The notes: generated from the letters alone by a model not told the origin. Counted from the stretch's first letter, positions 1 through 64,000 are shown. The stretch is 64,000 nucleotides of DNA from an uncultured virus (IMG/VR IMGVR_UViG_3300035511_000224) (IMGVR_UViG_3300035511_000224), one strand, 5' to 3'. A program made the numbers and translations.

Positions 1-203
1 CCCTCTACAGCAGCCTGCGCCGCTGCAAGAAGTATCCTGAATATCAATCTCTTATCTCGATTTGGTATGCTATCTGTCGACAAAATAGCCGAAATAGATG
101 AATGATTGATATTTGATGGATTAATCCTCCACCGCAGCGGCGGCCGCTGCGTATGAGCGCCTATAAAGAGGGACTTAGGGATTTGTGGACAACACTATGG
201 TTT

Positions 204-650
204 TTATGGCCTGTTGTTTTGATGTTTTATTACTGCAACCAGGTAGTAGTAGAGGTCCACCGATTGTTCTGTGCTGAAGCATAGTGCCCAATCTTCGAAG
301 GTCTTCTCCAAACATGTTGCAGGATCGAGATAATCACTTTCCCAAAGGTTTGCGATTTCCGCATACACATCTTCCGGATCGTTTCCCAGTGCGTCAACGA
401 CCTCGGTGGGGTATTCGTTTATCAGTTCATTTTGGAAGTCGCAGAACTCGCTTCCCGGATTGAGGAGCAGAAATTCAAATGCTGCCGCTTTTAGATCCTC
501 CATCGAAGTATCTTCTTCGTCGAGGAAATAATCATCGTTTTCCATGTAATCAAAACCATCTTCTTCCATATCTTTTGTTTTGAATGCCACTAGGAAATGA
601 ATAAAAGCCCGTGTAGGCATTTTCTCACCTCTTGTGGTGTAGTTGTTCAT
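204..650 (-). CDS. hypothetical acidic protein (lysogeny-side accessory gene)
   Basis: 148-aa ORF, strongly D/E-rich, co-oriented downstream of the repressor; true start may be a later Met. Confidence 0.6.
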   Translation of the reverse strand: MNNYTTRGEKMPTRAFIHFLVAFKTKDMEEDGFDYMENDDYFLDEEDTSMEDLKAAAFEFLLLNPGSEFCDFQNELINEYPTEVVDALGNDPEDVYAEIANLWESDYLDPATCLEKTFEDWALCFSTEQSVDLYYYLVAVIKHQNNRP

Positions 651-678
651 CTGAAAATTTTTAAGCCGTTAGAGAGGC

Positions 679-990
679 TTACATCAATTCTTCATCCTTG
701 TGCTTTATACGTTGATAGCTTTCCCAACTAATACCAAGCTTTATGTTGGCATCTTTAAAAACAGGATCCTTGTGCCATCTGTATGCAGTTATTGCAACTC
801 TCCAAAGTCCGTTAAGTATCATAAAAACCCACAGCAAGAATGCCATACCTAACACGTTTGTCCATGATGGCTTGTTTACTATTGACACGAGATGAAGTAG
901 ATACATTAATCCGCCGAATAGAATTGCAATGATAATGCTTAAAACGGCGAAAATTATCAAAGAAACCATGAAATGTAGTAGGTATTTCAT
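679..990 (-). CDS. membrane protein with two predicted TM helices (possible superinfection-exclusion/moron gene)
   Basis: two long hydrophobic segments; start overlaps the repressor stop (ATGA coupling). Confidence 0.6.
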   Translation of the reverse strand: MKYLLHFMVSLIIFAVLSIIIAILFGGLMYLLHLVSIVNKPSWTNVLGMAFLLWVFMILNGLWRVAITAYRWHKDPVFKDANIKLGISWESYQRIKHKDEELM

Positions 991-1400
991 TTCTTCTCGA
1001 GTAACGATATTAATCTGTCAATCTGTTCTTGCGCTTTCTGCACCATCATGCGTTGTGCGCTAATCTCGTCAATAGCCTTCAGAAGGGCTGCGTCGTAGTT
1101 GTTGACTGTGACGTTGCCGGTCTGAGTGAAGTTCTCTCCTCCATGCGTGTTCTGAGTGTACGTTGGACGTAACATCTCTCCCTCTCCTGTCATAAGCCAA
1201 TCGGTGGAAATGAATGGAAAAGCCTTTGCAATATTGCCAAACATATTGTTTGGAATTGAAAGCTTGTCATTCATGATTTGTGAGACAGTTGATTTGTCGG
1301 AACTGATTCTTTCAGTAAAATCCTGCTGATTGCGAACATATCTCTGTTCTTTCAAGTATGCAATCATCTCTTTAAATCGCTTATTATCAATCATATACAA
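987..1400 (-). CDS. phage CI-like repressor, XRE-family HTH
   Basis: HTH-like N-terminus (NQQDFTERISSDKSTVSQIMN) followed by ISTDWLMTGEGEM, typical of Bacteroidales phage repressors; divergent from the early operon. Confidence 0.8.
   Translation of the reverse strand: MYMIDNKRFKEMIAYLKEQRYVRNQQDFTERISSDKSTVSQIMNDKLSIPNNMFGNIAKAFPFISTDWLMTGEGEMLRPTYTQNTHGGENFTQTGNVTVNNYDAALLKAIDEISAQRMMVQKAQEQIDRLISLLEKK
1239..1251. promoter_or_regulatory. putative repressor operator (AAAC-N5-GTTT) inside cI
   Basis: AAACATATTGTTT, same palindrome as the two sites at 1442 and 1463. Confidence 0.45.
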
Positions 1401-1441
1401 AATATAGATTTTAAATTAACAATAATTAACCCGATATTTCT

Positions 1442-1475
1442 AAACGTATTGTTTGTTAATACAAACATTCTGTTT
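1442..1475. promoter_or_regulatory. two tandem putative operators AAAC-N5-GTTT (1442-1454, 1463-1475)
   Basis: AAACGTATTGTTT and AAACATTCTGTTT, 21 bp apart, overlapping the early promoter. Confidence 0.6.
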
Positions 1476-1482
1476 ATATTTG
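1452..1482 (+). promoter_or_regulatory. early lytic promoter (Bacteroidetes housekeeping consensus)
   Basis: TTTG (1452-1455)-N19-TATATTTG (1475-1482), matches -33/-7 consensus TTTG...TAnnTTTG. Confidence 0.75.
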
Positions 1483-1530
1483 CAACGTGATTTCAATGTC
1501 GTAGCGACGCAACTCGCTAAGGCTAAGGCA

Positions 1531-1538
1531 CAAAGTTA
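1531..1538 (-). promoter_or_regulatory. -7 element of leftward (repressor) promoter
   Basis: TAACTTTG on the minus strand pointing toward cI, facing the early promoter. Confidence 0.55.
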
Positions 1539-1564
1539 ATAAAAAATTACTGATTTAAACAAGT

Positions 1565-1786
1565 ATGATGAAAGAAAATGACTACCTCGTAAAAAAAGTT
1601 TCAATAACTGAAACTTTGAAACGGATTCCTGTTGGGACGCCGGTGCTTTTCGATTGTCGAGAAGCAGGTCCAATGGGGTCAGCGAAATCAGCTATTTGCA
1701 GGCTCAACTCTGCTGCTGGCAAGGACGTCTACACCATCACGAGTGAAGACAATGGAGCTACGTATAAAATTTTACGAAAAGAATAA
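1565..1786 (+). CDS. small early protein (Cro position)
   Basis: first ORF after the early promoter, 73 aa; function by position only. Confidence 0.6.
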   Translation: MMKENDYLVKKVSITETLKRIPVGTPVLFDCREAGPMGSAKSAICRLNSAAGKDVYTITSEDNGATYKILRKE

Positions 1787-1805
1787 CCACTAAAAAGTAT
1801 CAATC

Positions 1806-2045
1806 ATGAAAAAAGCAACAATCATCATCACAATCGCAATGGCCATGTTGATGGCCGGATGTAAGTCAAACAAATTCGCTGTTGTCTCTGACAATGAACG
1901 TAGTGAAATCTCTTGGAATGCGTTCTGTGACGCTAACGGATATGACCGCAACAATAACAGCACCGTCGATGAATACCTTGACGCCTGGTGCGGTTCCGTA
2001 GCCGAGGAAGAAGCATTAATCAAAGCTGGTGTTGAACCTTTCTAA
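1806..2045 (+). CDS. small lipoprotein
   Basis: MKK + hydrophobic stretch + LMAGC lipobox. Confidence 0.7.
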   Translation: MKKATIIITIAMAMLMAGCKSNKFAVVSDNERSEISWNAFCDANGYDRNNNSTVDEYLDAWCGSVAEEEALIKAGVEPF

Positions 2046-2056
2046 AAACAGTTATT

Positions 2057-2323
2057 ATGAAAAAGTTTGTATCTATTATCAGAATCGCCATTCTGTTCGT
2101 TGTGTTCACGTTCGCCATTGTACTCATCCTCGGAGAGGAAACCGGTAATGGCATGTTTGGATTCTTCCAGATAATCATCGACAAGGCTTTGGGCCTGGCT
2201 GCCTTCTGGCTCTTCGTAAAGCTCTACAAGCATTGGCACAATATTGACCCTTGGTTGATGGCATACGAGAAGTTTTGCAGTGAGATTAAGGATGCCCACA
2301 GTCAATTGAATGTCGAGGATTAA
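2057..2323 (+). CDS. small membrane protein
   Basis: two hydrophobic segments, tight operon spacing. Confidence 0.65.
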   Translation: MKKFVSIIRIAILFVVFTFAIVLILGEETGNGMFGFFQIIIDKALGLAAFWLFVKLYKHWHNIDPWLMAYEKFCSEIKDAHSQLNVED

Positions 2324-2326
2324 GCT

Positions 2327-2608
2327 ATGCTGAAAGAGACTCATATACAATTCTCTGACAAGCTCGTTAGCTATGATACATTCATGAATGATCTGTCGGC
2401 AAGAATCGCCAAGATGATGAAGAGTGATGCGGCGGATCCTGAATATGTAACACAGCGCGCGGCATACTCAATCTTTGGAAGGAAGAACATAGAACGTTGG
2501 AAACGCATAGGAAAAATAAAGCCTAGCAAAGGACCCGGCAAATATGCTTACAACATGGCTGAGTTGAGGCTTCTACAACGTACAGAACAAGATTACTTAA
2601 ATAAATGA
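2327..2608 (+). CDS. excisionase-like/MerR-type HTH DNA-binding protein
   Basis: YVTQRAAYSIFGRKNIERWKRIGKIKP pattern typical of Xis-like winged HTH. Confidence 0.6.
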   Translation: MLKETHIQFSDKLVSYDTFMNDLSARIAKMMKSDAADPEYVTQRAAYSIFGRKNIERWKRIGKIKPSKGPGKYAYNMAELRLLQRTEQDYLNK

Positions 2609-2614
2609 TTAACC

Positions 2615-2863
2615 ATGAATTACGCAATATATAAAACCGATGACGGGAAGCATGAACGAGTGATACATCGCTTCACTCAGGAGAGTTGCAAGCACCAGGC
2701 GAAACGTGCTGCCATGTTGAAACTTCAACAGATGTGGATGCGTATTGCGAGCCATCCGGACATCTTCCGCAATGCAACAGGATCTGAAACGGAGTTCTCG
2801 TATGACCATTACACACTCCCGGAGAAGTCGGATAGAATAAGATTCTTTATCGCAAAGTTATGA
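2615..2863 (+). CDS. hypothetical phage protein
   Basis: 82-aa ORF in operon with A-rich start context. Confidence 0.6.
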   Translation: MNYAIYKTDDGKHERVIHRFTQESCKHQAKRAAMLKLQQMWMRIASHPDIFRNATGSETEFSYDHYTLPEKSDRIRFFIAKL

Positions 2864-2869
2864 CGGTCC

Positions 2870-2940
2870 AGCCCTTTGGTGTAATGGTAGCACACAAGAT
2901 TTTGGGTCTTGCGGCGCAGGTTCGACTCCTGCAAGGGTTA
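2870..2940 (+). tRNA. tRNA-Gln (anticodon TTG)
   Basis: acceptor AGCCCTT/AAGGGTT, D-arm GTGTAATGGTAGCAC, anticodon stem CAAGA/TCTTG with loop TTTTGGG, T-arm GCAGG-TTCGACT-CCTGC; no encoded CCA. Confidence 0.85.
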
Positions 2941-2972
2941 CAAGTGGCGGAGATGCTACATGATTGATACCT

Positions 2973-3013
2973 GGAGGCTGCATTGTCAGCCAATGAGGTG
3001 CAGCCTCCTTTTT
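2973..3013 (+). terminator. intrinsic terminator after tRNA
   Basis: GGAGGCTGCA...TGCAGCCTCC 10-bp stem followed by TTTTT. Confidence 0.75.
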
Positions 3014-3059
3014 CAGTCATGAATCTCCCAGATGTTTAACCAAATAAATTATATCAATC

Positions 3060-3974
3060 ATGAGCAATCTTTTGTTGAAGGTTGAAGAAATCAACCAACT
3101 TAATCCGCTCGATATCGTTGAGCATCCAGTTGTGCGTGAAAGATTCACGCAGGTGTATGAAACCTTGTGGGGTAATGGAGAGGCTGCTTACCAACGTGAA
3201 AGTATCCACTTCAACAACATCCTTCGCGAAAAGGAAAATGGCAAGCTTCAGAAAGCTACGCCGTTCTCCATCTTCACTTCATTCATTGACCTGGCTGTCT
3301 GTGGACTGTCGCTCGAACCCGGTACACGTGCACTGGCTTATCTCATGGGCCGCAACATCAACACCGGAACGAGAGAAAACCCGCGTTGGGAAGGTCGTTG
3401 TGTGCTTACAGTATCAGCCTATGGCGAATTGGTAATGCGTAGTCGTGCCGGTCAGATCCGCCATGCAGACAACCCGATTCTGGTCTATGACAATGATGAG
3501 TTCTCATTCCGTGATGTGGATGGTCACAAGACGGTGTCTTACACCTGTAACCTTCCGCACGTGGGACACTCGATTGTTGCATGTTACCTCCGTATCACTC
3601 GTGCCGATGGTACAATTGACTATTCTGTGATGTATCCCGAAGATTGGTGCCGTCTTGCCGGCTATTCTCAGAAGAATAACAAGGGTAGAGCCAACGAGCT
3701 TTACGGCATGGACGAACACGGCATTGTGCACATTGATCCTGGATTCCTGATGGCCAAGTGTATCAAACATGCCTTCAAGAGTTATCCGAAAGTACGTATC
3801 GGTCGCGGCACCGAACTCCAGTCACAACAGGAGGATGAGCCTCAACTGTCAGACGATGAGATTTACGGCGTTGATATGGAAACCGGAGAATTGCACCAGG
3901 CGCCTCAGCCGTTCGGCAACAATGAACCTCCACAGGGTGTAAAAGTTGATGCGAATGAGGACGAAGGTTTCTAA
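3060..3974 (+). CDS. recT: RecT-family single-strand annealing recombinase
   Basis: SIFTSFIDLAVCGLSLEP...AYL, SAYGEL, MAKCIKHAFKSYP motifs and acidic C-terminal tail. Confidence 0.8.
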   Translation: MSNLLLKVEEINQLNPLDIVEHPVVRERFTQVYETLWGNGEAAYQRESIHFNNILREKENGKLQKATPFSIFTSFIDLAVCGLSLEPGTRALAYLMGRNINTGTRENPRWEGRCVLTVSAYGELVMRSRAGQIRHADNPILVYDNDEFSFRDVDGHKTVSYTCNLPHVGHSIVACYLRITRADGTIDYSVMYPEDWCRLAGYSQKNNKGRANELYGMDEHGIVHIDPGFLMAKCIKHAFKSYPKVRIGRGTELQSQQEDEPQLSDDEIYGVDMETGELHQAPQPFGNNEPPQGVKVDANEDEGF

Positions 3975-4098
3975 GAAAAAGCCGTGCAGTGGATGTCCGC
4001 TCGCGCGTAACACCATCAACGGACTCTACTGCACACGTCTAGGTATCATGACAGAATATTCTAATACAAAACCGTGTAACCCTTAAACAAAATCAATC

Positions 4099-5304
4099 AT
4101 GGCAGATAATCTCCAAGCTTTAACCATTTTTGAGCCGAAGAACGTGCAGACACTTGCCGAACTCGGCCCACAGTCCTACAAGGACAACCAATTGAGCCAC
4201 AACCGTTGCCTCGAGGCCGGTAAACAGCTCCTTGAACGCGTACAACGTGAAGGCATGTCTGATACACTTGATATGGACATTGCCAAATTCATTGAGAAGT
4301 CTAAAGTGACGCTCAAAAAGATGAATAGCCGGCGCACACCTGTAACACAACTGTTCGACCAGATTCGTAAGGCCTACACCTCCATGGAGAACGACGTGGA
4401 TCCTGCGAAAGCTTCTACCATTCCTTGTCAGCTCCAGGATATTCGTAATGAATATGCCAGGAAGAAACATGAAGAGGAGGAACTTCGTCGACGTGAAGAG
4501 GCTGCACGCATGGCAAGAGAGGCGGCGAAGGTGCGTTACCGTACTGACGTTGAAGAAGACTATGCGGTTCAGTTCAATTCCGTTGTCAACAAGAGCATCA
4601 ATGACCTCACCGACATGGATAAGCAAATCACGCTCGACAACTACGAAATTATCTATGACGGTATCAAGAATTTCAAGAGCGAACTTCCTGACGGCTGGTT
4701 CCAGTCTGTAACAAGTGGTGCTCATCGTCCTGCCGAACTTTCTCCGGAAGAATGCCGTGCTATCCAGGCCAACGTGATGGCAGGTCTCGTCAATCGCTTC
4801 AAGGAACAATTTGCCTTCGAGGTGCAAAGCACTCGTGATGATATTCTTGACCGTATGCCTTCCAAGAAGATTGAACTGCAACGAATGGTCAAAGCCTCAG
4901 CCGAGGAAGCGGCTAGAATCAAAGCAGAAATGGAAGCCAAGGAACGTGCTGAGGCTGCGCGCAAGGAACAAGAGCGCATGGAGAAGGAGAGACGGGAAGC
5001 AGAAGCGGCCAAGCTGGCTAACCAGAAACAGGAGATGGATAATCTCTTTGGAATGCAGATGACTGCGCCTGCCGACTATCAACCAAAAACACAGGTAAAG
5101 AAGAAAGTGGTTGTTCAGTCTCCTGAAGATATTATGGCTATTGTTGCCTTCTGGTGGTCACAAGAAGGATGTGGTAAGACTGTAGCAGAACTCAGTAAGG
5201 AGTTTAAGAAGCAGATTACCTACGCCAACACAGCGGCCAACAGTAAAGATAACCCTGTATTCATTTCCAATCTTCGTTATGAGGATGATGTAAAAGCAAA
5301 ATAG
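4099..5304 (+). CDS. coiled-coil phage protein in recombination module
   Basis: 401 aa, E/K/A/R-rich helical, lies between recT and the nuclease. Confidence 0.7.
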   Translation: MADNLQALTIFEPKNVQTLAELGPQSYKDNQLSHNRCLEAGKQLLERVQREGMSDTLDMDIAKFIEKSKVTLKKMNSRRTPVTQLFDQIRKAYTSMENDVDPAKASTIPCQLQDIRNEYARKKHEEEELRRREEAARMAREAAKVRYRTDVEEDYAVQFNSVVNKSINDLTDMDKQITLDNYEIIYDGIKNFKSELPDGWFQSVTSGAHRPAELSPEECRAIQANVMAGLVNRFKEQFAFEVQSTRDDILDRMPSKKIELQRMVKASAEEAARIKAEMEAKERAEAARKEQERMEKERREAEAAKLANQKQEMDNLFGMQMTAPADYQPKTQVKKKVVVQSPEDIMAIVAFWWSQEGCGKTVAELSKEFKKQITYANTAANSKDNPVFISNLRYEDDVKAK

Positions 5305-5305
5305 T

Positions 5306-5965
5306 ATGAGCCACAATCCGGATACATATTACAGCCGTACTGAGGTTAGTAACTCTGACCTCACGGCTTTAAAAGATCTCCTCCATCCGGTGCCTATGCC
5401 TCCGGGGGTCAGGGAGAGGGCGTTCCGCTTTGGATCGCTCGTCGATGCCATCATCACGGAACCGGATAGAGTGAATTATTATCAGCTTACTGTGGACGAT
5501 GAGCAATACACCGACGATGAGTTTCGACATGCAAAGGAGATGTACCGCTCCCTGCGCATGACTGCAAGACATGATTCATTTCTCGCAAAGGTGTTGGACG
5601 AAGCGGAGACTCAATGGTTCATGGTCAACCAAGCACAACGATTTGAGTATGGTAGTTTTCCATTCACACTCGATACCCGGTGCAAATGGGACTGGTGGTT
5701 GCCTAAGTTCAACTTTGGCGGGGACCTCAAAACCTGTGCTGCGACCACTCAAAGAGAATTTGATGATGCCATTGATTTCTTTGATTGGGACCGCTCGCGC
5801 GCCTGGTACATGGATGTCGCACATTCCGATTGCGATTTCATCTATGCTATCAGCAAAAAGAATTGCAACGTGTTCACCACTCGCATTCGCCGTGATGACC
5901 CGGTGTATCTCCGTGGACGTGATAAGTATCTAGAGTTAGCATTTCAATATTGGTGTCTGGTATGA
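5306..5965 (+). CDS. PD-(D/E)XK exonuclease (RecE/ExoVIII-like partner of RecT)
   Basis: SNSDL, FGSLVDA, RCKWD, GGDLKT motifs. Confidence 0.75.
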   Translation: MSHNPDTYYSRTEVSNSDLTALKDLLHPVPMPPGVRERAFRFGSLVDAIITEPDRVNYYQLTVDDEQYTDDEFRHAKEMYRSLRMTARHDSFLAKVLDEAETQWFMVNQAQRFEYGSFPFTLDTRCKWDWWLPKFNFGGDLKTCAATTQREFDDAIDFFDWDRSRAWYMDVAHSDCDFIYAISKKNCNVFTTRIRRDDPVYLRGRDKYLELAFQYWCLV

Positions 5966-7371
5966 AAGAATTGAAACATAATCTTAGAGTGGAGCCTTAC
6001 GAATATCAGAAGGAAGGTATCTTGTTCGGACTTGACCGGCGCCGCATATTGATTGGCGATGAACCCGGTCTTGGTAAGACGTTACAGTCCATCGGTATCG
6101 TTGACACAGCAGGTGCTTATCCATGCCTTGTGATTTGTCCTTCTTCACTCAAGATTAATTGGCAGCGTGAGTTTGAGAAATTCACCAGCCGCAAAGCACT
6201 CGTTCTGGACAATGCCACACGTACTTCATGGCCCTATCTGCTTGGCATGGGCATGTTCAATGTGGCGATTGTCAACTATGAGAGCCTTAAGAAGTTCTTC
6301 GTCTGGGACATCAAGGGTGGTAAGACCTTCATGCTGAAGGATGTTGTGTTCAATCGGGATATAAACATCTTCAAGTCTGTAATCATGGACGAGTCTCACC
6401 GGCTTAAGGATCCTACGGCGCAACAAACCATGTTCACACGTGGTATCGTTGAGGGAAAGGAATGGAGAATACTGCTCTCCGGAACACCGGTTGTCAATCA
6501 TGCACAAGACCTCGTGGCACAGTTGGCCATCATGGGGCGTTTGGTTTCTGACTTCGGTGGCCGTGGTAAGTTCATTGCTGAGTATGGCGACAACGAGAAC
6601 CTTTCCGAACTGTCCGACAAGTTGTATTCCTCGTGCATGATACGTCGCGAAAAGTCGAAGGTGCTTACCCAGCTCCCGGACAAACAGCGTACCGACCTCC
6701 ATGTGGAAATATCCAACCGTGAAGAGTATGACGCCGCTGCCACTGACCTCGCTGCTTATCTGCGTGAATACATCGGTTGCACTGACCGTGAGATTCGTCG
6801 CAAGATGCGTATGAAAGCGCTCGTGGAGTTTATGACGCTTCGCTCACTGGCCTCTAAGGGGAAAGTGAAACAGGCTACGGACTTCATACGCAACTTCCTG
6901 GCGAATGGTAAACCGTTGATTGTGTTCTGCTCTCTGAAGGAGATTGTCAAGGAGTTGCAGAAACAGTTCCCGGATGCCGTCCGTGTGACAGGCGATGACA
7001 GCATGCAAGAGAAACAGGCCTCTGTTGATGCATTTCAGTCCGGACAGGCACAATTGATCATCTGCTCCATCAAAGCTGCCGGTGTGGGACTGACACTCAC
7101 CGCATCATCCAACGTGGCTTTTGTGGAGTTCCCTTGGACCTATGCCGACTGCTGTCAGTGCGAGGATCGTGCTCACCGCATTGGGCAAAAGGATAATGTG
7201 AATTGCTATTATCTTATCGGTCGTAACACCATAGACCCGGTGTTATACCGCATCATCCATAAGAAGCGAAGCATCGCCAATCAGATTATGGCTTCTGAGG
7301 ATGATATTCCTACCGATGAGATGTATTTTGATGAACTTGTAAACAACTTCCTCAACGATGATGGTATATGA
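5962..7371 (+). CDS. SNF2-family DEAD/H helicase
   Basis: DEPGLGKT (Walker A), MDESH, LSGTP, QCEDRAHRIGQ; ATG at 5962 overlaps the previous stop. Confidence 0.9.
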   Translation: MKELKHNLRVEPYEYQKEGILFGLDRRRILIGDEPGLGKTLQSIGIVDTAGAYPCLVICPSSLKINWQREFEKFTSRKALVLDNATRTSWPYLLGMGMFNVAIVNYESLKKFFVWDIKGGKTFMLKDVVFNRDINIFKSVIMDESHRLKDPTAQQTMFTRGIVEGKEWRILLSGTPVVNHAQDLVAQLAIMGRLVSDFGGRGKFIAEYGDNENLSELSDKLYSSCMIRREKSKVLTQLPDKQRTDLHVEISNREEYDAAATDLAAYLREYIGCTDREIRRKMRMKALVEFMTLRSLASKGKVKQATDFIRNFLANGKPLIVFCSLKEIVKELQKQFPDAVRVTGDDSMQEKQASVDAFQSGQAQLIICSIKAAGVGLTLTASSNVAFVEFPWTYADCCQCEDRAHRIGQKDNVNCYYLIGRNTIDPVLYRIIHKKRSIANQIMASEDDIPTDEMYFDELVNNFLNDDGI

Positions 7372-7574
7372 AGTCAATTGCAAACTCAGATTACTCTCTG
7401 CTGATAGAAAAGTTACCTATTCTGCTCCAACGAGCAAAAGGAAATATCCAGCAGGACGATCTAAAAGCTATCAACGCCCATCGGCGTCTGACGCTATTAT
7501 TAAAACGGCTAATAAAGCAACAACTAAAAAATAAAGAAAATGACAAAGAAAGAAATTGCAGCTGCTCTATGTGA
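7368..7574 (+). CDS. hypothetical protein
   Basis: ATGA-coupled to the helicase. Confidence 0.5.
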   Translation: MKSIANSDYSLLIEKLPILLQRAKGNIQQDDLKAINAHRRLTLLLKRLIKQQLKNKENDKERNCSCSM

Positions 7575-7830
7575 GCGTATTCCGGAACTCCAGAAAGCTG
7601 TTGCCCTCCGCACGGTTGAGGGCGTGACTGAGATTATCGCCGGCGCTTTGGCGAATGGCGAGAGTGTACACTTCCGTGGCTTCGGTGCCTTGGAACCAAA
7701 GATGGTAAAGGAGAAGAAGGCTCGTAACATCAACACAGGCGATGTGATTACCGTCCCTGCTACTCGTACAGTGAGATTCCGTATTTACACACAACTTAAA
7801 AATCGTATCAACAATGGAACAGTGGATTGA
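7540..7830 (+). CDS. HU/IHF-family DNA-binding protein
   Basis: MTKKEI...GESVHFRGFG...ARNINTG...VPA signature. Confidence 0.9.
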   Translation: MTKKEIAAALCERIPELQKAVALRTVEGVTEIIAGALANGESVHFRGFGALEPKMVKEKKARNINTGDVITVPATRTVRFRIYTQLKNRINNGTVD

Positions 7831-8260
7831 AGTGAAAGTACGTTCTGAGAAAATGACGGAAACAGGAAAAACAGTGAAAGTAACAGAACCTTATCTCGTG
7901 GATGCACTCTCTTGCACCGAGGCCGAGGCTCGTGTTATCGAAGAGGTGTCACCGTTAATCAGCGGTGAGTTCAACGTTCTCAACGTCGGCAAGACAAAAA
8001 TCTCCGAGATCTTCTGGAATGAGAGTGCCGATAAGTTCTACAAGGTAAAAGTAAACTTCCTCACCATTGATGAGAAGAGCGGCGCCGATAAGCGTTCAGC
8101 GTCTTACATCCTGGTGCAGGCATCTACCTTCGACGACGCGGTTGCTGCGTTCCATAAAGGAATGAAAGGTACCATGGCCGACTATGAGATTGAGTCGATT
8201 GCCGAGACTAAGATTATTGATGTGTACAAATACAAAGCAGGAGATTCAAATGACAATTGA
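7814..8260 (+). CDS. DUF4494-like protein
   Basis: EPYLVDALSCTEAEAR...DYEIESIAETKIIDVY, recognised Bacteroidetes family pattern. Confidence 0.75.
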   Translation: MEQWIEVKVRSEKMTETGKTVKVTEPYLVDALSCTEAEARVIEEVSPLISGEFNVLNVGKTKISEIFWNESADKFYKVKVNFLTIDEKSGADKRSASYILVQASTFDDAVAAFHKGMKGTMADYEIESIAETKIIDVYKYKAGDSNDN

Positions 8261-8612
8261 CGAATATAAGGCAATGCTCGCTGCACCTGTCAAGAAGAGC
8301 AAGTATGGTGCGGTAAAGTCCGGCGGTTACGACTCAAAGAAGGAACACAGTCGCGCCATTGCACTGAAGCAGATGCAGCGGGCCGGTCTTATATCCAATC
8401 TTCGTGAACAAGTGAAGTATGTGCTCATTCCTACCCAACGAGATGACCAAGGGAATCTCCTGGAGAAGGAATGCTCCTATCGAGCTGATTTCGTCTATGA
8501 CAAGGACGGCAAAACAATTATCGAAGATACCAAAGGAATGCGAACTCCGGAATATATCATCAAACGAAAGTTGATGCTACACGTACACGGAATTATTATC
8601 AATGAGATTTAA
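8250..8612 (+). CDS. DUF1064-like endonuclease
   Basis: KSKY...DSKKE...YRADFVY...IEDTKG...YIIKRKLM motifs; start at MTIDEY. Confidence 0.8.
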   Translation: MTIDEYKAMLAAPVKKSKYGAVKSGGYDSKKEHSRAIALKQMQRAGLISNLREQVKYVLIPTQRDDQGNLLEKECSYRADFVYDKDGKTIIEDTKGMRTPEYIIKRKLMLHVHGIIINEI

Positions 8613-8631
8613 ACAATACCAATTACACATC

Positions 8632-9438
8632 ATGGCACGAATTGCTAAGTCGGGGCTTGAATATTTCCCCTTCGACATAGATTCCTTTCAAGATATTCGC
8701 ATACGCAAACTAATCAAGCGTCAAAGTGGCAAGGCTGTCACGGTATATGCTCTCCTGCTCTGTATGATCTACAAAGATGGGTACTACATGCAGTGGGATG
8801 AAGAGTTGCCTTTCATCTGCTCGGAACTTTCGGGCTTTGACGAGGCGTATATATCGGAAGTCATTAATACCTGCTTGGCGTTGGGGTTGTTTCACAAAGA
8901 ATTGTTCGAGACAGAACACGTGCTAACCTCTAAAGGCATACAGACTCGCTACTGTAACATTCAACGCATGAACAAGCGCATGAGCCGTATTGATCGATAC
9001 TCTCTGATAACAACCGAACGAAAAACTTCTGCTCCTGAACAAAAGGAGCCTCAACCTCAAGCTCAACCCATAGTAACGCCTAAACCGGAGTTGCCTCGTG
9101 TTGAGGTTGCGGCAAGCAACAACAACCAAAAGTGGCTCGAAGAGTTCTTTGGTGACGGGAAAAAAGAAAACCTCATGTTGCTATGTAAGAACTTTGGCTT
9201 GGGACCGGATGACATTCAACAGCTACACACGTTGGCTGATGCTGTTATCTCTGAATGGGAGCTGTCTAACACTCTGCACCAGTCATATAGTGATTGGTCG
9301 CGGCATCTTATCTCTACCATGAGAATCAAGAATCGCGATGCAAAGATCTCGGTTACATCAAAAAATAATTCTAACAACCAACAACCAACATCCTCCGATT
9401 ACACCTTCAATGGTGGCTTTGGTGGAATGGATGTCTAA
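8632..9438 (+). CDS. replication initiator, DUF4373 (Lin1244/Lin1753-like) N-terminal domain
   Basis: GLEYFPFD...IRKL...IYKDGYY...LTSKGIQTRY; followed by a loader ATPase. Confidence 0.75.
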   Translation: MARIAKSGLEYFPFDIDSFQDIRIRKLIKRQSGKAVTVYALLLCMIYKDGYYMQWDEELPFICSELSGFDEAYISEVINTCLALGLFHKELFETEHVLTSKGIQTRYCNIQRMNKRMSRIDRYSLITTERKTSAPEQKEPQPQAQPIVTPKPELPRVEVAASNNNQKWLEEFFGDGKKENLMLLCKNFGLGPDDIQQLHTLADAVISEWELSNTLHQSYSDWSRHLISTMRIKNRDAKISVTSKNNSNNQQPTSSDYTFNGGFGGMDV

Positions 9439-9450
9439 TACTTATCAATC

Positions 9451-10308
9451 ATGAACTATCCGCAGTGTTTATTAAACGAACTTGCAAAGTATGGTCAGAA
9501 GCCTTCGGGTAACATCGAATGGGATAAAGCCATGCTTGATACCATTAAAATCAGACGTTCTGACGAGGCGCTGTATGGCGTCATGGATATTGCCAGGTAC
9601 ATACAGAAGGCTGACCAGGATATGCGTAATGCTCAAAAAGCATATCCGGACCTTACGGATCCGGCCGTGTACGAACTACACGCGCGCCTGTTTCTTTACA
9701 TTGCCAACAATATCGTCCTGGAGTCTCAACATAGAGAATTTATCATCGACGATAACAACAGGAAGGTGGTGCAATTCTTGTTGTACTACTTCAATAACTG
9801 TCGACTTGCGGAAACGGTTTTCCCGGATCGTGGTTACAAGCTGCACAAGAACATTTTGCTGAAGGGCAAACTGGGCGTGGGCAAAACGATGTTGATGCAG
9901 TGTTTCTCTGAATACTTGCGCCGCATTAATTCGCCTCGATTCTTCCACAACCTGTCTGTGGTGCAGATGGTCAACTACTACACCATCCACAACAACCTGG
10001 ACCGGTATACTTTCTATGAGGAGGAGAGTAGGGGGTTCATGCCGAAACCGGAGAATGTGTGCCTCAACGATGTGGGCATCAATGATGACAAGGTTTTCTT
10101 CGGCATGAAGACGTCAGTGCTTACTGATGAGTTCTTACTCGCGCGCAATGATATTTGGGCAGGATGGGGCAAGTTCGCACACATTACGACCAATCTTGAT
10201 GAGGCGGCGCTGATAGCTCGCTTCACTAAAGGTGATTCTTATGGCCGTCTTGTGGATCGTTTCAAAACATATAACGTAATTGAGTTAACCGGTAATAGTC
10301 GTAGATAA
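9451..10308 (+). CDS. DnaC-like P-loop ATPase (helicase loader)
   Basis: GKLGVGKT Walker A, CLNDVG Walker B-like, HITTNL, YGRLVDR, ELTGNSRR. Confidence 0.8.
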   Translation: MNYPQCLLNELAKYGQKPSGNIEWDKAMLDTIKIRRSDEALYGVMDIARYIQKADQDMRNAQKAYPDLTDPAVYELHARLFLYIANNIVLESQHREFIIDDNNRKVVQFLLYYFNNCRLAETVFPDRGYKLHKNILLKGKLGVGKTMLMQCFSEYLRRINSPRFFHNLSVVQMVNYYTIHNNLDRYTFYEEESRGFMPKPENVCLNDVGINDDKVFFGMKTSVLTDEFLLARNDIWAGWGKFAHITTNLDEAALIARFTKGDSYGRLVDRFKTYNVIELTGNSRR

Positions 10309-10310
10309 TT

Positions 10311-10511
10311 ATGGAAACAAGAAAAATCTCCTCTAAAATGAGGAATACTGCCAACGATGTTCACAATAAGGCATATTGGCGAATGAATAATATTACAGCG
10401 AAGGATGTTGTCAAGCTTGACGTGATGAAAAAGGTACAGACCGTCCTTGGACTTCTCCGAGAGATTGATGGCATCTCAATGAATATAGTTATAACCATTA
10501 AAAAAGATTAG
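10311..10511 (+). CDS. hypothetical protein
   Basis: tightly spaced ORF in early operon. Confidence 0.55.
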   Translation: METRKISSKMRNTANDVHNKAYWRMNNITAKDVVKLDVMKKVQTVLGLLREIDGISMNIVITIKKD

Positions 10512-10513
10512 TT

Positions 10514-10828
10514 ATGAAAGAGTTAGAGATTAAGCAGATGTTAGCGGATAAGAATATTCCGGACTGCTACAAATGGGGAGGTAAACTTGACAGCCGGTTC
10601 CTTGATGGCGTTGAGTATGCGGAGAGGGCGTTCAAGAAGAACGGATTGGATATGTGGGCCTCAATGGATGAGGACGATGACGAGCGTATCTATATCACGC
10701 AGGAGAAACCGAAACTTTACGAAGGTGTATGGAATGGTAACGTCTTGTTTACAATAGATAGCAGCGTGCTTCCATCACTCAATTTTGAAAACAGTCCACT
10801 TAGAGTTAAAATAATTTTGGAGGATTAA
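10514..10828 (+). CDS. hypothetical protein
   Basis: tightly spaced ORF in early operon. Confidence 0.6.
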   Translation: MKELEIKQMLADKNIPDCYKWGGKLDSRFLDGVEYAERAFKKNGLDMWASMDEDDDERIYITQEKPKLYEGVWNGNVLFTIDSSVLPSLNFENSPLRVKIILED

Positions 10829-10831
10829 ATT

Positions 10832-11089
10832 ATGAAAATAGAAACATTTGAAAAGGCTATTGAGATAAGGAATAAGATTTTTGCAATGAAAAAGGCGAAA
10901 GCAGAAATCGAAAGTGCCCAAAATTGCAGGCTCACATTTGTTGGTGGAAGTTGCAAGGATAAATTGGAACCTCTATCGTCACATTCGCTTAGAGCTATAG
11001 ACGATATACTTTACTACCACAAGGATCAGATTTGCAATGAGATAGATGAAGAAATTGAAAAATTATACAAAGATATTGAAGAGTTATGA
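10832..11089 (+). CDS. hypothetical protein
   Basis: tightly spaced, AT-rich ORF. Confidence 0.6.
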   Translation: MKIETFEKAIEIRNKIFAMKKAKAEIESAQNCRLTFVGGSCKDKLEPLSSHSLRAIDDILYYHKDQICNEIDEEIEKLYKDIEEL

Positions 11090-11466
11090 AAGAAATTGAA
11101 GACGTTATATTGGCTGCGAAAGAACTAATTGAAATGTTTCCTCTAAGCATAAGGAGAAGAGCGGAGATGGTCGCTAAAATATGCGCTGAAGAAAACAAAT
11201 CAACCGACTTTTCTATAGGTGTTGCATGGGCGGACTATCATCCAAATTGGATTAGTGTGAAGGACGCGCTTCCGCCATACGATGAGATGGTATTACTCTA
11301 TTGCGATTCTTGGGATATTCCGCACGTTTGTGGAAGAGCAGAAGGGTGCGATTCTGATGTGTATTACAATGACGAAGGACGTATGCTTGAAGATAAGCCG
11401 AGCTATTGGATGCCGTTGCCGAAAACTCCAAAGATAGGAGAGAAAGAAGAGGAGGAAGAAGAATGA
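11086..11466 (+). CDS. DUF551-like protein
   Basis: WISVKDALP...YWMPLP signature. Confidence 0.75.
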   Translation: MKEIEDVILAAKELIEMFPLSIRRRAEMVAKICAEENKSTDFSIGVAWADYHPNWISVKDALPPYDEMVLLYCDSWDIPHVCGRAEGCDSDVYYNDEGRMLEDKPSYWMPLPKTPKIGEKEEEEEE

Positions 11467-11963
11467 AAAAATATAAAGTATTATTTGCGGATCTCGATGG
11501 CACTCTTATTAAAACAAAGAGTGGTAAAACCTTCCCGGAAGATCTTTGGGATATGAAGCTGAAGTATGATGTGCTTGACGCCATCAGAAAATTGCGACCT
11601 GACTATGTAATCGTCGTGACAAATCAGGGAGGTATTGAAAAAGGATTTATTACAAAGTCAGACTTCATGGAAAAACTAAGGTTTGTTACGGAAGCTATCA
11701 AAAGTTATTCAAAAGTATTATGTGCTGGTACGTTTTGTGAAAGTAATGACCCAAATTGTGACCGACGTAAGCCAAACACAGGCATGTTAGAACAATGGAA
11801 GTCAATTAATGCGGCATTCTCAAAATCCAATATGCTGATGATTGGTGATGCATCAGGAAAAGAAGGACAGTTTTCCGACAGCGATAAAAAGACCGCAGAA
11901 AACTTTGGCATTGATTACATGGATGTTGATGACTTTGTAAAAGCATTAGCATCCACAACTTAA
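11463..11963 (+). CDS. HAD-IIIA phosphatase, polynucleotide 3'-phosphatase (PNKP phosphatase)-like
   Basis: DLDGT, TNQGG, RKPNTGM, GDASG, SDSD motifs; ATG at 11463. Confidence 0.85.
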   Translation: MKKYKVLFADLDGTLIKTKSGKTFPEDLWDMKLKYDVLDAIRKLRPDYVIVVTNQGGIEKGFITKSDFMEKLRFVTEAIKSYSKVLCAGTFCESNDPNCDRRKPNTGMLEQWKSINAAFSKSNMLMIGDASGKEGQFSDSDKKTAENFGIDYMDVDDFVKALASTT

Positions 11964-11995
11964 AGTGTTCCCACAAACCAATAGCACTATTTTTG
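11953..11995 (+). promoter_or_regulatory. late-type promoter (box-N21-TAnnTTTG)
   Basis: CCACAACTTAAAGT-N21-TATTTTTG upstream of the tail operon. Confidence 0.55.
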
Positions 11996-11998
11996 TCA

Positions 11999-12376
11999 AT
12001 GATGAAAAGTATTATAGCCAATTCACGCAAACACGATATAACATTCCGCTCCGATGGACGGATTGATATATCAGCACACATCGCCCGGAAATTATCACTC
12101 GCTCCGGGCGATGTGATAGATATTGCTGAAGATGGAGGCGAGTTGTATCTCTACGCCAAACTCCGTGCCGGCAACTATGTAGGGCGACACGTCGGAAGCG
12201 TATGGGCTACCTCCAAAGGTGGCCGATGTGGAACCTTCCGAACATGTTCCAAACATATCACAGATGCAGTCCTTGCTGTTGCTCAACGCACCAATGAGCT
12301 GCGATGTCCTTGTGGCTCGGAGATGGTATCTAACAACACTAAGTATATAACAATCATATATCGTTACTCTCTATGA
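11999..12376 (+). CDS. hypothetical protein (AbrB-like beta-rich pattern)
   Basis: DGRIDISAHIARKLSLAPGDVIDI resembles the swapped-hairpin fold; coupled to the next gene. Confidence 0.55.
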   Translation: MMKSIIANSRKHDITFRSDGRIDISAHIARKLSLAPGDVIDIAEDGGELYLYAKLRAGNYVGRHVGSVWATSKGGRCGTFRTCSKHITDAVLAVAQRTNELRCPCGSEMVSNNTKYITIIYRYSL

Positions 12377-15261
12377 TTAAAGATATTAAATATACCGGCT
12401 ATTCCGCAGTTCCATCAGACTATGAATGTCAAGATGGGGACCTCGCGCAATCAGTAAACTTAATCAATGAAAATGGGAGTCTCAGTTCAATTCTTCCACC
12501 AAGAGTTAGGTTTACTCTTGAAGGAGATTATCGAGTGGTATTTATACACAAGCCGAAAGCTAATACTGTGCACTATATAGTCCACTCACAAACAAAGTCT
12601 AAGTTAGGATGGATAAATGAAGATAGCTCTACGGTTAACGAGTTTAGTGGAACTTTTACAGGATTCAAACATGCTAATGCTGTAGGCAACACACTCATGC
12701 TATTCTGCACTAATGCAACATACTATTTCCTTTGGAAAGATAACAGCTCTTACCTTTCACTGGGCGATCATGTTCCAAATCTCGAACTTTCGTTTGGTCT
12801 GGTCGGTCATCCTCGCTTGTTTAGTATGGTTGACGATGACAAGAGCACGTTCACCATTACGTTTGACAGCATCAAAGATGAGGATATACACTCAACGTTT
12901 ACGGAAGCTAATAAGACCTCTATAACAAGCCAGGTAATGGCAAAACTTAATCGCTTTATCGCGAATGAGACTATAAACAAAGGTCGCTTCTGCTTCCCGT
13001 TCTTCGTGCGCTATGCCTTACGTATGTATGATGGAACATTGATAGGACATTCAGCACCTATACTTATGAACCCTCAGACAAAAGCGGCACCGGTGGTGAT
13101 GTGGAATCGCCTTAAAGGAAAGAAAGACAAATACACATCTGCCGAGCTTGATATGATGATGGTAGCCTCAACACTAGATTACGAGGTAGTAACAAGTAGT
13201 GATGCTTATCTACTTGAAAAGTGGTCAGACATTATCAAAAGTGTAGATGTATATATCTCTAAGCCTATCTACACATATGATCAAGAGGGAGAGATAACAT
13301 CCTTCTATGATAGTGACAACTTCGATACTAAATTTATTGGTCGTCTGTATAGTGATAAAACATTATCCAAGGATTCTGAGCCACAAGAGGATTGCATCCT
13401 TGGCCCGGTGTCTGATGGAGACTTTCTGAAGTATTATGCCGAATGGGACTACTCACATATCTACGCGATGTATTTCAACCAATCTCGTGAATATCCTTCT
13501 GAAACAATTCATTTGCCGGAATTTACAGACGATAAGAACTCAGAATCACTTCGTTCATGTTCAACGTTCTACAAACTGTGTTCTCTTGATATTAACGATG
13601 TATATAACAACTATAGAAGCAATACTCGTACAAACATTGTAGTGGACGATGAGTATCTGCAATCTCTTGTGGCTCGTGAGGTTATGACGGATGACTACTT
13701 GACGCACGACGAAATACACGCAGACTATTCATTTGCATACAATAACCGTATGAATCTAGCTGGAGTACGTCGCAAACTGTTCAAAGGATTCTCGTTGCAG
13801 GGTATGTTCGCTTACGTAGACAACATCATGCTCTTTAATTTTGATTCGAGCAATAATAATCAGTTGAACATCAAAGCGACGAACCTGGTAGATACGATGG
13901 AACCTATCACCGTTTACATTAAAGAGAATGGTGCAAACTATGTCGTGCAAAACTCATTGTATTTATATGATAGATTCGTATCTCCTATGGCATACGGCAC
14001 ATTTGAAAGTAAAAAATATACTGATGGCAAAGAGACATATTCTTATACCGGCAGATATAAATACCATTCCTGTTGTTATTTCTTCTATCCAAATGTAAAT
14101 GCTTACAAGATATGCATTACAAATGGTACTGAGAAGATGTACATTGATTTGACTGCGCACGACTATCTCAACGGTGCGTATGCGCTACTTGACTATGGCA
14201 CGACGCGCGAAGATAACTCTTCGTCGTTTACGCCTCCGGAGATAGAGGAAGATGATCCATCATCATTAGATGCTGATAACGGCACAGTCAGTGTTCCGTC
14301 GAAGCTATATACTTCCGAGGTAAATAACCCATTCTTCTATCCGGTGACAGGAATTAATACAATCGGCACAGGCACACTGCTTGGCATTTGTTCCGCGGCT
14401 AGAGCGCTTTCTCAAGGTCAGTTCGGCCAATTCCCTCTCTACGCATTCTCAGATGAGGGCGTGTGGGCGCTCGAGGTAAGTTCTACAGGTGGGTACACTG
14501 CCAAACAGCCTATTACACGTGATGTCGTCCTTGGTAGCGACTCAATCACGCAAATTGATTCATCGGTATTGTTCGCCACAGACCGTGGAATTATGTTGGT
14601 CTCCGGCTCTCAGTCGCAATGTATCTCTGATTCTATTGATAATATCACGGAGCAAACCATCAAATATTTGAAAGGCTGTAACCAACTGCTCTCTTATGCA
14701 GGTGTGAGCGAACAAGAGACAACCATTGTTCCGTTCAAGACCTTTATCGCTGATTGTAGAATGACGTATGACTACGTGAATCAACGTATCATAGTCTTTA
14801 ACGCTGCTTATCCGTATGCTTATGTGTTCTCTCTGAAATCAAAGCTTTGGGGCATGATGCAATCTTCTATTACCTCAACAGTAAATTCATATCCGGAGGC
14901 ACTTGCCATGGATAGTGCAGGTAACTTGATTGATTTCAGTTCATCGGATGTAACGCAGAACAAAGGCTTTTTCATAACTCGTGCTATCAAACTGGAGATG
15001 CCGGATGTGCTAAAGACCATGGATACGATAATACAGCGTGGAAACTTCGCCAAAGGTCACGTGCAATCCGCTCTCTATGGCTCACGTGATTTAATAAATT
15101 GGTTCCCTGTATGGTCCTCTAAAGACCACTACCTTCGTGGGTTCCGTGGAACACCATACAAATACTTCCGCATAGCGTGTGTTACATATCTTGCGGAAGG
15201 AGAAAGCATTTATGGAGCATCGCTCCAATTCAATCCTAGACTAATAGACCAACCAAGGTAA
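12373..15261 (+). CDS. tail/head-stabilisation (nozzle-like) virion protein
   Basis: 962 aa, beta-rich; GQFGQFPLYAFSDEGVWAL-type C-terminal region as in short-tailed Bacteroidales phages; family call inferred. Confidence 0.55.
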   Translation: MIKDIKYTGYSAVPSDYECQDGDLAQSVNLINENGSLSSILPPRVRFTLEGDYRVVFIHKPKANTVHYIVHSQTKSKLGWINEDSSTVNEFSGTFTGFKHANAVGNTLMLFCTNATYYFLWKDNSSYLSLGDHVPNLELSFGLVGHPRLFSMVDDDKSTFTITFDSIKDEDIHSTFTEANKTSITSQVMAKLNRFIANETINKGRFCFPFFVRYALRMYDGTLIGHSAPILMNPQTKAAPVVMWNRLKGKKDKYTSAELDMMMVASTLDYEVVTSSDAYLLEKWSDIIKSVDVYISKPIYTYDQEGEITSFYDSDNFDTKFIGRLYSDKTLSKDSEPQEDCILGPVSDGDFLKYYAEWDYSHIYAMYFNQSREYPSETIHLPEFTDDKNSESLRSCSTFYKLCSLDINDVYNNYRSNTRTNIVVDDEYLQSLVAREVMTDDYLTHDEIHADYSFAYNNRMNLAGVRRKLFKGFSLQGMFAYVDNIMLFNFDSSNNNQLNIKATNLVDTMEPITVYIKENGANYVVQNSLYLYDRFVSPMAYGTFESKKYTDGKETYSYTGRYKYHSCCYFFYPNVNAYKICITNGTEKMYIDLTAHDYLNGAYALLDYGTTREDNSSSFTPPEIEEDDPSSLDADNGTVSVPSKLYTSEVNNPFFYPVTGINTIGTGTLLGICSAARALSQGQFGQFPLYAFSDEGVWALEVSSTGGYTAKQPITRDVVLGSDSITQIDSSVLFATDRGIMLVSGSQSQCISDSIDNITEQTIKYLKGCNQLLSYAGVSEQETTIVPFKTFIADCRMTYDYVNQRIIVFNAAYPYAYVFSLKSKLWGMMQSSITSTVNSYPEALAMDSAGNLIDFSSSDVTQNKGFFITRAIKLEMPDVLKTMDTIIQRGNFAKGHVQSALYGSRDLINWFPVWSSKDHYLRGFRGTPYKYFRIACVTYLAEGESIYGASLQFNPRLIDQPR

Positions 15262-15305
15262 GGCAAAATTTTCATATCTATCTAAATTTAAGGTTAATAA
15301 TGTAA

Positions 15306-15338
15306 GAGAGCCGGGGCGCGTGATGCGTCTCGGCTCTC
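15306..15338. terminator. hairpin between convergent late operons
   Basis: GAGAGCCGGGGCGC-GTGAT-GCGTCTCGGCTCTC, 14-bp stem with G-T pairs. Confidence 0.65.
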
Positions 15339-15382
15339 GTCTTGTCGGGTAAATTCCTCCGGTAAACGCCGGTGGTATGTGT

Positions 15383-15940
15383 TTAGAATGGGGGTGCCGG
15401 TCTGGTAAGCACACCTGTGCGACTATTCTTGATGACGTTGATTTCATCCACAGCCTCCATGGCCTTATCCAACCAATTCTTGGCGGCGTCCGGATGTGTG
15501 ATGCTCAGCCAATCGTGAATCACTCTTGCTACCATGAACTCATGAATAAGCCTACTGAGAAGGTGCAGCGTGGTCCTGGACATAGTGACAGGCACACTCA
15601 TTTCAATGGGGTACTTATCCGGTGTCCATAGGCGGTCATTAATGACCTCAGATTCTTCCGGCTCTTCCTTGGTGTAAGGATAGAGCATTTCTACAGCTGC
15701 GGCATACACCGCTGCGAGAATGCGGTTCACTCTGTCCACATTTCCCTCTTCGCCAATCTCAACGAGGGTGTGTTGTGCGTGTTGATTTTCATCTCCCCAC
15801 ACATGGCCCTCAATATAGGCGTAGTTCTTTATATCGTAGATTAGTTCCTCACGCAAGAACTCCAAGGTCACTTTTCTGGTGGCCTTAGAATCCTTCGCGT
15901 CAGGATCATAACAATTATTACTGCAACCTATGTGATACAT
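15383..15940 (-). CDS. head-tail adaptor/ring-like protein (paralog 3)
   Basis: shares layout with 15944 and 16476 ORFs (IHEFMVARVIHDW; C-terminal TRP). Confidence 0.6.
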   Translation of the reverse strand: MYHIGCSNNCYDPDAKDSKATRKVTLEFLREELIYDIKNYAYIEGHVWGDENQHAQHTLVEIGEEGNVDRVNRILAAVYAAAVEMLYPYTKEEPEESEVINDRLWTPDKYPIEMSVPVTMSRTTLHLLSRLIHEFMVARVIHDWLSITHPDAAKNWLDKAMEAVDEINVIKNSRTGVLTRPAPPF

Positions 15941-15943
15941 GGC

Positions 15944-16456
15944 TTAATCAGTGTAAGTGGGGCGTGTTGGACGCTCACGTTTGTACAATGCTTGCTTGGC
16001 TTTGTCAAGGGCTTCCGTAGCGAGATTCGCATAGTCCTGGGCATCTGCCTTGTCTGTGATGACAAACCACTCGGAAAGTGTGCGGTCCACAATGTACTCG
16101 TGGAGCATACCTCCGAGACTGTCGCAAGCAGAATTATTAAAGTTGGACGGCAGTAGGAAGGAGAGCGTAAGTGGCTCATCAGCCTCAACTGCTTTGTTGA
16201 TTCGGTTGTTAGATGTTGTGCCATCTTCGTGCAGATACTCACCAAGCTCTACCTTCAGATGTGAGAAGGCATTGCTGATGGAGCGTAATATCTGATAAGA
16301 GTGCTCATCATCTTCACTCGCTTGCATGTAAGCCGTGCTTTGGTAGTCCGCACCACCGGCTTTGCGTGCTTGTCCGGTAAGGTGTGACTTGTTCATTACG
16401 TCGAACTTCAACTCCTTCGTTTCAAGCGTCACTGTAATGGTCTTTTTCTGTTCCAT
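15944..16456 (-). CDS. head-tail adaptor/ring-like protein (paralog 2)
   Basis: LHEYIVDRTLSEW...YKRERPTRPTY. Confidence 0.6.
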   Translation of the reverse strand: MEQKKTITVTLETKELKFDVMNKSHLTGQARKAGGADYQSTAYMQASEDDEHSYQILRSISNAFSHLKVELGEYLHEDGTTSNNRINKAVEADEPLTLSFLLPSNFNNSACDSLGGMLHEYIVDRTLSEWFVITDKADAQDYANLATEALDKAKQALYKRERPTRPTYTD

Positions 16457-16475
16457 TGTGATGTGGGTTTAAAAG

Positions 16476-16961
16476 TTAATCATCGTAAGTGGGGCGTGTC
16501 GGTTTTTTCTTGTAGACTGCTTTGCGATGGATGTCATCCAGAAGCGTTGCTGCCTTGTCGGCATAGTCTCCGGCTTCCTGCTTGTTGGTATATACATACC
16601 ACTTAGCGGCAATACCCATGACAAAGTAGTTAAACAGACTCACCTTCATGCTCGGCAATAGCGCGTCGTCAAACGACTTTGAAACGTCAAGCTTCAATTC
16701 ATATTGCGGTGCCACTAAAGCTTCCTGAGCATCCTCCGAAGAGGATACTTCCCCTTCAAAGGTCACCATGCCTATCAGCTCTTGGCATAAGTCTGAACGA
16801 CATTCATCCCAAAAGCGGTCAAGTTGGTTCTCGTCCTCGTCAACCGTCGAAATACGATCCAGGGCCGTTGCATCGGCGTCCATCTTAGCTCCGGTGTATG
16901 CCGTAGTTGTGGCAACCTCTTTCATAACAGCCTCTTTGCTGATGGTCAGTGTTATTTCCAT
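16476..16961 (-). CDS. head-tail adaptor/ring-like protein (paralog 1)
   Basis: start MEITLTIS at 16961; LFNYFVMGIAAKW...YKKKPTRPTY. Confidence 0.6.
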   Translation of the reverse strand: MEITLTISKEAVMKEVATTTAYTGAKMDADATALDRISTVDEDENQLDRFWDECRSDLCQELIGMVTFEGEVSSSEDAQEALVAPQYELKLDVSKSFDDALLPSMKVSLFNYFVMGIAAKWYVYTNKQEAGDYADKAATLLDDIHRKAVYKKKPTRPTYDD

Positions 16962-16963
16962 TG

Positions 16964-17554
16964 TCAAAAACTGATTAATGAATACGTTAGTCCAATGCCG
17001 ATATACGGCTGAAACCCTTTCGTGCAACAGCCATATCCTGTTGTAACGCCAATGTGCCAACGACTGGTGTTAGCGGCTTGGCGTGTGATAATGGTTGTTG
17101 GCTGGAAGATGCGCAAGCTGTCGAGCTTTGGACCTATCGGTCCGCTGACCCATGCCTCGTATGTGCTATCGGCATAGTGTCTCTGTATCATTGGTAACTC
17201 AACAACTATTGCACTGTCGTTGCTACATCGTGGTTTCCCTCCTGCGCTTGTGCCAAACATTTCCAGGGTCCTTATACTATCATGCGCAACTATTGTACTG
17301 TCTTGCCTTCGCGGTTCACCTCCACTTCCTCCACCGAAGAAACATATAGTCGGTAGCGTGTATAAAGATGTGCCCAACACCAACTCCGACTGCGGCTTCG
17401 GTGCGTAGTACGGTATGGTGTCTATGTATGTTTCTACTTTCTCGGTAGTTCCCGTGGTGTAATGGTTCCACTGGCTGAAGAAGAATCCGAGTAATATGCC
17501 GACCATTGTGCCGGCAATAAGCAAACAAAACTTCTTTAAATTCTCTGCTTTCAT
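16964..17554 (-). CDS. membrane-anchored lysis accessory (spanin-like) protein
   Basis: N-terminal TM, C-terminal beta-hairpin (WHIGVTTGYG...PYIGIGLTY), directly after the endolysin. Confidence 0.55.
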   Translation of the reverse strand: MKAENLKKFCLLIAGTMVGILLGFFFSQWNHYTTGTTEKVETYIDTIPYYAPKPQSELVLGTSLYTLPTICFFGGGSGGEPRRQDSTIVAHDSIRTLEMFGTSAGGKPRCSNDSAIVVELPMIQRHYADSTYEAWVSGPIGPKLDSLRIFQPTTIITRQAANTSRWHIGVTTGYGCCTKGFQPYIGIGLTYSLISF

Positions 17555-17555
17555 C

Positions 17556-18149
17556 TTATATCGTATTTATGTATGCAATAATAGAATCTACATGTAGCTT
17601 GGTGATAGCAGCTTTACCTTCCTCCGAGAGCAAGTAAGAGACGTCCGACTCATTATCCTGAAAGAGGTTCTCCGTTAATACAGCCGGACATTTGGTGTCT
17701 CTTGTCATGGCTATCGACTGTACCCAGTACTTCTCTTTAGGAATTGAACGGTTCCCCATTAGATTCATGCTGATGGCCGTATCTGTAAATATCTGTGCCA
17801 GCTTCTTCGAGTTGCTTGAGGCATTTGCGCTTAGGAATACTGAAAATCCTCTGGCATCATGCCACTTCCCATCGGCTCCTGCTGCATTGTTGTGGATGGA
17901 CACCAACACAACCTCTTTACTGCCGAGCTTGTTACACCAGGCGTTAACCCTGCGTACTCGCTCCTTCAGCGCTGTGTCTGTATCTTCCGGCACAATCAGA
18001 ATGGCATCATAGCCTTTCAAAGATAACTGCCGGCTTACTCGTTGGGCTATCTCACGGCAATAAAAGTATTCTTTCAGCCGGTTGTCCGGACTGCACTTAC
18101 CACCTTTCAATGGTGGATTACCATGGCCATTGTCAATTAGTATTTTCAT
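17556..18149 (-). CDS. endolysin, N-acetylmuramoyl-L-alanine amidase (Amidase_3)
   Basis: IDNGHG, E, VSIHNNA, PAVLTEN zinc-amidase motifs. Confidence 0.92.
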   Translation of the reverse strand: MKILIDNGHGNPPLKGGKCSPDNRLKEYFYCREIAQRVSRQLSLKGYDAILIVPEDTDTALKERVRRVNAWCNKLGSKEVVLVSIHNNAAGADGKWHDARGFSVFLSANASSNSKKLAQIFTDTAISMNLMGNRSIPKEKYWVQSIAMTRDTKCPAVLTENLFQDNESDVSYLLSEEGKAAITKLHVDSIIAYINTI

Positions 18150-18592
18150 TCTTCTGAGTTTAAGTTGAGTGATTGTATCCGGTCTATAAGTTTCTTGGCG
18201 TCTTTATCATGTGCACAATTCACAATGGCCTGTATAATGTCTGGCAACTGTGTCATGTGACTCTTACGACGTGTGGCGTGTTCAAACATGCTTTTAGCCT
18301 CCACAACGATAAGACCTACTCCAAACAGCAGCGTCACGAAGGGTAACGCATAGAACGAGAATAGGAAGCCTATGCAGTCAACTAAAAAGCCGATTAGGAT
18401 GAAACGAAAATATTCGCTCATCTTTGCTATCGTTACTCGGAGCTTGTGCGAGTGTACACGCTGATTGGTTTTTCTGGCTGTGTGCACGCCGTCCCATAGA
18501 TCGAGCATAATGGCGGTTATCACTAAGACGCAAACCGCAAAGAATGCTCCGAGAAACAGGTAGAGCTTGTCCATTGAAATGATTGTATCCAT
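18146..18592 (-). CDS. holin
   Basis: three hydrophobic helices, DLWDGV..A, EAKSMFE; coupled to the endolysin. Confidence 0.75.
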   Translation of the reverse strand: MDTIISMDKLYLFLGAFFAVCVLVITAIMLDLWDGVHTARKTNQRVHSHKLRVTIAKMSEYFRFILIGFLVDCIGFLFSFYALPFVTLLFGVGLIVVEAKSMFEHATRRKSHMTQLPDIIQAIVNCAHDKDAKKLIDRIQSLNLNSEE

Positions 18593-18612
18593 GTTTTCTA
18601 TATTGTTTGCAG

Positions 18613-18655
18613 CAAAGTTATTATCCGGAGCAATTAACGTCTCTTTATCTTTTGA
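18613..18655 (-). promoter_or_regulatory. late-type promoter of lysis operon
   Basis: TCAAAAGATAAAGA-N21-TAACTTTG. Confidence 0.75.
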
Positions 18656-18660
18656 CTTAA

Positions 18661-18699
18661 AGAAAAAGAGCTACGGATGTGCGCACATTCCGTAGCTCT
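18661..18699 (-). terminator. intrinsic terminator
   Basis: AGAGCTACGGA/TCCGTAGCTCT stem, followed by a T-tract on the minus strand. Confidence 0.75.
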
Positions 18700-18731
18700 G
18701 AAACACCTTATATAACTTGAAAATCCTGGGT

Positions 18732-19205
18732 TCAAAATCCAAAGGTCGCAGCGTCGAGCTGGTCTTTCTCGTTCCAACCGGCTATCCATGTCTCTATGAC
18801 ATATTGTGATGCCTGTTGGCTAAACTCATTAAACTCTGCTGCGTTGGCAAATGTATGGTAGATGGGGGTGCCGTCAGATTCTTCGTTAATCTTGACTTGA
18901 AGGGGAAAACTGTCATCACCGAAGTTGCTTATCATCATGAAGTTACGTTGGTTATCTTCTGATAGCCACACTTTCATGTCGTTCCATGTAAAACCGTTGA
19001 GGATTTTTTCTTTGGTCTGTGCGTTGATGGTTTCTATCAGCACTGCCTTCACCTCGTCCCATGTCGGTTTATGGTCAAAGGAGCATCTGTATTCGTAGTT
19101 ACTTCCTTGATCATCCGTGTACAGCCCATAAAAAAGCGTGTATGATTTACGCCCAATTTTGTACAGACCGTCTTGTCTTACCGTTGTACCATATATCTTA
19201 TCCAT
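18732..19205 (-). CDS. DUF4376-like tail-fibre-associated protein
   Basis: INAQTKEKILNGFTWNDMKVWLSEDNQRNF...GWNEKD; start MDKIY just after a -7 element. Confidence 0.6.
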   Translation of the reverse strand: MDKIYGTTVRQDGLYKIGRKSYTLFYGLYTDDQGSNYEYRCSFDHKPTWDEVKAVLIETINAQTKEKILNGFTWNDMKVWLSEDNQRNFMMISNFGDDSFPLQVKINEESDGTPIYHTFANAAEFNEFSQQASQYVIETWIAGWNEKDQLDAATFGF

Positions 19206-19212
19206 AGTGCAA

Positions 19213-19255
19213 CAAAGATACAGCGACAAGGTATATCCGGTTCTTTATCTTTTGA
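19213..19255 (-). promoter_or_regulatory. late-type promoter immediately after RT stop
   Basis: TCAAAAGATAAAGA-N21-TATCTTTG. Confidence 0.75.
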
Positions 19256-19256
19256 G

Positions 19257-20696
19257 TCATGTAAATTTGGGGAGGCTCTTGCCATCATAGTATTCCATCA
19301 AGATGGTAGTCTCAAACGGGAAGCCGTCCTCCACAGCATTGATTTGGTCTAATATGTTTTGCATCTCTTTCGACGCTGTAAAGAACTTGGCGAATGTTCC
19401 GTCTGACACATTACGGAAGCTTACAAGGTATCGTCCATCTCCATGTGAGGTCGTTAGGTCTGCTTCATAGTCATATATTTCTATGGGTGTATTGGTTATT
19501 GCTCTTATCGGTACCACCTTGCCGGGGAAGCGTTTCTTTCCATCTTCCGGCTTATAAGTGATTCCCATCTCTCCGAATTTCTTCATTTGCTTCTTCGTTA
19601 GTTTGTAATATAAATGTTTGCAATCGGCATGGCAGGCCATCCCTTTGAATGAGCCTATCAGCTCTTTCCTGCGTCTTCTCGATTTTACCTTTGTAAGGTG
19701 ACGTGCTGCTTTCTTCTTGGTTCGTTTGCGTATTCTTGCATGTGTGCCATAAAAAACAAAACCGAGGTAGTCTATACCCTCGGTTATCGGTCTGATGGCT
19801 TCGTCGTTCTTTACCGTTAGTCCTAACTTCGCTGTCTCCTCATGGTATATATCATGCAATAACCATAATTTCTTTTTATCCGCTGCCCACATGGCTGCAT
19901 CATCCATATATCGCTCATACAGGTATCGTGTCTCTCCGCCTTTGGAGATATACTTCTCTACATGGCAACACATCACATGATCTACCGGCGATAAATAAAG
20001 GTTGGCAAAGCATTGACTTGACCTGAGACCTTTCGAGATTCCTGACTTTAACAGCGTGATGAAGTTATCCAGGAAGCCAAGTACAACAGGGTCGGCAATA
20101 TACTGCCTAATGATTCTTTTCATCCGTTCCTGGCTAATATTGTCATAATAACCTTTGATGTCATTCTTGTAATAGAAGTCCATCAACTCCGGTACGTTAT
20201 CGTAGTCCTCGGTCATACGATGATAAAGCCAATGCATACCTCGTCCTTTGATGCTCGCTGCGGTATTGACTATCAATGTAGGGTTCACATATTTCTCTAC
20301 CACAACCATTATCACATGACATCCGATTCTGTAATAGACTCGTGGCGCCTGTACTATTCGTATCTTCGGCCCATCATCCACTATCATCTCACGAATATTC
20401 TCCGGACGTATTCTGAATATTCCTTTCTCCAATTCTTTTTTGAGTTTCGCTAACAGCGCTCTCTTATCTCGTTCCCCTTTCTCCGGATTATCTCTTGAAT
20501 AATACTTCTCGCGCTGTTCTTTGGTGTCTAAATGGCTGATGATATAATCAAAACCATCCGAGAGGTTCTTATCGGACACAATCTCATGCAAAATATTTGT
20601 GATTGGGAAACCGGCACGTTCCAGTGCCGCAGGGAGATTGATGCATTCCTGCGGTATTAAATCATATTTGATATTATGTGTAGTATATGCATCCAT
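19257..20696 (-). CDS. DGR reverse transcriptase with C-terminal extension
   Basis: KGRG, DIKGYYDNI, GLRSSQCFANLYL, YMDD, GIDYLGF motifs; adjacent to TR. Confidence 0.95.
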   Translation of the reverse strand: MDAYTTHNIKYDLIPQECINLPAALERAGFPITNILHEIVSDKNLSDGFDYIISHLDTKEQREKYYSRDNPEKGERDKRALLAKLKKELEKGIFRIRPENIREMIVDDGPKIRIVQAPRVYYRIGCHVIMVVVEKYVNPTLIVNTAASIKGRGMHWLYHRMTEDYDNVPELMDFYYKNDIKGYYDNISQERMKRIIRQYIADPVVLGFLDNFITLLKSGISKGLRSSQCFANLYLSPVDHVMCCHVEKYISKGGETRYLYERYMDDAAMWAADKKKLWLLHDIYHEETAKLGLTVKNDEAIRPITEGIDYLGFVFYGTHARIRKRTKKKAARHLTKVKSRRRRKELIGSFKGMACHADCKHLYYKLTKKQMKKFGEMGITYKPEDGKKRFPGKVVPIRAITNTPIEIYDYEADLTTSHGDGRYLVSFRNVSDGTFAKFFTASKEMQNILDQINAVEDGFPFETTILMEYYDGKSLPKFT

Positions 20697-20883
20697 CTAT
20701 TCATAGTTTCGGCCTTCCGGTCCTGTGGGGAATCTCTAATGAACTCCCCACACTGTGAGGTTGCGCAATGTTTCGGCTTTCCGTCTTTGACGCTTCTGCC
20801 CATGGCTCTAGCGAGGCTCAAACCCTTCGCGGATTACAGTGGCAATCTCGTTGCCTTGCAGGGTCACACGATTTTTAACCTCA

Positions 20884-21004
20884 GTAAGTTCAGACGCGCG
20901 CCATAGTTCGTGTTCGAGTTCGAAACAGCGTTGTTCGCATTCGCATAAGCGAGACCGCTGTTCGCATTCGAGTTGTTGCCCGACCGCAAAAAAGCACGGC
21001 TGTG
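20884..21004 (-). repeat. DGR template repeat (TR)
   Basis: 121-nt ungapped match to 21202-21322; 9 AAC codons; 29 adenines on the coding strand. Confidence 0.95.
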
Positions 21005-21034
21005 AGGGTTGTCCGCCCGGATATTTTCCAAACG

Positions 21035-21042
21035 CAAAGTTA
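21035..21042 (-). promoter_or_regulatory. -7 element upstream of TR-RT
   Basis: TAACTTTG(C) 30 nt upstream of TR in AT-rich DNA; lacks the late box. Confidence 0.55.
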
Positions 21043-21109
21043 TCAATTAAATTTAAATCTTCCTATTTCTTAAAAACTTTTTTTCTTATAAAATGTTCTA
21101 AAAAAGAAA

Positions 21110-21151
21110 AGGTGCAGCAACCGGGGCTATGATGCCCACGGTTCTGCACCT
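21110..21151 (-). other. hairpin downstream of VR (DGR target-recognition hairpin and/or terminator)
   Basis: AGGTGCAG-CAACCGGGGC-TATGAT-GCCCACGGTT-CTGCACCT about 25 nt after the target stop; T-run follows on the minus strand. Confidence 0.7.
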
Positions 21152-21175
21152 GTCGAAAATCGTCGAGCAGTCGTT

Positions 21176-24100
21176 CTACGAGAGAACGATCATTCGCCCT
21201 CGGAAGGCCAGACGCGCGCCATAGCTCGAGTACGAGACCGAAACAGCGTAGCCCGCATTCGCATAAGCGAGACCGCTGCTCGCATTCGAGCCGTAGCCCG
21301 ACCGCAAAAAAGCACGGCCGCGTGAAGCTGCATACCAATATCCTGCACAGAATCCTACAATGTACTGACTGGTATCACTGACTGTTCGTGAAGGCAGGAT
21401 GTCACATTTAGCACCATGCACAAGACGAACAATATCATTTCCACTTCCACTTGTGAGACATTGCACAGTACGTTCTTCTTTGGTGATAGGGTCCATGATA
21501 TGTGCCACACCGTCGATAGAGAATGTGGATACCTCTGAACCTTTATTCTTAAAGAAGTCCTTATACGATGTCACATTCAGCGCTATGTAGTCAAGCCATT
21601 CCGAGTCACAACCTACATATCCTTTAATACCAAGGATAGAGTTCCATACATTGGCGCTGCTGGACGTATCTGCCATACCAATACTATCAGCACTATTCAG
21701 CGTTCCATCATGCACACCTCGTCCAACAATGCTCTGCTCGTCACTGTTACCGTTCAAGCACCACCACAAGATGGCTGTCTCCTTGTGTTGCTCATAGTCC
21801 TGTAGCTGGTAGCCTTTTCCTCTGAGTCGAGCAAGGTTTTGGAAGTCCTTCATGCAGTAGTTGATCGTGCCGGATGGCAATTCAGTGGCCGTTCCATCTT
21901 CGTCGTACTGCCAATTGACATTGACTACAGATGTTCCTGTACCTTTTTTTGATTTAACGCTACCGCTGATACTTCTGGGCATACCAAGACCGTCAATCGT
22001 AATAGGATAGGTACCTATAGCAGAACCGTCTTCAATCTGTTCGTTGAGGCCTTTGGGAGATTTAATCTCTGTCCATTCAGGCTCAATAGCTTCAATACTG
22101 TCACTATCCACTACATGGACCTCACTACTGTCAAGACCTTTGAAAGTAGTAAAGAAGAACCACTTAGCACCGGTCGGTACGCTTTCAAAGATGTAACTTC
22201 CTAATGTGAAGTCAAAGTTAGTGTTGCTTACCGCCATCTGGAATGTTTTAACAACGACTCCTTCATCGTCTGTAAACGCACATCCCATGGTGGTATTGTT
22301 CATGCCAGGCCAACGAACTTGCTTCATTCCATCTACATCAACGCGATATACATTGACATTAGATCCTTGTCCAAGTAAGTCTGATATGCTTACGCCAATC
22401 TCGGTATTCTCATCAATATACACTCCTTGACTCTCGGAATAGAGTAAGTCAGACAAGGTGTGAATCTTTCTGACATTAGCAGAAGATAACGGCTCATCGT
22501 CGCAACTTGACCATACGTAGTATTTGTTTTGGTTCTTGAAGTCATTGACTCCCTTATACCAACCATGGCCAAGGATATGCATGATGTCATAACCGCTGCC
22601 TGCTACGTCGGTAAGGTCTATCTCGCTTCCGTCATACATGTAGTTGAAGTTAGCGCGGCTCAGTCTGCGCAATTCAAGACGCTGCAACTTGGCGTTGTAG
22701 TCGGCTCTACATGCCCAGGTGTTCTCAAAGATGCGCACAGGGTGTCCGGAACTCTTGTAGGCTGCGTTATAGAGCGCGCCTGTAAGGTTGTCAAGGTTGC
22801 CCCATTTCTCGCCCGGAGCGTCAACGGTATCATCACATCTCACAATGGAGAATTGAGAGTTGTATAGATCGAGTGCCGGGAAGTAGGCTTGCAGACTGTT
22901 CAGACCTGCAACTCCGTTCTCGTCCTCTTCGCTGATTAACTCTGACAATATCCAACGTCCAGTAAGACCGGAACATTGTTTACCCTTACCTTCAGAAGTC
23001 TTATCTGAGGTGATGTCATTGCCGTTCTCATCAAGACCATAGGCATTAGTGGCTTTCAGTGAGCGCAAGACTTCAACGCTCGCGGTGATATTCACGTCGC
23101 GCAGTCCGATACATTGTAGACCACCGGCTTCTGCTACGATATTTTTAATCATCGTGATAGCGTCAACGTTAGAACATCCGCTAACCATAAGCTTGGTTAC
23201 ACTGCCAAAGCCTGCAATGCTCAATCCTCCTGGATAGGTAAGGTTGGGCAGGTTGACAAGTGACAATTCTGTCATGGTGCCTGGAAGCTCTAACTCACTG
23301 ATAGGTGAGGTCTCGGCCACAGTGCAGTTTTGCAGTGGCGTGCCGCTTGCCTTAATAGATTCAATACGTGGACAACTGCTTGCGTCGATGCTCTTAACGG
23401 TGGTGTTCCTTACATCGAGTTCTTGCAAGAAAGGCAGTGAGCCTAACGGCAATGAGCTGATGGCGATATAAGAACCAATGGTCACGTCCTTGTGTGTATC
23501 GCTACCGATGATAATCTTCTCGGCAAGTGTCATCACTTGGAAGTTGAAACTGCTGTCAAGGCTGATTTCGCTGAGGTCTATTTCCGAGAGCCGGTCTGCT
23601 TGGTAGATATACATCAATGCGGCTTCTGTATGGCTGAACTCGGTAAAGTAGTGCTCTTCACCTGCTTCAAGGAACACCACCTCATCAAGCTGTCCGCTCG
23701 AGTCGTGACCGATACCAAAGTAACCTGTCATCGCTGCCTTGATACGAATTCTCGCCGAGCTGCTTGCGCAAGAGGTACGTCCGCTCAATACTCCGCTAAA
23801 GAACTGGCCGGTCTGATAATATCCGTCTCTGATGCGCCAACGCTGCTCGATGAACTGTGGCAATGCCGTTAAACCCAAACCTTGCAGCGCATAGAAATAA
23901 ATATCATCACTGCTGCCGACGCTCTCAATGTACTTGCGCTCTCCGTCGTATGAGGAGATGAGTTTTTTCCAAAACTTCAAGCGCTTCTCTACGAAGAAGT
24001 AGGATGCACCCTCCGGTGAGAAGGGGACCATATCTGTTCCGTCAACGCTTGTCTTGGATGTACGCATAGCTGCGGCAACGGTTGTCAGCGTCAGCTGTTT

Positions 24101-27100
24101 GTTGGCGCTGTGCGTAGCGTCTAGATATACGGTCGGGACTATTGCAACATTGTTGAACAGAATAGATCCGTAACCGGCATAAGGATTGGTATATTCATCG
24201 TCTGTCATGCGGTTCGGGTCTGCTTCTGCATCTACGGTACATCCACCGTCGTTGTCCTTACCGTTACAGGTATCGCAGTCATATACCTTGTTGAGGTACA
24301 TTCTTAGCGCGTGGTCTGTCGAGTAAACACCATTGGTGACGCTCTCTCCATCTTCCAAGAACCACATCGGCTGCATATTCTTTGCTCGTTGGTCGGTCGC
24401 TGCAAGATAGTCGGTAAAGAGCGTGTAGGCATACAGACTCTGTGGAGATGCATATTGCCACAGGTTCTCCTGCCAATTCTTTTTCTTGGCGCTATCTTCG
24501 ACAATCTCCCAACGGTTCTCGTTGTCATCAAGAGGAGAAATCATATCGCAGTCGTTGCAGAACTTCAACATGCGGTAGAGGTCATAAGGCACCTTCCTAC
24601 CATAGGCAAGGTCTATCTGCAACTGATCATCGTCTATCATACACTCAAAGAACTGAGTCCACTTCGGGAAGGTGGATGCTGATACGCTACCGGCTTTCAC
24701 GAGCTTCTGTACCCATGAAGACATACCTGCCTCCATTTTCATCATCTCGTCAACACCAGAAACGCCTTTCCACCAACAGAATCCTTGATATGATAGTAAC
24801 TCAAATCCTGTTACAGGATTGAGCACATCACCGGTAATGACCCACTTGCCGTTTACTTGCTTCATGCTTCCGGTAGAACGTGTCCATGTGCCATTGGTAT
24901 AGCGATAGAAAGCATAGTCACGTCCGCAGTATTGGCTAATGAGATAGATGCTGCTTTGGCTTGTGGTGGTATCTGCCAAAAATCGTGCTTCGATCTCGGC
25001 AAGGGTTTCGCCCTCGTTGCCGAAGTATTCAACAAAGTCTCCATAGTTGAGGCATCCTTTGTTGTATCCCGGAGTGTCCTTGAAACCGAGTGCAACCTGC
25101 TCACCCTTATCTTCTTTCCAATTTCCCTTGGCGTGGAACCATGCATCGGTCAACGTGTCGGAAGTAGAGCGGAATACTGCAATCGGGTGGTTCTTGGTAG
25201 AGTGGTCCATTTTGCACCCTTCAATAACCGTCTCGCCAACAGTGAATGTGCCGTCGTAGGCCCGCTGCGCCGGTGTCTGATAGTCGCTACCCATGGCTCT
25301 AAACGTGTTGTTCATCATGTCACACACGCCACAGTCATTGGCATTACTACTGTCTGAATAATCCACCTTCACAGTGATTATCTGTACAGGGATGCCTTCA
25401 GGTTGTACAAGCACATAGTTCTTGGCCGCAAGAGCAATGGCTTTGCGCCCGAGCGCTGTGCCATCGTTGGGGTTTAGCAAGGTTACCACTTGCGGCAATG
25501 GGTTCTTTTTGTCTATCTGTTTGTTCAGGTAGAAGCGGTCATTTTTGATAGGTCGCTTTGCTGAGGTCGTTCCTTGTCGACGCCATTGCACATTGGTGGC
25601 ATAGAAATTTAACTCCGGATATTCCGGATTGAAGTAATACAGCTGGCAGTTGAATTTCGCTGACGTGTCCGTGTCGCTGTCAAACTCGTCAAAGACGCTC
25701 TGCGCTGCCACAATTACGTAGTAGGGCATATTCTTTGCCTTTAGTTTGTCGAGGCTCGGTCGGTTAAGGTTGTCAAGCACATCTTCACTGTCGTACTCTT
25801 CCATCATCGCGGTCACGTCTGTGAGCTTGGCAAGGTAGTTACTGAATGCCTGGGCCCACTCGTAATGGCTCTCATAAGCCATGATGTAATACAGGTAGAA
25901 GTCTCCGTCTGTACCATCAAAGCTGATTGGTTTATTCTGAGATATAGCGTTCTGACCTGGAATATAACCAAGGCAAGCAACCTCTTCACCGTTCAGATAC
26001 ATCTTGATAGTAGCGTATTTCTCGTTACTTCGCGTATAGGCACGGCTGGAAGGCTCAACTACCACTGCCATGGTAATCTTTTCGCCACATCTGAACTTAC
26101 GCTCTTGAAGCTGATGCTTCACGCCCTTAGAACAGTAGATGCCGGCTACGTTTCCTTTAACGTAGAATCCGGTGCCGGTGGCTGCATCATAACAGTGCAT
26201 GAGCATGGCATCCTTGTCTTTGATATTGTTGGTGGCGAAGGCAAACTGTATTGCTAGACCTGCGCTCTCAGCTGTCGATAACGACATTGGACGGTAGGGG
26301 ATTTCCGTAGTCATGTTCTCGGCAATACGCAAACAGTTCTCGCCAAGGTAGGTGACAAAGCCGTTGGTACGCCAATTGGCACCGTTAACGCTCATTGTTA
26401 CACCGTTGTCGCTGATGGTTTTGTCAATGTCGGAATTGGTACGAAGGGCAAAGTCATAACCAAATGCAGCTCCGCTCTTTAACGTCACATCAATAGCGCT
26501 GCCGTCCACCGTTACGTTGATGGTAGGACTTGTGCTTTGGTGTACTGTTCCGTTCAAAGTGTATTTACCTGTTGCAATAAACGCAATGGTTTCACCATCG
26601 GTATATCCCTGGATCTGATATTTCACGCTGTAGGTAGATGAAGATGCAGCGTTAAACGTTTGGATCGTCTCGTCGTTGGCTGTGATGGTGACTTCGGTGT
26701 TACCGCTTACACTCGCTTCGGTATATGCTGCAATCTGCAAGTTGACGACGTCGTACAAGGAAACAGTGCCCTGCAAATGGTCATCGTACTTAGCTGCATC
26801 ATAGCGGATAGCAACAATAGGCTCGGTGCTCTTGCTGCTGTCTACACACATAATGGAGGTATATACGTAGTTACCTGTTACTTTTGCGTTAGGTGCATAG
26901 CCATGAATACGCAACAGGTAAGAGCCGTGAGTCATCGTTTCGCCATTTCCCAATACATTGGTCGGATTGATGCTGATGTCTTGCGAGAATGTCTTTTGTA
27001 CATTCGCGCTACCTAACTCCTTCCACTCTCCATCCCAGAGTATTTCGATGATGGCATCAATACCACCGCCGTTACCTCCAAGAGTGTTGCGCGGGAAAAT

Positions 27101-29578
27101 ATAGAAGCTGCTTATAGTGGTCATTCCTGCGCCTGCCGTTACGCGACATTCGTGGAGTGACTTTGAAATTTCCACGGTAACATCAACGCTGTTAACAGTA
27201 ACATCTACCTTGCGCACGTTCCCTTCTTGGTCCTTTACTGCGATAACGAAGCTACGTGTGCCGGCGCCGTCAAACCAATCGGAGAAGTCAACGGAGAATT
27301 TATAATCTTGCAAAGAAGATGAGCTGCGCTCGTTGGTGAGTGTCTCTGTCTTGAGTGTTACGCCTGTGTTGGCGTCACTCACTGTTATTTCTGCGATGTT
27401 GTTTACAACTTCTTCGTCTCCCATACGTGTCACACTTCGTGCGGCAAAGTTTCCAACAATCGTTCCTCCGGCTGCGCCATATATGGTTTGACTTTCAAAA
27501 CGAACTGCAAATGATGTCGCGTCGGTGCTTCCGCTTCCACTACTAAGCGGAACGGTGATAGCACTACCGATTGCTTTTCGAGCTGCATTTACAGGCTGGT
27601 AAGTTTTTGAATTACCATCTTCACTGAAGCTTTCTTCGAAGTCGACAATAATCCTATCGTAAGCACCTCCTGTACTAAAGGCATCTGTTCCTCCGCTTAC
27701 AGGTGTGCCACTTGTCTCAATGGTTGTTACTCCACCTCCACCAAAATCTTGCCATGCCTCTATGTTATCGGCGCTTGCTTTATCGAGTAGTTGTTTGGTT
27801 TCCCAAGTGTGTTCTGTAGCACTTACACAGTAGGTGATAACAAGGCCATCTTTTAGGTACTCGAGGTCCTTGCTATCTTCAAGTTTACGCAATGCCGCTA
27901 CAGCACTCAGCAAACTGTATTCGCTACTTCCGGTGAGTTCTTTGCATACCTCGTTGATGTTAAGTATGGTCTCCTCTCCGGCACTTTGTCCGGCGATGTC
28001 AAGCCAATTATCAAGGTTAGCACAGCTTTCATTGTCCTCTTTGAGTCCGATGTATTGGAAAGTTCTCCAGCCTTTGCTGCTTGCAGCATACGTTATTTGC
28101 ACGCCGATACTTACTGCTCCATGTGCAATAGCATATTCTATAGCGCTTTGTTTTGTGTCATAAGTGGCAGGGCTGCTAGGTAGCTCGTCACCGTTAGTGA
28201 GTCTGGCTGCTGCCACGTTGTAACAGTTGCCTATTGATGATCCACCAATCTCCTCTAACCGATTATCCTTTACACGATAAAGCGTCGTATCTATACGATA
28301 GATCGTGGATGCATTGGCAGAATTGTCTGAGTTGTATTCTTCTGATGAATAGCCATAAAAGTCGGTGCTACCGAAACTACGGAAATACACACCTCCTTCG
28401 CCGTTATTGCAAAGCCATACGCCACTAGATGGTTCATTACCTTCACCATCCCATTCGCCATCGCAAGGAAGTACCTTGTTGTCTGTCAGCCTTTTCTCTG
28501 TATTTGCTACACGAGCAGTAACCTGGACTAAGTCCGTTTGTATTTGCTTACCTTCATCACCTGGAAATGCCGTGCTTGATGTATATCCAAGAGCAAGGTC
28601 CGTGCCTATGGTAACAAGTTGGCTACCGCTCCAACGATACGTTTTGTTGTTGGATTCGCATACATACACTTTTCCATTGACCGGTATGATGCCACTACTA
28701 TCAGTAGTTCCGAAGGTTTCTGCATCGGACCAATTAGTATAGTAGTTTAACAAGACCTTTAACTCGGATGTTGAATCTGTGTTTGAAGATTGTACAACCA
28801 TAGTCTGTAGCAAAAAACGATTTGCTACATCATCGTACACTACTGCATTGTTCGCCGAAGTAGAACTTTCATCAGATTTCCCTTCTTGCACAGAAACGTC
28901 GCTTACAATAGAATTAAACTCGAGCACATCGTCCACATAGCCTGGCAACTGTGCAGATGGAACCTTACCGGATTCATCAAGAGATGCAATACCGTTAGCC
29001 TCACCTTTTGTGGCTTCAAAGGCCTCAGCTTTATCCATTCGCGTCTCTAATGTGTCAATGTCCTTCGAATTTGTATTAATGGAATTGCCAAGTGTTGTCA
29101 GTTGTGTACCGATACTACTAATATTGTCATCGTGGTCATCAACTCTTTTCGTAAGAGAATTTTGTGCAGTCTGAAGGGCTGTAATTTCTTCGCTCAGGTT
29201 TTCTACCTGTTCGTTGTCAACGACTATTTCATACAACTTGTTGATAGGTTCACACACCCAATCGCCTCCACTTCCTACATACATCCGGAACAGCGCCTTT
29301 CCTTCTTGAACGGTAAGACCTAGTTCCTGAATGTCGGAAGATGAAGCTGATACGCCTGCAAACCATCCATCATGTGGTTGTGGATAAGCTTCTCGAAGTG
29401 CAGAAACAGTGGCGAACAATCCTTTGTTCGCCGACTTTAGATTCTTTGCTTCGAGCCATCCTTCAACCTTTAGGTCATGTGCAATCTTGGCACCACCTTG
29501 GATAGTAACATCACCACCGGTACTGACATTTCGCCCGATGCTGACATCTCCGTCTATCTGTTTTGTTGGTATACTCAT
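21176..29578 (-). CDS. giant tail fibre/adhesin-like DGR target protein, C-terminal CLec-type variable domain
   Basis: 2800 aa; GIASLDESGKVPSAQLP fibre motif, LamG-like and LRR-like segments, VR ending GARLAF. Confidence 0.85.
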   Translation of the reverse strand: MSIPTKQIDGDVSIGRNVSTGGDVTIQGGAKIAHDLKVEGWLEAKNLKSANKGLFATVSALREAYPQPHDGWFAGVSASSSDIQELGLTVQEGKALFRMYVGSGGDWVCEPINKLYEIVVDNEQVENLSEEITALQTAQNSLTKRVDDHDDNISSIGTQLTTLGNSINTNSKDIDTLETRMDKAEAFEATKGEANGIASLDESGKVPSAQLPGYVDDVLEFNSIVSDVSVQEGKSDESSTSANNAVVYDDVANRFLLQTMVVQSSNTDSTSELKVLLNYYTNWSDAETFGTTDSSGIIPVNGKVYVCESNNKTYRWSGSQLVTIGTDLALGYTSSTAFPGDEGKQIQTDLVQVTARVANTEKRLTDNKVLPCDGEWDGEGNEPSSGVWLCNNGEGGVYFRSFGSTDFYGYSSEEYNSDNSANASTIYRIDTTLYRVKDNRLEEIGGSSIGNCYNVAAARLTNGDELPSSPATYDTKQSAIEYAIAHGAVSIGVQITYAASSKGWRTFQYIGLKEDNESCANLDNWLDIAGQSAGEETILNINEVCKELTGSSEYSLLSAVAALRKLEDSKDLEYLKDGLVITYCVSATEHTWETKQLLDKASADNIEAWQDFGGGGVTTIETSGTPVSGGTDAFSTGGAYDRIIVDFEESFSEDGNSKTYQPVNAARKAIGSAITVPLSSGSGSTDATSFAVRFESQTIYGAAGGTIVGNFAARSVTRMGDEEVVNNIAEITVSDANTGVTLKTETLTNERSSSSLQDYKFSVDFSDWFDGAGTRSFVIAVKDQEGNVRKVDVTVNSVDVTVEISKSLHECRVTAGAGMTTISSFYIFPRNTLGGNGGGIDAIIEILWDGEWKELGSANVQKTFSQDISINPTNVLGNGETMTHGSYLLRIHGYAPNAKVTGNYVYTSIMCVDSSKSTEPIVAIRYDAAKYDDHLQGTVSLYDVVNLQIAAYTEASVSGNTEVTITANDETIQTFNAASSSTYSVKYQIQGYTDGETIAFIATGKYTLNGTVHQSTSPTINVTVDGSAIDVTLKSGAAFGYDFALRTNSDIDKTISDNGVTMSVNGANWRTNGFVTYLGENCLRIAENMTTEIPYRPMSLSTAESAGLAIQFAFATNNIKDKDAMLMHCYDAATGTGFYVKGNVAGIYCSKGVKHQLQERKFRCGEKITMAVVVEPSSRAYTRSNEKYATIKMYLNGEEVACLGYIPGQNAISQNKPISFDGTDGDFYLYYIMAYESHYEWAQAFSNYLAKLTDVTAMMEEYDSEDVLDNLNRPSLDKLKAKNMPYYVIVAAQSVFDEFDSDTDTSAKFNCQLYYFNPEYPELNFYATNVQWRRQGTTSAKRPIKNDRFYLNKQIDKKNPLPQVVTLLNPNDGTALGRKAIALAAKNYVLVQPEGIPVQIITVKVDYSDSSNANDCGVCDMMNNTFRAMGSDYQTPAQRAYDGTFTVGETVIEGCKMDHSTKNHPIAVFRSTSDTLTDAWFHAKGNWKEDKGEQVALGFKDTPGYNKGCLNYGDFVEYFGNEGETLAEIEARFLADTTTSQSSIYLISQYCGRDYAFYRYTNGTWTRSTGSMKQVNGKWVITGDVLNPVTGFELLSYQGFCWWKGVSGVDEMMKMEAGMSSWVQKLVKAGSVSASTFPKWTQFFECMIDDDQLQIDLAYGRKVPYDLYRMLKFCNDCDMISPLDDNENRWEIVEDSAKKKNWQENLWQYASPQSLYAYTLFTDYLAATDQRAKNMQPMWFLEDGESVTNGVYSTDHALRMYLNKVYDCDTCNGKDNDGGCTVDAEADPNRMTDDEYTNPYAGYGSILFNNVAIVPTVYLDATHSANKQLTLTTVAAAMRTSKTSVDGTDMVPFSPEGASYFFVEKRLKFWKKLISSYDGERKYIESVGSSDDIYFYALQGLGLTALPQFIEQRWRIRDGYYQTGQFFSGVLSGRTSCASSSARIRIKAAMTGYFGIGHDSSGQLDEVVFLEAGEEHYFTEFSHTEAALMYIYQADRLSEIDLSEISLDSSFNFQVMTLAEKIIIGSDTHKDVTIGSYIAISSLPLGSLPFLQELDVRNTTVKSIDASSCPRIESIKASGTPLQNCTVAETSPISELELPGTMTELSLVNLPNLTYPGGLSIAGFGSVTKLMVSGCSNVDAITMIKNIVAEAGGLQCIGLRDVNITASVEVLRSLKATNAYGLDENGNDITSDKTSEGKGKQCSGLTGRWILSELISEEDENGVAGLNSLQAYFPALDLYNSQFSIVRCDDTVDAPGEKWGNLDNLTGALYNAAYKSSGHPVRIFENTWACRADYNAKLQRLELRRLSRANFNYMYDGSEIDLTDVAGSGYDIMHILGHGWYKGVNDFKNQNKYYVWSSCDDEPLSSANVRKIHTLSDLLYSESQGVYIDENTEIGVSISDLLGQGSNVNVYRVDVDGMKQVRWPGMNNTTMGCAFTDDEGVVVKTFQMAVSNTNFDFTLGSYIFESVPTGAKWFFFTTFKGLDSSEVHVVDSDSIEAIEPEWTEIKSPKGLNEQIEDGSAIGTYPITIDGLGMPRSISGSVKSKKGTGTSVVNVNWQYDEDGTATELPSGTINYCMKDFQNLARLRGKGYQLQDYEQHKETAILWWCLNGNSDEQSIVGRGVHDGTLNSADSIGMADTSSSANVWNSILGIKGYVGCDSEWLDYIALNVTSYKDFFKNKGSEVSTFSIDGVAHIMDPITKEERTVQCLTSGSGNDIVRLVHGAKCDILPSRTVSDTSQYIVGFCAGYWYAASRGRAFLRSGYGSNASSGLAYANAGYAVSVSYSSYGARLAFRGRMIVLS
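21202..21322 (-). repeat. DGR variable repeat (VR)
   Basis: 17 mismatches to TR, all at TR adenines; encodes RGRAFLRSGYGSNASSGLAYANAGYAVSVSYSSYGARLAF. Confidence 0.95.
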
Positions 29579-30210
29579 TGTAATAAAGTTTTAGATATAT
29601 CGGATAGTGCCGATGATTTATCGGACGCTCCCAACGTTATAAATACTAACGACGCTGCGGTATATACTACTGCCATATAACAACGTTCGCAAATATCGAC
29701 ACCCTCATTCTCGTCAATCGTAGGATAGGGGAGATACTGCGCTCGTCTTACATAGGCATCTTCGCTCTTGCATGAGTAGAACTCAAGCACTTTTCCTTCC
29801 GGTCGCACAGCTATTGCGCAGACTGGTTTCTGAGCGGTACCACGTAGCGCCTTTACTCTTTGCCTTTGTAGATCATATTCGGAATCCGTTGTGCTGATGG
29901 CTGCATACACCGGACGCTCCCAATCGCTCATTTCAAAAACGATTAGTCGCATAAAATCATTCGGCAATATTGTCCATCCGCTCTCCTGGTCTCCCCAATA
30001 GATTGCATCTCCAAAATTATGGCCCTGCTCCAATAGATATACCGGAGCTTGAATGTGTACCAGTCGTACAGCCTCTAATATTTTACTCTTCACTATCTCA
30101 TCAAGCGAGAGCGTATCAATATCATCGGTGGCAAGCAACTGTTCACTGGACATATTTTGGTCAAGGCATACGCGCACATCGCGCATTATATCGTAGATGT
30201 TATATACCAT
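29575..30210 (-). CDS. virion structural protein (connector/tail-tubular-like)
   Basis: 211 aa between capsid and fibre genes, ATGA-coupled; function by position. Confidence 0.55.
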   Translation of the reverse strand: MVYNIYDIMRDVRVCLDQNMSSEQLLATDDIDTLSLDEIVKSKILEAVRLVHIQAPVYLLEQGHNFGDAIYWGDQESGWTILPNDFMRLIVFEMSDWERPVYAAISTTDSEYDLQRQRVKALRGTAQKPVCAIAVRPEGKVLEFYSCKSEDAYVRRAQYLPYPTIDENEGVDICERCYMAVVYTAASLVFITLGASDKSSALSDISKTLLQ

Positions 30211-30221
30211 AGCGCCTAAGT

Positions 30222-30875
30222 TTATTCGGTCTCTTCACTCTCGGTTGCTTCTTCTTCCTCAGATGTGCCAGTTGATACAAAGCCTGCTCCTACGAACTCT
30301 ACGCCATGCTCACTTGCGGCTTGCTGCGCTGCGGCTCTTGTGCGTACTTTGTAAGAACTAATGCCGTAGTTCTGTTGTAAATAGTCCTGGGCGTCTTGCA
30401 GGCATGTTACTTCTACTTTCAACAAACCGTTCGACTCGGATTCTACGCTGTCCTCGGTAGTGGTCTCGGCTTCCTCGGTGGGCGTTTCCTCGGTCTCGGT
30501 CGGCTCGGTTGTTTCGGGAGCCACTGTAGGTGTAGGTGTTTCAACCGTGGTCTCTTCCTTTGCGGTTGCCTCAACTTTGGTAGTGGTCTGCGCTGCGGCT
30601 TTAGCCTTGGTTGGCTTTGCTGCTGTCTTTGTGATTGCCGGCTTTGTGTCTGCAATCTCAACGGATTTGAGCAACGTGATACGACCTTCTTTGAAATATT
30701 GGCTCTGCTCAATCACAGTCTGGATGAACTTGTTTGATGTCGTGTACTCGGCGGGAGTGACTCCATACACTGATAACGTGCCTCCTGTAAAATGTACTTT
30801 TACAGTTGCGGAACCTGCTCTAATTTGCGCTACCCAATCCATATAGTTAGGTGCACCATAAGTTTTATTAAACAT
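30222..30875 (-). CDS. hypothetical protein with T/E/A-rich linker
   Basis: 217 aa, two small domains joined by a low-complexity linker. Confidence 0.65.
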   Translation of the reverse strand: MFNKTYGAPNYMDWVAQIRAGSATVKVHFTGGTLSVYGVTPAEYTTSNKFIQTVIEQSQYFKEGRITLLKSVEIADTKPAITKTAAKPTKAKAAAQTTTKVEATAKEETTVETPTPTVAPETTEPTETEETPTEEAETTTEDSVESESNGLLKVEVTCLQDAQDYLQQNYGISSYKVRTRAAAQQAASEHGVEFVGAGFVSTGTSEEEEATESEETE

Positions 30876-30904
30876 GTTATTCGTATTTATTGGTTACTAA
30901 TAAA

Positions 30905-30946
30905 AAAAGTGGAGAAAGAGGGCGTTGGCCCTCCTCCGCCACTTTT
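30905..30946 (-). terminator. terminator after major capsid gene
   Basis: AAAAGTGG...GAGGGC/GCCCTC...CCACTTTT imperfect stem, T-run on the minus strand. Confidence 0.65.
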
Positions 30947-30968
30947 CAGTTTACTTGATTATCAGAAA

Positions 30969-32498
30969 TTAATCCGCGTCAATCTCACCGGTGAACTCTA
31001 CCCAACCGGTAGCCTCACCCTTGTATTGCCACATCTGTCCGTTCTGTGCCGAAGCATTGATGCCCGGACAATCAACCGTCAACAAATATACGCGGCCTTC
31101 TACAAGGTCATCACCTTCGGGAGCGTCCTCGCTATCCCAAATGGTATAGGTGGTAGAACCTGCATTAGCATTTTCGCCTTCACCATCAATCCAAATATGA
31201 CATGCACCCTTAAGTGCCAAGCCATCCCAAACGACGATACCTTTACGCGTTGCCTCTTCACCTTCAACACGGTCGTTGAACTCATGCTGTTGTGAATAGG
31301 TGTAGTGTACCAAGCGATCTTCACCAAGAAGAGCACCACTATTGCTCCAACCAAGAGTGTCAAGAGTCGGCTCACGCTTGATGTCGATGTCACCAAATAC
31401 AGTATGAATGCTTGTAACACTCCAACCGATAGGGTTCTCTCTAGTGTTAATTTGAATCTCCGGATGCTTCGAGTAGTCGATGCACTGCAAATCCTCCAAG
31501 AGGTTCTTACCTGAAAGGAGAATGGCCGTCTTAGGTACATCCTCGCCTGTGAAGAACATCTTAGCCAATGCGATGAGTTTCTCAATGGTCCACTTGCCGG
31601 TGTGCTGCAATTCGCGTTTGAACTGCCAACGAATACCCTCAGTGAAATATACCATCTGCTCACCGAGCTTGGGTACTTTTACAGGGAACTTTCCACGATG
31701 ACCGGCCCACAAGGTACGGTTGCTTGCTCGTTTAAAGTTCAGAATTGCCTGCTCTGCAATAAGGCTCTGCGTGAACGGAATGTGCTTCTTCTGCGCTTCA
31801 AAGTAGTCTGATACGACTTGATTCATACCACGTTTCTGCAAATACACGATAGAAGGACGAGGTACAATCAAATCGGGGTCAACTTCTTTTTGGGTCTCAT
31901 ACATAGCATTCGCCAAGAGCTTTACCTTACTTCCTGCCGGAATGGCTGGTGTGGTACAGAAGGTATCATCTTTAGTCGCTTTAGGACCATTCACGGCTCT
32001 TACTACCGGGTTGTTGGTGGTGGTATCACGACCTGTAACAAAGAGCATAAGACTCTTACCAGGTGTTACGGTTTGTCCGTCGGCACTGTATCCATCAACG
32101 TCGGGTACTAAAAGGGTGTGGAAATCACGAGGAATGTCCTGGTCGTTGGCGTTGAGCGGAAGAATAAACTGTGCGGAGTTACCTTTAGTAACTGCCGTGT
32201 TAGTGGTAAGTGTTGCGCGCTGCTCGTCAATCATAAAGTGCTCTACTTCGGGAGAGTTGACTTTAACTTTCTTCGCCTTTAACATCAATGACATCAACGC
32301 TGTGTCCTCACTTTGGAAGCGAAAGAGCTCAGCGTCAATGTCGGTCTCAATAAATTTACCAGGTCCAACTCCACCTGTTGCGCCTGCTGCGTTGCTCACA
32401 GTTGTGGCTTGCCCCGGTGCTTGTGATTGAACTCCGGCTGTGCCGGGTGAGGTAGGAACGGCTGCTCCTGTACCTACTTGAATGTTTTCTTCTGCCAT
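30969..32498 (-). CDS. major capsid protein
   Basis: 509 aa after the scaffold, followed by a terminator; layout consistent with HK97-fold MCP (inferred). Confidence 0.75.
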   Translation of the reverse strand: MAEENIQVGTGAAVPTSPGTAGVQSQAPGQATTVSNAAGATGGVGPGKFIETDIDAELFRFQSEDTALMSLMLKAKKVKVNSPEVEHFMIDEQRATLTTNTAVTKGNSAQFILPLNANDQDIPRDFHTLLVPDVDGYSADGQTVTPGKSLMLFVTGRDTTTNNPVVRAVNGPKATKDDTFCTTPAIPAGSKVKLLANAMYETQKEVDPDLIVPRPSIVYLQKRGMNQVVSDYFEAQKKHIPFTQSLIAEQAILNFKRASNRTLWAGHRGKFPVKVPKLGEQMVYFTEGIRWQFKRELQHTGKWTIEKLIALAKMFFTGEDVPKTAILLSGKNLLEDLQCIDYSKHPEIQINTRENPIGWSVTSIHTVFGDIDIKREPTLDTLGWSNSGALLGEDRLVHYTYSQQHEFNDRVEGEEATRKGIVVWDGLALKGACHIWIDGEGENANAGSTTYTIWDSEDAPEGDDLVEGRVYLLTVDCPGINASAQNGQMWQYKGEATGWVEFTGEIDAD

Positions 32499-32675
32499 AG
32501 TTTTCTTTTGTTACTGTTAATTATTTATCTGTTTTTACCATGTTGCCCGGTGCAATGCCTCCGGTGGCAGATGATAGATTACCTACCGTCGTTGCGCATC
32601 CCGGTAGTTGACTATTCAAACCTGCACTACCTTTGGTCGGTCGCAATGGCTTTTCTACAAATTTGATATGCTCTT

Positions 32676-33416
32676 TCATCGCGCTTCGTCTGCAATATCG
32701 AAAATACTTCCTTTGCTTCTCTGCGGCGCCGGAGCATTGTTGGACCCTGACAATTTTGGAACACCGTCGCTTCTGGTTGGCTTACGCAATGAGGCTTCGG
32801 CTCTAGCGTTCTTTCCTCGGATCTCTCCTTCTGCACTCGCCTGTTCCATGTCGGCGTCATGATTGATGGCCTTCAATGCCATGTCGATGGTCTCCGGTTT
32901 GATGATACCGATAACAGCATCATTCGTAACTTCTTTAATCCAATCCGCTGCTGCATCTACCTGCTCATCAGTCAGTCCGAGTTCTTTCTGTTTCTGTTCG
33001 AGCATCTGAAGAGTAGTCTGCATATTTTTCTTCCACTCTTCTTCAAGACCTTTCTGCTTCGCCATGCGGTCCACATATTCCTTGTTGCTTGCAGCAAACT
33101 TATCCAAATTGGAAGGATCTTCAAGAAGTTCCTTAACACCGTCGATGCCGATGCGATTAATCAGACTGACCCAAGGGTCTTTTCCTTGTGCCATGTCTGT
33201 AATGAACTGTGCACTGTTCGGGTCTTTATTGAACATGTCAACCAGCTTACCCTCGCGCTCTGCGTAGCCGTTAAGCTTATTGTCATATTCATCATAATCG
33301 TCATTGATTTGACCGAATAAGGCCTCATCATCGGCGTACTCCTTTCCCGGATATTTCTTTTTTAAACGTTCCCCAAATTGGTCGCGCTTACTCTTAACTT
33401 GCTTATCCTCAGCCAT
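32676..33416 (-). CDS. capsid scaffolding protein
   Basis: acidic helical 246-aa protein immediately upstream of MCP. Confidence 0.65.
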   Translation of the reverse strand: MAEDKQVKSKRDQFGERLKKKYPGKEYADDEALFGQINDDYDEYDNKLNGYAEREGKLVDMFNKDPNSAQFITDMAQGKDPWVSLINRIGIDGVKELLEDPSNLDKFAASNKEYVDRMAKQKGLEEEWKKNMQTTLQMLEQKQKELGLTDEQVDAAADWIKEVTNDAVIGIIKPETIDMALKAINHDADMEQASAEGEIRGKNARAEASLRKPTRSDGVPKLSGSNNAPAPQRSKGSIFDIADEAR

Positions 33417-33453
33417 AATCGTTATATATTTTATTGAATACTTATTATATCAG

Positions 33454-33496
33454 CAAAGTTACGTTCACAGTCACCCTCTTCATCTTTATCTTTTGA
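33454..33496 (-). promoter_or_regulatory. late-type promoter of scaffold/capsid operon
   Basis: TCAAAAGATAAAGA-N21-TAACTTTG. Confidence 0.75.
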
Positions 33497-33548
33497 CTTA
33501 ATAGTTGTTATCTTTACAAGTAGAATAAAACCTTAAAAGTGCAATACA

Positions 33549-33971
33549 ATGAAGTCTTTCGGATCAATTTTAGCTTTTACACGTGAACGTAATGCTGCAC
33601 TACTTAAAGCTTACCGAAACTGTGTATCTCAAGCATGTTACATTCGCCTCGATGAAATAGGCGATAAAATCGTTAATTCTCCGGCACCTCGCTTTTGGGT
33701 TTCTGAAGAACGTGCTGCTGCGGTTGTTTCTGCTATCATGAGGGGAAAGCCGGTGCTAGACACTATGAGACCTTCCAAACGTGAGATGTTCCAGGAGATT
33801 CATCGTCGTGTTGTCGCGCTTCGTGAGCAACATCCTGATTGGCATTTGTCTGAACTGGTCTACGAAGTCGTTAACTCCCCTGCGCCAAAGTTCTACATGG
33901 AGGCTTCATCCGCACTTGAAAGACTTTTCAAGATTCGTAACGGATTCTATAATAATGGGAAGAAGTGTTAG
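33549..33971 (+). CDS. hypothetical protein with internal duplication (possible DNA-binding protein)
   Basis: IVNSPAPRFWVSEERA / VVNSPAPKFYMEASSA repeat; overlaps terL start. Confidence 0.65.
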   Translation: MKSFGSILAFTRERNAALLKAYRNCVSQACYIRLDEIGDKIVNSPAPRFWVSEERAAAVVSAIMRGKPVLDTMRPSKREMFQEIHRRVVALREQHPDWHLSELVYEVVNSPAPKFYMEASSALERLFKIRNGFYNNGKKC

Positions 33972-36066
33972 TGATATAATAGCCGAGAATGACAAACGAT
34001 GCGATAATATGTTTTCCCGATTCAACCCTATTACAGGGGAGGGGTCGGTAGGAGAGCGTATTCTTGTATCTCTTCCTGATTTTCCTATCAACAAGATGTG
34101 GCTGCCAAAATCCATGATGGATAATTCCTTTATCAAGGAGCTTATTAGCAATGAAGGTGTGGACGGTCTGTTGCGCTCCATGGGCGTTGAGCATCCGGAG
34201 GCCGAGGATAGGGAAGCTGTCTTAGACCGCTATGTTCGTCTCCGTTCCCTTCATGATTTTCCATTCTGGGCTGCAACCTTCGTGTACATCAAAAACAAAG
34301 AGGTGGGTCAGCCTGACTGCCTTTTTCGATTATCATATCCTCAACGTCGTTTCGTAGCGATGCTTGAATCCATGCGCTTGGCCAATCAGCCTATTCGCAT
34401 TATATTGCTCAAAGCACGTCAGTGGGGTGGCTCTACAACTTCTCAACTGTATATGGCTTGGCTACAACTGGTTCATCGTACTGGTCTTAACTCTCTTATT
34501 GTATCCAACTTCAATAAAGGTTCTGAGACTATCAAAGGAATGTTTAAACGTATGATTGATGCATATCCGGTCTCCATGCTCCATGAAGTGGGGGAGGTTT
34601 ATTCCGAAAATGAAGATAAGCTCGTGGGCGTTGGTCGTTCCGGTCTTACTCAGCTTGTACCGCAACGTAATGCTACAATCTCCATCGGTTCCGCCGAGTC
34701 TCCGGACTCCTGTCGTGGTGGCGACTATGCGTTGGTACACCTTTCTGAGGTAGGACTGTGGAAAGCTACAGACGGAAAGAGGCCCGAGGATATTGTCCGC
34801 TCTGCCTGCTCCGGTGTGTTGTATCGGCCATATACGATGATTGTCTATGAATCAACAGCTAATGGCGTTGGTAATTTCTTCCACAATGAATATGTAGCGG
34901 CGAAAGATCCGAACGTGAAATCGCAGTTTTCTCCGCTCTTTATATCGTGGTTTGATATAGAACTCTATCAGCTACCTTTCTCTTCAAATGAAGAAATGAA
35001 GACCTTTGCAAAAGGGCTCTACACGAATCGTAATAATACTTTTGCACCATCCGACCGTGAGGAGTCCGGTAAATACTTGTGGTGGCTGTGGCAAATTGGA
35101 GCTACGCTGCAAGGTATTCATTGGTATGTGGAAGAACGTGCAAAGTATCACGATCATGGTTCTATGGCTTCTGAGTATCCGTCAGACGATATTGAGGCTT
35201 TTGTAAATTCAGGCTCTGCCGTGTTCGACAAATATGCTGTTGAGGCTCTTCGTCCTACCACGAAACAACCTCGTTATGTTGGGGATGTTTATGCCTATGG
35301 TGATGAGGGTGAAGATGCTTTACGTGAGCTTCGCTTCAAGGAAGATTCACAAGGTCTGCTCAATGTATGGAACCTGCCAGACGTGCATAACCCTAACGAC
35401 ACTGAGGAAGTGACTGACCGCTATCTTACGGTTGTCGATGTCGGTGGACGTTCTCACACTGCCGACTGGTCTGTTATTGTGGTATTTGACCGATTGCTCC
35501 AGATGGGCGGCGGAAAGCCTGCTGTCGTTGCTCAATGGTATGGTCATATAGATATGGACTTGCTTGCCTGGAAAGCTGCTCAGATTGCAGCCTTCTACGA
35601 CAATTCCCTTCTCGTTATCGAGTCTAATACACTCGAGACGCACGATCGTGAACGCGATGTGGATGGTGACCAGTCGGCGGCAATCCTCAACCAAATCAAA
35701 GATATTTATCCAAACCTGTATGCACGTAAGCAGTCGGAGGATGCCATTATACAAGGGCTTCCTATACGATATGGTTTCCATACGAACGTGGCCACCAAAC
35801 CGATGATTATCTCAACACTTGTTAAGGTGATACGTGAAGGACTTTACATCGAACGTGATAAGCGATGCATTGATGAGTATTTGAATTACGAGAAGAAGCC
35901 TAACGGCTCTTTTGGAGCTAAAGTCGGTACACATGATGACCTTCTTATGACTCGTGCCATCGGTTTGCATATCAGCTTCTACGAAATGCAACTGCCGCAG
36001 ATCGTAACCTGCGGCAGTCAGTCTATTTCTTATAATCGTAAAGTAGTCTCTGCGGCTTCTTTTTAA
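33955..36066 (+). CDS. terL: terminase large subunit
   Basis: LKARQWGGST, HLSEV, YESTANG ATPase motifs; VDVGG and HDDLLM nuclease motifs. Confidence 0.9.
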   Translation: MGRSVSDIIAENDKRCDNMFSRFNPITGEGSVGERILVSLPDFPINKMWLPKSMMDNSFIKELISNEGVDGLLRSMGVEHPEAEDREAVLDRYVRLRSLHDFPFWAATFVYIKNKEVGQPDCLFRLSYPQRRFVAMLESMRLANQPIRIILLKARQWGGSTTSQLYMAWLQLVHRTGLNSLIVSNFNKGSETIKGMFKRMIDAYPVSMLHEVGEVYSENEDKLVGVGRSGLTQLVPQRNATISIGSAESPDSCRGGDYALVHLSEVGLWKATDGKRPEDIVRSACSGVLYRPYTMIVYESTANGVGNFFHNEYVAAKDPNVKSQFSPLFISWFDIELYQLPFSSNEEMKTFAKGLYTNRNNTFAPSDREESGKYLWWLWQIGATLQGIHWYVEERAKYHDHGSMASEYPSDDIEAFVNSGSAVFDKYAVEALRPTTKQPRYVGDVYAYGDEGEDALRELRFKEDSQGLLNVWNLPDVHNPNDTEEVTDRYLTVVDVGGRSHTADWSVIVVFDRLLQMGGGKPAVVAQWYGHIDMDLLAWKAAQIAAFYDNSLLVIESNTLETHDRERDVDGDQSAAILNQIKDIYPNLYARKQSEDAIIQGLPIRYGFHTNVATKPMIISTLVKVIREGLYIERDKRCIDEYLNYEKKPNGSFGAKVGTHDDLLMTRAIGLHISFYEMQLPQIVTCGSQSISYNRKVVSAASF

Positions 36067-38036
36067 GCATTTTGTTGTGTTGGTTGCGACATGGCTTGTT
36101 GCAACTGTCCTACAGCTTTCATATTTGCTCCTTGCTGTGCTTGCGCAAGTAACTGAGGACTTACGCCCTCCGGAACTTTGCCTTGTTCCATTTGCTCTTT
36201 CTGTGACTGTATGCTTTGTAACAACTCGTCTGCAAATGGGAAGTTGCCTGCTTGCAACAACTGCTCTAAGCTGATGGCTTGTTGTTGCCACAACTGCATC
36301 AAGAAGTCGTTGGCCATAGCACGATAAGCCGGTGTGGCTTGGCTAGGTACAATACTAAGGTCAAACTCGACATCACGAATCTTATTCGGGTCGTATTCAA
36401 CCTGTACTCCGGCTCTACCTGCGATGTTAAACGTCTGCTTTCCATCGTAGAACTGCTGTATGTTCTTAACGTCCTTGTATGCTGCATCTCGAATGAACTC
36501 ATTGAAGGAGTCAAGCAGGTCTAATAGGCTTGTTGTTGCATTCTGCGTCTGTTGATTATACAGTGCTGCACTCATGCCGGCATAACCAGGCTTACCTTGT
36601 AAAGCTCCGTTAACTCCGGATATGTCCTCAAAGAACTTCAATTGTAGGTTGAGCAATTCGTTGATACCGATATTCGTTGAGTTGGCGGAGATTTGTTGCG
36701 GTACTTGGCGGCTCTTACTAGGGGTGTATATAAGTACTCCGTTCGGCATGCTCCATGTTTCTGCAAAGTCCTCCGGACTCATCCCTTTTGGGATACTGTC
36801 ATTCGGTATCATCAGCACACCCTTAGCCGTGCTGCGCATAATCCTATCATACAGTGTAATCAATCGGTTGGTATAGCGCTGTTGGTCTATCACGTCGCTC
36901 ACGAAGGAGTGTATCTCACCATCAATGAACGGGTAGGCCTTGAATACATACGGATGGCTTTTGTGTGCGTAGGGCGTTTCCCCTTCACTCAATATATCGC
37001 CAAAGGGTGTAAGATTGTAGAAGTACCAAAATGAATCTACAAACCATTCTGCATGTATCAGAGGTATTTCTTCTGGAGGCATTCCTGCTGCCATGCCTTG
37101 TTGCAGGCGGTTCGCATTCTCATCTTCAACCATTACTTTGTAATCTTCAATATCTATCTTGTAGACGTCTCCGTTGTTGTAATCATGACACCAATAGCGT
37201 GGTTTTGTTTCTTTACGCCACACCTCGATAACACGGCATCGGCTTTCATCTCGTGGTACAAGGAAATCAATCTCCGGATTCTCGGAGTAGCCAAATTGCT
37301 CCCATGCCTGTGTGAGAACTGTTTTATCTCTTGCATTTCTGTATATCTCGGCGATTTTGGCATAGTCTGTAGGTGTCTTGGCATATTCGTGCACAACATC
37401 TTCAAAGCTTACATCATGAATCTCACCGACACACGTACAATCCCAAGTACGGAAGTCTCTCATGTGGTTGTCGATAAAGAAGTTGTTCGGCTGTACATAT
37501 TCTGTCCAACAGTCCTCCTTATCGTTCATTCGTCCAAACCATTTGCGGTGTACAATCATGCCGGAAATCAGGAACTCTTCCATCGTGCGTGCATATATCT
37601 CAGTCATGCGATTCAATTGCATATTGTACTGCAACATGGTGCTCATGGTCTCGGCAAGCTTCTGCTCGTCTCGATCTCTGGCGTAACACGTTGGCTCAGT
37701 TGATTGACTGCGGTACACGCCAATGACGTTCCTTACAAGTCTCCTTATAAGGTTGTTCGTAAGTGGTATATTGCCTTGATTCATGATATACTGCTCTTCC
37801 GTCATTTTCTTGCCGTTCACGCACACAATGTCGCTCCATTGGTCTCCATAGTTATAACGCTTGTTCCGCTCTCGCTCTCTGCGAAAACGGTACATGTTTT
37901 GATACAGCGTCTGTGCTTGCAGCAATACTTCTTCTGCTCGCCGCATATCATTGCCCTGGCGCATGGATCGAACAACACTGTCCATATCCTCCTTGCTCGC
38001 CGGCTTTACTTTGCTTAATCTATTAAGTTTAATCAT
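36063..38036 (-). CDS. portal protein (P22-like)
   Basis: 657 aa; YNYGDQW, LTNNLIRR, DQQRYTNR, ISGVNGALQG, Q-rich C-terminus. Confidence 0.8.
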   Translation of the reverse strand: MIKLNRLSKVKPASKEDMDSVVRSMRQGNDMRRAEEVLLQAQTLYQNMYRFRRERERNKRYNYGDQWSDIVCVNGKKMTEEQYIMNQGNIPLTNNLIRRLVRNVIGVYRSQSTEPTCYARDRDEQKLAETMSTMLQYNMQLNRMTEIYARTMEEFLISGMIVHRKWFGRMNDKEDCWTEYVQPNNFFIDNHMRDFRTWDCTCVGEIHDVSFEDVVHEYAKTPTDYAKIAEIYRNARDKTVLTQAWEQFGYSENPEIDFLVPRDESRCRVIEVWRKETKPRYWCHDYNNGDVYKIDIEDYKVMVEDENANRLQQGMAAGMPPEEIPLIHAEWFVDSFWYFYNLTPFGDILSEGETPYAHKSHPYVFKAYPFIDGEIHSFVSDVIDQQRYTNRLITLYDRIMRSTAKGVLMIPNDSIPKGMSPEDFAETWSMPNGVLIYTPSKSRQVPQQISANSTNIGINELLNLQLKFFEDISGVNGALQGKPGYAGMSAALYNQQTQNATTSLLDLLDSFNEFIRDAAYKDVKNIQQFYDGKQTFNIAGRAGVQVEYDPNKIRDVEFDLSIVPSQATPAYRAMANDFLMQLWQQQAISLEQLLQAGNFPFADELLQSIQSQKEQMEQGKVPEGVSPQLLAQAQQGANMKAVGQLQQAMSQPTQQNA

Positions 38037-38064
38037 ATTGACTACAATGATTTGGTGTCGAGGG

Positions 38065-38107
38065 CAAAGTTAATCGCCCTCGACACTCGTTCATCTTTAT
38101 CTCTTTA
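38065..38107 (-). promoter_or_regulatory. late-type promoter of portal, -7 element within a hairpin
   Basis: TAAAGAGATAAAGA-N21-TAACTTTG; stem 38055-38065/38076-38086. Confidence 0.7.
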
Positions 38108-41100
38108 CTTGCTCACTGGCTGGTGAAACTGCTGATACTTACTAGAAAAGTCTTGCATAAGGCTCGAAATCTCTAGGATAGAGCTTTGTTGCTCCTCTGC
38201 AGTTTCTGCGCTTAATGCTTTCACCATGCTAGCGCGATAACTCTTTAATGTCTCTGCTATTAGAGAGACCTCACCTGGAGTCTGTGCTTCAAACAACATT
38301 TCACTTACCCTTGTCAGATTCTTGTCCAATGCGTCAAAACGTTGGTATAAGTCATAGTCAGGCAACTGCTGTAATTCTGCGAATTTTTGTGCTCCAGATA
38401 AATAGTCGCTCTTCATAGGCTTCCGAGCTTTTGTAACCTCTTTTGAAATGGCGTCATGTCTTTCTTCGAAGTCTGCATAAGCCTTTCGTACTGATTCGTC
38501 ACCTTGAGCATCCAATCTCTCCTTCATCTTTTTATCGGCGGATTGTTCGTACTTATCAAGCCTATCTTCATCACTCCAGCTCCAAGGCGCAAACGGTGTA
38601 CCACGCTTTACTTTATAAGTGGCATATCGTTGTGCCAATTGCTTAGGCGTCAACTTACTCGCCTCTTCTCCGCTTAGATCAATCTCGTCAAAATATAATT
38701 TGTCAAGTTGGCTCTGCGGAACTTGCATAATGCGCATAACGAACATTGCTGCTTCATTGGCCAATGCAGGATCATCCCCACAAGCATCCATGATAGCCAC
38801 AGCGGTGTCGGTAATGCTCTGAGGATTGACGCCGATACCGGACTGAACTAACAGGTTGAACATGTCGTTAAATGCTTCTGCATTCTTTCCTCCTACGAAC
38901 TTGTTGATGATTGCATTGATGTCACTTGCCAACGGCATATCTTTGGTGAGCTGGTTTGTATTCCACTCTCCACTGACAGCCATGTTGCCAAAGGAACTCA
39001 TCACGTCACCACCGGTAAGTCCTTCGACACTACCGAATAATGAGTGTGTCATTGCATCATCCCACATCTTATTTTTCTCGTCATCATTGTTGCCAAAGAT
39101 GAGATAGGGGAGGTATGGACCAAGGTTCCACGCTAATTGCAAGATTGCTCCAAAGGTTGCTACTCGCATCACATCTTTCTTCATCTGCTTGTTGAATCGC
39201 TTATTAGCGGCTTCTTGTGCACGTCCTTTTTGCTCATCCGTAGCATCGTCCGGATTGGTACCCCAATCGCGAAGTATCTGCTTGGTCATAAATTCGACAC
39301 TCTCTTTTCGCTGACCAGATGTAAGATTCCGTTTAAGATTCCTTATTGCATCAAACTCCTGTCTGGTGTACGACATGGAGGAGTTACGGAACACGGTAAA
39401 CAATACGCTCGGCCATGAACCGTCAACTTGCATCGTAGATAGGAAAGGTGCCTCGCTTGACTGCTGAGTCTGATTGAACAGGATTGTAGCATCCTGCTTA
39501 GCTCGTTCCTCTGCAATCTCATCTGGATAGCCCTCTCTGATATATTGCTTCAGTCGCGTCTCATACATGGCTTTTGCACCTATGCTGACAGTGACTGCAT
39601 CGACAAATGCATTAGGCGTCATACCTACACGTGCGGAGAGTTCCATAAGACGGCTGCGCCACATTTTCCAATCCATGTTGGATTTGAGGAGTCGTGGGTC
39701 ACCGCTTATTCTCGAATGCCAACGTTCACGGAAGATAGGCAGGTTATTCAAGCACCATTTGAAGTCACCGTAAGGATTAGCAATGCTCTTGGCAATGCTT
39801 CTGATGCTTACCTCGGGACCGTATGCCGGAGCAGAAAGCAACTGCTTCAATGCCGTGTAAAGGCGTAGGCTTACCTTAGCGGCTGTTACACCCTTGGCGA
39901 TATTCACCATGCTCTTGTCAAGCTTGGCTACCGGTGGGCGATATTCGCCTGCTGCCATTAAACATAAGTCGTTGAAGTTCTTCCACAACGTACGTCCTCC
40001 GCCATAGGCTGTTGTCATGTTGATTACCTGGTTGCGGAAATGCTTATAGGTACGCAGGGTGTTGAGGTCTCTATTCCACTCTGCATAAGCATTCCAATGC
40101 TCCATTTGTGTAATATGGTCCAGGATCACACTCAAAGCGTCGGCGCCGGTGATGTCAAGAGCTAAGTTGTTCACTCTACGCTTGATAATACTGCCAGTCT
40201 TGGTGGTGATACCGTCTGGGCGGTTTGGCTGATTGACATCTTCCTCTTTGTCGATTCTCGCATTGGCAAGTATCTTCAATGGGAAGTAGTTTTCTATAGC
40301 TGCCATAGAGGCACCAAACATACGTTTGTGTGTCTCATTATACTCATTACGGGTATTAATCAGGAACTCATCCTGTAACCAATCTCCGAGTTCTTTCATT
40401 CGTGGATCTAAGAAGTTCTCAATCTGTTGGATGTTGTCCTCTGTGATACCCATTCTGCGGAGCTTCATTCGTCCATCAGACATCTTATCTACCATGTATA
40501 TGTAGAGCAAATTACCCTGAGTTAACTCGTGGTCTCGCATCTCACCACCGTCCCAAAATGAAACGTAGGCTTTTGGCATATTGCGCTCCATGCGGATGAT
40601 CTTACCCCATGTTGTACCTTTACCAAAGAGTTCCTCCGCTTTAGCGTCAAGTTGAGCAAACTTGTCCTTCACCCCAACTAATTCTTTGTTACGGCTGTCT
40701 ACCCAACCACGCATGAAGCGATTCCATAAATAACCTTCGCCATTAGCACTCTTATTTCCAAATACACGTAATACCTGGTCAAATGTGCTAAGTGGCGCAA
40801 ACAAGAATTGCATAAATCCATTGTTCATCCACTTGTCTTTCCAGTCATCTTTATGGTGTTCGTTTGTAGGACGTCCCTCCATATCACTGTTGGCATTGTG
40901 ATGAATATTTTGCACTCTCGTTTTCTCGGCTTCTCTAAATGCTTTAGCATTCTCGACGCTATTACGCAAGCTTTCACTAAACTTGCTTACGAGATTGAAA
41001 TAAGCTTCTGCTCGTTCAATCTTATTCTTACGTATGGCGTCTTCTGTGCTTTCTACAAATTGGTTGTAAGCATCCTTCGACATGCGGCCGGCTTCTTTGT

Positions 41101-44100
41101 CCTCCTTGGCTGTCTTGAGTTGTTCACGTAAGGCAAGCTCTTCATCTCTGCTTTGTTTTATGTTTTGTACATAGTCAAGAGCCATATTCAGACCGGAATA
41201 TTCTAATGTTGCTTGGTCTGCAATGGTTTGGTCAGGGTCACTCATTCTGTTCATAGCTTCGTCAATACGGTCGTTGATGTCATCTTCATTGAGTGACATC
41301 GCTCTCTTGGCTACTTCCATAGTGCGTTGGCCATCAACATCGAGAACACCTTGTACCTCAACACCACTTGCGTCAACCTTGCTTCCTTTAATGGTCAATA
41401 ATTTCTTGAGCGTTGCTTCACCGTTACGCAACTGATTATTGACCATGATGTCCATAACCTTCTGCGTACTATCTTTGACGTCCTTATGTCCTACTGAGTT
41501 CTTTACGGCAGACAACAGGCGCTGCATCTCACCACTAGTTACACCGCTAAGATAACCGTTCTGCATAAGTATTCTAGCCAGGTCAGCAACTCGCTTCACT
41601 GTGCTTTGATCAAATCGTTTCTGCAATGCCATTGCTTTGAGTAGGTTGGATAGATTTCCACCAATAGCATGCATGGCGTCATTGCGAAGTGTCAAGTCAT
41701 CACTCTGATTGTTGCTGAGGCGCAGGGCTGCATTTGTGATGCGTTCCTCCAGTCCTATGCTACGGTCGTTCCAAATATCACCGGTCTCACTTTCTCTAAA
41801 AAGTAATTTTTCTCCAGAAATTTTTGGATTCTCAAAACTTTCAATTATTTTTGCAGTGTTATCCAAGTCAAGGTATTCAACGTCAGCGAGATTCGTTCGC
41901 TGTTTGTCTATCAAGGCTTGGATTTTTTCTTTGTTTAGATACTGCGCTTTGCCTTGATTAACCCAATTGAGCCACTCTGCGGTGTCTTTATTGAATAAGC
42001 CTCGAATTGATGCCACCTCAATACCATTATGCTGTTGCTTGAAATGAACTCCGACAACAAACTTCTTGCCATCGCGCTCCAACTCAACAATTACATTCTC
42101 AGATTTTGTTTTATCTCCATATTCAAACACTGCAATAGGATTTTGCAACGCTTCAGGAAGGCCTTTTATATCGGCAATGTTGAACAGATGATTACGTTGC
42201 TCTGACTTTTCTGCCAATCGCTTTGCGGTTAATTCTATCGGCTGGTCCGGGAATCCTGCTGATTTAAGCACTGCTCCAGGCTTGCCTAATTGATAGATAT
42301 GCTCTTTCGGCAACGTCCCAGCAATTTGCTGCTCTAACTCGTTGTTAAATTTCTCGTTGACGTGTTGCAGTTCCTCGTGCTCGGATTGTGCTTTATTGAA
42401 CACAATACTCTCTTTGTCAATGCCAAGTTCTTGGCGCTTGGCTGCATCTCGAGCCATGTCAACAAAGCTATCCTTGCCGGTTAAACGCTCGTGACTGCGC
42501 CATGCCATATAGCGAAGCTCATTGTCTCCAAGCTTAACCCACTTAGGCAACTTCATAGTACCAAGGAATTTGTTGATTGCTTCCAGAACTTTCGTTTTGA
42601 GCTTTGCCCATATACTGCGCTCTGCTCTTGTAAAGTCCTCAAATCCTTTTTGGCTCAAACGTGCAATCAGCTCATCAACAGCTTCACGAATGGCGCTCTT
42701 TAGTCCTCTTCCAGGATCCTTCATGAAACGACGAGTAGCATCCTTGTCAACTTCCTGTTTCAGCTCATCATTAAGATGGTCATAGATTTCATCGCAAAAT
42801 GCATCATAATTCTCATCGCCAACAAGTTCACGAAGTCCTTTGTGACCAACAACCTCATGGAATACAGTAGCAGCCACATCTTCAACATCCTGATGGTTCG
42901 GTATAACTACAACTACCTCTCCAGTCTTAACATTGTAGAAGCCTTTGTTTCTGCGCATTGCTTCTTGTGTCTTAGCGTCGCTGTGCGTCAACTCATTCGT
43001 GTCTGTCACAATACGAATGGGTGTGTTGAGCTTCTTGGCCAAGCTCTCAGCATAGCTCTTTTTAGCTTCATCTGAGGTCTGTGCCATCTCTGCTTGCTTA
43101 GCATTAATACGTTCAATCTCCTGGTCCTTAACATATTCAGCCTTGCCAAAGTCAGGATTCCCAGGAACTGATCCGGACGCTTTTTCACTTACTTTCACGC
43201 CAAGTCGTTCAAGTTCTTGACGGACTTGCGGCTGTACTGTATTGTACGGAATCTCAATATCGGTACCTTCAAGCTGCTTGGCTATCATTTGTGCCACTTC
43301 GCGATATGGAACTATGCGAACAGGCTTGTCGTAGCGGCTGAGTATAACGCGACGTGGGTTGCCGAGGTCAGCAAGTTTACCACTTACGGAACCACTATGC
43401 CATGCTATTTCGCCAACAGGGTTCTTTGCCATTAAGGCTCTATAACCGCTAGTCAACTCACTCTCGGGTATTTCAACTTCTACCGTCACAAGATTCGGAC
43501 GGATGTGAGCCGATGTAAATTGGTCGTTGAGTGCAGTGCGTGAAGCGTGTATATACGGATTATAGGCAACTGTTACGGTACCTTTACTTAAGCCCTTGTC
43601 GATGGTAACAATGCCCTGTTCCAATCCATCTTCACCCATCTTTGTACTCTTGATAATTTCCGGATGCTCTTCAGCCTGTTCTGGAACACCTAATCTGATT
43701 TCCGGAGTATTCTTTCCGCCAACCTTCGTCGCCATTGGTGAATACAGTTTGCCGTCTATAACCTGCATGGTGCGGTATGCTTTTACGGTTTTACCTTCAG
43801 CAAACTCGCTAAGAACATTTTCATCTTCAACAGATCTGAAACGAATATCGGGGACGTCTGCACCACCGTAGTTGCTACCAGGTTCATGAAGGATACCCTC
43901 ATCGTTGGCACTTCTGGTGAAGTTGCCTTTTACCCTCACGACATCAAGCAAGTTAATACCACCATTGCGTTCCATCGCGGATTTCATGTTCTGATAGTCA
44001 ACTCCTTGCTCTTTGGACATATCAAAATCACCGTAAAGAATTGCGCGCTGTCCACCAAACTGTATTACATTGTCAGTGATATAGCGTGCTTTCGCGTCAA

Positions 44101-47100
44101 CGTCTCCTTTTATATCACTGAAAGGAGTGTGGATATTACCCACGATACGTCCTGCTTGTGTGATAATAAGGAAGGAAACCTTGGCGCGGTCTCCCATGCG
44201 GTGAGAGTTCAAGAATGATGCTACGTCCTCGGGACTTGTTACCAACGGTTGTGACATAGGGTCATAATCATCTGCAAAGATTTGCTTGTCAAGAGTGTGT
44301 ACCGTCAATGCGTTCTCCTTTTCCGGGATTCGTTTACGGCCTTCACCTCGCTCACCATCTGTGCCAAATGTTCCATATTTGCCACTCTTTAGGTTGATAA
44401 TAACGCCATGGACAGGTACTTTCGACATTCCTTTAATAGTATTGAGTACAGCAACATCTTGCGATGAACATTTAAGGTTACCGCTCGGATGGTTGTGTAC
44501 AAAATAGACTTCGTCTGGATTAATGCGGCTATATGCCAAAGATGCCGTTGGTGTGTCTGCCATTGTAGCGTTGAATGTTCCCATGCCGAGTTCAACGACA
44601 GTGGGCTTTCCATCTTTCACAAGCACGACAAACGAATGCTCCTTACCAGCTTCCTCCAATGCTGAGAAGATATAAGCCACATCATCTGCGCTCTCGATCT
44701 TTTCTCCACTAGTGAAATTGAAGTTACCGTTTTCTATAAAAACACGTTCGATTTTACAGAACTCTCCGGATTCGTTACTAGGGTTGGTCTTAGGGTTCAG
44801 TCGATTATTACGTCTATCTTGCAGGGGATTTTCTTCCCGTTGTACTCCATTGGCTCCGGTGCGCACAACATCGCCTCTGCCTTCTTTATTTTCTCCTTCG
44901 AAGTCAGTGCCGGATAAGCTGTCATACCCTTCCGGGTGTTCCGAGCTGTAGTTGATACTATGTCCTTCTTGCGTTTCATATTTACTTGCAAAGTTAGCAT
45001 TTTTCCTTGAACTATAATCTATTTCAGATTCATTCGCTGTCTCTTCCTCTCCATCATCCTCTTCTGTATATTCAACGCCTGTTGCTGCTTGTACATCTTT
45101 ATCCATGTCGGCATATTTCGCTTCCTTCTCAGCCATCTCTTTCTTCATCAGCTCATCGTACTCGTCCAACTTGGATTCAGCCTGTGCAAGCTCTTCCGTG
45201 AATTGGAATGGCTTGCCCTCGCGTAATTCCATGGAATGCAGTTCTTCGTTGTTACGTTCGATAGAGCGTTCAGCACTCTCTATGCGTTCGCGGAAGTCGT
45301 TACCGGTTACTACATTCTCCACAATGTCAGATATAGCATTTTTGATAAGATTCTCTTTCACCGGCATCTTTTCAATACCAAGTTCCTCACAAGAATAGGT
45401 CATCTTGGCAGGAGCCGAGGCAAACAGTGCACCTTGTCCTTGCTTCATCTCCTGTGTAATCTCGGTGTGAATCTTGAAGTCAAAACCTCCGACACTAACA
45501 GTGATGTCCATGTTCGCACTTCTACTGTTGTATCCTGTTCGAACCTGCTCCTGTAACTCGCGTTTCTTTTTGTTCTGCTCGCTAAAGAAGTCCTCCATAG
45601 CGTCAATATTGGCAAAGCTCTGCTTTCCTACCGTGATGTTGCTAATCTCTGCCTTCTCAACTTTCTCCAGGTAGACCTTATTCTCTGCGGCTCTTTGCTC
45701 GGCCTCCTTGTTCTGGCCTGCAATCTGTCTCTTGCGGTTGTGAATATACGTTTGGTCTGCCTCCCAAGCCTTTTGTTTGGCTCTGAGTTTACGGACCTCT
45801 TTCTCTATCTGGTTCTTCATCATAGCATATTCGGATCCTGACAATTGCGCGGTCATATCACCAAACAAGTCCTGGTCCTCTTCCATAGAGCGGTTGTCCA
45901 TGGAATTACTCATCAACTGCTTGCCGTTCATGATAGAGTCAGCTATCGCGCCTTTGGTTTTGAGTCGTTGATAGGCTGTAACGTCCAGTGAGTCTTCAAC
46001 ACCAAAACGAAGCACTTTGACAGGCTTGTTCCAATCTTTGTGCAGGTTACCTTGACGCAAGATACGACCGTTGCGCTGCGTGTAGTCCATCGGTCGGTTA
46101 GGTGCATCAACGTGTATAAGAGTGTTGAGGCGATCTTGAATATTCACACCTGTACCGAGTGTAAAGGTACTACCCAAAATTACACGTACGTCACCGGCAT
46201 TCACCTTGTCAAAGATTTCAAGTTTCTTCTTCACACTCATTCCGGACTTCATTACAACAATCTGCTCGGCAGGTACGCCTTGTGCTATGAGCTTGCTTCT
46301 TATGTCCTCGTACAGGTTGAAGCCTGTAGCTTTGTTCTGATAGTTATCTGCAAAGATTGCCACTGTACCTTTATAGTCCTTGGTCTCTTCGAGAGATTGT
46401 AAGGTCTGTCTAACGGCCTCATTGGTTTTACTGTTCGGATCATCTTCGGCATCTGCTTGCACGAGTCGAGCATCTACGGCAGCGGCTTTCGCTATACCGT
46501 ACATAACAAGTGGAATGTGGCTATTGGCCTTCTTCTCCTTTCCACTCATCTTATCGTATTCGTCAAGCTTTGCATTCACATATTTCAATATACTGCGCAA
46601 TGCTCGCGTCTGAGGCAGGAATATGTCTTGTGCCTTTCCTCCCTCCATTGAAGGTATCTTGTCACTCACGCCACCGGCTTCTCTTGTCAGCACGGTATCT
46701 GCGACTGTTGACCAAATACGCACAAGTTCCGGAAGGTTCACGTAACCGGCAAAGCGGTTGTTCTCCTTTGGCTTGCCGTTCGTTCCAAATTCCAACATCT
46801 GTTGGATATTACCGAAGTTGCGTACAAAATCGTCAAAGTAGTAGATACCATATTCTTTCATCTGGTCAGCAGGCATAAGGTAGCGCATGAACGTCCATAT
46901 CTCGGCCGCGGTGTTACTGATAGGTGTACCTGTCGCAAACACCACGTTCTTACCTCCGGTCTTTTCAAGCACTGACTGTGCCTTCAAGAATACGCCCTGC
47001 GACTTCTTGCTATATGAAGGGTCAACGCCTTTCACACCTCGCTGCATGGCTGTAGCGAATCCGAGGTGCTTGTACTCGTGAGCCTCATCTACAAGGATGG

Positions 47101-50100
47101 CGTCAATGCCCATGCTGTCGAAGTCCTCAACATCATCGGTCTCACGGTCTAGCATCTCTCTTGCCTTGACCTCTGCGTTCTGTCGTGTGACAGCTGCTTT
47201 CTTGGCGTCCTTCTCTTTCTTCTTGTCAGGTACTCCGCCACTAGCGAGCTGAGCAATTTCATCTTCAAGCCTGCTGATTTCACGCTCCGCTTGTTTTACA
47301 ATAATGCTATTTCCATGCGGGTCGGCATTCTTCATCTGTTCCAAGACAAGCATTTTTTCCTCGATTTTGTCTTGGATGAATCGTGTTTGTCGCTCTATAC
47401 TATCTGGAATGCGTTCAAATACAGATTGAGGAACAACAATCATATCCCAATCATTGAACTTAATCTTAGCATAGAAAGCCTTACGGCCCTCCGCATTGCG
47501 GTCGGCATCTTCAAGTGTCAGCACCTTGGCGTTAGGGTACAACGCTTTGGCACTTGCTACGAATTGGCCTACGGTGGCATTCTGTACTACTATCATAGGC
47601 TTTCTTGCAGTGCCGAGTCTGCGCATCTCCATGGCGGTTGTAATAAGAGTGTATGTCTTACCGGTGCCCACCTCGTGTGCCAACAATACTGGCTGTGTGG
47701 TTGCTCTGATAACGGCTTTTGCTTGATGAGGTCTCAACTTGAACGGCTTACCACCTACGACGGTTGCTGCACCTCCGAAGTGCTCCGGAACAAAATCATC
47801 GGGGATTTGCTTCGGAACGGAATTGTTAAACTGTTCGTTGTACTCTTCCTCCATGCGCATAGACATATCAGGGTCTGCTTGCATCTGTTCTCTAGCCCAA
47901 TCTTTGAAGTCTTGACGTATCTCATCAATCTTAGCCATACATGCAGCTGTCGCTGACGGATCGCGTTCAGTCTCTGTGCTTCCGTCTGGCATCTTATATG
48001 TTTTGCTGACAACAATGCTCTTGTTTGTAATGGCAGCTTCTATCAGTTTATGTCCTGGTATAAGGGTTCCAAATGCTTCACTACGGACTCCCATCTCTGT
48101 GTTCTTGGATGTATTTGTATAGAATGGCTCACCCATGTGCCAGGTACCACCGACACTTGTCAGTGTTACATCCAAGTCAGTACGTTCCTTAACAAAGCGC
48201 TCGTACAACTTCGGGTCAATCCAAGACGAGCCAAGTGTGAACTCGATAAGGTGTGCAGGTATATTCATAGGAACAACGGCCTCCAGCGCCTTGATATTGG
48301 CGGTGTAGGCTCCGGGGTTGTCTTTCTCTGCTTCTTTTGCTTGACGCAGTTTCTCACGCACATTGCCACTGAGGTACTCATACGACACTTCCATCTGTCC
48401 GGTGGTCGGATTTTCAAAGCCCAAACCACGTTCCACCATTTCATTCTTTATCTCCTCCTTACTCTTTCCTAAGTGCTCTGCAAGATAGTCGGAGTCAATG
48501 CGGCCAAACTTATACAGACTTGCAATGATACCATCTTTCACATTGGTAGGTGCCGGCTCTGTTTCCTTGTCAACGACACGACGGCTAAAGATGTCGGTCT
48601 TTCCGTACTCTTTAATTTTGCTGCCGTTCTTGTCACCACGCTCCGAGTAGGTCTCAAGCGCGACAATGCTCGAGAAGTCAACGTCGTTGCGCATCCACGC
48701 AAGATTGTTGTTCTTGTTGAGGTTGCCATACTTCTTCACGAAACTGTCATAAGCGTTATTAAGTTTATTAAGCAACGGCTGCAAGCCTTTGTCATCATCA
48801 TGCTCTGTTTGGTATTTCAGGACCTCAGCAAGAGCATCTTTGATGGCCGTATAGTCTTTGAAGCACTCTTGTTTGGTGTGTCCTTTAATCTTATTGTTGT
48901 TTACATCTACAGGTACGGCACGGCCACTTCGAGCGATACAGATGTTGCCATCGCTGTCTAGAACCATGCTTCCTTCTTTCACACCTTCACCAAGAGCTTC
49001 ATTGATGTGTGAAGTCTTGTCTATTTCGGCTCTACTACCTTGCTCGGATTTCCAGTCTTTATCAGCCAGGCTCTTCACCCATGCTGCAATACGTTCCGTT
49101 TGGTCAGCTGAGCGGGTAGGGAAGAGGCCCATTGAAGTTGGACGGTAATTGTCTCCCTGCTCAAAGCCGAAGAACATCTCACCACCCATATTTTCAGGAT
49201 GCTCTATGAAATAACGATTAATGAGCAACGGAAGGTCTCTCGTCTTTCTTCCATCTGTGAATGCTGCGGTACGTGCAGGACTGACCGTGCTCACGTCGAT
49301 GGCATTTGCGCTTCGCTGTCCGTTTACTCGCTTACGTATCACGATGATGTCTGAGGTGGCTGCTGTACCTCCGAATGTTTGATTGTTCATGCGGAATGCA
49401 CCAACGACATCTGCGTTACCTTCATGTTCACCTACAATCCAATTGCGAAGCTTTTGAGATTTGTCGAGTGTACCACTTGAAGTGATGAATATACCGATAC
49501 CTCCTTCACGAAGCTTGCGTACATTCTTAGCGATACAGAAGTCGTGAATGTCGCGGAACTTCTTAGAGAGGTCGCTGTCTCCGCTCTCGTCCATTACGTG
49601 CAAGCCTGTGACGAATGGCACATTGGTGATGGCCAGATCTACCGTACCGTTACCAATATGTGTTTTCTCAAAGCCCTGTACATCCACTTTAGCATCCGGA
49701 TATAGTAACGACAGAATACCACCTGTCATCTTGTCTATCTCGACGGCATGGATATTACTGCGCTCGCTAATGTCGGTCGGCATCAAGCCGAGGATGTTTC
49801 CGATACCGGCTGAACCCTCAACGATATTACCTCCTTTAAAACCGAGTGCTTTAGCAATATCCCACATTGCGTCGATAACAGGTGCAGGTGTATAGTACGC
49901 ACTGTTACGGCTCATCACCGCTGCATCGTACTCCTCCTGTGTAAGAGCTTTGCGAAGCTGCTGGTTGACAGGATTGCGTGACCATGCATTACCTTCATTA
50001 AATGCGGCTCCTAAGCCTCCCCATCCGCTATATTTACGAAGAATGGTCATCTCTTGAGGTGTGGCTGTAGCTCCGCTTTCAAGCAGTTTCTTGGCAAGCT

Positions 50101-53100
50101 CTATCGCTGCGATATTGGCATCTATACGAGCCTTCTCACCTTTGGGCGCATAATCAACACCACGCTCAGCATGGTTGTTGTGCGTGTTCTTCGGCTCCGT
50201 TACGCCTCGCTCGCTCTGATGTAGTCCAGATACTCCTGTGCTTCGTTTGGTGTCAGACACAGGATGCTCTCCACTACGTTCAGCCACTCCTCCTCGGTCA
50301 GTTCGCTCATTTTCATGTGCTGCGCTCTCTCCCAACGATTCATCAGATCGCGGTTGCTGTCTCCCTCGCCCGGTTGTTTCGGTGCTAGGTCGTACGTCAG
50401 TTTTCTCATTGTCGTTATCTTTTTGAGTGTTATTTACTTTATTTTTCGGCTCAACCTTGGATGGCTCTTCTTCTTTTGTCTCTGCAAAAAGAGGTCCAAA
50501 CAAGTCACCAATAGTTTGATTTTGCGTCTCTATCTTCTTAATTCTGCTCCAATCAGCTTTTTCTTTTATCCAATTAGTTCCAAATGAATTAAGGATAGGA
50601 CTTCCATCTTCGTCGAAGTCAACAATCTGCTGTTTCTCCCACTTGCCATTGCCAACTCTGTCCCACATGACATAGTCACCACGTTTGAAGCCGTTGTGTG
50701 TCTCATTCTCTTTAGATACACGCGCTGCCATCTTTACTAAGTCCTCACCAGGGTTAGGTTTCAATGGGGTAGCAGGTTTCACTTTCTCTTCCGGAAGGAG
50801 GTGTCTTATAGCTCTACGCACATCGGCAATCAGTGCATCATAGGTAACATCTGATGTTATATCATGGTTACCGGTGAGGTATCTGTTTTCTCCTCTTCCT
50901 TCCGGATCTTCTGCCCTGAAATATCCTCCTTTGAACACCAAATCGTCTGACGGTCTGTCGGCTCTACCATTGGTAATCCACTTAGAGTTAGGTTCCATGA
51001 ATAGCACCATGCTAAGTTCTTTGCCATTGCCAAGTGGAAGTGTGATTGTCACTTCTCCACCAGCCGGAGCAATATTGCTATGAGCTATCTTGCTACCAAA
51101 GCCATAGCGTCTATCGGCTTTTACCTTGTCTTTGGCATCAATAGCAAGTCCGAGGTCTTTGGCCAACTGTGTCGCAAGCTGATGCGCATCCTGCGTTGCT
51201 TTACGCTCTGCATTGCGCATATAACCAAACATCTCGTTGTAGTCCTTATCAACCTCGTCTGCCTCGTAATATCCGAGCAGGGCAAGCTGTTTGTTTACTT
51301 CCTCTATTTCTTTGTTGATGCTTTGATCGAGTCGCTCGGCATCTTCCTCAGTTGTTGCATTTTCGAGTTTACTTTCGACTTGACTTGCAGTAGTCTCTGC
51401 TTGGTTGACAACAGCTTCTGTATCTGCTGATGTTTTGTCAGCCTCTTTTCTTCTTTGCTCATTACGTTCTTCTTTAATGGTTTCTATTAATTTGTCTGTC
51501 TGTTGTTGAGAAGCATTCTCATCGACTATCTGTTGTGCAGTTCCGATGATGTCCTTGGCTCCTTGCTTATCAAAGTTATAAACGTCGAAAGCCTTAACGG
51601 TCTTTCTGTCGTCCATCTCTTCGTCCCATCCGAGGTCCATTACCTCCTCCATGTTCTGTGTGGCGGCATATAACGGTTTCAGGTGCGGTCTGATGGCTTC
51701 GCCTAACTCATCAACCATTGCTTCTGCATAGTCCGAGAAGGAACGCAGTCCACCCTTCATCATAAGGTATGTCATTCGGGTACCCATACGAAGAACTTCT
51801 GCATCCATCTCTTTAGGCTGCTGTTTACCGTAGCTCACTTCATCTTCTTTGGCGATGTTTGGGATTCCGCCAAGGTGTGAACGCAGACTATTTCGAAGTG
51901 TGTCAAACTCTTCGGCATCCTTGTCGCTAATCCATTTGCGTCTCTTCGGCTTCGTCTCCTCTGCTTGCGGTTGAGGCTTCGGCGCTTGCGGCTTCTCTTC
52001 AACTGGTGTGGCATGGTCGCTAAGCTTGGTGCTTCCCTTCGTGTATAGGGCATTGAATAATCCTTCAACATCTACCTTCTTGACTGTCGGCTCTTCCTCC
52101 TGCTGTTTCTCACTCATATCAGCCATTGAAAGCGGTGCCTGGTCGGCAACCTCGTCCTCGCTTTTACCCATGATGGCATCGGCAAACGCCTGTGCGTCCT
52201 CACGTGTTTTAAATAAGAATCCTTTCTTACCGAAGTTGGACCAATAGCCTCCATGCTCCTTAGCAATAGCTTTCTGACCTTTGAACTCTTCACGGCTCAC
52301 TCGATCCTCAAACTTCACTGCAAAGATGTCCGAGTTATCGCGTGTGTCCTTACGAGGTTCTATGGTGTAGCCTTCGGGTTCTTTTCCCGTTGGGTGCTCG
52401 TCTGTGATTTTGTCAACCTTGGCATAGTCGGCAAAAGGTTTGGTCTTTCGGTGGCTGCTGTCCACCCACTTCTTAAACTCGTCCATGTTCACTTCTGAGA
52501 TACGAAGTCCCGGATGTGTGTCTGCCCAATTAGCATCATAGTTGGCAAGGTACGCCTCCATAGCTGCGTCCTTGTCATTGAAGCCAAGCATAACCTTGTG
52601 CTCGTCGAAGGTGCCGTCACTGTTTGTTTGGTCAACGACGAATGCTTTCTTGCCGTCCCATGACTTGATGTCGTTGGCAAGGAACACATCTATATGGTCG
52701 CCATCCACGCCCTCAGTGCCACGGAAATATCCATAGCTATTCTTCATGGGTGTCTCCCACTGTTTCCCGTTAGAATCAGTGCCACGGCGTACACTGCCTT
52801 GTGTGTTCTCGATGGTAACGTCGAATGGACCAACCTTCACATGGCCCTTCTTATAGTTTCCTGCCTCCTTCTGTGCTTCGGTCGGGTTGTTGTTAACCTG
52901 CTGCTCCGCTTCGGCAATCTTGTCGGCTGTTTCCTCGAGTGGTGACTTCACCTCTCTAGCGCTGCTCTTATCGAACACAATGACCTCGTTAGGCAGTGCT
53001 ACTGCCTCGCGCATGTCTTTGCTTGCGTAGTTGATGATGCCGTCATATCCTTGTTCCTTCAACTTCTCCGTGAAAGCTGCTGCCTCTTCAGGAGTCATGT

Positions 53101-56100
53101 TGGCCACACCTACAGTGTAGTAAGGCTTCTTCAATGTGATGTTTGCCTCAAATACCTTGCCCTCTGTATGTCCGTCACTCGCGTAGTCCTCGGCAACAGA
53201 GCGGTTTGGTGTGAATGATATACCATCACCATTGAATCGTGCAGGAGCTTCTTCGCCGTCACGATGGTGCCCTGGCTCGAGGTCGCTCAATGAATTGACA
53301 TCATCATTTGGTGTACCATGATACAACGTGAGTGTCGTTCCATTAGCGTCAACGATGTTACCATCCTTGTCAACGTTCGTAGGAGTCTGGTCTACATCTT
53401 CTGTCAACTGCTTAATGTTGTCTGCATGCGTTGAACTTTTTTCGTTCTCTGCTTGTTTTTCTGTTGACAAAGTATTAACTTTGCCTTCAGAAGAAACATC
53501 ATCGCCACGAGATTCAAGGCTTATTGCGGATGCAGATTCGTCTGCATGACTGATGGAGGAAGTGCCGCCCTCCGACGATGAACTTTTATGCCGTATGTCA
53601 TCTATCTTGGCATACGGCTCTTTCTTTTGGTTGAATGTAGATTTGTGAAGAATGATTTTACCATTTTCCTCAACTTGGGTAAGTTCAGCAAAATAACGAC
53701 CAATCTTCTTAATAAACACAACGGTTCTCTTCCCATCTACAAACGTTTCTTTGATTGCATCCGGGCTGTCAAGAACAGTTTGAATATTAAGATATTTGCT
53801 TACATCTACATCTTCTACATCAATCTGCATTCCTTCTTGAGCATGATTGCGTAGGGCATGGTCAATGAAATAACCCTTCCCACAGTATATACGTGGGTCG
53901 GAGATATTTGGATCGACGTATGAAAGATATTGTGCAGGTATATATGCTATCGGTTCCGGCTCGTTGCCAAATTCTTCAAAGATTTCTGTACGAGTCTTGC
54001 CAATACCCTTGGTGAGGTTTTCATCAGAGAGCCATTCTACAATACGAGACTGCATCTCTGTCCTTTCCTCACCGCTTACTTCCTGCGGTATAACTCTTTC
54101 ATGTTCGCTCTCATCTCCGCCTGTTGCGCTATCTCTTGCAGTTCTTCCTCTACGCTCGGTCGGTTCTGTTCCGCCCTCAGCTTGTTCTCCACCTTTATAT
54201 GGTTCATTGCTTCCAGGTTCCCCTTCTGTGCTTCCTGTATTACTGAGAGCCACATCAGGACCTCCATTCTTGTCATTGTTGTTTCCATTCTTAGCCGGTT
54301 TATAATCAAAATTAAATACTTTCTTTATTGCCTCCGCAAGAGGGTACAGCGTAGTATCAGCCTCACTAAATAGTGATGCTGCGACTTTGCCCTGTGCATA
54401 ATCAAACATCCGGTTGAAATATGAAGCGATGGTTGTCTGCGACATATCACCTGCTTTATACAACCCTGCGAGATGCAAAGCAAAGTTACTAAAATTATCA
54501 GAAGGTCTGACTTGTTCAGAACGATCATCAAACATTAATTGCCTTTTGTAGTCCTCAATTGCACGAGATGCCTGTTCTAGATTCTTCGCATTCTTAAATG
54601 CTTCGTCACGTTCCAGCTCATTATAAGCCACGATAGATGCTTGTATCTCCGGCAAGGCCTTTCCTGCAAAAGGAGAATCCATGTCGCGGAATGCCGTTGA
54701 CAGAATTGCACGTTGAGCCTTGGCAGGAAGTTTGTCAAACAGCTCCTCTAACTGCGGTGTAGCACCTTTAAATACTGCTTGATACAAAACCTTCTGCAAA
54801 TCATTCTTAGCCTCTGGCGTGATGGCGCCCTTGCTGTTGAATGCCGACTGGTATTGTGTATTACTGATGGCTCCAACTTGATTCATCCATTTCAGAACAT
54901 CGGCACCGTTACTGTCAACGAGTTGGCCGAACGACGCATCTTCATCAGCTGAGCGGAGCAACATATTGGCATACTTGCGCATATCGTCGCCCAACTTCTG
55001 TGCTACGTTCTTCGGCTTGATACGTTCTACGCCACCGCTTTCAGTGTCATTGGCGGTCATCTGACCTAAGCGAATAGCCTCGTTATCGTCCACATCAAGC
55101 ATATTTACGAGGACTGGCTGCTGCTTACTGTTAACGGTTTCTGCATCAATGCCAAGTTGCTCTGCATTGTCGAGAAGGTATTGCTTGTATGCCGCTTGCT
55201 GTTCTGGTAGACTGTTCTCCCACAAGTAACGCAAAGCGTCCGTGCGGTTATTGCCTTGTACCACCTCACCACGAGTGTTAACTGTCGGTGCGCCGGTGTA
55301 AGCGGTTGTGCTACCTGTAATCTCTTCTGGTCTGATGTTCTCGGCAATTTGTTGTGCTGCGAGTGTTGACACGGCCTCTGAGCGGTTCTTTGGCTGTGCC
55401 TCATCAATAAAGTACATCGGGTTGCGCTTACCTTGAATGTGTGAAGGTTGCAGCTGCGATGCCTCAATCACTGCCACACGTCCGTGCGGTATATCTTCCT
55501 GTGAGAACTTGACATTAACCTCTTTGCCAAGCGCTGCATCAGCGATAGGCTCTTGGCGAACGAACAGTTGACCTTGGAACCGTCGCGCACCTCTAGCACG
55601 TGCGTTCTCAGGAGTATCTCTATGCCATTCGGGAATACCTTCAAGTGCTTCACGCTCTTTGCGCTCAGCCTCCTCTTGTGCAGCCTTTGCCTCGCGTTCC
55701 TGTTCGGCTCTCTCTGCTGCAAGTCGTTTTTCTTCGGCTTCTTGCTTACTGCGGATGGCATCTTGCTCACGACGTATCGCATCCTGTCTAGCCTGTTCAA
55801 CACCGGCAATCTTCTGCCACTGTTCAAGCTCCTGCTGAGCCTTGGCGAGTTCTGCGGCATTCTGTCTCTTAGATTGGAGTATCTCGGTTGGAGTCTTGCC
55901 CTTCGATTTGAGTTTCTGCGCTTTCTCGAAAACTTTGCGCTTCTCCTCAACCATAGTGTCGGCAATCTCCTTGGCTGTGTCCTTGTCTCCCTCGCTGAAC
56001 TCGATAAGACCATCCCACGCGACCTCGGGAGTCTCGGCTTGCTCAAAGATAGGTTCACCATTTTCATCACGAGGAATACTTTGAAGCGGTGTCTGCTCTT

Positions 56101-59100
56101 CGGCAGGTACTGCAGGTTGCTGTTCATTTTCTACGGATTGTGAACTCGAAGGTGCGTTTTCTGTTCGCAAATTGCCGTTTTCTGTAATGTTTGGGCCATT
56201 TTCCGTACCAAATTCACCGTTTTGCGTAATATTTGGAGCATTTTCCGTGATATTTTCATTAGTTTCCGTATTTGCGACTTCGGCACCTGACTCCTGTTGT
56301 CTGCGCTGTTGCTCATACTGTAAAGCTGCGACATATCCACTGCCGGCATCAGTCATTTGCTCAGCTTCATTGTTGATGCTTTCCAACTCGGCATTTAGTT
56401 CTTCGTCAGTCATCTTCTCAGCAGACTGCATGCCAGCTGTATATCCTTTCTGGTATTCGTTCGGATCTGCACCCTCAGTAGTCGTTGGCGCCTGAGTGGG
56501 TGTTTCCTCTTGCTGTTTTGTATCTGGTTTGAAGTCTGTAACCATACTATCAAGCTCTTGCTCAGACGCATAGTGCAAGTGACTGAGGTCTCCTTCTACA
56601 TAATACTCATACTTGCCAATCTCGTTGGGAGATAAGCCAAGTTCATCGTAATTATCCTCGGTAACAGTCGTTCCGGTAAGCCATCCTTTAGACTGTGAAC
56701 CATCGCTGTTTTGTATAGAGATTCGTCCTGCACCATACTTCGGCTGTTCTGTAGCTTCCGGTTGCTCGTCAGCTGCTGCTTCGGGTGTAGGTGTAGCCTC
56801 TGTAGTAGCCTCTTCTGCCTTGTAAGGCTCGTAAGACAGAATGTCTTTAGGAGCAACCATCTCCACCTTGCCGGTATTGATGTCACGTATTACAATAGTA
56901 TTGTCGCTCTTCGCGTGATCAACCATTTTACCATCATCGGTCATAACGACATTTCCGCTAAGCACCTCAACCTGTCGGTCCTGGAACTGCATAACGGCTC
57001 GTCCTATCGGCTTCTGTTCCCCGTTAGGTTCATGAGGTTCTCCATTGATGTCACCCTCTGGCTGTGGATCTGGGCCATTGATTGGGCCTTCGGTCGGCTC
57101 ACCACTGTCGGTCAAAAGCTTTTGGTCTTTCAGAAGCTTTTGGTCTGTGACGTCAGTTGCGTCAGCATCTTCAACTGTGCGCTCTTTGGCCTTGTTAGGG
57201 ATAAGCTCGTTGATATATTCTTGAATGGCGCTGTTCTCAGCCTCTGTGCGTCTCCGCTCGTCCTTTCGAATTGCTTTGTCGATGTCAACACCATACTTGT
57301 CATTTATGCGGCCACGCATCTCGTCAGTTATAGTGGTTTCATCATAGTCACCTATAGCCTCGACAACCTTGCGAAGTATGTTCTGCTGTGCCTCGCTAAG
57401 TTGGTCGTTCTTGTCAGCACCTTTAAGATGATTGCGACGTGCCTCTTCGCAAGTGCGGTACACTTGCACCATGTCCCAACCATTCTCTTCGGCAACCTTG
57501 CGACAAGCGTCTTGCAATCGGTTCTCAAAGTAAACAATATTCTGCTGATATTGCTCACCTTTTTCTATCTGGTTGATTTCAGCTTGTCGTTTGATGCGTT
57601 CCAACTCGAGGTCAGCTGCTTTGCGGTCTTTAAAGCTTCGCGAGGTGATAACACCATTTGCTCCTTGCGATTCCACAATGAAGCCTCCGTCACCATCTTC
57701 AATCATCTCTCCACGCATAATTGTAGATGGAGGAAGCTGTTTACCTGTAGCATAGTAGTACATCTTTGCACGTGCTGCTTCACTAACACGATTGTCTTCT
57801 AACATGTCAGTTAAACGGCTTACAATCTTCGGCGCATCTTTTGTGATAAGACTTCCATCAGATGGATTACCTTGTCTCTCGGCGCTCTCTACAAGGCTGC
57901 GGAGGTCTCCATAACCATTGCGTTCCAGTTCGGCCTTCTCGTCCTTTGTCAGTGCCATACCACCGTCTGATGGTGCATCCATGCGCATACGCAGACGGCT
58001 CTCGAAGTCGAGACGATTCTTTGTGCCATTAGTCGGACTCTCGAGCGACTTCTTAAGGTCTCCAAGTACACTTCCTGCTGATTTAATCATGCCCTTAGCC
58101 TTGAAACCTACCATCATGGCCATATTGTCCGTCCATACGTCCATTGCGTCTTGGTCTCCGTTCAACCATTCCGGAACGGAGAAGATGGTACCTTCCAATA
58201 CAGTAGAACCGGTAAACACACTTGCACGTGTGGCAACCTTTCCGACAGTGCTCGACGTGCCTCGTACAAGTTTGTCAGATACATTACCAGACACAGGAGA
58301 CAGCCAACCGATGGCCGCGCCCATCATGCTACCATGAAGAAGTTGTTTTCCAACGGCTCCTGCCGAATATCCTTCATTCATATATCGTCCGCTCTGGTCT
58401 TGGCCCACGATGTGACCTCCATGAGCGAATTGTGTTTCAGCCTCCTTGATACCTTCCATAGCACCGAAGTTGGCTGCGCCACCTACAACACCACTGACGA
58501 TACGACCGGTTAATGTAGTCGCGAACTGGCGTGCAGCGGCGTTTGTTAATGCAGCCGTAGCTCCACGGCCTACAAGATAGCGTCCACCTGCCCACATCGC
58601 GCCCTTTGCGGCAGCACTACCTATACCTCCGGAAATCCATGTGGTTGGATCGAGAGCAAAACCACCCACGGTACCCACAACACCAAGTACCTTGTGTCCG
58701 TCTTGGCGATATTCTTCATTGGCGGCTTCGTATGCTGCCATATCACCGGTTTTACCGGAAGCGGCCAAAACTTCAAATCCTTTGGTGATATTGTTCACCA
58801 TGTTACCATCTGAAATTTTACGTGCAAGGTATTCAAGCTCATTCTTAGGACGGTTCTTCTCGACGGCAAGATCGTACAAGCGCTTATCGGACTGTTGTCG
58901 TGCCATCTCTTCTGCTTTCGTATAAAGAAGGAGGTCATCCTCACCTGGATAACGGTAACGCAGCATCTGATGACAATCGTCGATGAGTGATTGTTGGCCT
59001 TTCTCTCCGAGATTATTCCATGAATCTTCCATTAAGCGGTCAAGATCAAAATTGGTGAGTCTCGCTACATCCATTTGATATTTCAATCCTGTAGCCATCG

Positions 59101-60013
59101 CTCGGTTTTCTCTACCACCTAACGCCAAAGATTTCAATCCTTTCATTAAGACGTTCTCTTGACCATTTAACTCAGGAGACTCATGCTTTATGATTTTTTC
59201 TGACTGTTCATTCAGCCTTTGTTCAGCAGCGTCCCACGCCTGCTCTGCGGCATTCTCGCCCTCTGCCGGATCATGACGACTCCACAAGGAACTAAGACGG
59301 CCCTCAAATTCACGTTGCAACCGTTTGTTTTTGGAGCGTTGGCCATCCTCGGTGTTGTTTTCCCACCAGGTATGATATTCAGTGTTCTTCCGGCTCTGCT
59401 CCATAGGCGTACTTACTCGATCTCCTTGTTGTGTGTAGTAGACCTTCTCCATCTTTCCGGTCTGTGGATTGAACACTTGCTCACCGGTAGATGCACCAAG
59501 CATGTTTCCCTTTTGAATATTCTCCATGAACTGTTGATTATCCTCCAGGGTCTTTCTCACTTGCTCGTTAGCCTGTCCAATTTGCATGTCAATTGCCTTG
59601 CGTTGCATCTCCGTCGGTTGCCACGTCGGCTCTTTGGTCTGCTGTGTTGTCTGCTCCGGCTGTTTCACTGCCGGTGCCGTCGGATGATTTTCAACTTTAG
59701 CAGAAGTCGCTGTTCTATCTACTACAGGATTTACAACAGATGTAACCTGCTTAACAGGTGTACTCGCTTGTGTCTGCGCCTGTTGATTTTTTGTTGTACT
59801 ACTCTTTGCAGGTGCCTGCGCTGCCACGGCTCCAATATCCTTAGAGAAGGTGTCGAAGTCTGGCAACGAATAAGCTTTCTGCATATTGTTGTAGAAACGT
59901 CTGCGCTTCTCCTCGTCCTTCATATCTTTAGAGAAAGTATCGAAGTCAGGAAGCGAGAAGTGCTTCAAGCCGTTTTCGTACAACTTGTGTAAGTTATCGT
60001 TTGGATTAACCAT
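38105..60013 (-). CDS. giant polyvalent DarB-like protein (ParB-like, RNase-like, ART-like, PPase-like, N6-adenine MTase, SNF2 helicase, JAB, zincin domains)
   Basis: 7302-aa ORF; YYTP/EGSAGIG/NVPF (MTase), HEVGTGKT/DEAH/QRNGRILRQGN (helicase), HNHPSG (JAB), HEVVGH (zincin), YHGT..GISFT (ART-like), GNYKKGH..DGDHIDVF (PPase-like). Confidence 0.9.
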   Translation of the reverse strand: MVNPNDNLHKLYENGLKHFSLPDFDTFSKDMKDEEKRRRFYNNMQKAYSLPDFDTFSKDIGAVAAQAPAKSSTTKNQQAQTQASTPVKQVTSVVNPVVDRTATSAKVENHPTAPAVKQPEQTTQQTKEPTWQPTEMQRKAIDMQIGQANEQVRKTLEDNQQFMENIQKGNMLGASTGEQVFNPQTGKMEKVYYTQQGDRVSTPMEQSRKNTEYHTWWENNTEDGQRSKNKRLQREFEGRLSSLWSRHDPAEGENAAEQAWDAAEQRLNEQSEKIIKHESPELNGQENVLMKGLKSLALGGRENRAMATGLKYQMDVARLTNFDLDRLMEDSWNNLGEKGQQSLIDDCHQMLRYRYPGEDDLLLYTKAEEMARQQSDKRLYDLAVEKNRPKNELEYLARKISDGNMVNNITKGFEVLAASGKTGDMAAYEAANEEYRQDGHKVLGVVGTVGGFALDPTTWISGGIGSAAAKGAMWAGGRYLVGRGATAALTNAAARQFATTLTGRIVSGVVGGAANFGAMEGIKEAETQFAHGGHIVGQDQSGRYMNEGYSAGAVGKQLLHGSMMGAAIGWLSPVSGNVSDKLVRGTSSTVGKVATRASVFTGSTVLEGTIFSVPEWLNGDQDAMDVWTDNMAMMVGFKAKGMIKSAGSVLGDLKKSLESPTNGTKNRLDFESRLRMRMDAPSDGGMALTKDEKAELERNGYGDLRSLVESAERQGNPSDGSLITKDAPKIVSRLTDMLEDNRVSEAARAKMYYYATGKQLPPSTIMRGEMIEDGDGGFIVESQGANGVITSRSFKDRKAADLELERIKRQAEINQIEKGEQYQQNIVYFENRLQDACRKVAEENGWDMVQVYRTCEEARRNHLKGADKNDQLSEAQQNILRKVVEAIGDYDETTITDEMRGRINDKYGVDIDKAIRKDERRRTEAENSAIQEYINELIPNKAKERTVEDADATDVTDQKLLKDQKLLTDSGEPTEGPINGPDPQPEGDINGEPHEPNGEQKPIGRAVMQFQDRQVEVLSGNVVMTDDGKMVDHAKSDNTIVIRDINTGKVEMVAPKDILSYEPYKAEEATTEATPTPEAAADEQPEATEQPKYGAGRISIQNSDGSQSKGWLTGTTVTEDNYDELGLSPNEIGKYEYYVEGDLSHLHYASEQELDSMVTDFKPDTKQQEETPTQAPTTTEGADPNEYQKGYTAGMQSAEKMTDEELNAELESINNEAEQMTDAGSGYVAALQYEQQRRQQESGAEVANTETNENITENAPNITQNGEFGTENGPNITENGNLRTENAPSSSQSVENEQQPAVPAEEQTPLQSIPRDENGEPIFEQAETPEVAWDGLIEFSEGDKDTAKEIADTMVEEKRKVFEKAQKLKSKGKTPTEILQSKRQNAAELAKAQQELEQWQKIAGVEQARQDAIRREQDAIRSKQEAEEKRLAAERAEQEREAKAAQEEAERKEREALEGIPEWHRDTPENARARGARRFQGQLFVRQEPIADAALGKEVNVKFSQEDIPHGRVAVIEASQLQPSHIQGKRNPMYFIDEAQPKNRSEAVSTLAAQQIAENIRPEEITGSTTAYTGAPTVNTRGEVVQGNNRTDALRYLWENSLPEQQAAYKQYLLDNAEQLGIDAETVNSKQQPVLVNMLDVDDNEAIRLGQMTANDTESGGVERIKPKNVAQKLGDDMRKYANMLLRSADEDASFGQLVDSNGADVLKWMNQVGAISNTQYQSAFNSKGAITPEAKNDLQKVLYQAVFKGATPQLEELFDKLPAKAQRAILSTAFRDMDSPFAGKALPEIQASIVAYNELERDEAFKNAKNLEQASRAIEDYKRQLMFDDRSEQVRPSDNFSNFALHLAGLYKAGDMSQTTIASYFNRMFDYAQGKVAASLFSEADTTLYPLAEAIKKVFNFDYKPAKNGNNNDKNGGPDVALSNTGSTEGEPGSNEPYKGGEQAEGGTEPTERRGRTARDSATGGDESEHERVIPQEVSGEERTEMQSRIVEWLSDENLTKGIGKTRTEIFEEFGNEPEPIAYIPAQYLSYVDPNISDPRIYCGKGYFIDHALRNHAQEGMQIDVEDVDVSKYLNIQTVLDSPDAIKETFVDGKRTVVFIKKIGRYFAELTQVEENGKIILHKSTFNQKKEPYAKIDDIRHKSSSSEGGTSSISHADESASAISLESRGDDVSSEGKVNTLSTEKQAENEKSSTHADNIKQLTEDVDQTPTNVDKDGNIVDANGTTLTLYHGTPNDDVNSLSDLEPGHHRDGEEAPARFNGDGISFTPNRSVAEDYASDGHTEGKVFEANITLKKPYYTVGVANMTPEEAAAFTEKLKEQGYDGIINYASKDMREAVALPNEVIVFDKSSAREVKSPLEETADKIAEAEQQVNNNPTEAQKEAGNYKKGHVKVGPFDVTIENTQGSVRRGTDSNGKQWETPMKNSYGYFRGTEGVDGDHIDVFLANDIKSWDGKKAFVVDQTNSDGTFDEHKVMLGFNDKDAAMEAYLANYDANWADTHPGLRISEVNMDEFKKWVDSSHRKTKPFADYAKVDKITDEHPTGKEPEGYTIEPRKDTRDNSDIFAVKFEDRVSREEFKGQKAIAKEHGGYWSNFGKKGFLFKTREDAQAFADAIMGKSEDEVADQAPLSMADMSEKQQEEEPTVKKVDVEGLFNALYTKGSTKLSDHATPVEEKPQAPKPQPQAEETKPKRRKWISDKDAEEFDTLRNSLRSHLGGIPNIAKEDEVSYGKQQPKEMDAEVLRMGTRMTYLMMKGGLRSFSDYAEAMVDELGEAIRPHLKPLYAATQNMEEVMDLGWDEEMDDRKTVKAFDVYNFDKQGAKDIIGTAQQIVDENASQQQTDKLIETIKEERNEQRRKEADKTSADTEAVVNQAETTASQVESKLENATTEEDAERLDQSINKEIEEVNKQLALLGYYEADEVDKDYNEMFGYMRNAERKATQDAHQLATQLAKDLGLAIDAKDKVKADRRYGFGSKIAHSNIAPAGGEVTITLPLGNGKELSMVLFMEPNSKWITNGRADRPSDDLVFKGGYFRAEDPEGRGENRYLTGNHDITSDVTYDALIADVRRAIRHLLPEEKVKPATPLKPNPGEDLVKMAARVSKENETHNGFKRGDYVMWDRVGNGKWEKQQIVDFDEDGSPILNSFGTNWIKEKADWSRIKKIETQNQTIGDLFGPLFAETKEEEPSKVEPKNKVNNTQKDNDNEKTDVRPSTETTGRGRQQPRSDESLGESAAHENERTDRGGVAERSGEHPVSDTKRSTGVSGLHQSERGVTEPKNTHNNHAERGVDYAPKGEKARIDANIAAIELAKKLLESGATATPQEMTILRKYSGWGGLGAAFNEGNAWSRNPVNQQLRKALTQEEYDAAVMSRNSAYYTPAPVIDAMWDIAKALGFKGGNIVEGSAGIGNILGLMPTDISERSNIHAVEIDKMTGGILSLLYPDAKVDVQGFEKTHIGNGTVDLAITNVPFVTGLHVMDESGDSDLSKKFRDIHDFCIAKNVRKLREGGIGIFITSSGTLDKSQKLRNWIVGEHEGNADVVGAFRMNNQTFGGTAATSDIIVIRKRVNGQRSANAIDVSTVSPARTAAFTDGRKTRDLPLLINRYFIEHPENMGGEMFFGFEQGDNYRPTSMGLFPTRSADQTERIAAWVKSLADKDWKSEQGSRAEIDKTSHINEALGEGVKEGSMVLDSDGNICIARSGRAVPVDVNNNKIKGHTKQECFKDYTAIKDALAEVLKYQTEHDDDKGLQPLLNKLNNAYDSFVKKYGNLNKNNNLAWMRNDVDFSSIVALETYSERGDKNGSKIKEYGKTDIFSRRVVDKETEPAPTNVKDGIIASLYKFGRIDSDYLAEHLGKSKEEIKNEMVERGLGFENPTTGQMEVSYEYLSGNVREKLRQAKEAEKDNPGAYTANIKALEAVVPMNIPAHLIEFTLGSSWIDPKLYERFVKERTDLDVTLTSVGGTWHMGEPFYTNTSKNTEMGVRSEAFGTLIPGHKLIEAAITNKSIVVSKTYKMPDGSTETERDPSATAACMAKIDEIRQDFKDWAREQMQADPDMSMRMEEEYNEQFNNSVPKQIPDDFVPEHFGGAATVVGGKPFKLRPHQAKAVIRATTQPVLLAHEVGTGKTYTLITTAMEMRRLGTARKPMIVVQNATVGQFVASAKALYPNAKVLTLEDADRNAEGRKAFYAKIKFNDWDMIVVPQSVFERIPDSIERQTRFIQDKIEEKMLVLEQMKNADPHGNSIIVKQAEREISRLEDEIAQLASGGVPDKKKEKDAKKAAVTRQNAEVKAREMLDRETDDVEDFDSMGIDAILVDEAHEYKHLGFATAMQRGVKGVDPSYSKKSQGVFLKAQSVLEKTGGKNVVFATGTPISNTAAEIWTFMRYLMPADQMKEYGIYYFDDFVRNFGNIQQMLEFGTNGKPKENNRFAGYVNLPELVRIWSTVADTVLTREAGGVSDKIPSMEGGKAQDIFLPQTRALRSILKYVNAKLDEYDKMSGKEKKANSHIPLVMYGIAKAAAVDARLVQADAEDDPNSKTNEAVRQTLQSLEETKDYKGTVAIFADNYQNKATGFNLYEDIRSKLIAQGVPAEQIVVMKSGMSVKKKLEIFDKVNAGDVRVILGSTFTLGTGVNIQDRLNTLIHVDAPNRPMDYTQRNGRILRQGNLHKDWNKPVKVLRFGVEDSLDVTAYQRLKTKGAIADSIMNGKQLMSNSMDNRSMEEDQDLFGDMTAQLSGSEYAMMKNQIEKEVRKLRAKQKAWEADQTYIHNRKRQIAGQNKEAEQRAAENKVYLEKVEKAEISNITVGKQSFANIDAMEDFFSEQNKKKRELQEQVRTGYNSRSANMDITVSVGGFDFKIHTEITQEMKQGQGALFASAPAKMTYSCEELGIEKMPVKENLIKNAISDIVENVVTGNDFRERIESAERSIERNNEELHSMELREGKPFQFTEELAQAESKLDEYDELMKKEMAEKEAKYADMDKDVQAATGVEYTEEDDGEEETANESEIDYSSRKNANFASKYETQEGHSINYSSEHPEGYDSLSGTDFEGENKEGRGDVVRTGANGVQREENPLQDRRNNRLNPKTNPSNESGEFCKIERVFIENGNFNFTSGEKIESADDVAYIFSALEEAGKEHSFVVLVKDGKPTVVELGMGTFNATMADTPTASLAYSRINPDEVYFVHNHPSGNLKCSSQDVAVLNTIKGMSKVPVHGVIINLKSGKYGTFGTDGERGEGRKRIPEKENALTVHTLDKQIFADDYDPMSQPLVTSPEDVASFLNSHRMGDRAKVSFLIITQAGRIVGNIHTPFSDIKGDVDAKARYITDNVIQFGGQRAILYGDFDMSKEQGVDYQNMKSAMERNGGINLLDVVRVKGNFTRSANDEGILHEPGSNYGGADVPDIRFRSVEDENVLSEFAEGKTVKAYRTMQVIDGKLYSPMATKVGGKNTPEIRLGVPEQAEEHPEIIKSTKMGEDGLEQGIVTIDKGLSKGTVTVAYNPYIHASRTALNDQFTSAHIRPNLVTVEVEIPESELTSGYRALMAKNPVGEIAWHSGSVSGKLADLGNPRRVILSRYDKPVRIVPYREVAQMIAKQLEGTDIEIPYNTVQPQVRQELERLGVKVSEKASGSVPGNPDFGKAEYVKDQEIERINAKQAEMAQTSDEAKKSYAESLAKKLNTPIRIVTDTNELTHSDAKTQEAMRRNKGFYNVKTGEVVVVIPNHQDVEDVAATVFHEVVGHKGLRELVGDENYDAFCDEIYDHLNDELKQEVDKDATRRFMKDPGRGLKSAIREAVDELIARLSQKGFEDFTRAERSIWAKLKTKVLEAINKFLGTMKLPKWVKLGDNELRYMAWRSHERLTGKDSFVDMARDAAKRQELGIDKESIVFNKAQSEHEELQHVNEKFNNELEQQIAGTLPKEHIYQLGKPGAVLKSAGFPDQPIELTAKRLAEKSEQRNHLFNIADIKGLPEALQNPIAVFEYGDKTKSENVIVELERDGKKFVVGVHFKQQHNGIEVASIRGLFNKDTAEWLNWVNQGKAQYLNKEKIQALIDKQRTNLADVEYLDLDNTAKIIESFENPKISGEKLLFRESETGDIWNDRSIGLEERITNAALRLSNNQSDDLTLRNDAMHAIGGNLSNLLKAMALQKRFDQSTVKRVADLARILMQNGYLSGVTSGEMQRLLSAVKNSVGHKDVKDSTQKVMDIMVNNQLRNGEATLKKLLTIKGSKVDASGVEVQGVLDVDGQRTMEVAKRAMSLNEDDINDRIDEAMNRMSDPDQTIADQATLEYSGLNMALDYVQNIKQSRDEELALREQLKTAKEDKEAGRMSKDAYNQFVESTEDAIRKNKIERAEAYFNLVSKFSESLRNSVENAKAFREAEKTRVQNIHHNANSDMEGRPTNEHHKDDWKDKWMNNGFMQFLFAPLSTFDQVLRVFGNKSANGEGYLWNRFMRGWVDSRNKELVGVKDKFAQLDAKAEELFGKGTTWGKIIRMERNMPKAYVSFWDGGEMRDHELTQGNLLYIYMVDKMSDGRMKLRRMGITEDNIQQIENFLDPRMKELGDWLQDEFLINTRNEYNETHKRMFGASMAAIENYFPLKILANARIDKEEDVNQPNRPDGITTKTGSIIKRRVNNLALDITGADALSVILDHITQMEHWNAYAEWNRDLNTLRTYKHFRNQVINMTTAYGGGRTLWKNFNDLCLMAAGEYRPPVAKLDKSMVNIAKGVTAAKVSLRLYTALKQLLSAPAYGPEVSIRSIAKSIANPYGDFKWCLNNLPIFRERWHSRISGDPRLLKSNMDWKMWRSRLMELSARVGMTPNAFVDAVTVSIGAKAMYETRLKQYIREGYPDEIAEERAKQDATILFNQTQQSSEAPFLSTMQVDGSWPSVLFTVFRNSSMSYTRQEFDAIRNLKRNLTSGQRKESVEFMTKQILRDWGTNPDDATDEQKGRAQEAANKRFNKQMKKDVMRVATFGAILQLAWNLGPYLPYLIFGNNDDEKNKMWDDAMTHSLFGSVEGLTGGDVMSSFGNMAVSGEWNTNQLTKDMPLASDINAIINKFVGGKNAEAFNDMFNLLVQSGIGVNPQSITDTAVAIMDACGDDPALANEAAMFVMRIMQVPQSQLDKLYFDEIDLSGEEASKLTPKQLAQRYATYKVKRGTPFAPWSWSDEDRLDKYEQSADKKMKERLDAQGDESVRKAYADFEERHDAISKEVTKARKPMKSDYLSGAQKFAELQQLPDYDLYQRFDALDKNLTRVSEMLFEAQTPGEVSLIAETLKSYRASMVKALSAETAEEQQSSILEISSLMQDFSSKYQQFHQPVSK
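44797..44979 (-). CDS. candidate overprinted small gene (+1 frame) before JAB domain
   Basis: 60 aa MKRKKDIVST...; TAACTTTGCA -7 element 9 nt upstream. Confidence 0.4.
   Translation of the reverse strand: MKRKKDIVSTTARNTRKGMTAYPALTSKEKIKKAEAMLCAPEPMEYNGKKIPCKIDVIID
50200..50409 (-). CDS. candidate overprinted small gene (+1 frame) before MTase domain
   Basis: 69 aa, protein-like acidic helix SELTEEEWLNVVESIL; A-rich upstream region. Confidence 0.5.
   Translation of the reverse strand: MRKLTYDLAPKQPGEGDSNRDLMNRWERAQHMKMSELTEEEWLNVVESILCLTPNEAQEYLDYIRASEA
54076..54288 (-). CDS. candidate overprinted small gene (+1 frame) between ParB-like and RNase-like domains
   Basis: 70 aa helical METTMTRMEVLMWLSVIQEAQKGN...; TAATTTTG 18 nt upstream. 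Confidence 0.5.
   Translation of the reverse strand: METTMTRMEVLMWLSVIQEAQKGNLEAMNHIKVENKLRAEQNRPSVEEELQEIAQQAEMRANMKELYRRK
56155..56269. repeat. six degenerate 21-bp-period repeats inside the giant gene
   Basis: units resembling CRTTTTCCGT at 56155, 56176, 56197, 56218, 56239, 56260. Confidence 0.65.
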
Positions 60014-60031
60014 AGTCTTTTAATATTTTGT

Positions 60032-61162
60032 TTAATATGCTTGCGGTAATTCTCCTACCTCCAATCCTGCAACTTGCTTAATTGCTTTTTGTGCAGATGG
60101 AGATTGTTCTACAAACTCTCCAATAGCAATAAGCATCGATTCAAGCGATGGCTCTTTATTACCGACAATAATTCCGTCCTTTACGATTGGATCACCTTGT
60201 ATTTTAGGAACTCGTTTTTTTACAGGTTTTCCATCTGAATCAGTACCATCTACGTAGTCATACTTGAATTTATCTTCGAGTGAGTAGTAAATTCGTGATA
60301 CCGTCTGTGCGTTCAATTGGTCAGCTGATAAAGTGACGTTGCCATTTCCGCTTCCAAGATTGAATGTCATCGAACCATTCTTGAGCTCCTGTGCAATTTT
60401 CTTGCCTTCAAGTTCAAGACGTTTTCTCTCAATGGATGAAGATGTATTGAATTGCTGAACACTTTGCTTGAACTGACGTTCTGCGAGGTCGGTAGATTCT
60501 TTATGCCATTCACCTTCACGTTCGAACGCTCTGTTTCTGTAGTCAACATCATCTTTGCGGTCTTGGCGTGAAGCTTCGTAATTACGGTCTTGTCGAGCAA
60601 GGCCCTGCTCAGTCTGCCATATCTGCAAACCTCTGTCAGCATCTTCACCTTTAAGCTTTGCATATTGCATAGCATAGTTGTAGAACTTGTCGTTAGCGGC
60701 ATCTCTCTCTGCCTTCTCCTTCTCGAATCGCTCTTTAGCCTTAGCCGACATACCTTCTTTGGCATTATACATATTAGGAGCATACTGTGTCGTGAAGTAC
60801 AGATTGGCAATAGACTGCGCAGCATCAGACACGCCGCTGATTATACCTTCAATCTTTTGCTTGCGTCTCAGCTTCTTCAATTCCTCTTCAGTGAGAGGCT
60901 TGTTGGCTTTCATGCCTTCCTCAAGATACTTGTAAAGTTCTCCATAGTTATTGACCTTCTTAAGCTCTTCCGGAACCTTAGTAGAGATTGCAGATGTTAC
61001 TGATGCTGGTTGTGTGTTTGTCGTAACTGTTGGAGAAGTGTTTCCACCAGTCGATTGAGAGTTTCCTTCGCTGTTATTTGTACCCTGTGGCACAATGGAA
61101 GATTGTTCGCCTTCCACTGCGCCTTGGGTGTTATCACGTATATTAGGGTCTGTCACTGTCAT
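60032..61162 (-). CDS. probable ejection/internal virion protein
   Basis: 376 aa with coiled-coil Q/R/E-rich core, directly upstream of the giant gene. Confidence 0.55.
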   Translation of the reverse strand: MTVTDPNIRDNTQGAVEGEQSSIVPQGTNNSEGNSQSTGGNTSPTVTTNTQPASVTSAISTKVPEELKKVNNYGELYKYLEEGMKANKPLTEEELKKLRRKQKIEGIISGVSDAAQSIANLYFTTQYAPNMYNAKEGMSAKAKERFEKEKAERDAANDKFYNYAMQYAKLKGEDADRGLQIWQTEQGLARQDRNYEASRQDRKDDVDYRNRAFEREGEWHKESTDLAERQFKQSVQQFNTSSSIERKRLELEGKKIAQELKNGSMTFNLGSGNGNVTLSADQLNAQTVSRIYYSLEDKFKYDYVDGTDSDGKPVKKRVPKIQGDPIVKDGIIVGNKEPSLESMLIAIGEFVEQSPSAQKAIKQVAGLEVGELPQAY

Positions 61163-61177
61163 AATTGTTCCTCCATT

Positions 61178-61675
61178 TTAGAATAAACTTGCAATATTTG
61201 AAGCTGACTGTGCCGCACCTTGTACTGCCTGAGTAATTGCAGTAGACTTAGCTTGCTCAAGATTATTCAACTGATTGTTGAGGTCTGCCTTCGTAGATAA
61301 GTATTGCGATTCAATCTGGTCCTTTCTACGGTCACCGTTAACAGCAATCTGAGATGTGGCATCCGCGAGTGCTTGATTGTTCGCTGCTTTCGCTGCGGCA
61401 ACACTTTCTTCTGTACCACCCATTACGGCCTGCGTACCTGCTGCTTGCTGATTACGCTGCTTAATGTTCTCATTCGCCATTGTAAGGATACGTTGTGCGT
61501 CTGCGCGCTGTGTAGCATCCTCGTTGTACCTTCTGTCGTACCAATCCTGATTCTCGGATTGTTGCGTCTGAATGTTCTGCTTGATTTTCTTCATCGCTTT
61601 GGATGCCTGGACTCCGCCGAAGATACTTGCTCCGACGCCCAATGATCCACCGATGGTTGCGCCTAAAACTCCCAT
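61178..61675 (-). CDS. probable ejection (pilot) protein, P22 gp7-like architecture
   Basis: Gly-rich hydrophobic N-terminus MGVLGATIGGSLGVGASIFGG followed by A/Q-rich helix. Confidence 0.6.
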   Translation of the reverse strand: MGVLGATIGGSLGVGASIFGGVQASKAMKKIKQNIQTQQSENQDWYDRRYNEDATQRADAQRILTMANENIKQRNQQAAGTQAVMGGTEESVAAAKAANNQALADATSQIAVNGDRRKDQIESQYLSTKADLNNQLNNLEQAKSTAITQAVQGAAQSASNIASLF

Positions 61676-61687
61676 AGTCGTAAATTT

Positions 61688-62101
61688 TTATCCCATATTA
61701 GTTGATGCACCTTGTGCTAACTCGAAAATACCCATATTGGAGATACCACCAGCATCTCCGCCAGCGTCTCCGCCAGCATCACCATCTTGCGAATCGTCGC
61801 CCAAAGAAGGAATAGGAGAAGACTGGCTAGGAGAAGACGAACTTTCATTAGACTTTGCTTGTGGTTTTGCCTCCTCTTCTTTTCCCTCTTCTTCCTTTTC
61901 CGGCTCTTTCTGAACCACCACTTGCGTACTAGGTTGTTGATGAGATGCTGATTGTCCACCACCGGTCCAACTACCTTGGCTTGCATTTATCTCCATCTGA
62001 GATTTCATGTCACCATCAATTCGTGATGAAACTTTTTGAGCTTCCTTGTCCTTCTCTTTAATAGCTTTCATCACTGTGTTTGCTATAGCTGCTTGAAACA
62101 T
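61688..62101 (-). CDS. low-complexity hypothetical protein
   Basis: start MFQAA at 62101 just after a late promoter; S/E/G-rich with GGDA repeats. Confidence 0.55.
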   Translation of the reverse strand: MFQAAIANTVMKAIKEKDKEAQKVSSRIDGDMKSQMEINASQGSWTGGGQSASHQQPSTQVVVQKEPEKEEEGKEEEAKPQAKSNESSSSPSQSSPIPSLGDDSQDGDAGGDAGGDAGGISNMGIFELAQGASTNMG

Positions 62102-62134
62102 AGTTGTATGAATTAATAAGTTATATTTATGAAG

Positions 62135-62177
62135 CAAAGATATTTATCTACATTTGCGGCACATCTTTAAGTTTTGA
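62135..62177 (-). promoter_or_regulatory. late-type promoter of ejection-protein operon
   Basis: TCAAAACTTAAAGA-N21-TATCTTTG. Confidence 0.7.
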
Positions 62178-62182
62178 TTTAT

Positions 62183-62536
62183 ATGGCATTAGGAAAGAAA
62201 ACAGGAGGCCGAGAGAAAGGAACTCCCAACAAGCCGAACCCACTCAAAGAGCATCTACGCTCGCGTTCAATAAACTACTTCGTAACGCCGGTAATACTAG
62301 TAGAAGATGAGCAGATTGCTGAACGCCTAGGAGTGGAAGTGGGAAGTAAAGTACCACGCGCTGATATTGACGAGATGGCCATGGAGCCAAAGGACCGTGC
62401 TGCATGGCACGAGAAGTTATTGCGTTACCACACACCACAGATGCAGTCTGTGTCTGCTGAGGTGTCATTGTCCGGAGAAGTCACCACGACAATAGGAGAT
62501 CGTCTTGCACAACTTGCAGCCGATAACAATAACTAA
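62183..62536 (+). CDS. terminase small subunit-like protein
   Basis: MALGKKTGGREKGTPNK N-terminus typical of TerS-like proteins; TACATTTG -7 element at 62149-62156. Confidence 0.6.
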   Translation: MALGKKTGGREKGTPNKPNPLKEHLRSRSINYFVTPVILVEDEQIAERLGVEVGSKVPRADIDEMAMEPKDRAAWHEKLLRYHTPQMQSVSAEVSLSGEVTTTIGDRLAQLAADNNN

Positions 62537-62660
62537 CCATCTAATTTGGTCTACTTTTAGAACTACATGCCGAGCAGATTACCCGGCATGTAGTTGTGAA
62601 ATAGAAACGATTTATTCCTTCCCCAATAATGCCAATTATTCCCCCATTTATGGTCATTAA

Positions 62661-63005
62661 TTCAGAAGTTTTGTTTATTTCTTCCGAAGTTATTACTTTT
62701 TCTTCCGAAGTAATTCTTATTTCTTCGGAATTAATCCCCATTTCTTCCGAAAAATTCCGAATAAAAGGACATTTCTTCCCGGATTGATTTTTTTTCGAAA
62801 AACAGGGTGAAAATAGGTGTTTTGAAAAGGTCCAAAAATTGTCGTTTTACAGGCGTTTCTTGCCATTTTCCGCCAAAAATTACTTCGGAAGTTTTTGCCA
62901 TTTCTTCGGAAGTTATACTAATTAATTCCGAAGTTATTCATATTTCTTCCGAAGTTATTGCAATAAATTCTGAAATCTTCGGAAGAAAAGGGCATTTCTT
63001 CCGAA
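62661..63005. repeat. two arrays of TTCnGAA palindromic units at 21-bp period (iteron/origin-like)
   Basis: units at 62661, 62682, 62703, 62724, 62745, 62755 and 62884, 62905, 62926, 62947, 62968, 62978, 62999; AT-rich tract follows. Confidence 0.85.
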
Positions 63006-63173
63006 ACCTTTTTTTTAAAAGAAAAGAAAAAGAAATAAAAAAGAAATATATATATCGTTGAGTTGACTTTACGCGTACGCGCGAGAGAAATTTTCTTTGA
63101 GCTTCGCAGAAAATGGATTGATACGCGAGAATGAAAAGAGCCGCGCCACGCCTGGCACGACTCTCAAAAATTT

Positions 63174-64000
63174 TTAGAAGCCTTTTCCCTTTTGGTGCTC
63201 GTAAACATAAACCTTGCCATTATCCATGTTAACGATTTTGAATTGAACGATTGAGCGTTCCGGAATATCATCCGGGAATTTAGCGACCAATATCTTGGTA
63301 ACCTCATCGACGTTTGAATAGCCAATATCCTCAAAGTGTGTAAGGCACTTACCCTTGAAGAATGCTGCTGCACGTATCAGCATTTTTGGAGATAAACGAA
63401 ATACGCCGTCATCCTCTTCATCCTCGTGTATCATCCGTCGCGAGGTGGCATCACTGAACAAGATAAAATCAATCACACGCTCGTTAAGCTTCCAGGCAGG
63501 CGAGAAGTCTATTCGTACATAACCTCTTGTCACACGAGCATATCTCTGAGAGTGATTCATGGCAAAGCCAACCTCGGACAATGAAGCTCCACAATCGTTC
63601 TGTGCTGTTGTGGCCCAGGTATGGCGGAATGTGTACACGCAGTACCATTGCTCCTTTGGTATTCCCATGGATTTGCATATCGCCTTGATGCCTATGTTTA
63701 CATTGGCGCTAAAACTGTCGTAGTTCGAATATCTCTCTCCGAAAACAAACAGATAGTCTGAGTCATCTCCGGCTTTATATTTCTCGAACATTGGTTTGAG
63801 GATCTCCGGCACTCGCATTTCCATGTATGCACCATCGCTTCTGCTCTTCGTCGTCTTTGCTCGCTTGTAATGGATGATGCCTCCGTGATAGTCTTCTTTG
63901 CGAAGGTTGTAGATGTCAACTGTGTTTATGCCGGCTAAACACAAACACATCAAAGCGACATCGCGTCCGAGCTCTGGAAGTGGAGAGATCATCTTCGTCT
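63174..64000 (-). CDS. int: tyrosine recombinase/phage integrase (5' part outside window)
   Basis: YKRAKT, YTFRHTWA, AMNH, VTRGY catalytic motifs. Confidence 0.88.
   Translation of the reverse strand, partial: TKMISPLPELGRDVALMCLCLAGINTVDIYNLRKEDYHGGIIHYKRAKTTKSRSDGAYMEMRVPEILKPMFEKYKAGDDSDYLFVFGERYSNYDSFSANVNIGIKAICKSMGIPKEQWYCVYTFRHTWATTAQNDCGASLSEVGFAMNHSQRYARVTRGYVRIDFSPAWKLNERVIDFILFSDATSRRMIHEDEEDDGVFRLSPKMLIRAAAFFKGKCLTHFEDIGYSNVDEVTKILVAKFPDDIPERSIVQFKIVNMDNGKVYVYEHQKGKGF

Follow-up and report, generated by a model that had tools for sequence, protein, structure and literature searches.

Small genes are nested, one base out of frame, in the linkers of a giant gene of a temperate Bacteroidales phage, and two of them, ORF1 and ORF2, are real genes under protein-level selection, judging from the pattern of substitutions in the two overlapping frames. 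The giant gene (~22 kb) encodes a 7302-aa DarB-like polyvalent protein and lies in the window, that is, the whole stretch of 64,000 nucleotides that was analysed. We propose, with a probability a little under one half (about 0.45), that the nested products would be module-specific inhibitors or antitoxins, expressed apart from the giant protein.

The host gene adjoins a portal gene (PF16510) and lies downstream of a T7 gp14-like gene, whose match to PF24072 is weak and below the cut-off. From this gene context the giant protein is probably an ejection (internal virion) protein. It combines several conflict-enzyme domains, including a methylase-SNF2 dyad (Pfam, PHROGs), which places it among the polyvalent, DarB-like proteins. 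The gene and its modules are as follows:

38105..60013, minus strand: host gene, DarB-like polyvalent protein, 7302 aa (phrog_10089)
54290..55516, minus strand: DdrB-like ParB/Srx module with a helical C-terminal part, the module that ORF1 follows (PF18763, aa 1512-1638)
53639..53905, minus strand: PBECR3-like RNase domain, a variable module unlinked to ORF1 (E 6e-5, below the Pfam cut-off)
52967..53350, minus strand: ART-PolyVal ADP-ribosyltransferase domain, without a nested gene alongside
52463..52879, minus strand: inorganic pyrophosphatase domain
51548..51817, minus strand: helical domain without an established name (aa 2733-2822), labelled 'GARKF' from a motif in relatives
46049..50128, minus strand: LPD36-like cap, adenine methylase and SNF2 helicase, the DarB core (PHROGs)
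44423..44692, minus strand: RadC-like JAB domain (PF04002)
41918..42211, minus strand: MuF-C domain, without a nested gene alongside

The ParB/Srx module retains a catalytic-type QGN-R motif in the alignment, and the 'GARKF' domain lies upstream of the methylase in 195/195 giant-gene segments. The methylase cap probably merits the LPD36 label, which we took from the GXGU motif given in section 14 of PMC5512222.

The preliminary description had named three +1 ORFs, of 70, 69 and 60 aa, and all three were recovered at the same positions, sharing the giant gene's strand and offset from its frame by one base, each with A at -3. The fourth, ORF4 at 51462-51304, had been overlooked, so that the original set of three was incomplete.

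54076..54288, minus strand: ORF1, nested +1 gene with a three-helix product of 70 aa (pN/pS, fold, homologues)
51304..51462, minus strand: ORF4, nested +1 gene, 52 aa, basic (codon-position flip)
50200..50409, minus strand: ORF2, nested +1 gene immediately ahead of the methylase module, 69-aa product with a compact three-helix fold
44797..44979, minus strand: ORF3, +1 ORF, 60 aa, unproven as a protein (conserved ATG, stop and open frame)

All of these sit wholly inside the intact giant gene and in another frame. When the +1 ORFs of the giant gene were ranked by an amino-acid score comparing real frame with shadow frame, ORF1, ORF2 and ORF3 came out as the three most protein-like (14.4, 13.0 and 6.6; the next scored 4.1). 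The domains that follow them are those first described, namely PBECR3-like, methylase-helicase (PHROGs) and RadC/JAB. In relatives, the -1 frame is open around profile matches to ORF1 (98/100), ORF2 (72/76) and ORF4 (95/96), and around 63/78 nested-ORF matches at metagenome loci. Such nested genes are widespread among gut Bacteroidales phages, and many more nested families are present at module junctions.

The frame-specific comparison of substitutions bore out the genuineness of ORF1 and ORF2, which are under purifying selection in the +1 frame and have pN/pS above 1 in the host one; ORF3, claimed alongside them, remains unproven. For ORF1, pN/pS is 0.24-0.30 in the nested frame against 1.70-2.05 in the host frame, with counts of 33:8 across 4 disjoint pairs; for ORF2 it is 0.20-0.40 against 1.57-2.39, with 71:18 across 8 disjoint pairs. 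Among 142 windows of 50 codons, those of ORF1, ORF2 and ORF4 rank highest for the proportion of changes that are silent in the +1 frame alone (0.81, 0.79 and 0.61; median 0.23). The start signals agree: A stands at -12 in 15/15 ORF1 and 18/18 ORF2 starts, compared with a frequency of 0.39 in 9945 other +1 ATGs, the start context of ORF2 falls at the 99.9th percentile, and ATG is retained at the aligned start despite differing host codons. ORF1 and ORF2 have a Bacteroidetes-type start context of their own, and their translation is predicted. In ORF1, translation may begin instead at the second ATG (54276), M5 being invariant. Both products have confidently predicted folds (pLDDT 94.4 for ORF1; pLDDT 94.9 and pTM 0.80 for ORF2).

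These data bear on two readings that would dispense with separate genes. That the linker composition merely leaves frames open by chance would agree with some of the +1 ORFs taken as controls where the host sequence is conserved, which stay open too, in 9/9 and 10/11 relatives, and with the lack of a +1 selection signature in ORF3; it is very improbable as a general account, given pN/pS of 0.2-0.4 in the +1 frame of ORF1 and ORF2 where the host frame exceeds 1, the confident folds, and the persistence of ORF2 where the host frame is gone. Programmed +1 frameshifting, which would yield shorter forms of the giant protein ending in the nested peptides, could account for the onset of ORF1 precisely where a domain ends and for a few database proteins (P0201, P0205) that join host frame to nested frame. 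It too has very little probability, as the aligned ATG and the A-rich start context are conserved, the nested genes have promoter boxes of their own and free-standing copies start at ATG.

For ORF3 itself, a chance open frame is plausible, though short of even odds, as it is not for ORF1 and ORF2. Its frame runs unbroken from the ATG to a shared stop in 14/14 loci (one identical to the window), and scanning with a single sequence for ORF3 together with JAB turned up 2 loci. Its halves have 0.32 and 0.35 of changes silent only in +1, unremarkable among the 142 windows; pN/pS is 1.19 nested against 0.34 host in the first 18 codons, and 0.63 against 1.09 in 12 codons near a Y-N-G-K motif. We regard ORF3 as unproven because clear protein-level selection is lacking, though promoter box, ATG and stop are kept in relatives. 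ORF4 is a probable nested gene with both frames constrained, on the evidence of its codons: it is open with ATG in 10/10 close relatives, and pN/pS is 0.28-0.48 in the nested frame and 0.79-0.96 in the host frame. Its disjoint pairs (49:39) do not differ significantly from 1:1, yet it ranks third of the 142 windows. A per-column table for ORF4 was discarded as evidence, its columns having been picked by motif, which is circular.

Of the -7 elements cited earlier for ORF1 and ORF3, both TAATTTTG and TAACTTTG are present and that of ORF3 is conserved, whereas that of ORF1 (54314-54307) occurs in 1/18 homologues. Another box, inside the codons of the ParB module, is conserved upstream of ORF1.

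54481..54488, minus strand: Bacteroidetes -7 box TAACTTTG, inside ParB-module codons, 200 nt ahead of the ORF1 start codon
54307..54314, minus strand: ORF1 box of the preliminary description, TAATTTTG, present and unconserved
44989..44996, minus strand: conserved -7 box TAACTTTG for ORF3, 9 nt upstream of its ATG

The box in the ParB codons is kept in 28/30 distinct contexts, against a background of 242/1275 sites where the protein permits a box, and 42/47 ORF1 upstream regions carry a box at 182-212 nt. The ORF3 box is found in 11/11 distinct contexts and in 14/14 JAB-bearing loci, an insertion shifting it upstream in one. At the ParB box a canonical -33 spacing was looked for and none was seen; the -33 element is weak (PMC6847099). 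A scan for sigma-70 promoters and terminators gave promoters not above chance and no convincing sense-strand terminator past the ORFs. A box at 51578, upstream of ORF4, was rejected as a promoter, being present in 7/64 contexts, under the 19% background.

The nested genes are tied to particular enzyme modules, as their distribution over related giant genes indicates, one small gene going with one domain. A protein-like +1 ORF starts within 60 aa after ParB in 49/50 contexts, before the methylase in 123/132 and before the kinase in 3/4; the same count gives 0/8 at MuF-C, 0/3 at ART and 2/98 at the metallopeptidase. The figures for ART and MuF-C mean that it is untrue that every toxic domain has a nested partner. 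ORF1 had been described as lying just before an RNase domain; its position in fact tracks the upstream DdrB-ParB module (49/50 contexts), 38/39 upstream regions falling in one cluster while 38 downstream regions fall into 10. The ORF1 family comprises 147 database proteins; its fold search gave a best Z of 4.4, and an Atlas search with a homologue gave a lead scoring 0.75.

The placing of ORF2 before the methylase held up, ORF2-type genes sitting ahead of the methylase-helicase in relatives. Of the 204 helical-domain-to-methylase intervals, 126 contain an ORF2-family gene, 67 a second family and 11 match neither profile; the 4 distinct intervals inspected from these 11 hold a third, acidic ORF. 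Distant ORF2 relatives keep the pre-methylase position at 4/4 loci, down to ~50% methylase identity, and gene families interchange in this slot among phages with a ~90%-identical methylase and helical domain. In a comparison by hhalign the pre-methylase families gave a probability of 70% over 25 columns, and may be remote homologues. The partial rho of ORF2 identity is 0.51 with the methylase and 0.19 with the helical domain, a difference that plain linkage would give likewise; fast trees, with 8 label changes on the helical-domain tree and 8 on the methylase tree, did not discriminate. With ORF2, Foldseek gave no match at E<=0.001 against PDB and BFVD, tblastn against GenBank phages gave zero matches, and the Atlas search with a homologue gave no usable match. 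The best Z of its fold search is 3.9, which is non-significant, the weak matches being mainly to helix-turn-helix or homeodomain-like folds.

Such swapping of families beside ~90%-identical domains is not what strict lock-and-key pairing would predict. It would suit independent accessory proteins, anti-defence or DNA-binding regulators that have settled in linker slots with an internal promoter and whose targets would be host proteins or DNA. With such proteins one would also expect the many nested families at junctions, the helix-turn-helix-like (non-significant) matches of ORF2 and the very basic ORF4 (15 K+R, 3 D+E), and the host-sigma boxes would permit early expression. We consider them somewhat unlikely: the slots are non-arbitrary (49/50 after ParB against 0/8 at MuF-C), the ORF2 family holds its place to ~50% methylase identity, and ORF2 is acidic (14 D+E, 8 K+R), a poor fit to a DNA binder.

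Free-standing copies of ORF2 also occur. In two loci in non-phage DNA (L152 and L218) the likeness to phage stops at the ends of the ORF itself, and the former host frame has 2 stops in L218 and 1 in L253, where ORF2 has none; by this survival alone in L152, L218 and L253, ORF2 resembles orphan immunity genes. Some other copies are left over from prophages: L204 and L187 adjoin ppdK, the integration place of a related prophage in L271. As to neighbours, L253 precedes a Ser/Thr kinase and L204 is near a Fic gene (generic PADLOC matches); the neighbours of L152 and L218 gave no such match. Profiles of immunity and defence families (Pfam, PHROGs, NCBIfam, PADLOC) gave nothing above the curated cut-off, though a more remote kinship may exist, and a Pfam match to TnpV (PF14198) was absent from ORF1-3, 35 ORF2-family members, ORF4 and the other families.

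Fusions occur as well; those looked up belong to clusters with 1-2 members each, from short contigs. Two single small proteins (P0237, P0250) fuse ORF1-like and ORF2-like domains (ORF1 profile E 3e-11 and 1e-6), in the manner of poly-immunity proteins, and in four others (P0211, P0221, P0229, P0243) the giant protein's helical domain is joined in frame to a domain of the ORF2 family, in two of them in an order reversed relative to the giant gene; a frameshift artefact may explain P0229 and P0243. The helical-domain fusions suggest direct contact, and the late mRNA would carry the nested genes as well, both of which would suit chaperones that load the 800-kDa protein into the capsid or unfold it, comparable to P1 Ulx and DdrB. 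This role is unlikely, since a late assembly factor needs no conserved internal host-sigma promoter, and a chaperone would have no role when encoded intact and on its own in bacterial DNA.

A second layer of small +1-frame genes occupies the linkers of the giant protein, ORF1-type genes after DdrB-ParB, ORF2-type genes ahead of the methylase-helicase and another family ahead of kinase domains. Internal promoters, such as the host-sigma -7 box in the ParB codons, would drive them separately from the late transcript of the giant protein. If the nested products are module-specific inhibitors, they would hold three activities in check in the virion-producing cell or lysogen, those of the ParB nuclease/NTPase, the methylase-translocase and the kinase. 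They could also blunt the same modules when injected by a related phage, while the packaged giant protein would enter a new cell without them. Nesting would hold inhibitor and enzyme together during module shuffling, the host frame serving as a disposable read-through linker. What argues against inhibitors is that the most obviously toxic domains (ART, MuF-C, PBECR) are without a dedicated nested gene. A bolder version, which we offer as a doubtful possibility, is that ejection proteins are effector arrays in which each dangerous module has its own inhibitor, encoded out of frame in the neighbouring linker and inherited with it, and that gut bacteria excise ORF2 as an orphan 'anti-antirestriction' factor. 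A host-sigma promoter concealed in enzyme codons would then guard the lysogen from the injected enzymes of its own and related phages, and the excised ORF2 (L152, L218, L253) would act against incoming phage.

Genome annotations overlook these nested genes. In the cultured phage BKO1-TP3, which has two of them, and in a Parabacteroides distasonis prophage, the giant CDS alone is annotated; BKO1-TP3 offers a system where nested genes can be tested. Its two are an ORF1 homologue that starts at record position 54322, with a box 182 nt upstream, and a pre-methylase ORF of 87 aa at 51775. The nested genes account for the unusual G/R/E-rich linkers seen in polyvalent proteins, and nesting may offer a phage a safe way to produce and shuffle potentially harmful enzyme modules. 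If they encode inhibitors, these would give ready tools for probing activities that are so far largely predictions, those of DdrB-ParB, phage kinases and DarB-type methylase-translocases, and would add a new layer of phage-phage and phage-host conflict.

No prior description of the arrangement was found in the literature searched, in which subscription journals are largely outside coverage. The embedded out-of-frame phage gene Rz1 of lambda, inside Rz, is likewise a small same-strand gene lying wholly within another in a shifted frame. Here, however, there are several per gene, module-linked, family-swappable and with internal promoters, and the host frame, under relaxed constraint, encodes a linker (ORF4 excepted), whereas in Rz1/Rz both frames encode structured partners.

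The polyvalent phage proteins, including P1 DarB (methylase-SWI2/SNF2) and DdrB-like ParB (Iyer et al. 2017, PMC5512222), share with the host protein DdrB-ParB, PBECR, ART, InPase, methylase-SNF2, RadC/JAB, MuF-C and the virion-gene context; a second gene layer is absent from the main text of that paper, where 'overlap' and 'frameshift' occur 0 times and 'nested' twice, of a hairpin fold. The P1 Dar helpers Ulx and DdrB (PMC9024508), as described there, are also small or accessory proteins serving a DarB-type protein, but are separate annotated genes, compared here by description rather than by sequence. From the toxin-immunity pairs and the orphan and poly-immunity (AID) genes of Bacteroidales, as outlined in 10.1101/471110, the present genes differ in being nested in the effector gene, in that the effector would be phage-injected and neutralisation is putative, and in having no sequence match to known immunity families; what they have in common is a small gene by an enzyme domain, free-standing bacterial copies and fused partner domains.

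The sequence comparisons indicate that a layer of nested genes within DarB-like polyvalent genes is real, widespread and unannotated; ORF1 and ORF2 are confirmed members of it, and their function is what we infer. The features concerned are:

60013-38105, minus strand: DarB-like giant gene (7302 aa), from domain and profile matches
aa 1512-1638 of the giant protein: DdrB-ParB domain, from a profile match
54288-54076, minus strand: ORF1, +1 frame, 70 aa
50409-50200, minus strand: ORF2, +1 frame, 69 aa
44979-44797, minus strand: ORF3, +1 frame, 60 aa
51462-51304, minus strand: ORF4, +1 frame, 52 aa, basic

The phage in the window is podovirus-like and temperate. It carries genes for a portal, a large terminase, a capsid-like protein and a reverse transcriptase, plus a fragment of an integrase, and its relatives were found in Bacteroidales genomes (Muribaculaceae, Prevotella, Bacteroides). 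The large terminase (33781-36066, plus strand) runs counter to the genes for portal and capsid and ends head-on against the portal gene. The reverse transcriptase lies immediately downstream of a 2800-aa tail-like gene (19257-20696 and 21176-29578, minus strand), a pair that looks like a diversity-generating retroelement. Related prophages or remnants adjoin ppdK in three hosts (L187, L204, L271), which suggests a shared integration site. The giant protein also matched ART-PolyVal, pyrophosphatase, SNF2 helicase, RadC/JAB and MuF-C domains, a methylase region and, weakly, PBECR3. In the host frame, the stretches immediately before ORF2 (about 50510-50480) and ORF1 (about 54385-54365) contain conserved short 'D/S-L-F' motifs resembling sliding-clamp-binding motifs.

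Of 208 viral loci that match the methylase region, the best 80 were fetched for comparison. The preliminary description had proposed ORF1, ORF2 and ORF3, with A at -3 of each and two -7 boxes; all are present as described, and the three are the most protein-like +1 ORFs of the giant gene. In a comparison with 12 close relatives, it is the third codon position that varies most throughout the gene; ORF1, ORF2 and ORF4 are the exceptions, with more variation at first positions, as constraint on the +1 frame would produce. The first set contains 32 loci that conserve ORF4, which had been missed earlier. In pairs of at least 70% DNA identity, which are non-independent, pN/pS was 0.24-0.30 nested vs 1.70-2.05 host for ORF1, 0.20-0.40 vs 1.57-2.39 for ORF2 and 0.28-0.48 vs 0.79-0.96 for ORF4, the median over 112 windows of the gene being 1.37 in the +1 and 0.23 in the host frame. 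Changes silent only in the nested vs only in the host frame numbered 33:8 for ORF1 (4 disjoint pairs), 71:18 for ORF2 (8 pairs) and 49:39 for ORF4 (11 pairs; not significant against 1:1), and these ORFs rank first, second and third among 142 windows for +1-frame-silent changes. Host third positions there are 84-91% identical, a figure that does not exceed 51% in the nine windows ranked below them. Chance open frames are a most improbable explanation of ORF1 and ORF2.

According to PMC6847099, an A at -3 signals a start, and TAnnTTTG is a promoter from which transcripts begin 4-5 nt downstream. At -12, A was found in 15/15 ORF1, 18/18 ORF2 and 0.81 of 21 distinct ORF4 starts, vs 0.39 of 9945 other +1 ATGs; the window's genes share the A-rich patch preceding these starts. 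AlphaFold predicted three-helix proteins for ORF1 (pLDDT 94.4, pTM 0.75) and ORF2 (94.9, 0.80), and fold searches with both structures gave no significant match. On other contigs gene callers had predicted 147 ORF1-like and 78 ORF2-like proteins, all unnamed or hypothetical.

ORF3 showed no clear selection signal, so that of the proposed set of three only two are confirmed, with ORF4 added. All 14 of 14 distinct loci with a JAB domain, of which one is identical to the window, keep its frame open from the same ATG to an equivalent stop and have a -7 box. Over its first 18 codons the constraint lies on the host frame (pN/pS 1.19 nested vs 0.34 host), only 12 codons round a Y-N-G-K motif lean to the nested frame (0.63 vs 1.09), and neither half stands out among the 142 windows for +1-frame-silent changes. 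ORF3 may be a weakly constrained peptide, or its promoter may serve a downstream product; as a protein-coding gene it is unproven.

The box before ORF3, as had been claimed, held up (kept in 11/11 contexts). The one first cited for ORF1 occurs in just 1/18 homologues and is not conserved; another, written into the codons for the final helices of the ParB module (54488-54481), is retained by 28/30 contexts, vs 242/1275 comparable sites where synonymous codons would allow a box, and 42/47 ORF1 upstream regions carry a box at 182-212 nt. These conserved boxes suggest separate transcription of ORF1 and ORF3. Of the ORF2-type starts, 23/114 have a box in the preceding 150 nt, vs 192/5320 random windows; the window's own ORF2 has no upstream box.

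Linkage searches were seeded with the small proteins themselves, and the counts are thus free of flank bias. ORF1 was preceded by one and the same module in 38/39 cases, and its 38 downstream flanks formed 10 clusters; counted from domains, a protein-like +1 ORF follows ParB in 49/50 contexts. The supposed tie of ORF1 to the RNase-like domain was therefore mistaken. ORF2 does precede the methylase, which is downstream in 31/31 cases (7 upstream clusters among 29), and ORF4 has the same upstream domain in 35/35. Domain-side counts gave such ORFs before methylase in 123/132, kinase 3/4, JAB 5/15, pyrophosphatase 12/135 and metallopeptidase 2/98. In 195/195 segments the methylase is preceded by an unnamed helical domain; the 204 intervals between them hold an ORF2-family gene (126), a second family (67) or neither (11), and four distinct intervals from these 11 show a third type of ORF. 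In 4/4 loci with distant relatives of ORF2, these too are nested at that position.

Many more nested families occupy other junctions: at least six (L086, L110, L064, L049, L164, L268-L270), some of them highly acidic and at least about 95 aa long. A separate family precedes kinase-like domains (L187 4680-4883; L267, giant segment, aa 445; L051 6690-7076) and is fused behind an ORF1 domain in L051 and P0014. On a single viral contig, two DarB-type methylase regions (L013 and L057) are separated by about 14 kb and have different pre-methylase nested families.

Copies are nested in 98/100 (ORF1), 72/76 (ORF2) and 95/96 (ORF4) cases, and in 63/78 of a second set of loci, the remaining 15 comprising giant genes whose frame is broken, short contigs, remnants, and copies that stand free. 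On an Alistipes contig (L152, gyrA region) a solitary ORF2 has 89% DNA identity to that of the window, the likeness stopping at its stop codon, with 14 synonymous vs 6 non-synonymous codon differences; two tandem small phrog_19606 genes (function unknown) follow directly (3654-4318), possibly forming an orphan-gene cassette. In L218, where likeness is confined to ORF2, the old host frame has two stops, in L253 one, and ORF2 none in either. L202-L204, L159 and L243 resemble degraded prophage fragments. Among 1.84 billion representatives, a profile search found 56 matches. They include ORF1-like domains fused to ORF2-like ones (P0237, P0250) and four proteins that join ORF2-family domains to the helical domain, two of them in reverse order; the fusion proteins looked up are clusters of 1-2 members. 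P0201 and P0205 are clear host/nested frameshift products, so such artefacts do occur. That the nested frames are frameshift tails of the giant protein is highly improbable.

Perhaps the nested products are module-specific inhibitors, a candidate role to which we give a probability of roughly 45% and which fits best because of module tracking, own promoters, orphan survival and small-domain fusions. Against it, nested families swap beside enzymes of about 90% identity, and ART (0/3 contexts) and MuF-C (0/8) lack a nested partner. Independent accessory proteins occupying permissive slots are a possible, though weaker, alternative, and Ulx-like packaging helpers a rather unlikely one.

Our literature search found no paper on nested genes inside polyvalent proteins. 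The polyvalent-protein paper, in its accessible part, describes the domains and no overlap of genes (PMC5512222), and the accessible part of the BKO1-TP3 isolation paper does not mention DarB (PMC12694917). The record of this phage annotates just the giant CDS, yet it also contains a homologue of ORF1 (E 2.5e-28) and, ahead of the methylase, an ORF of 87 aa. Embedded genes are already known as such, for example Rz1; what is new here are the counts that link ORFs to domains, the promoter box concealed in the ParB codons, ORF4, the fusion proteins and the orphan copies with exactly defined ends.
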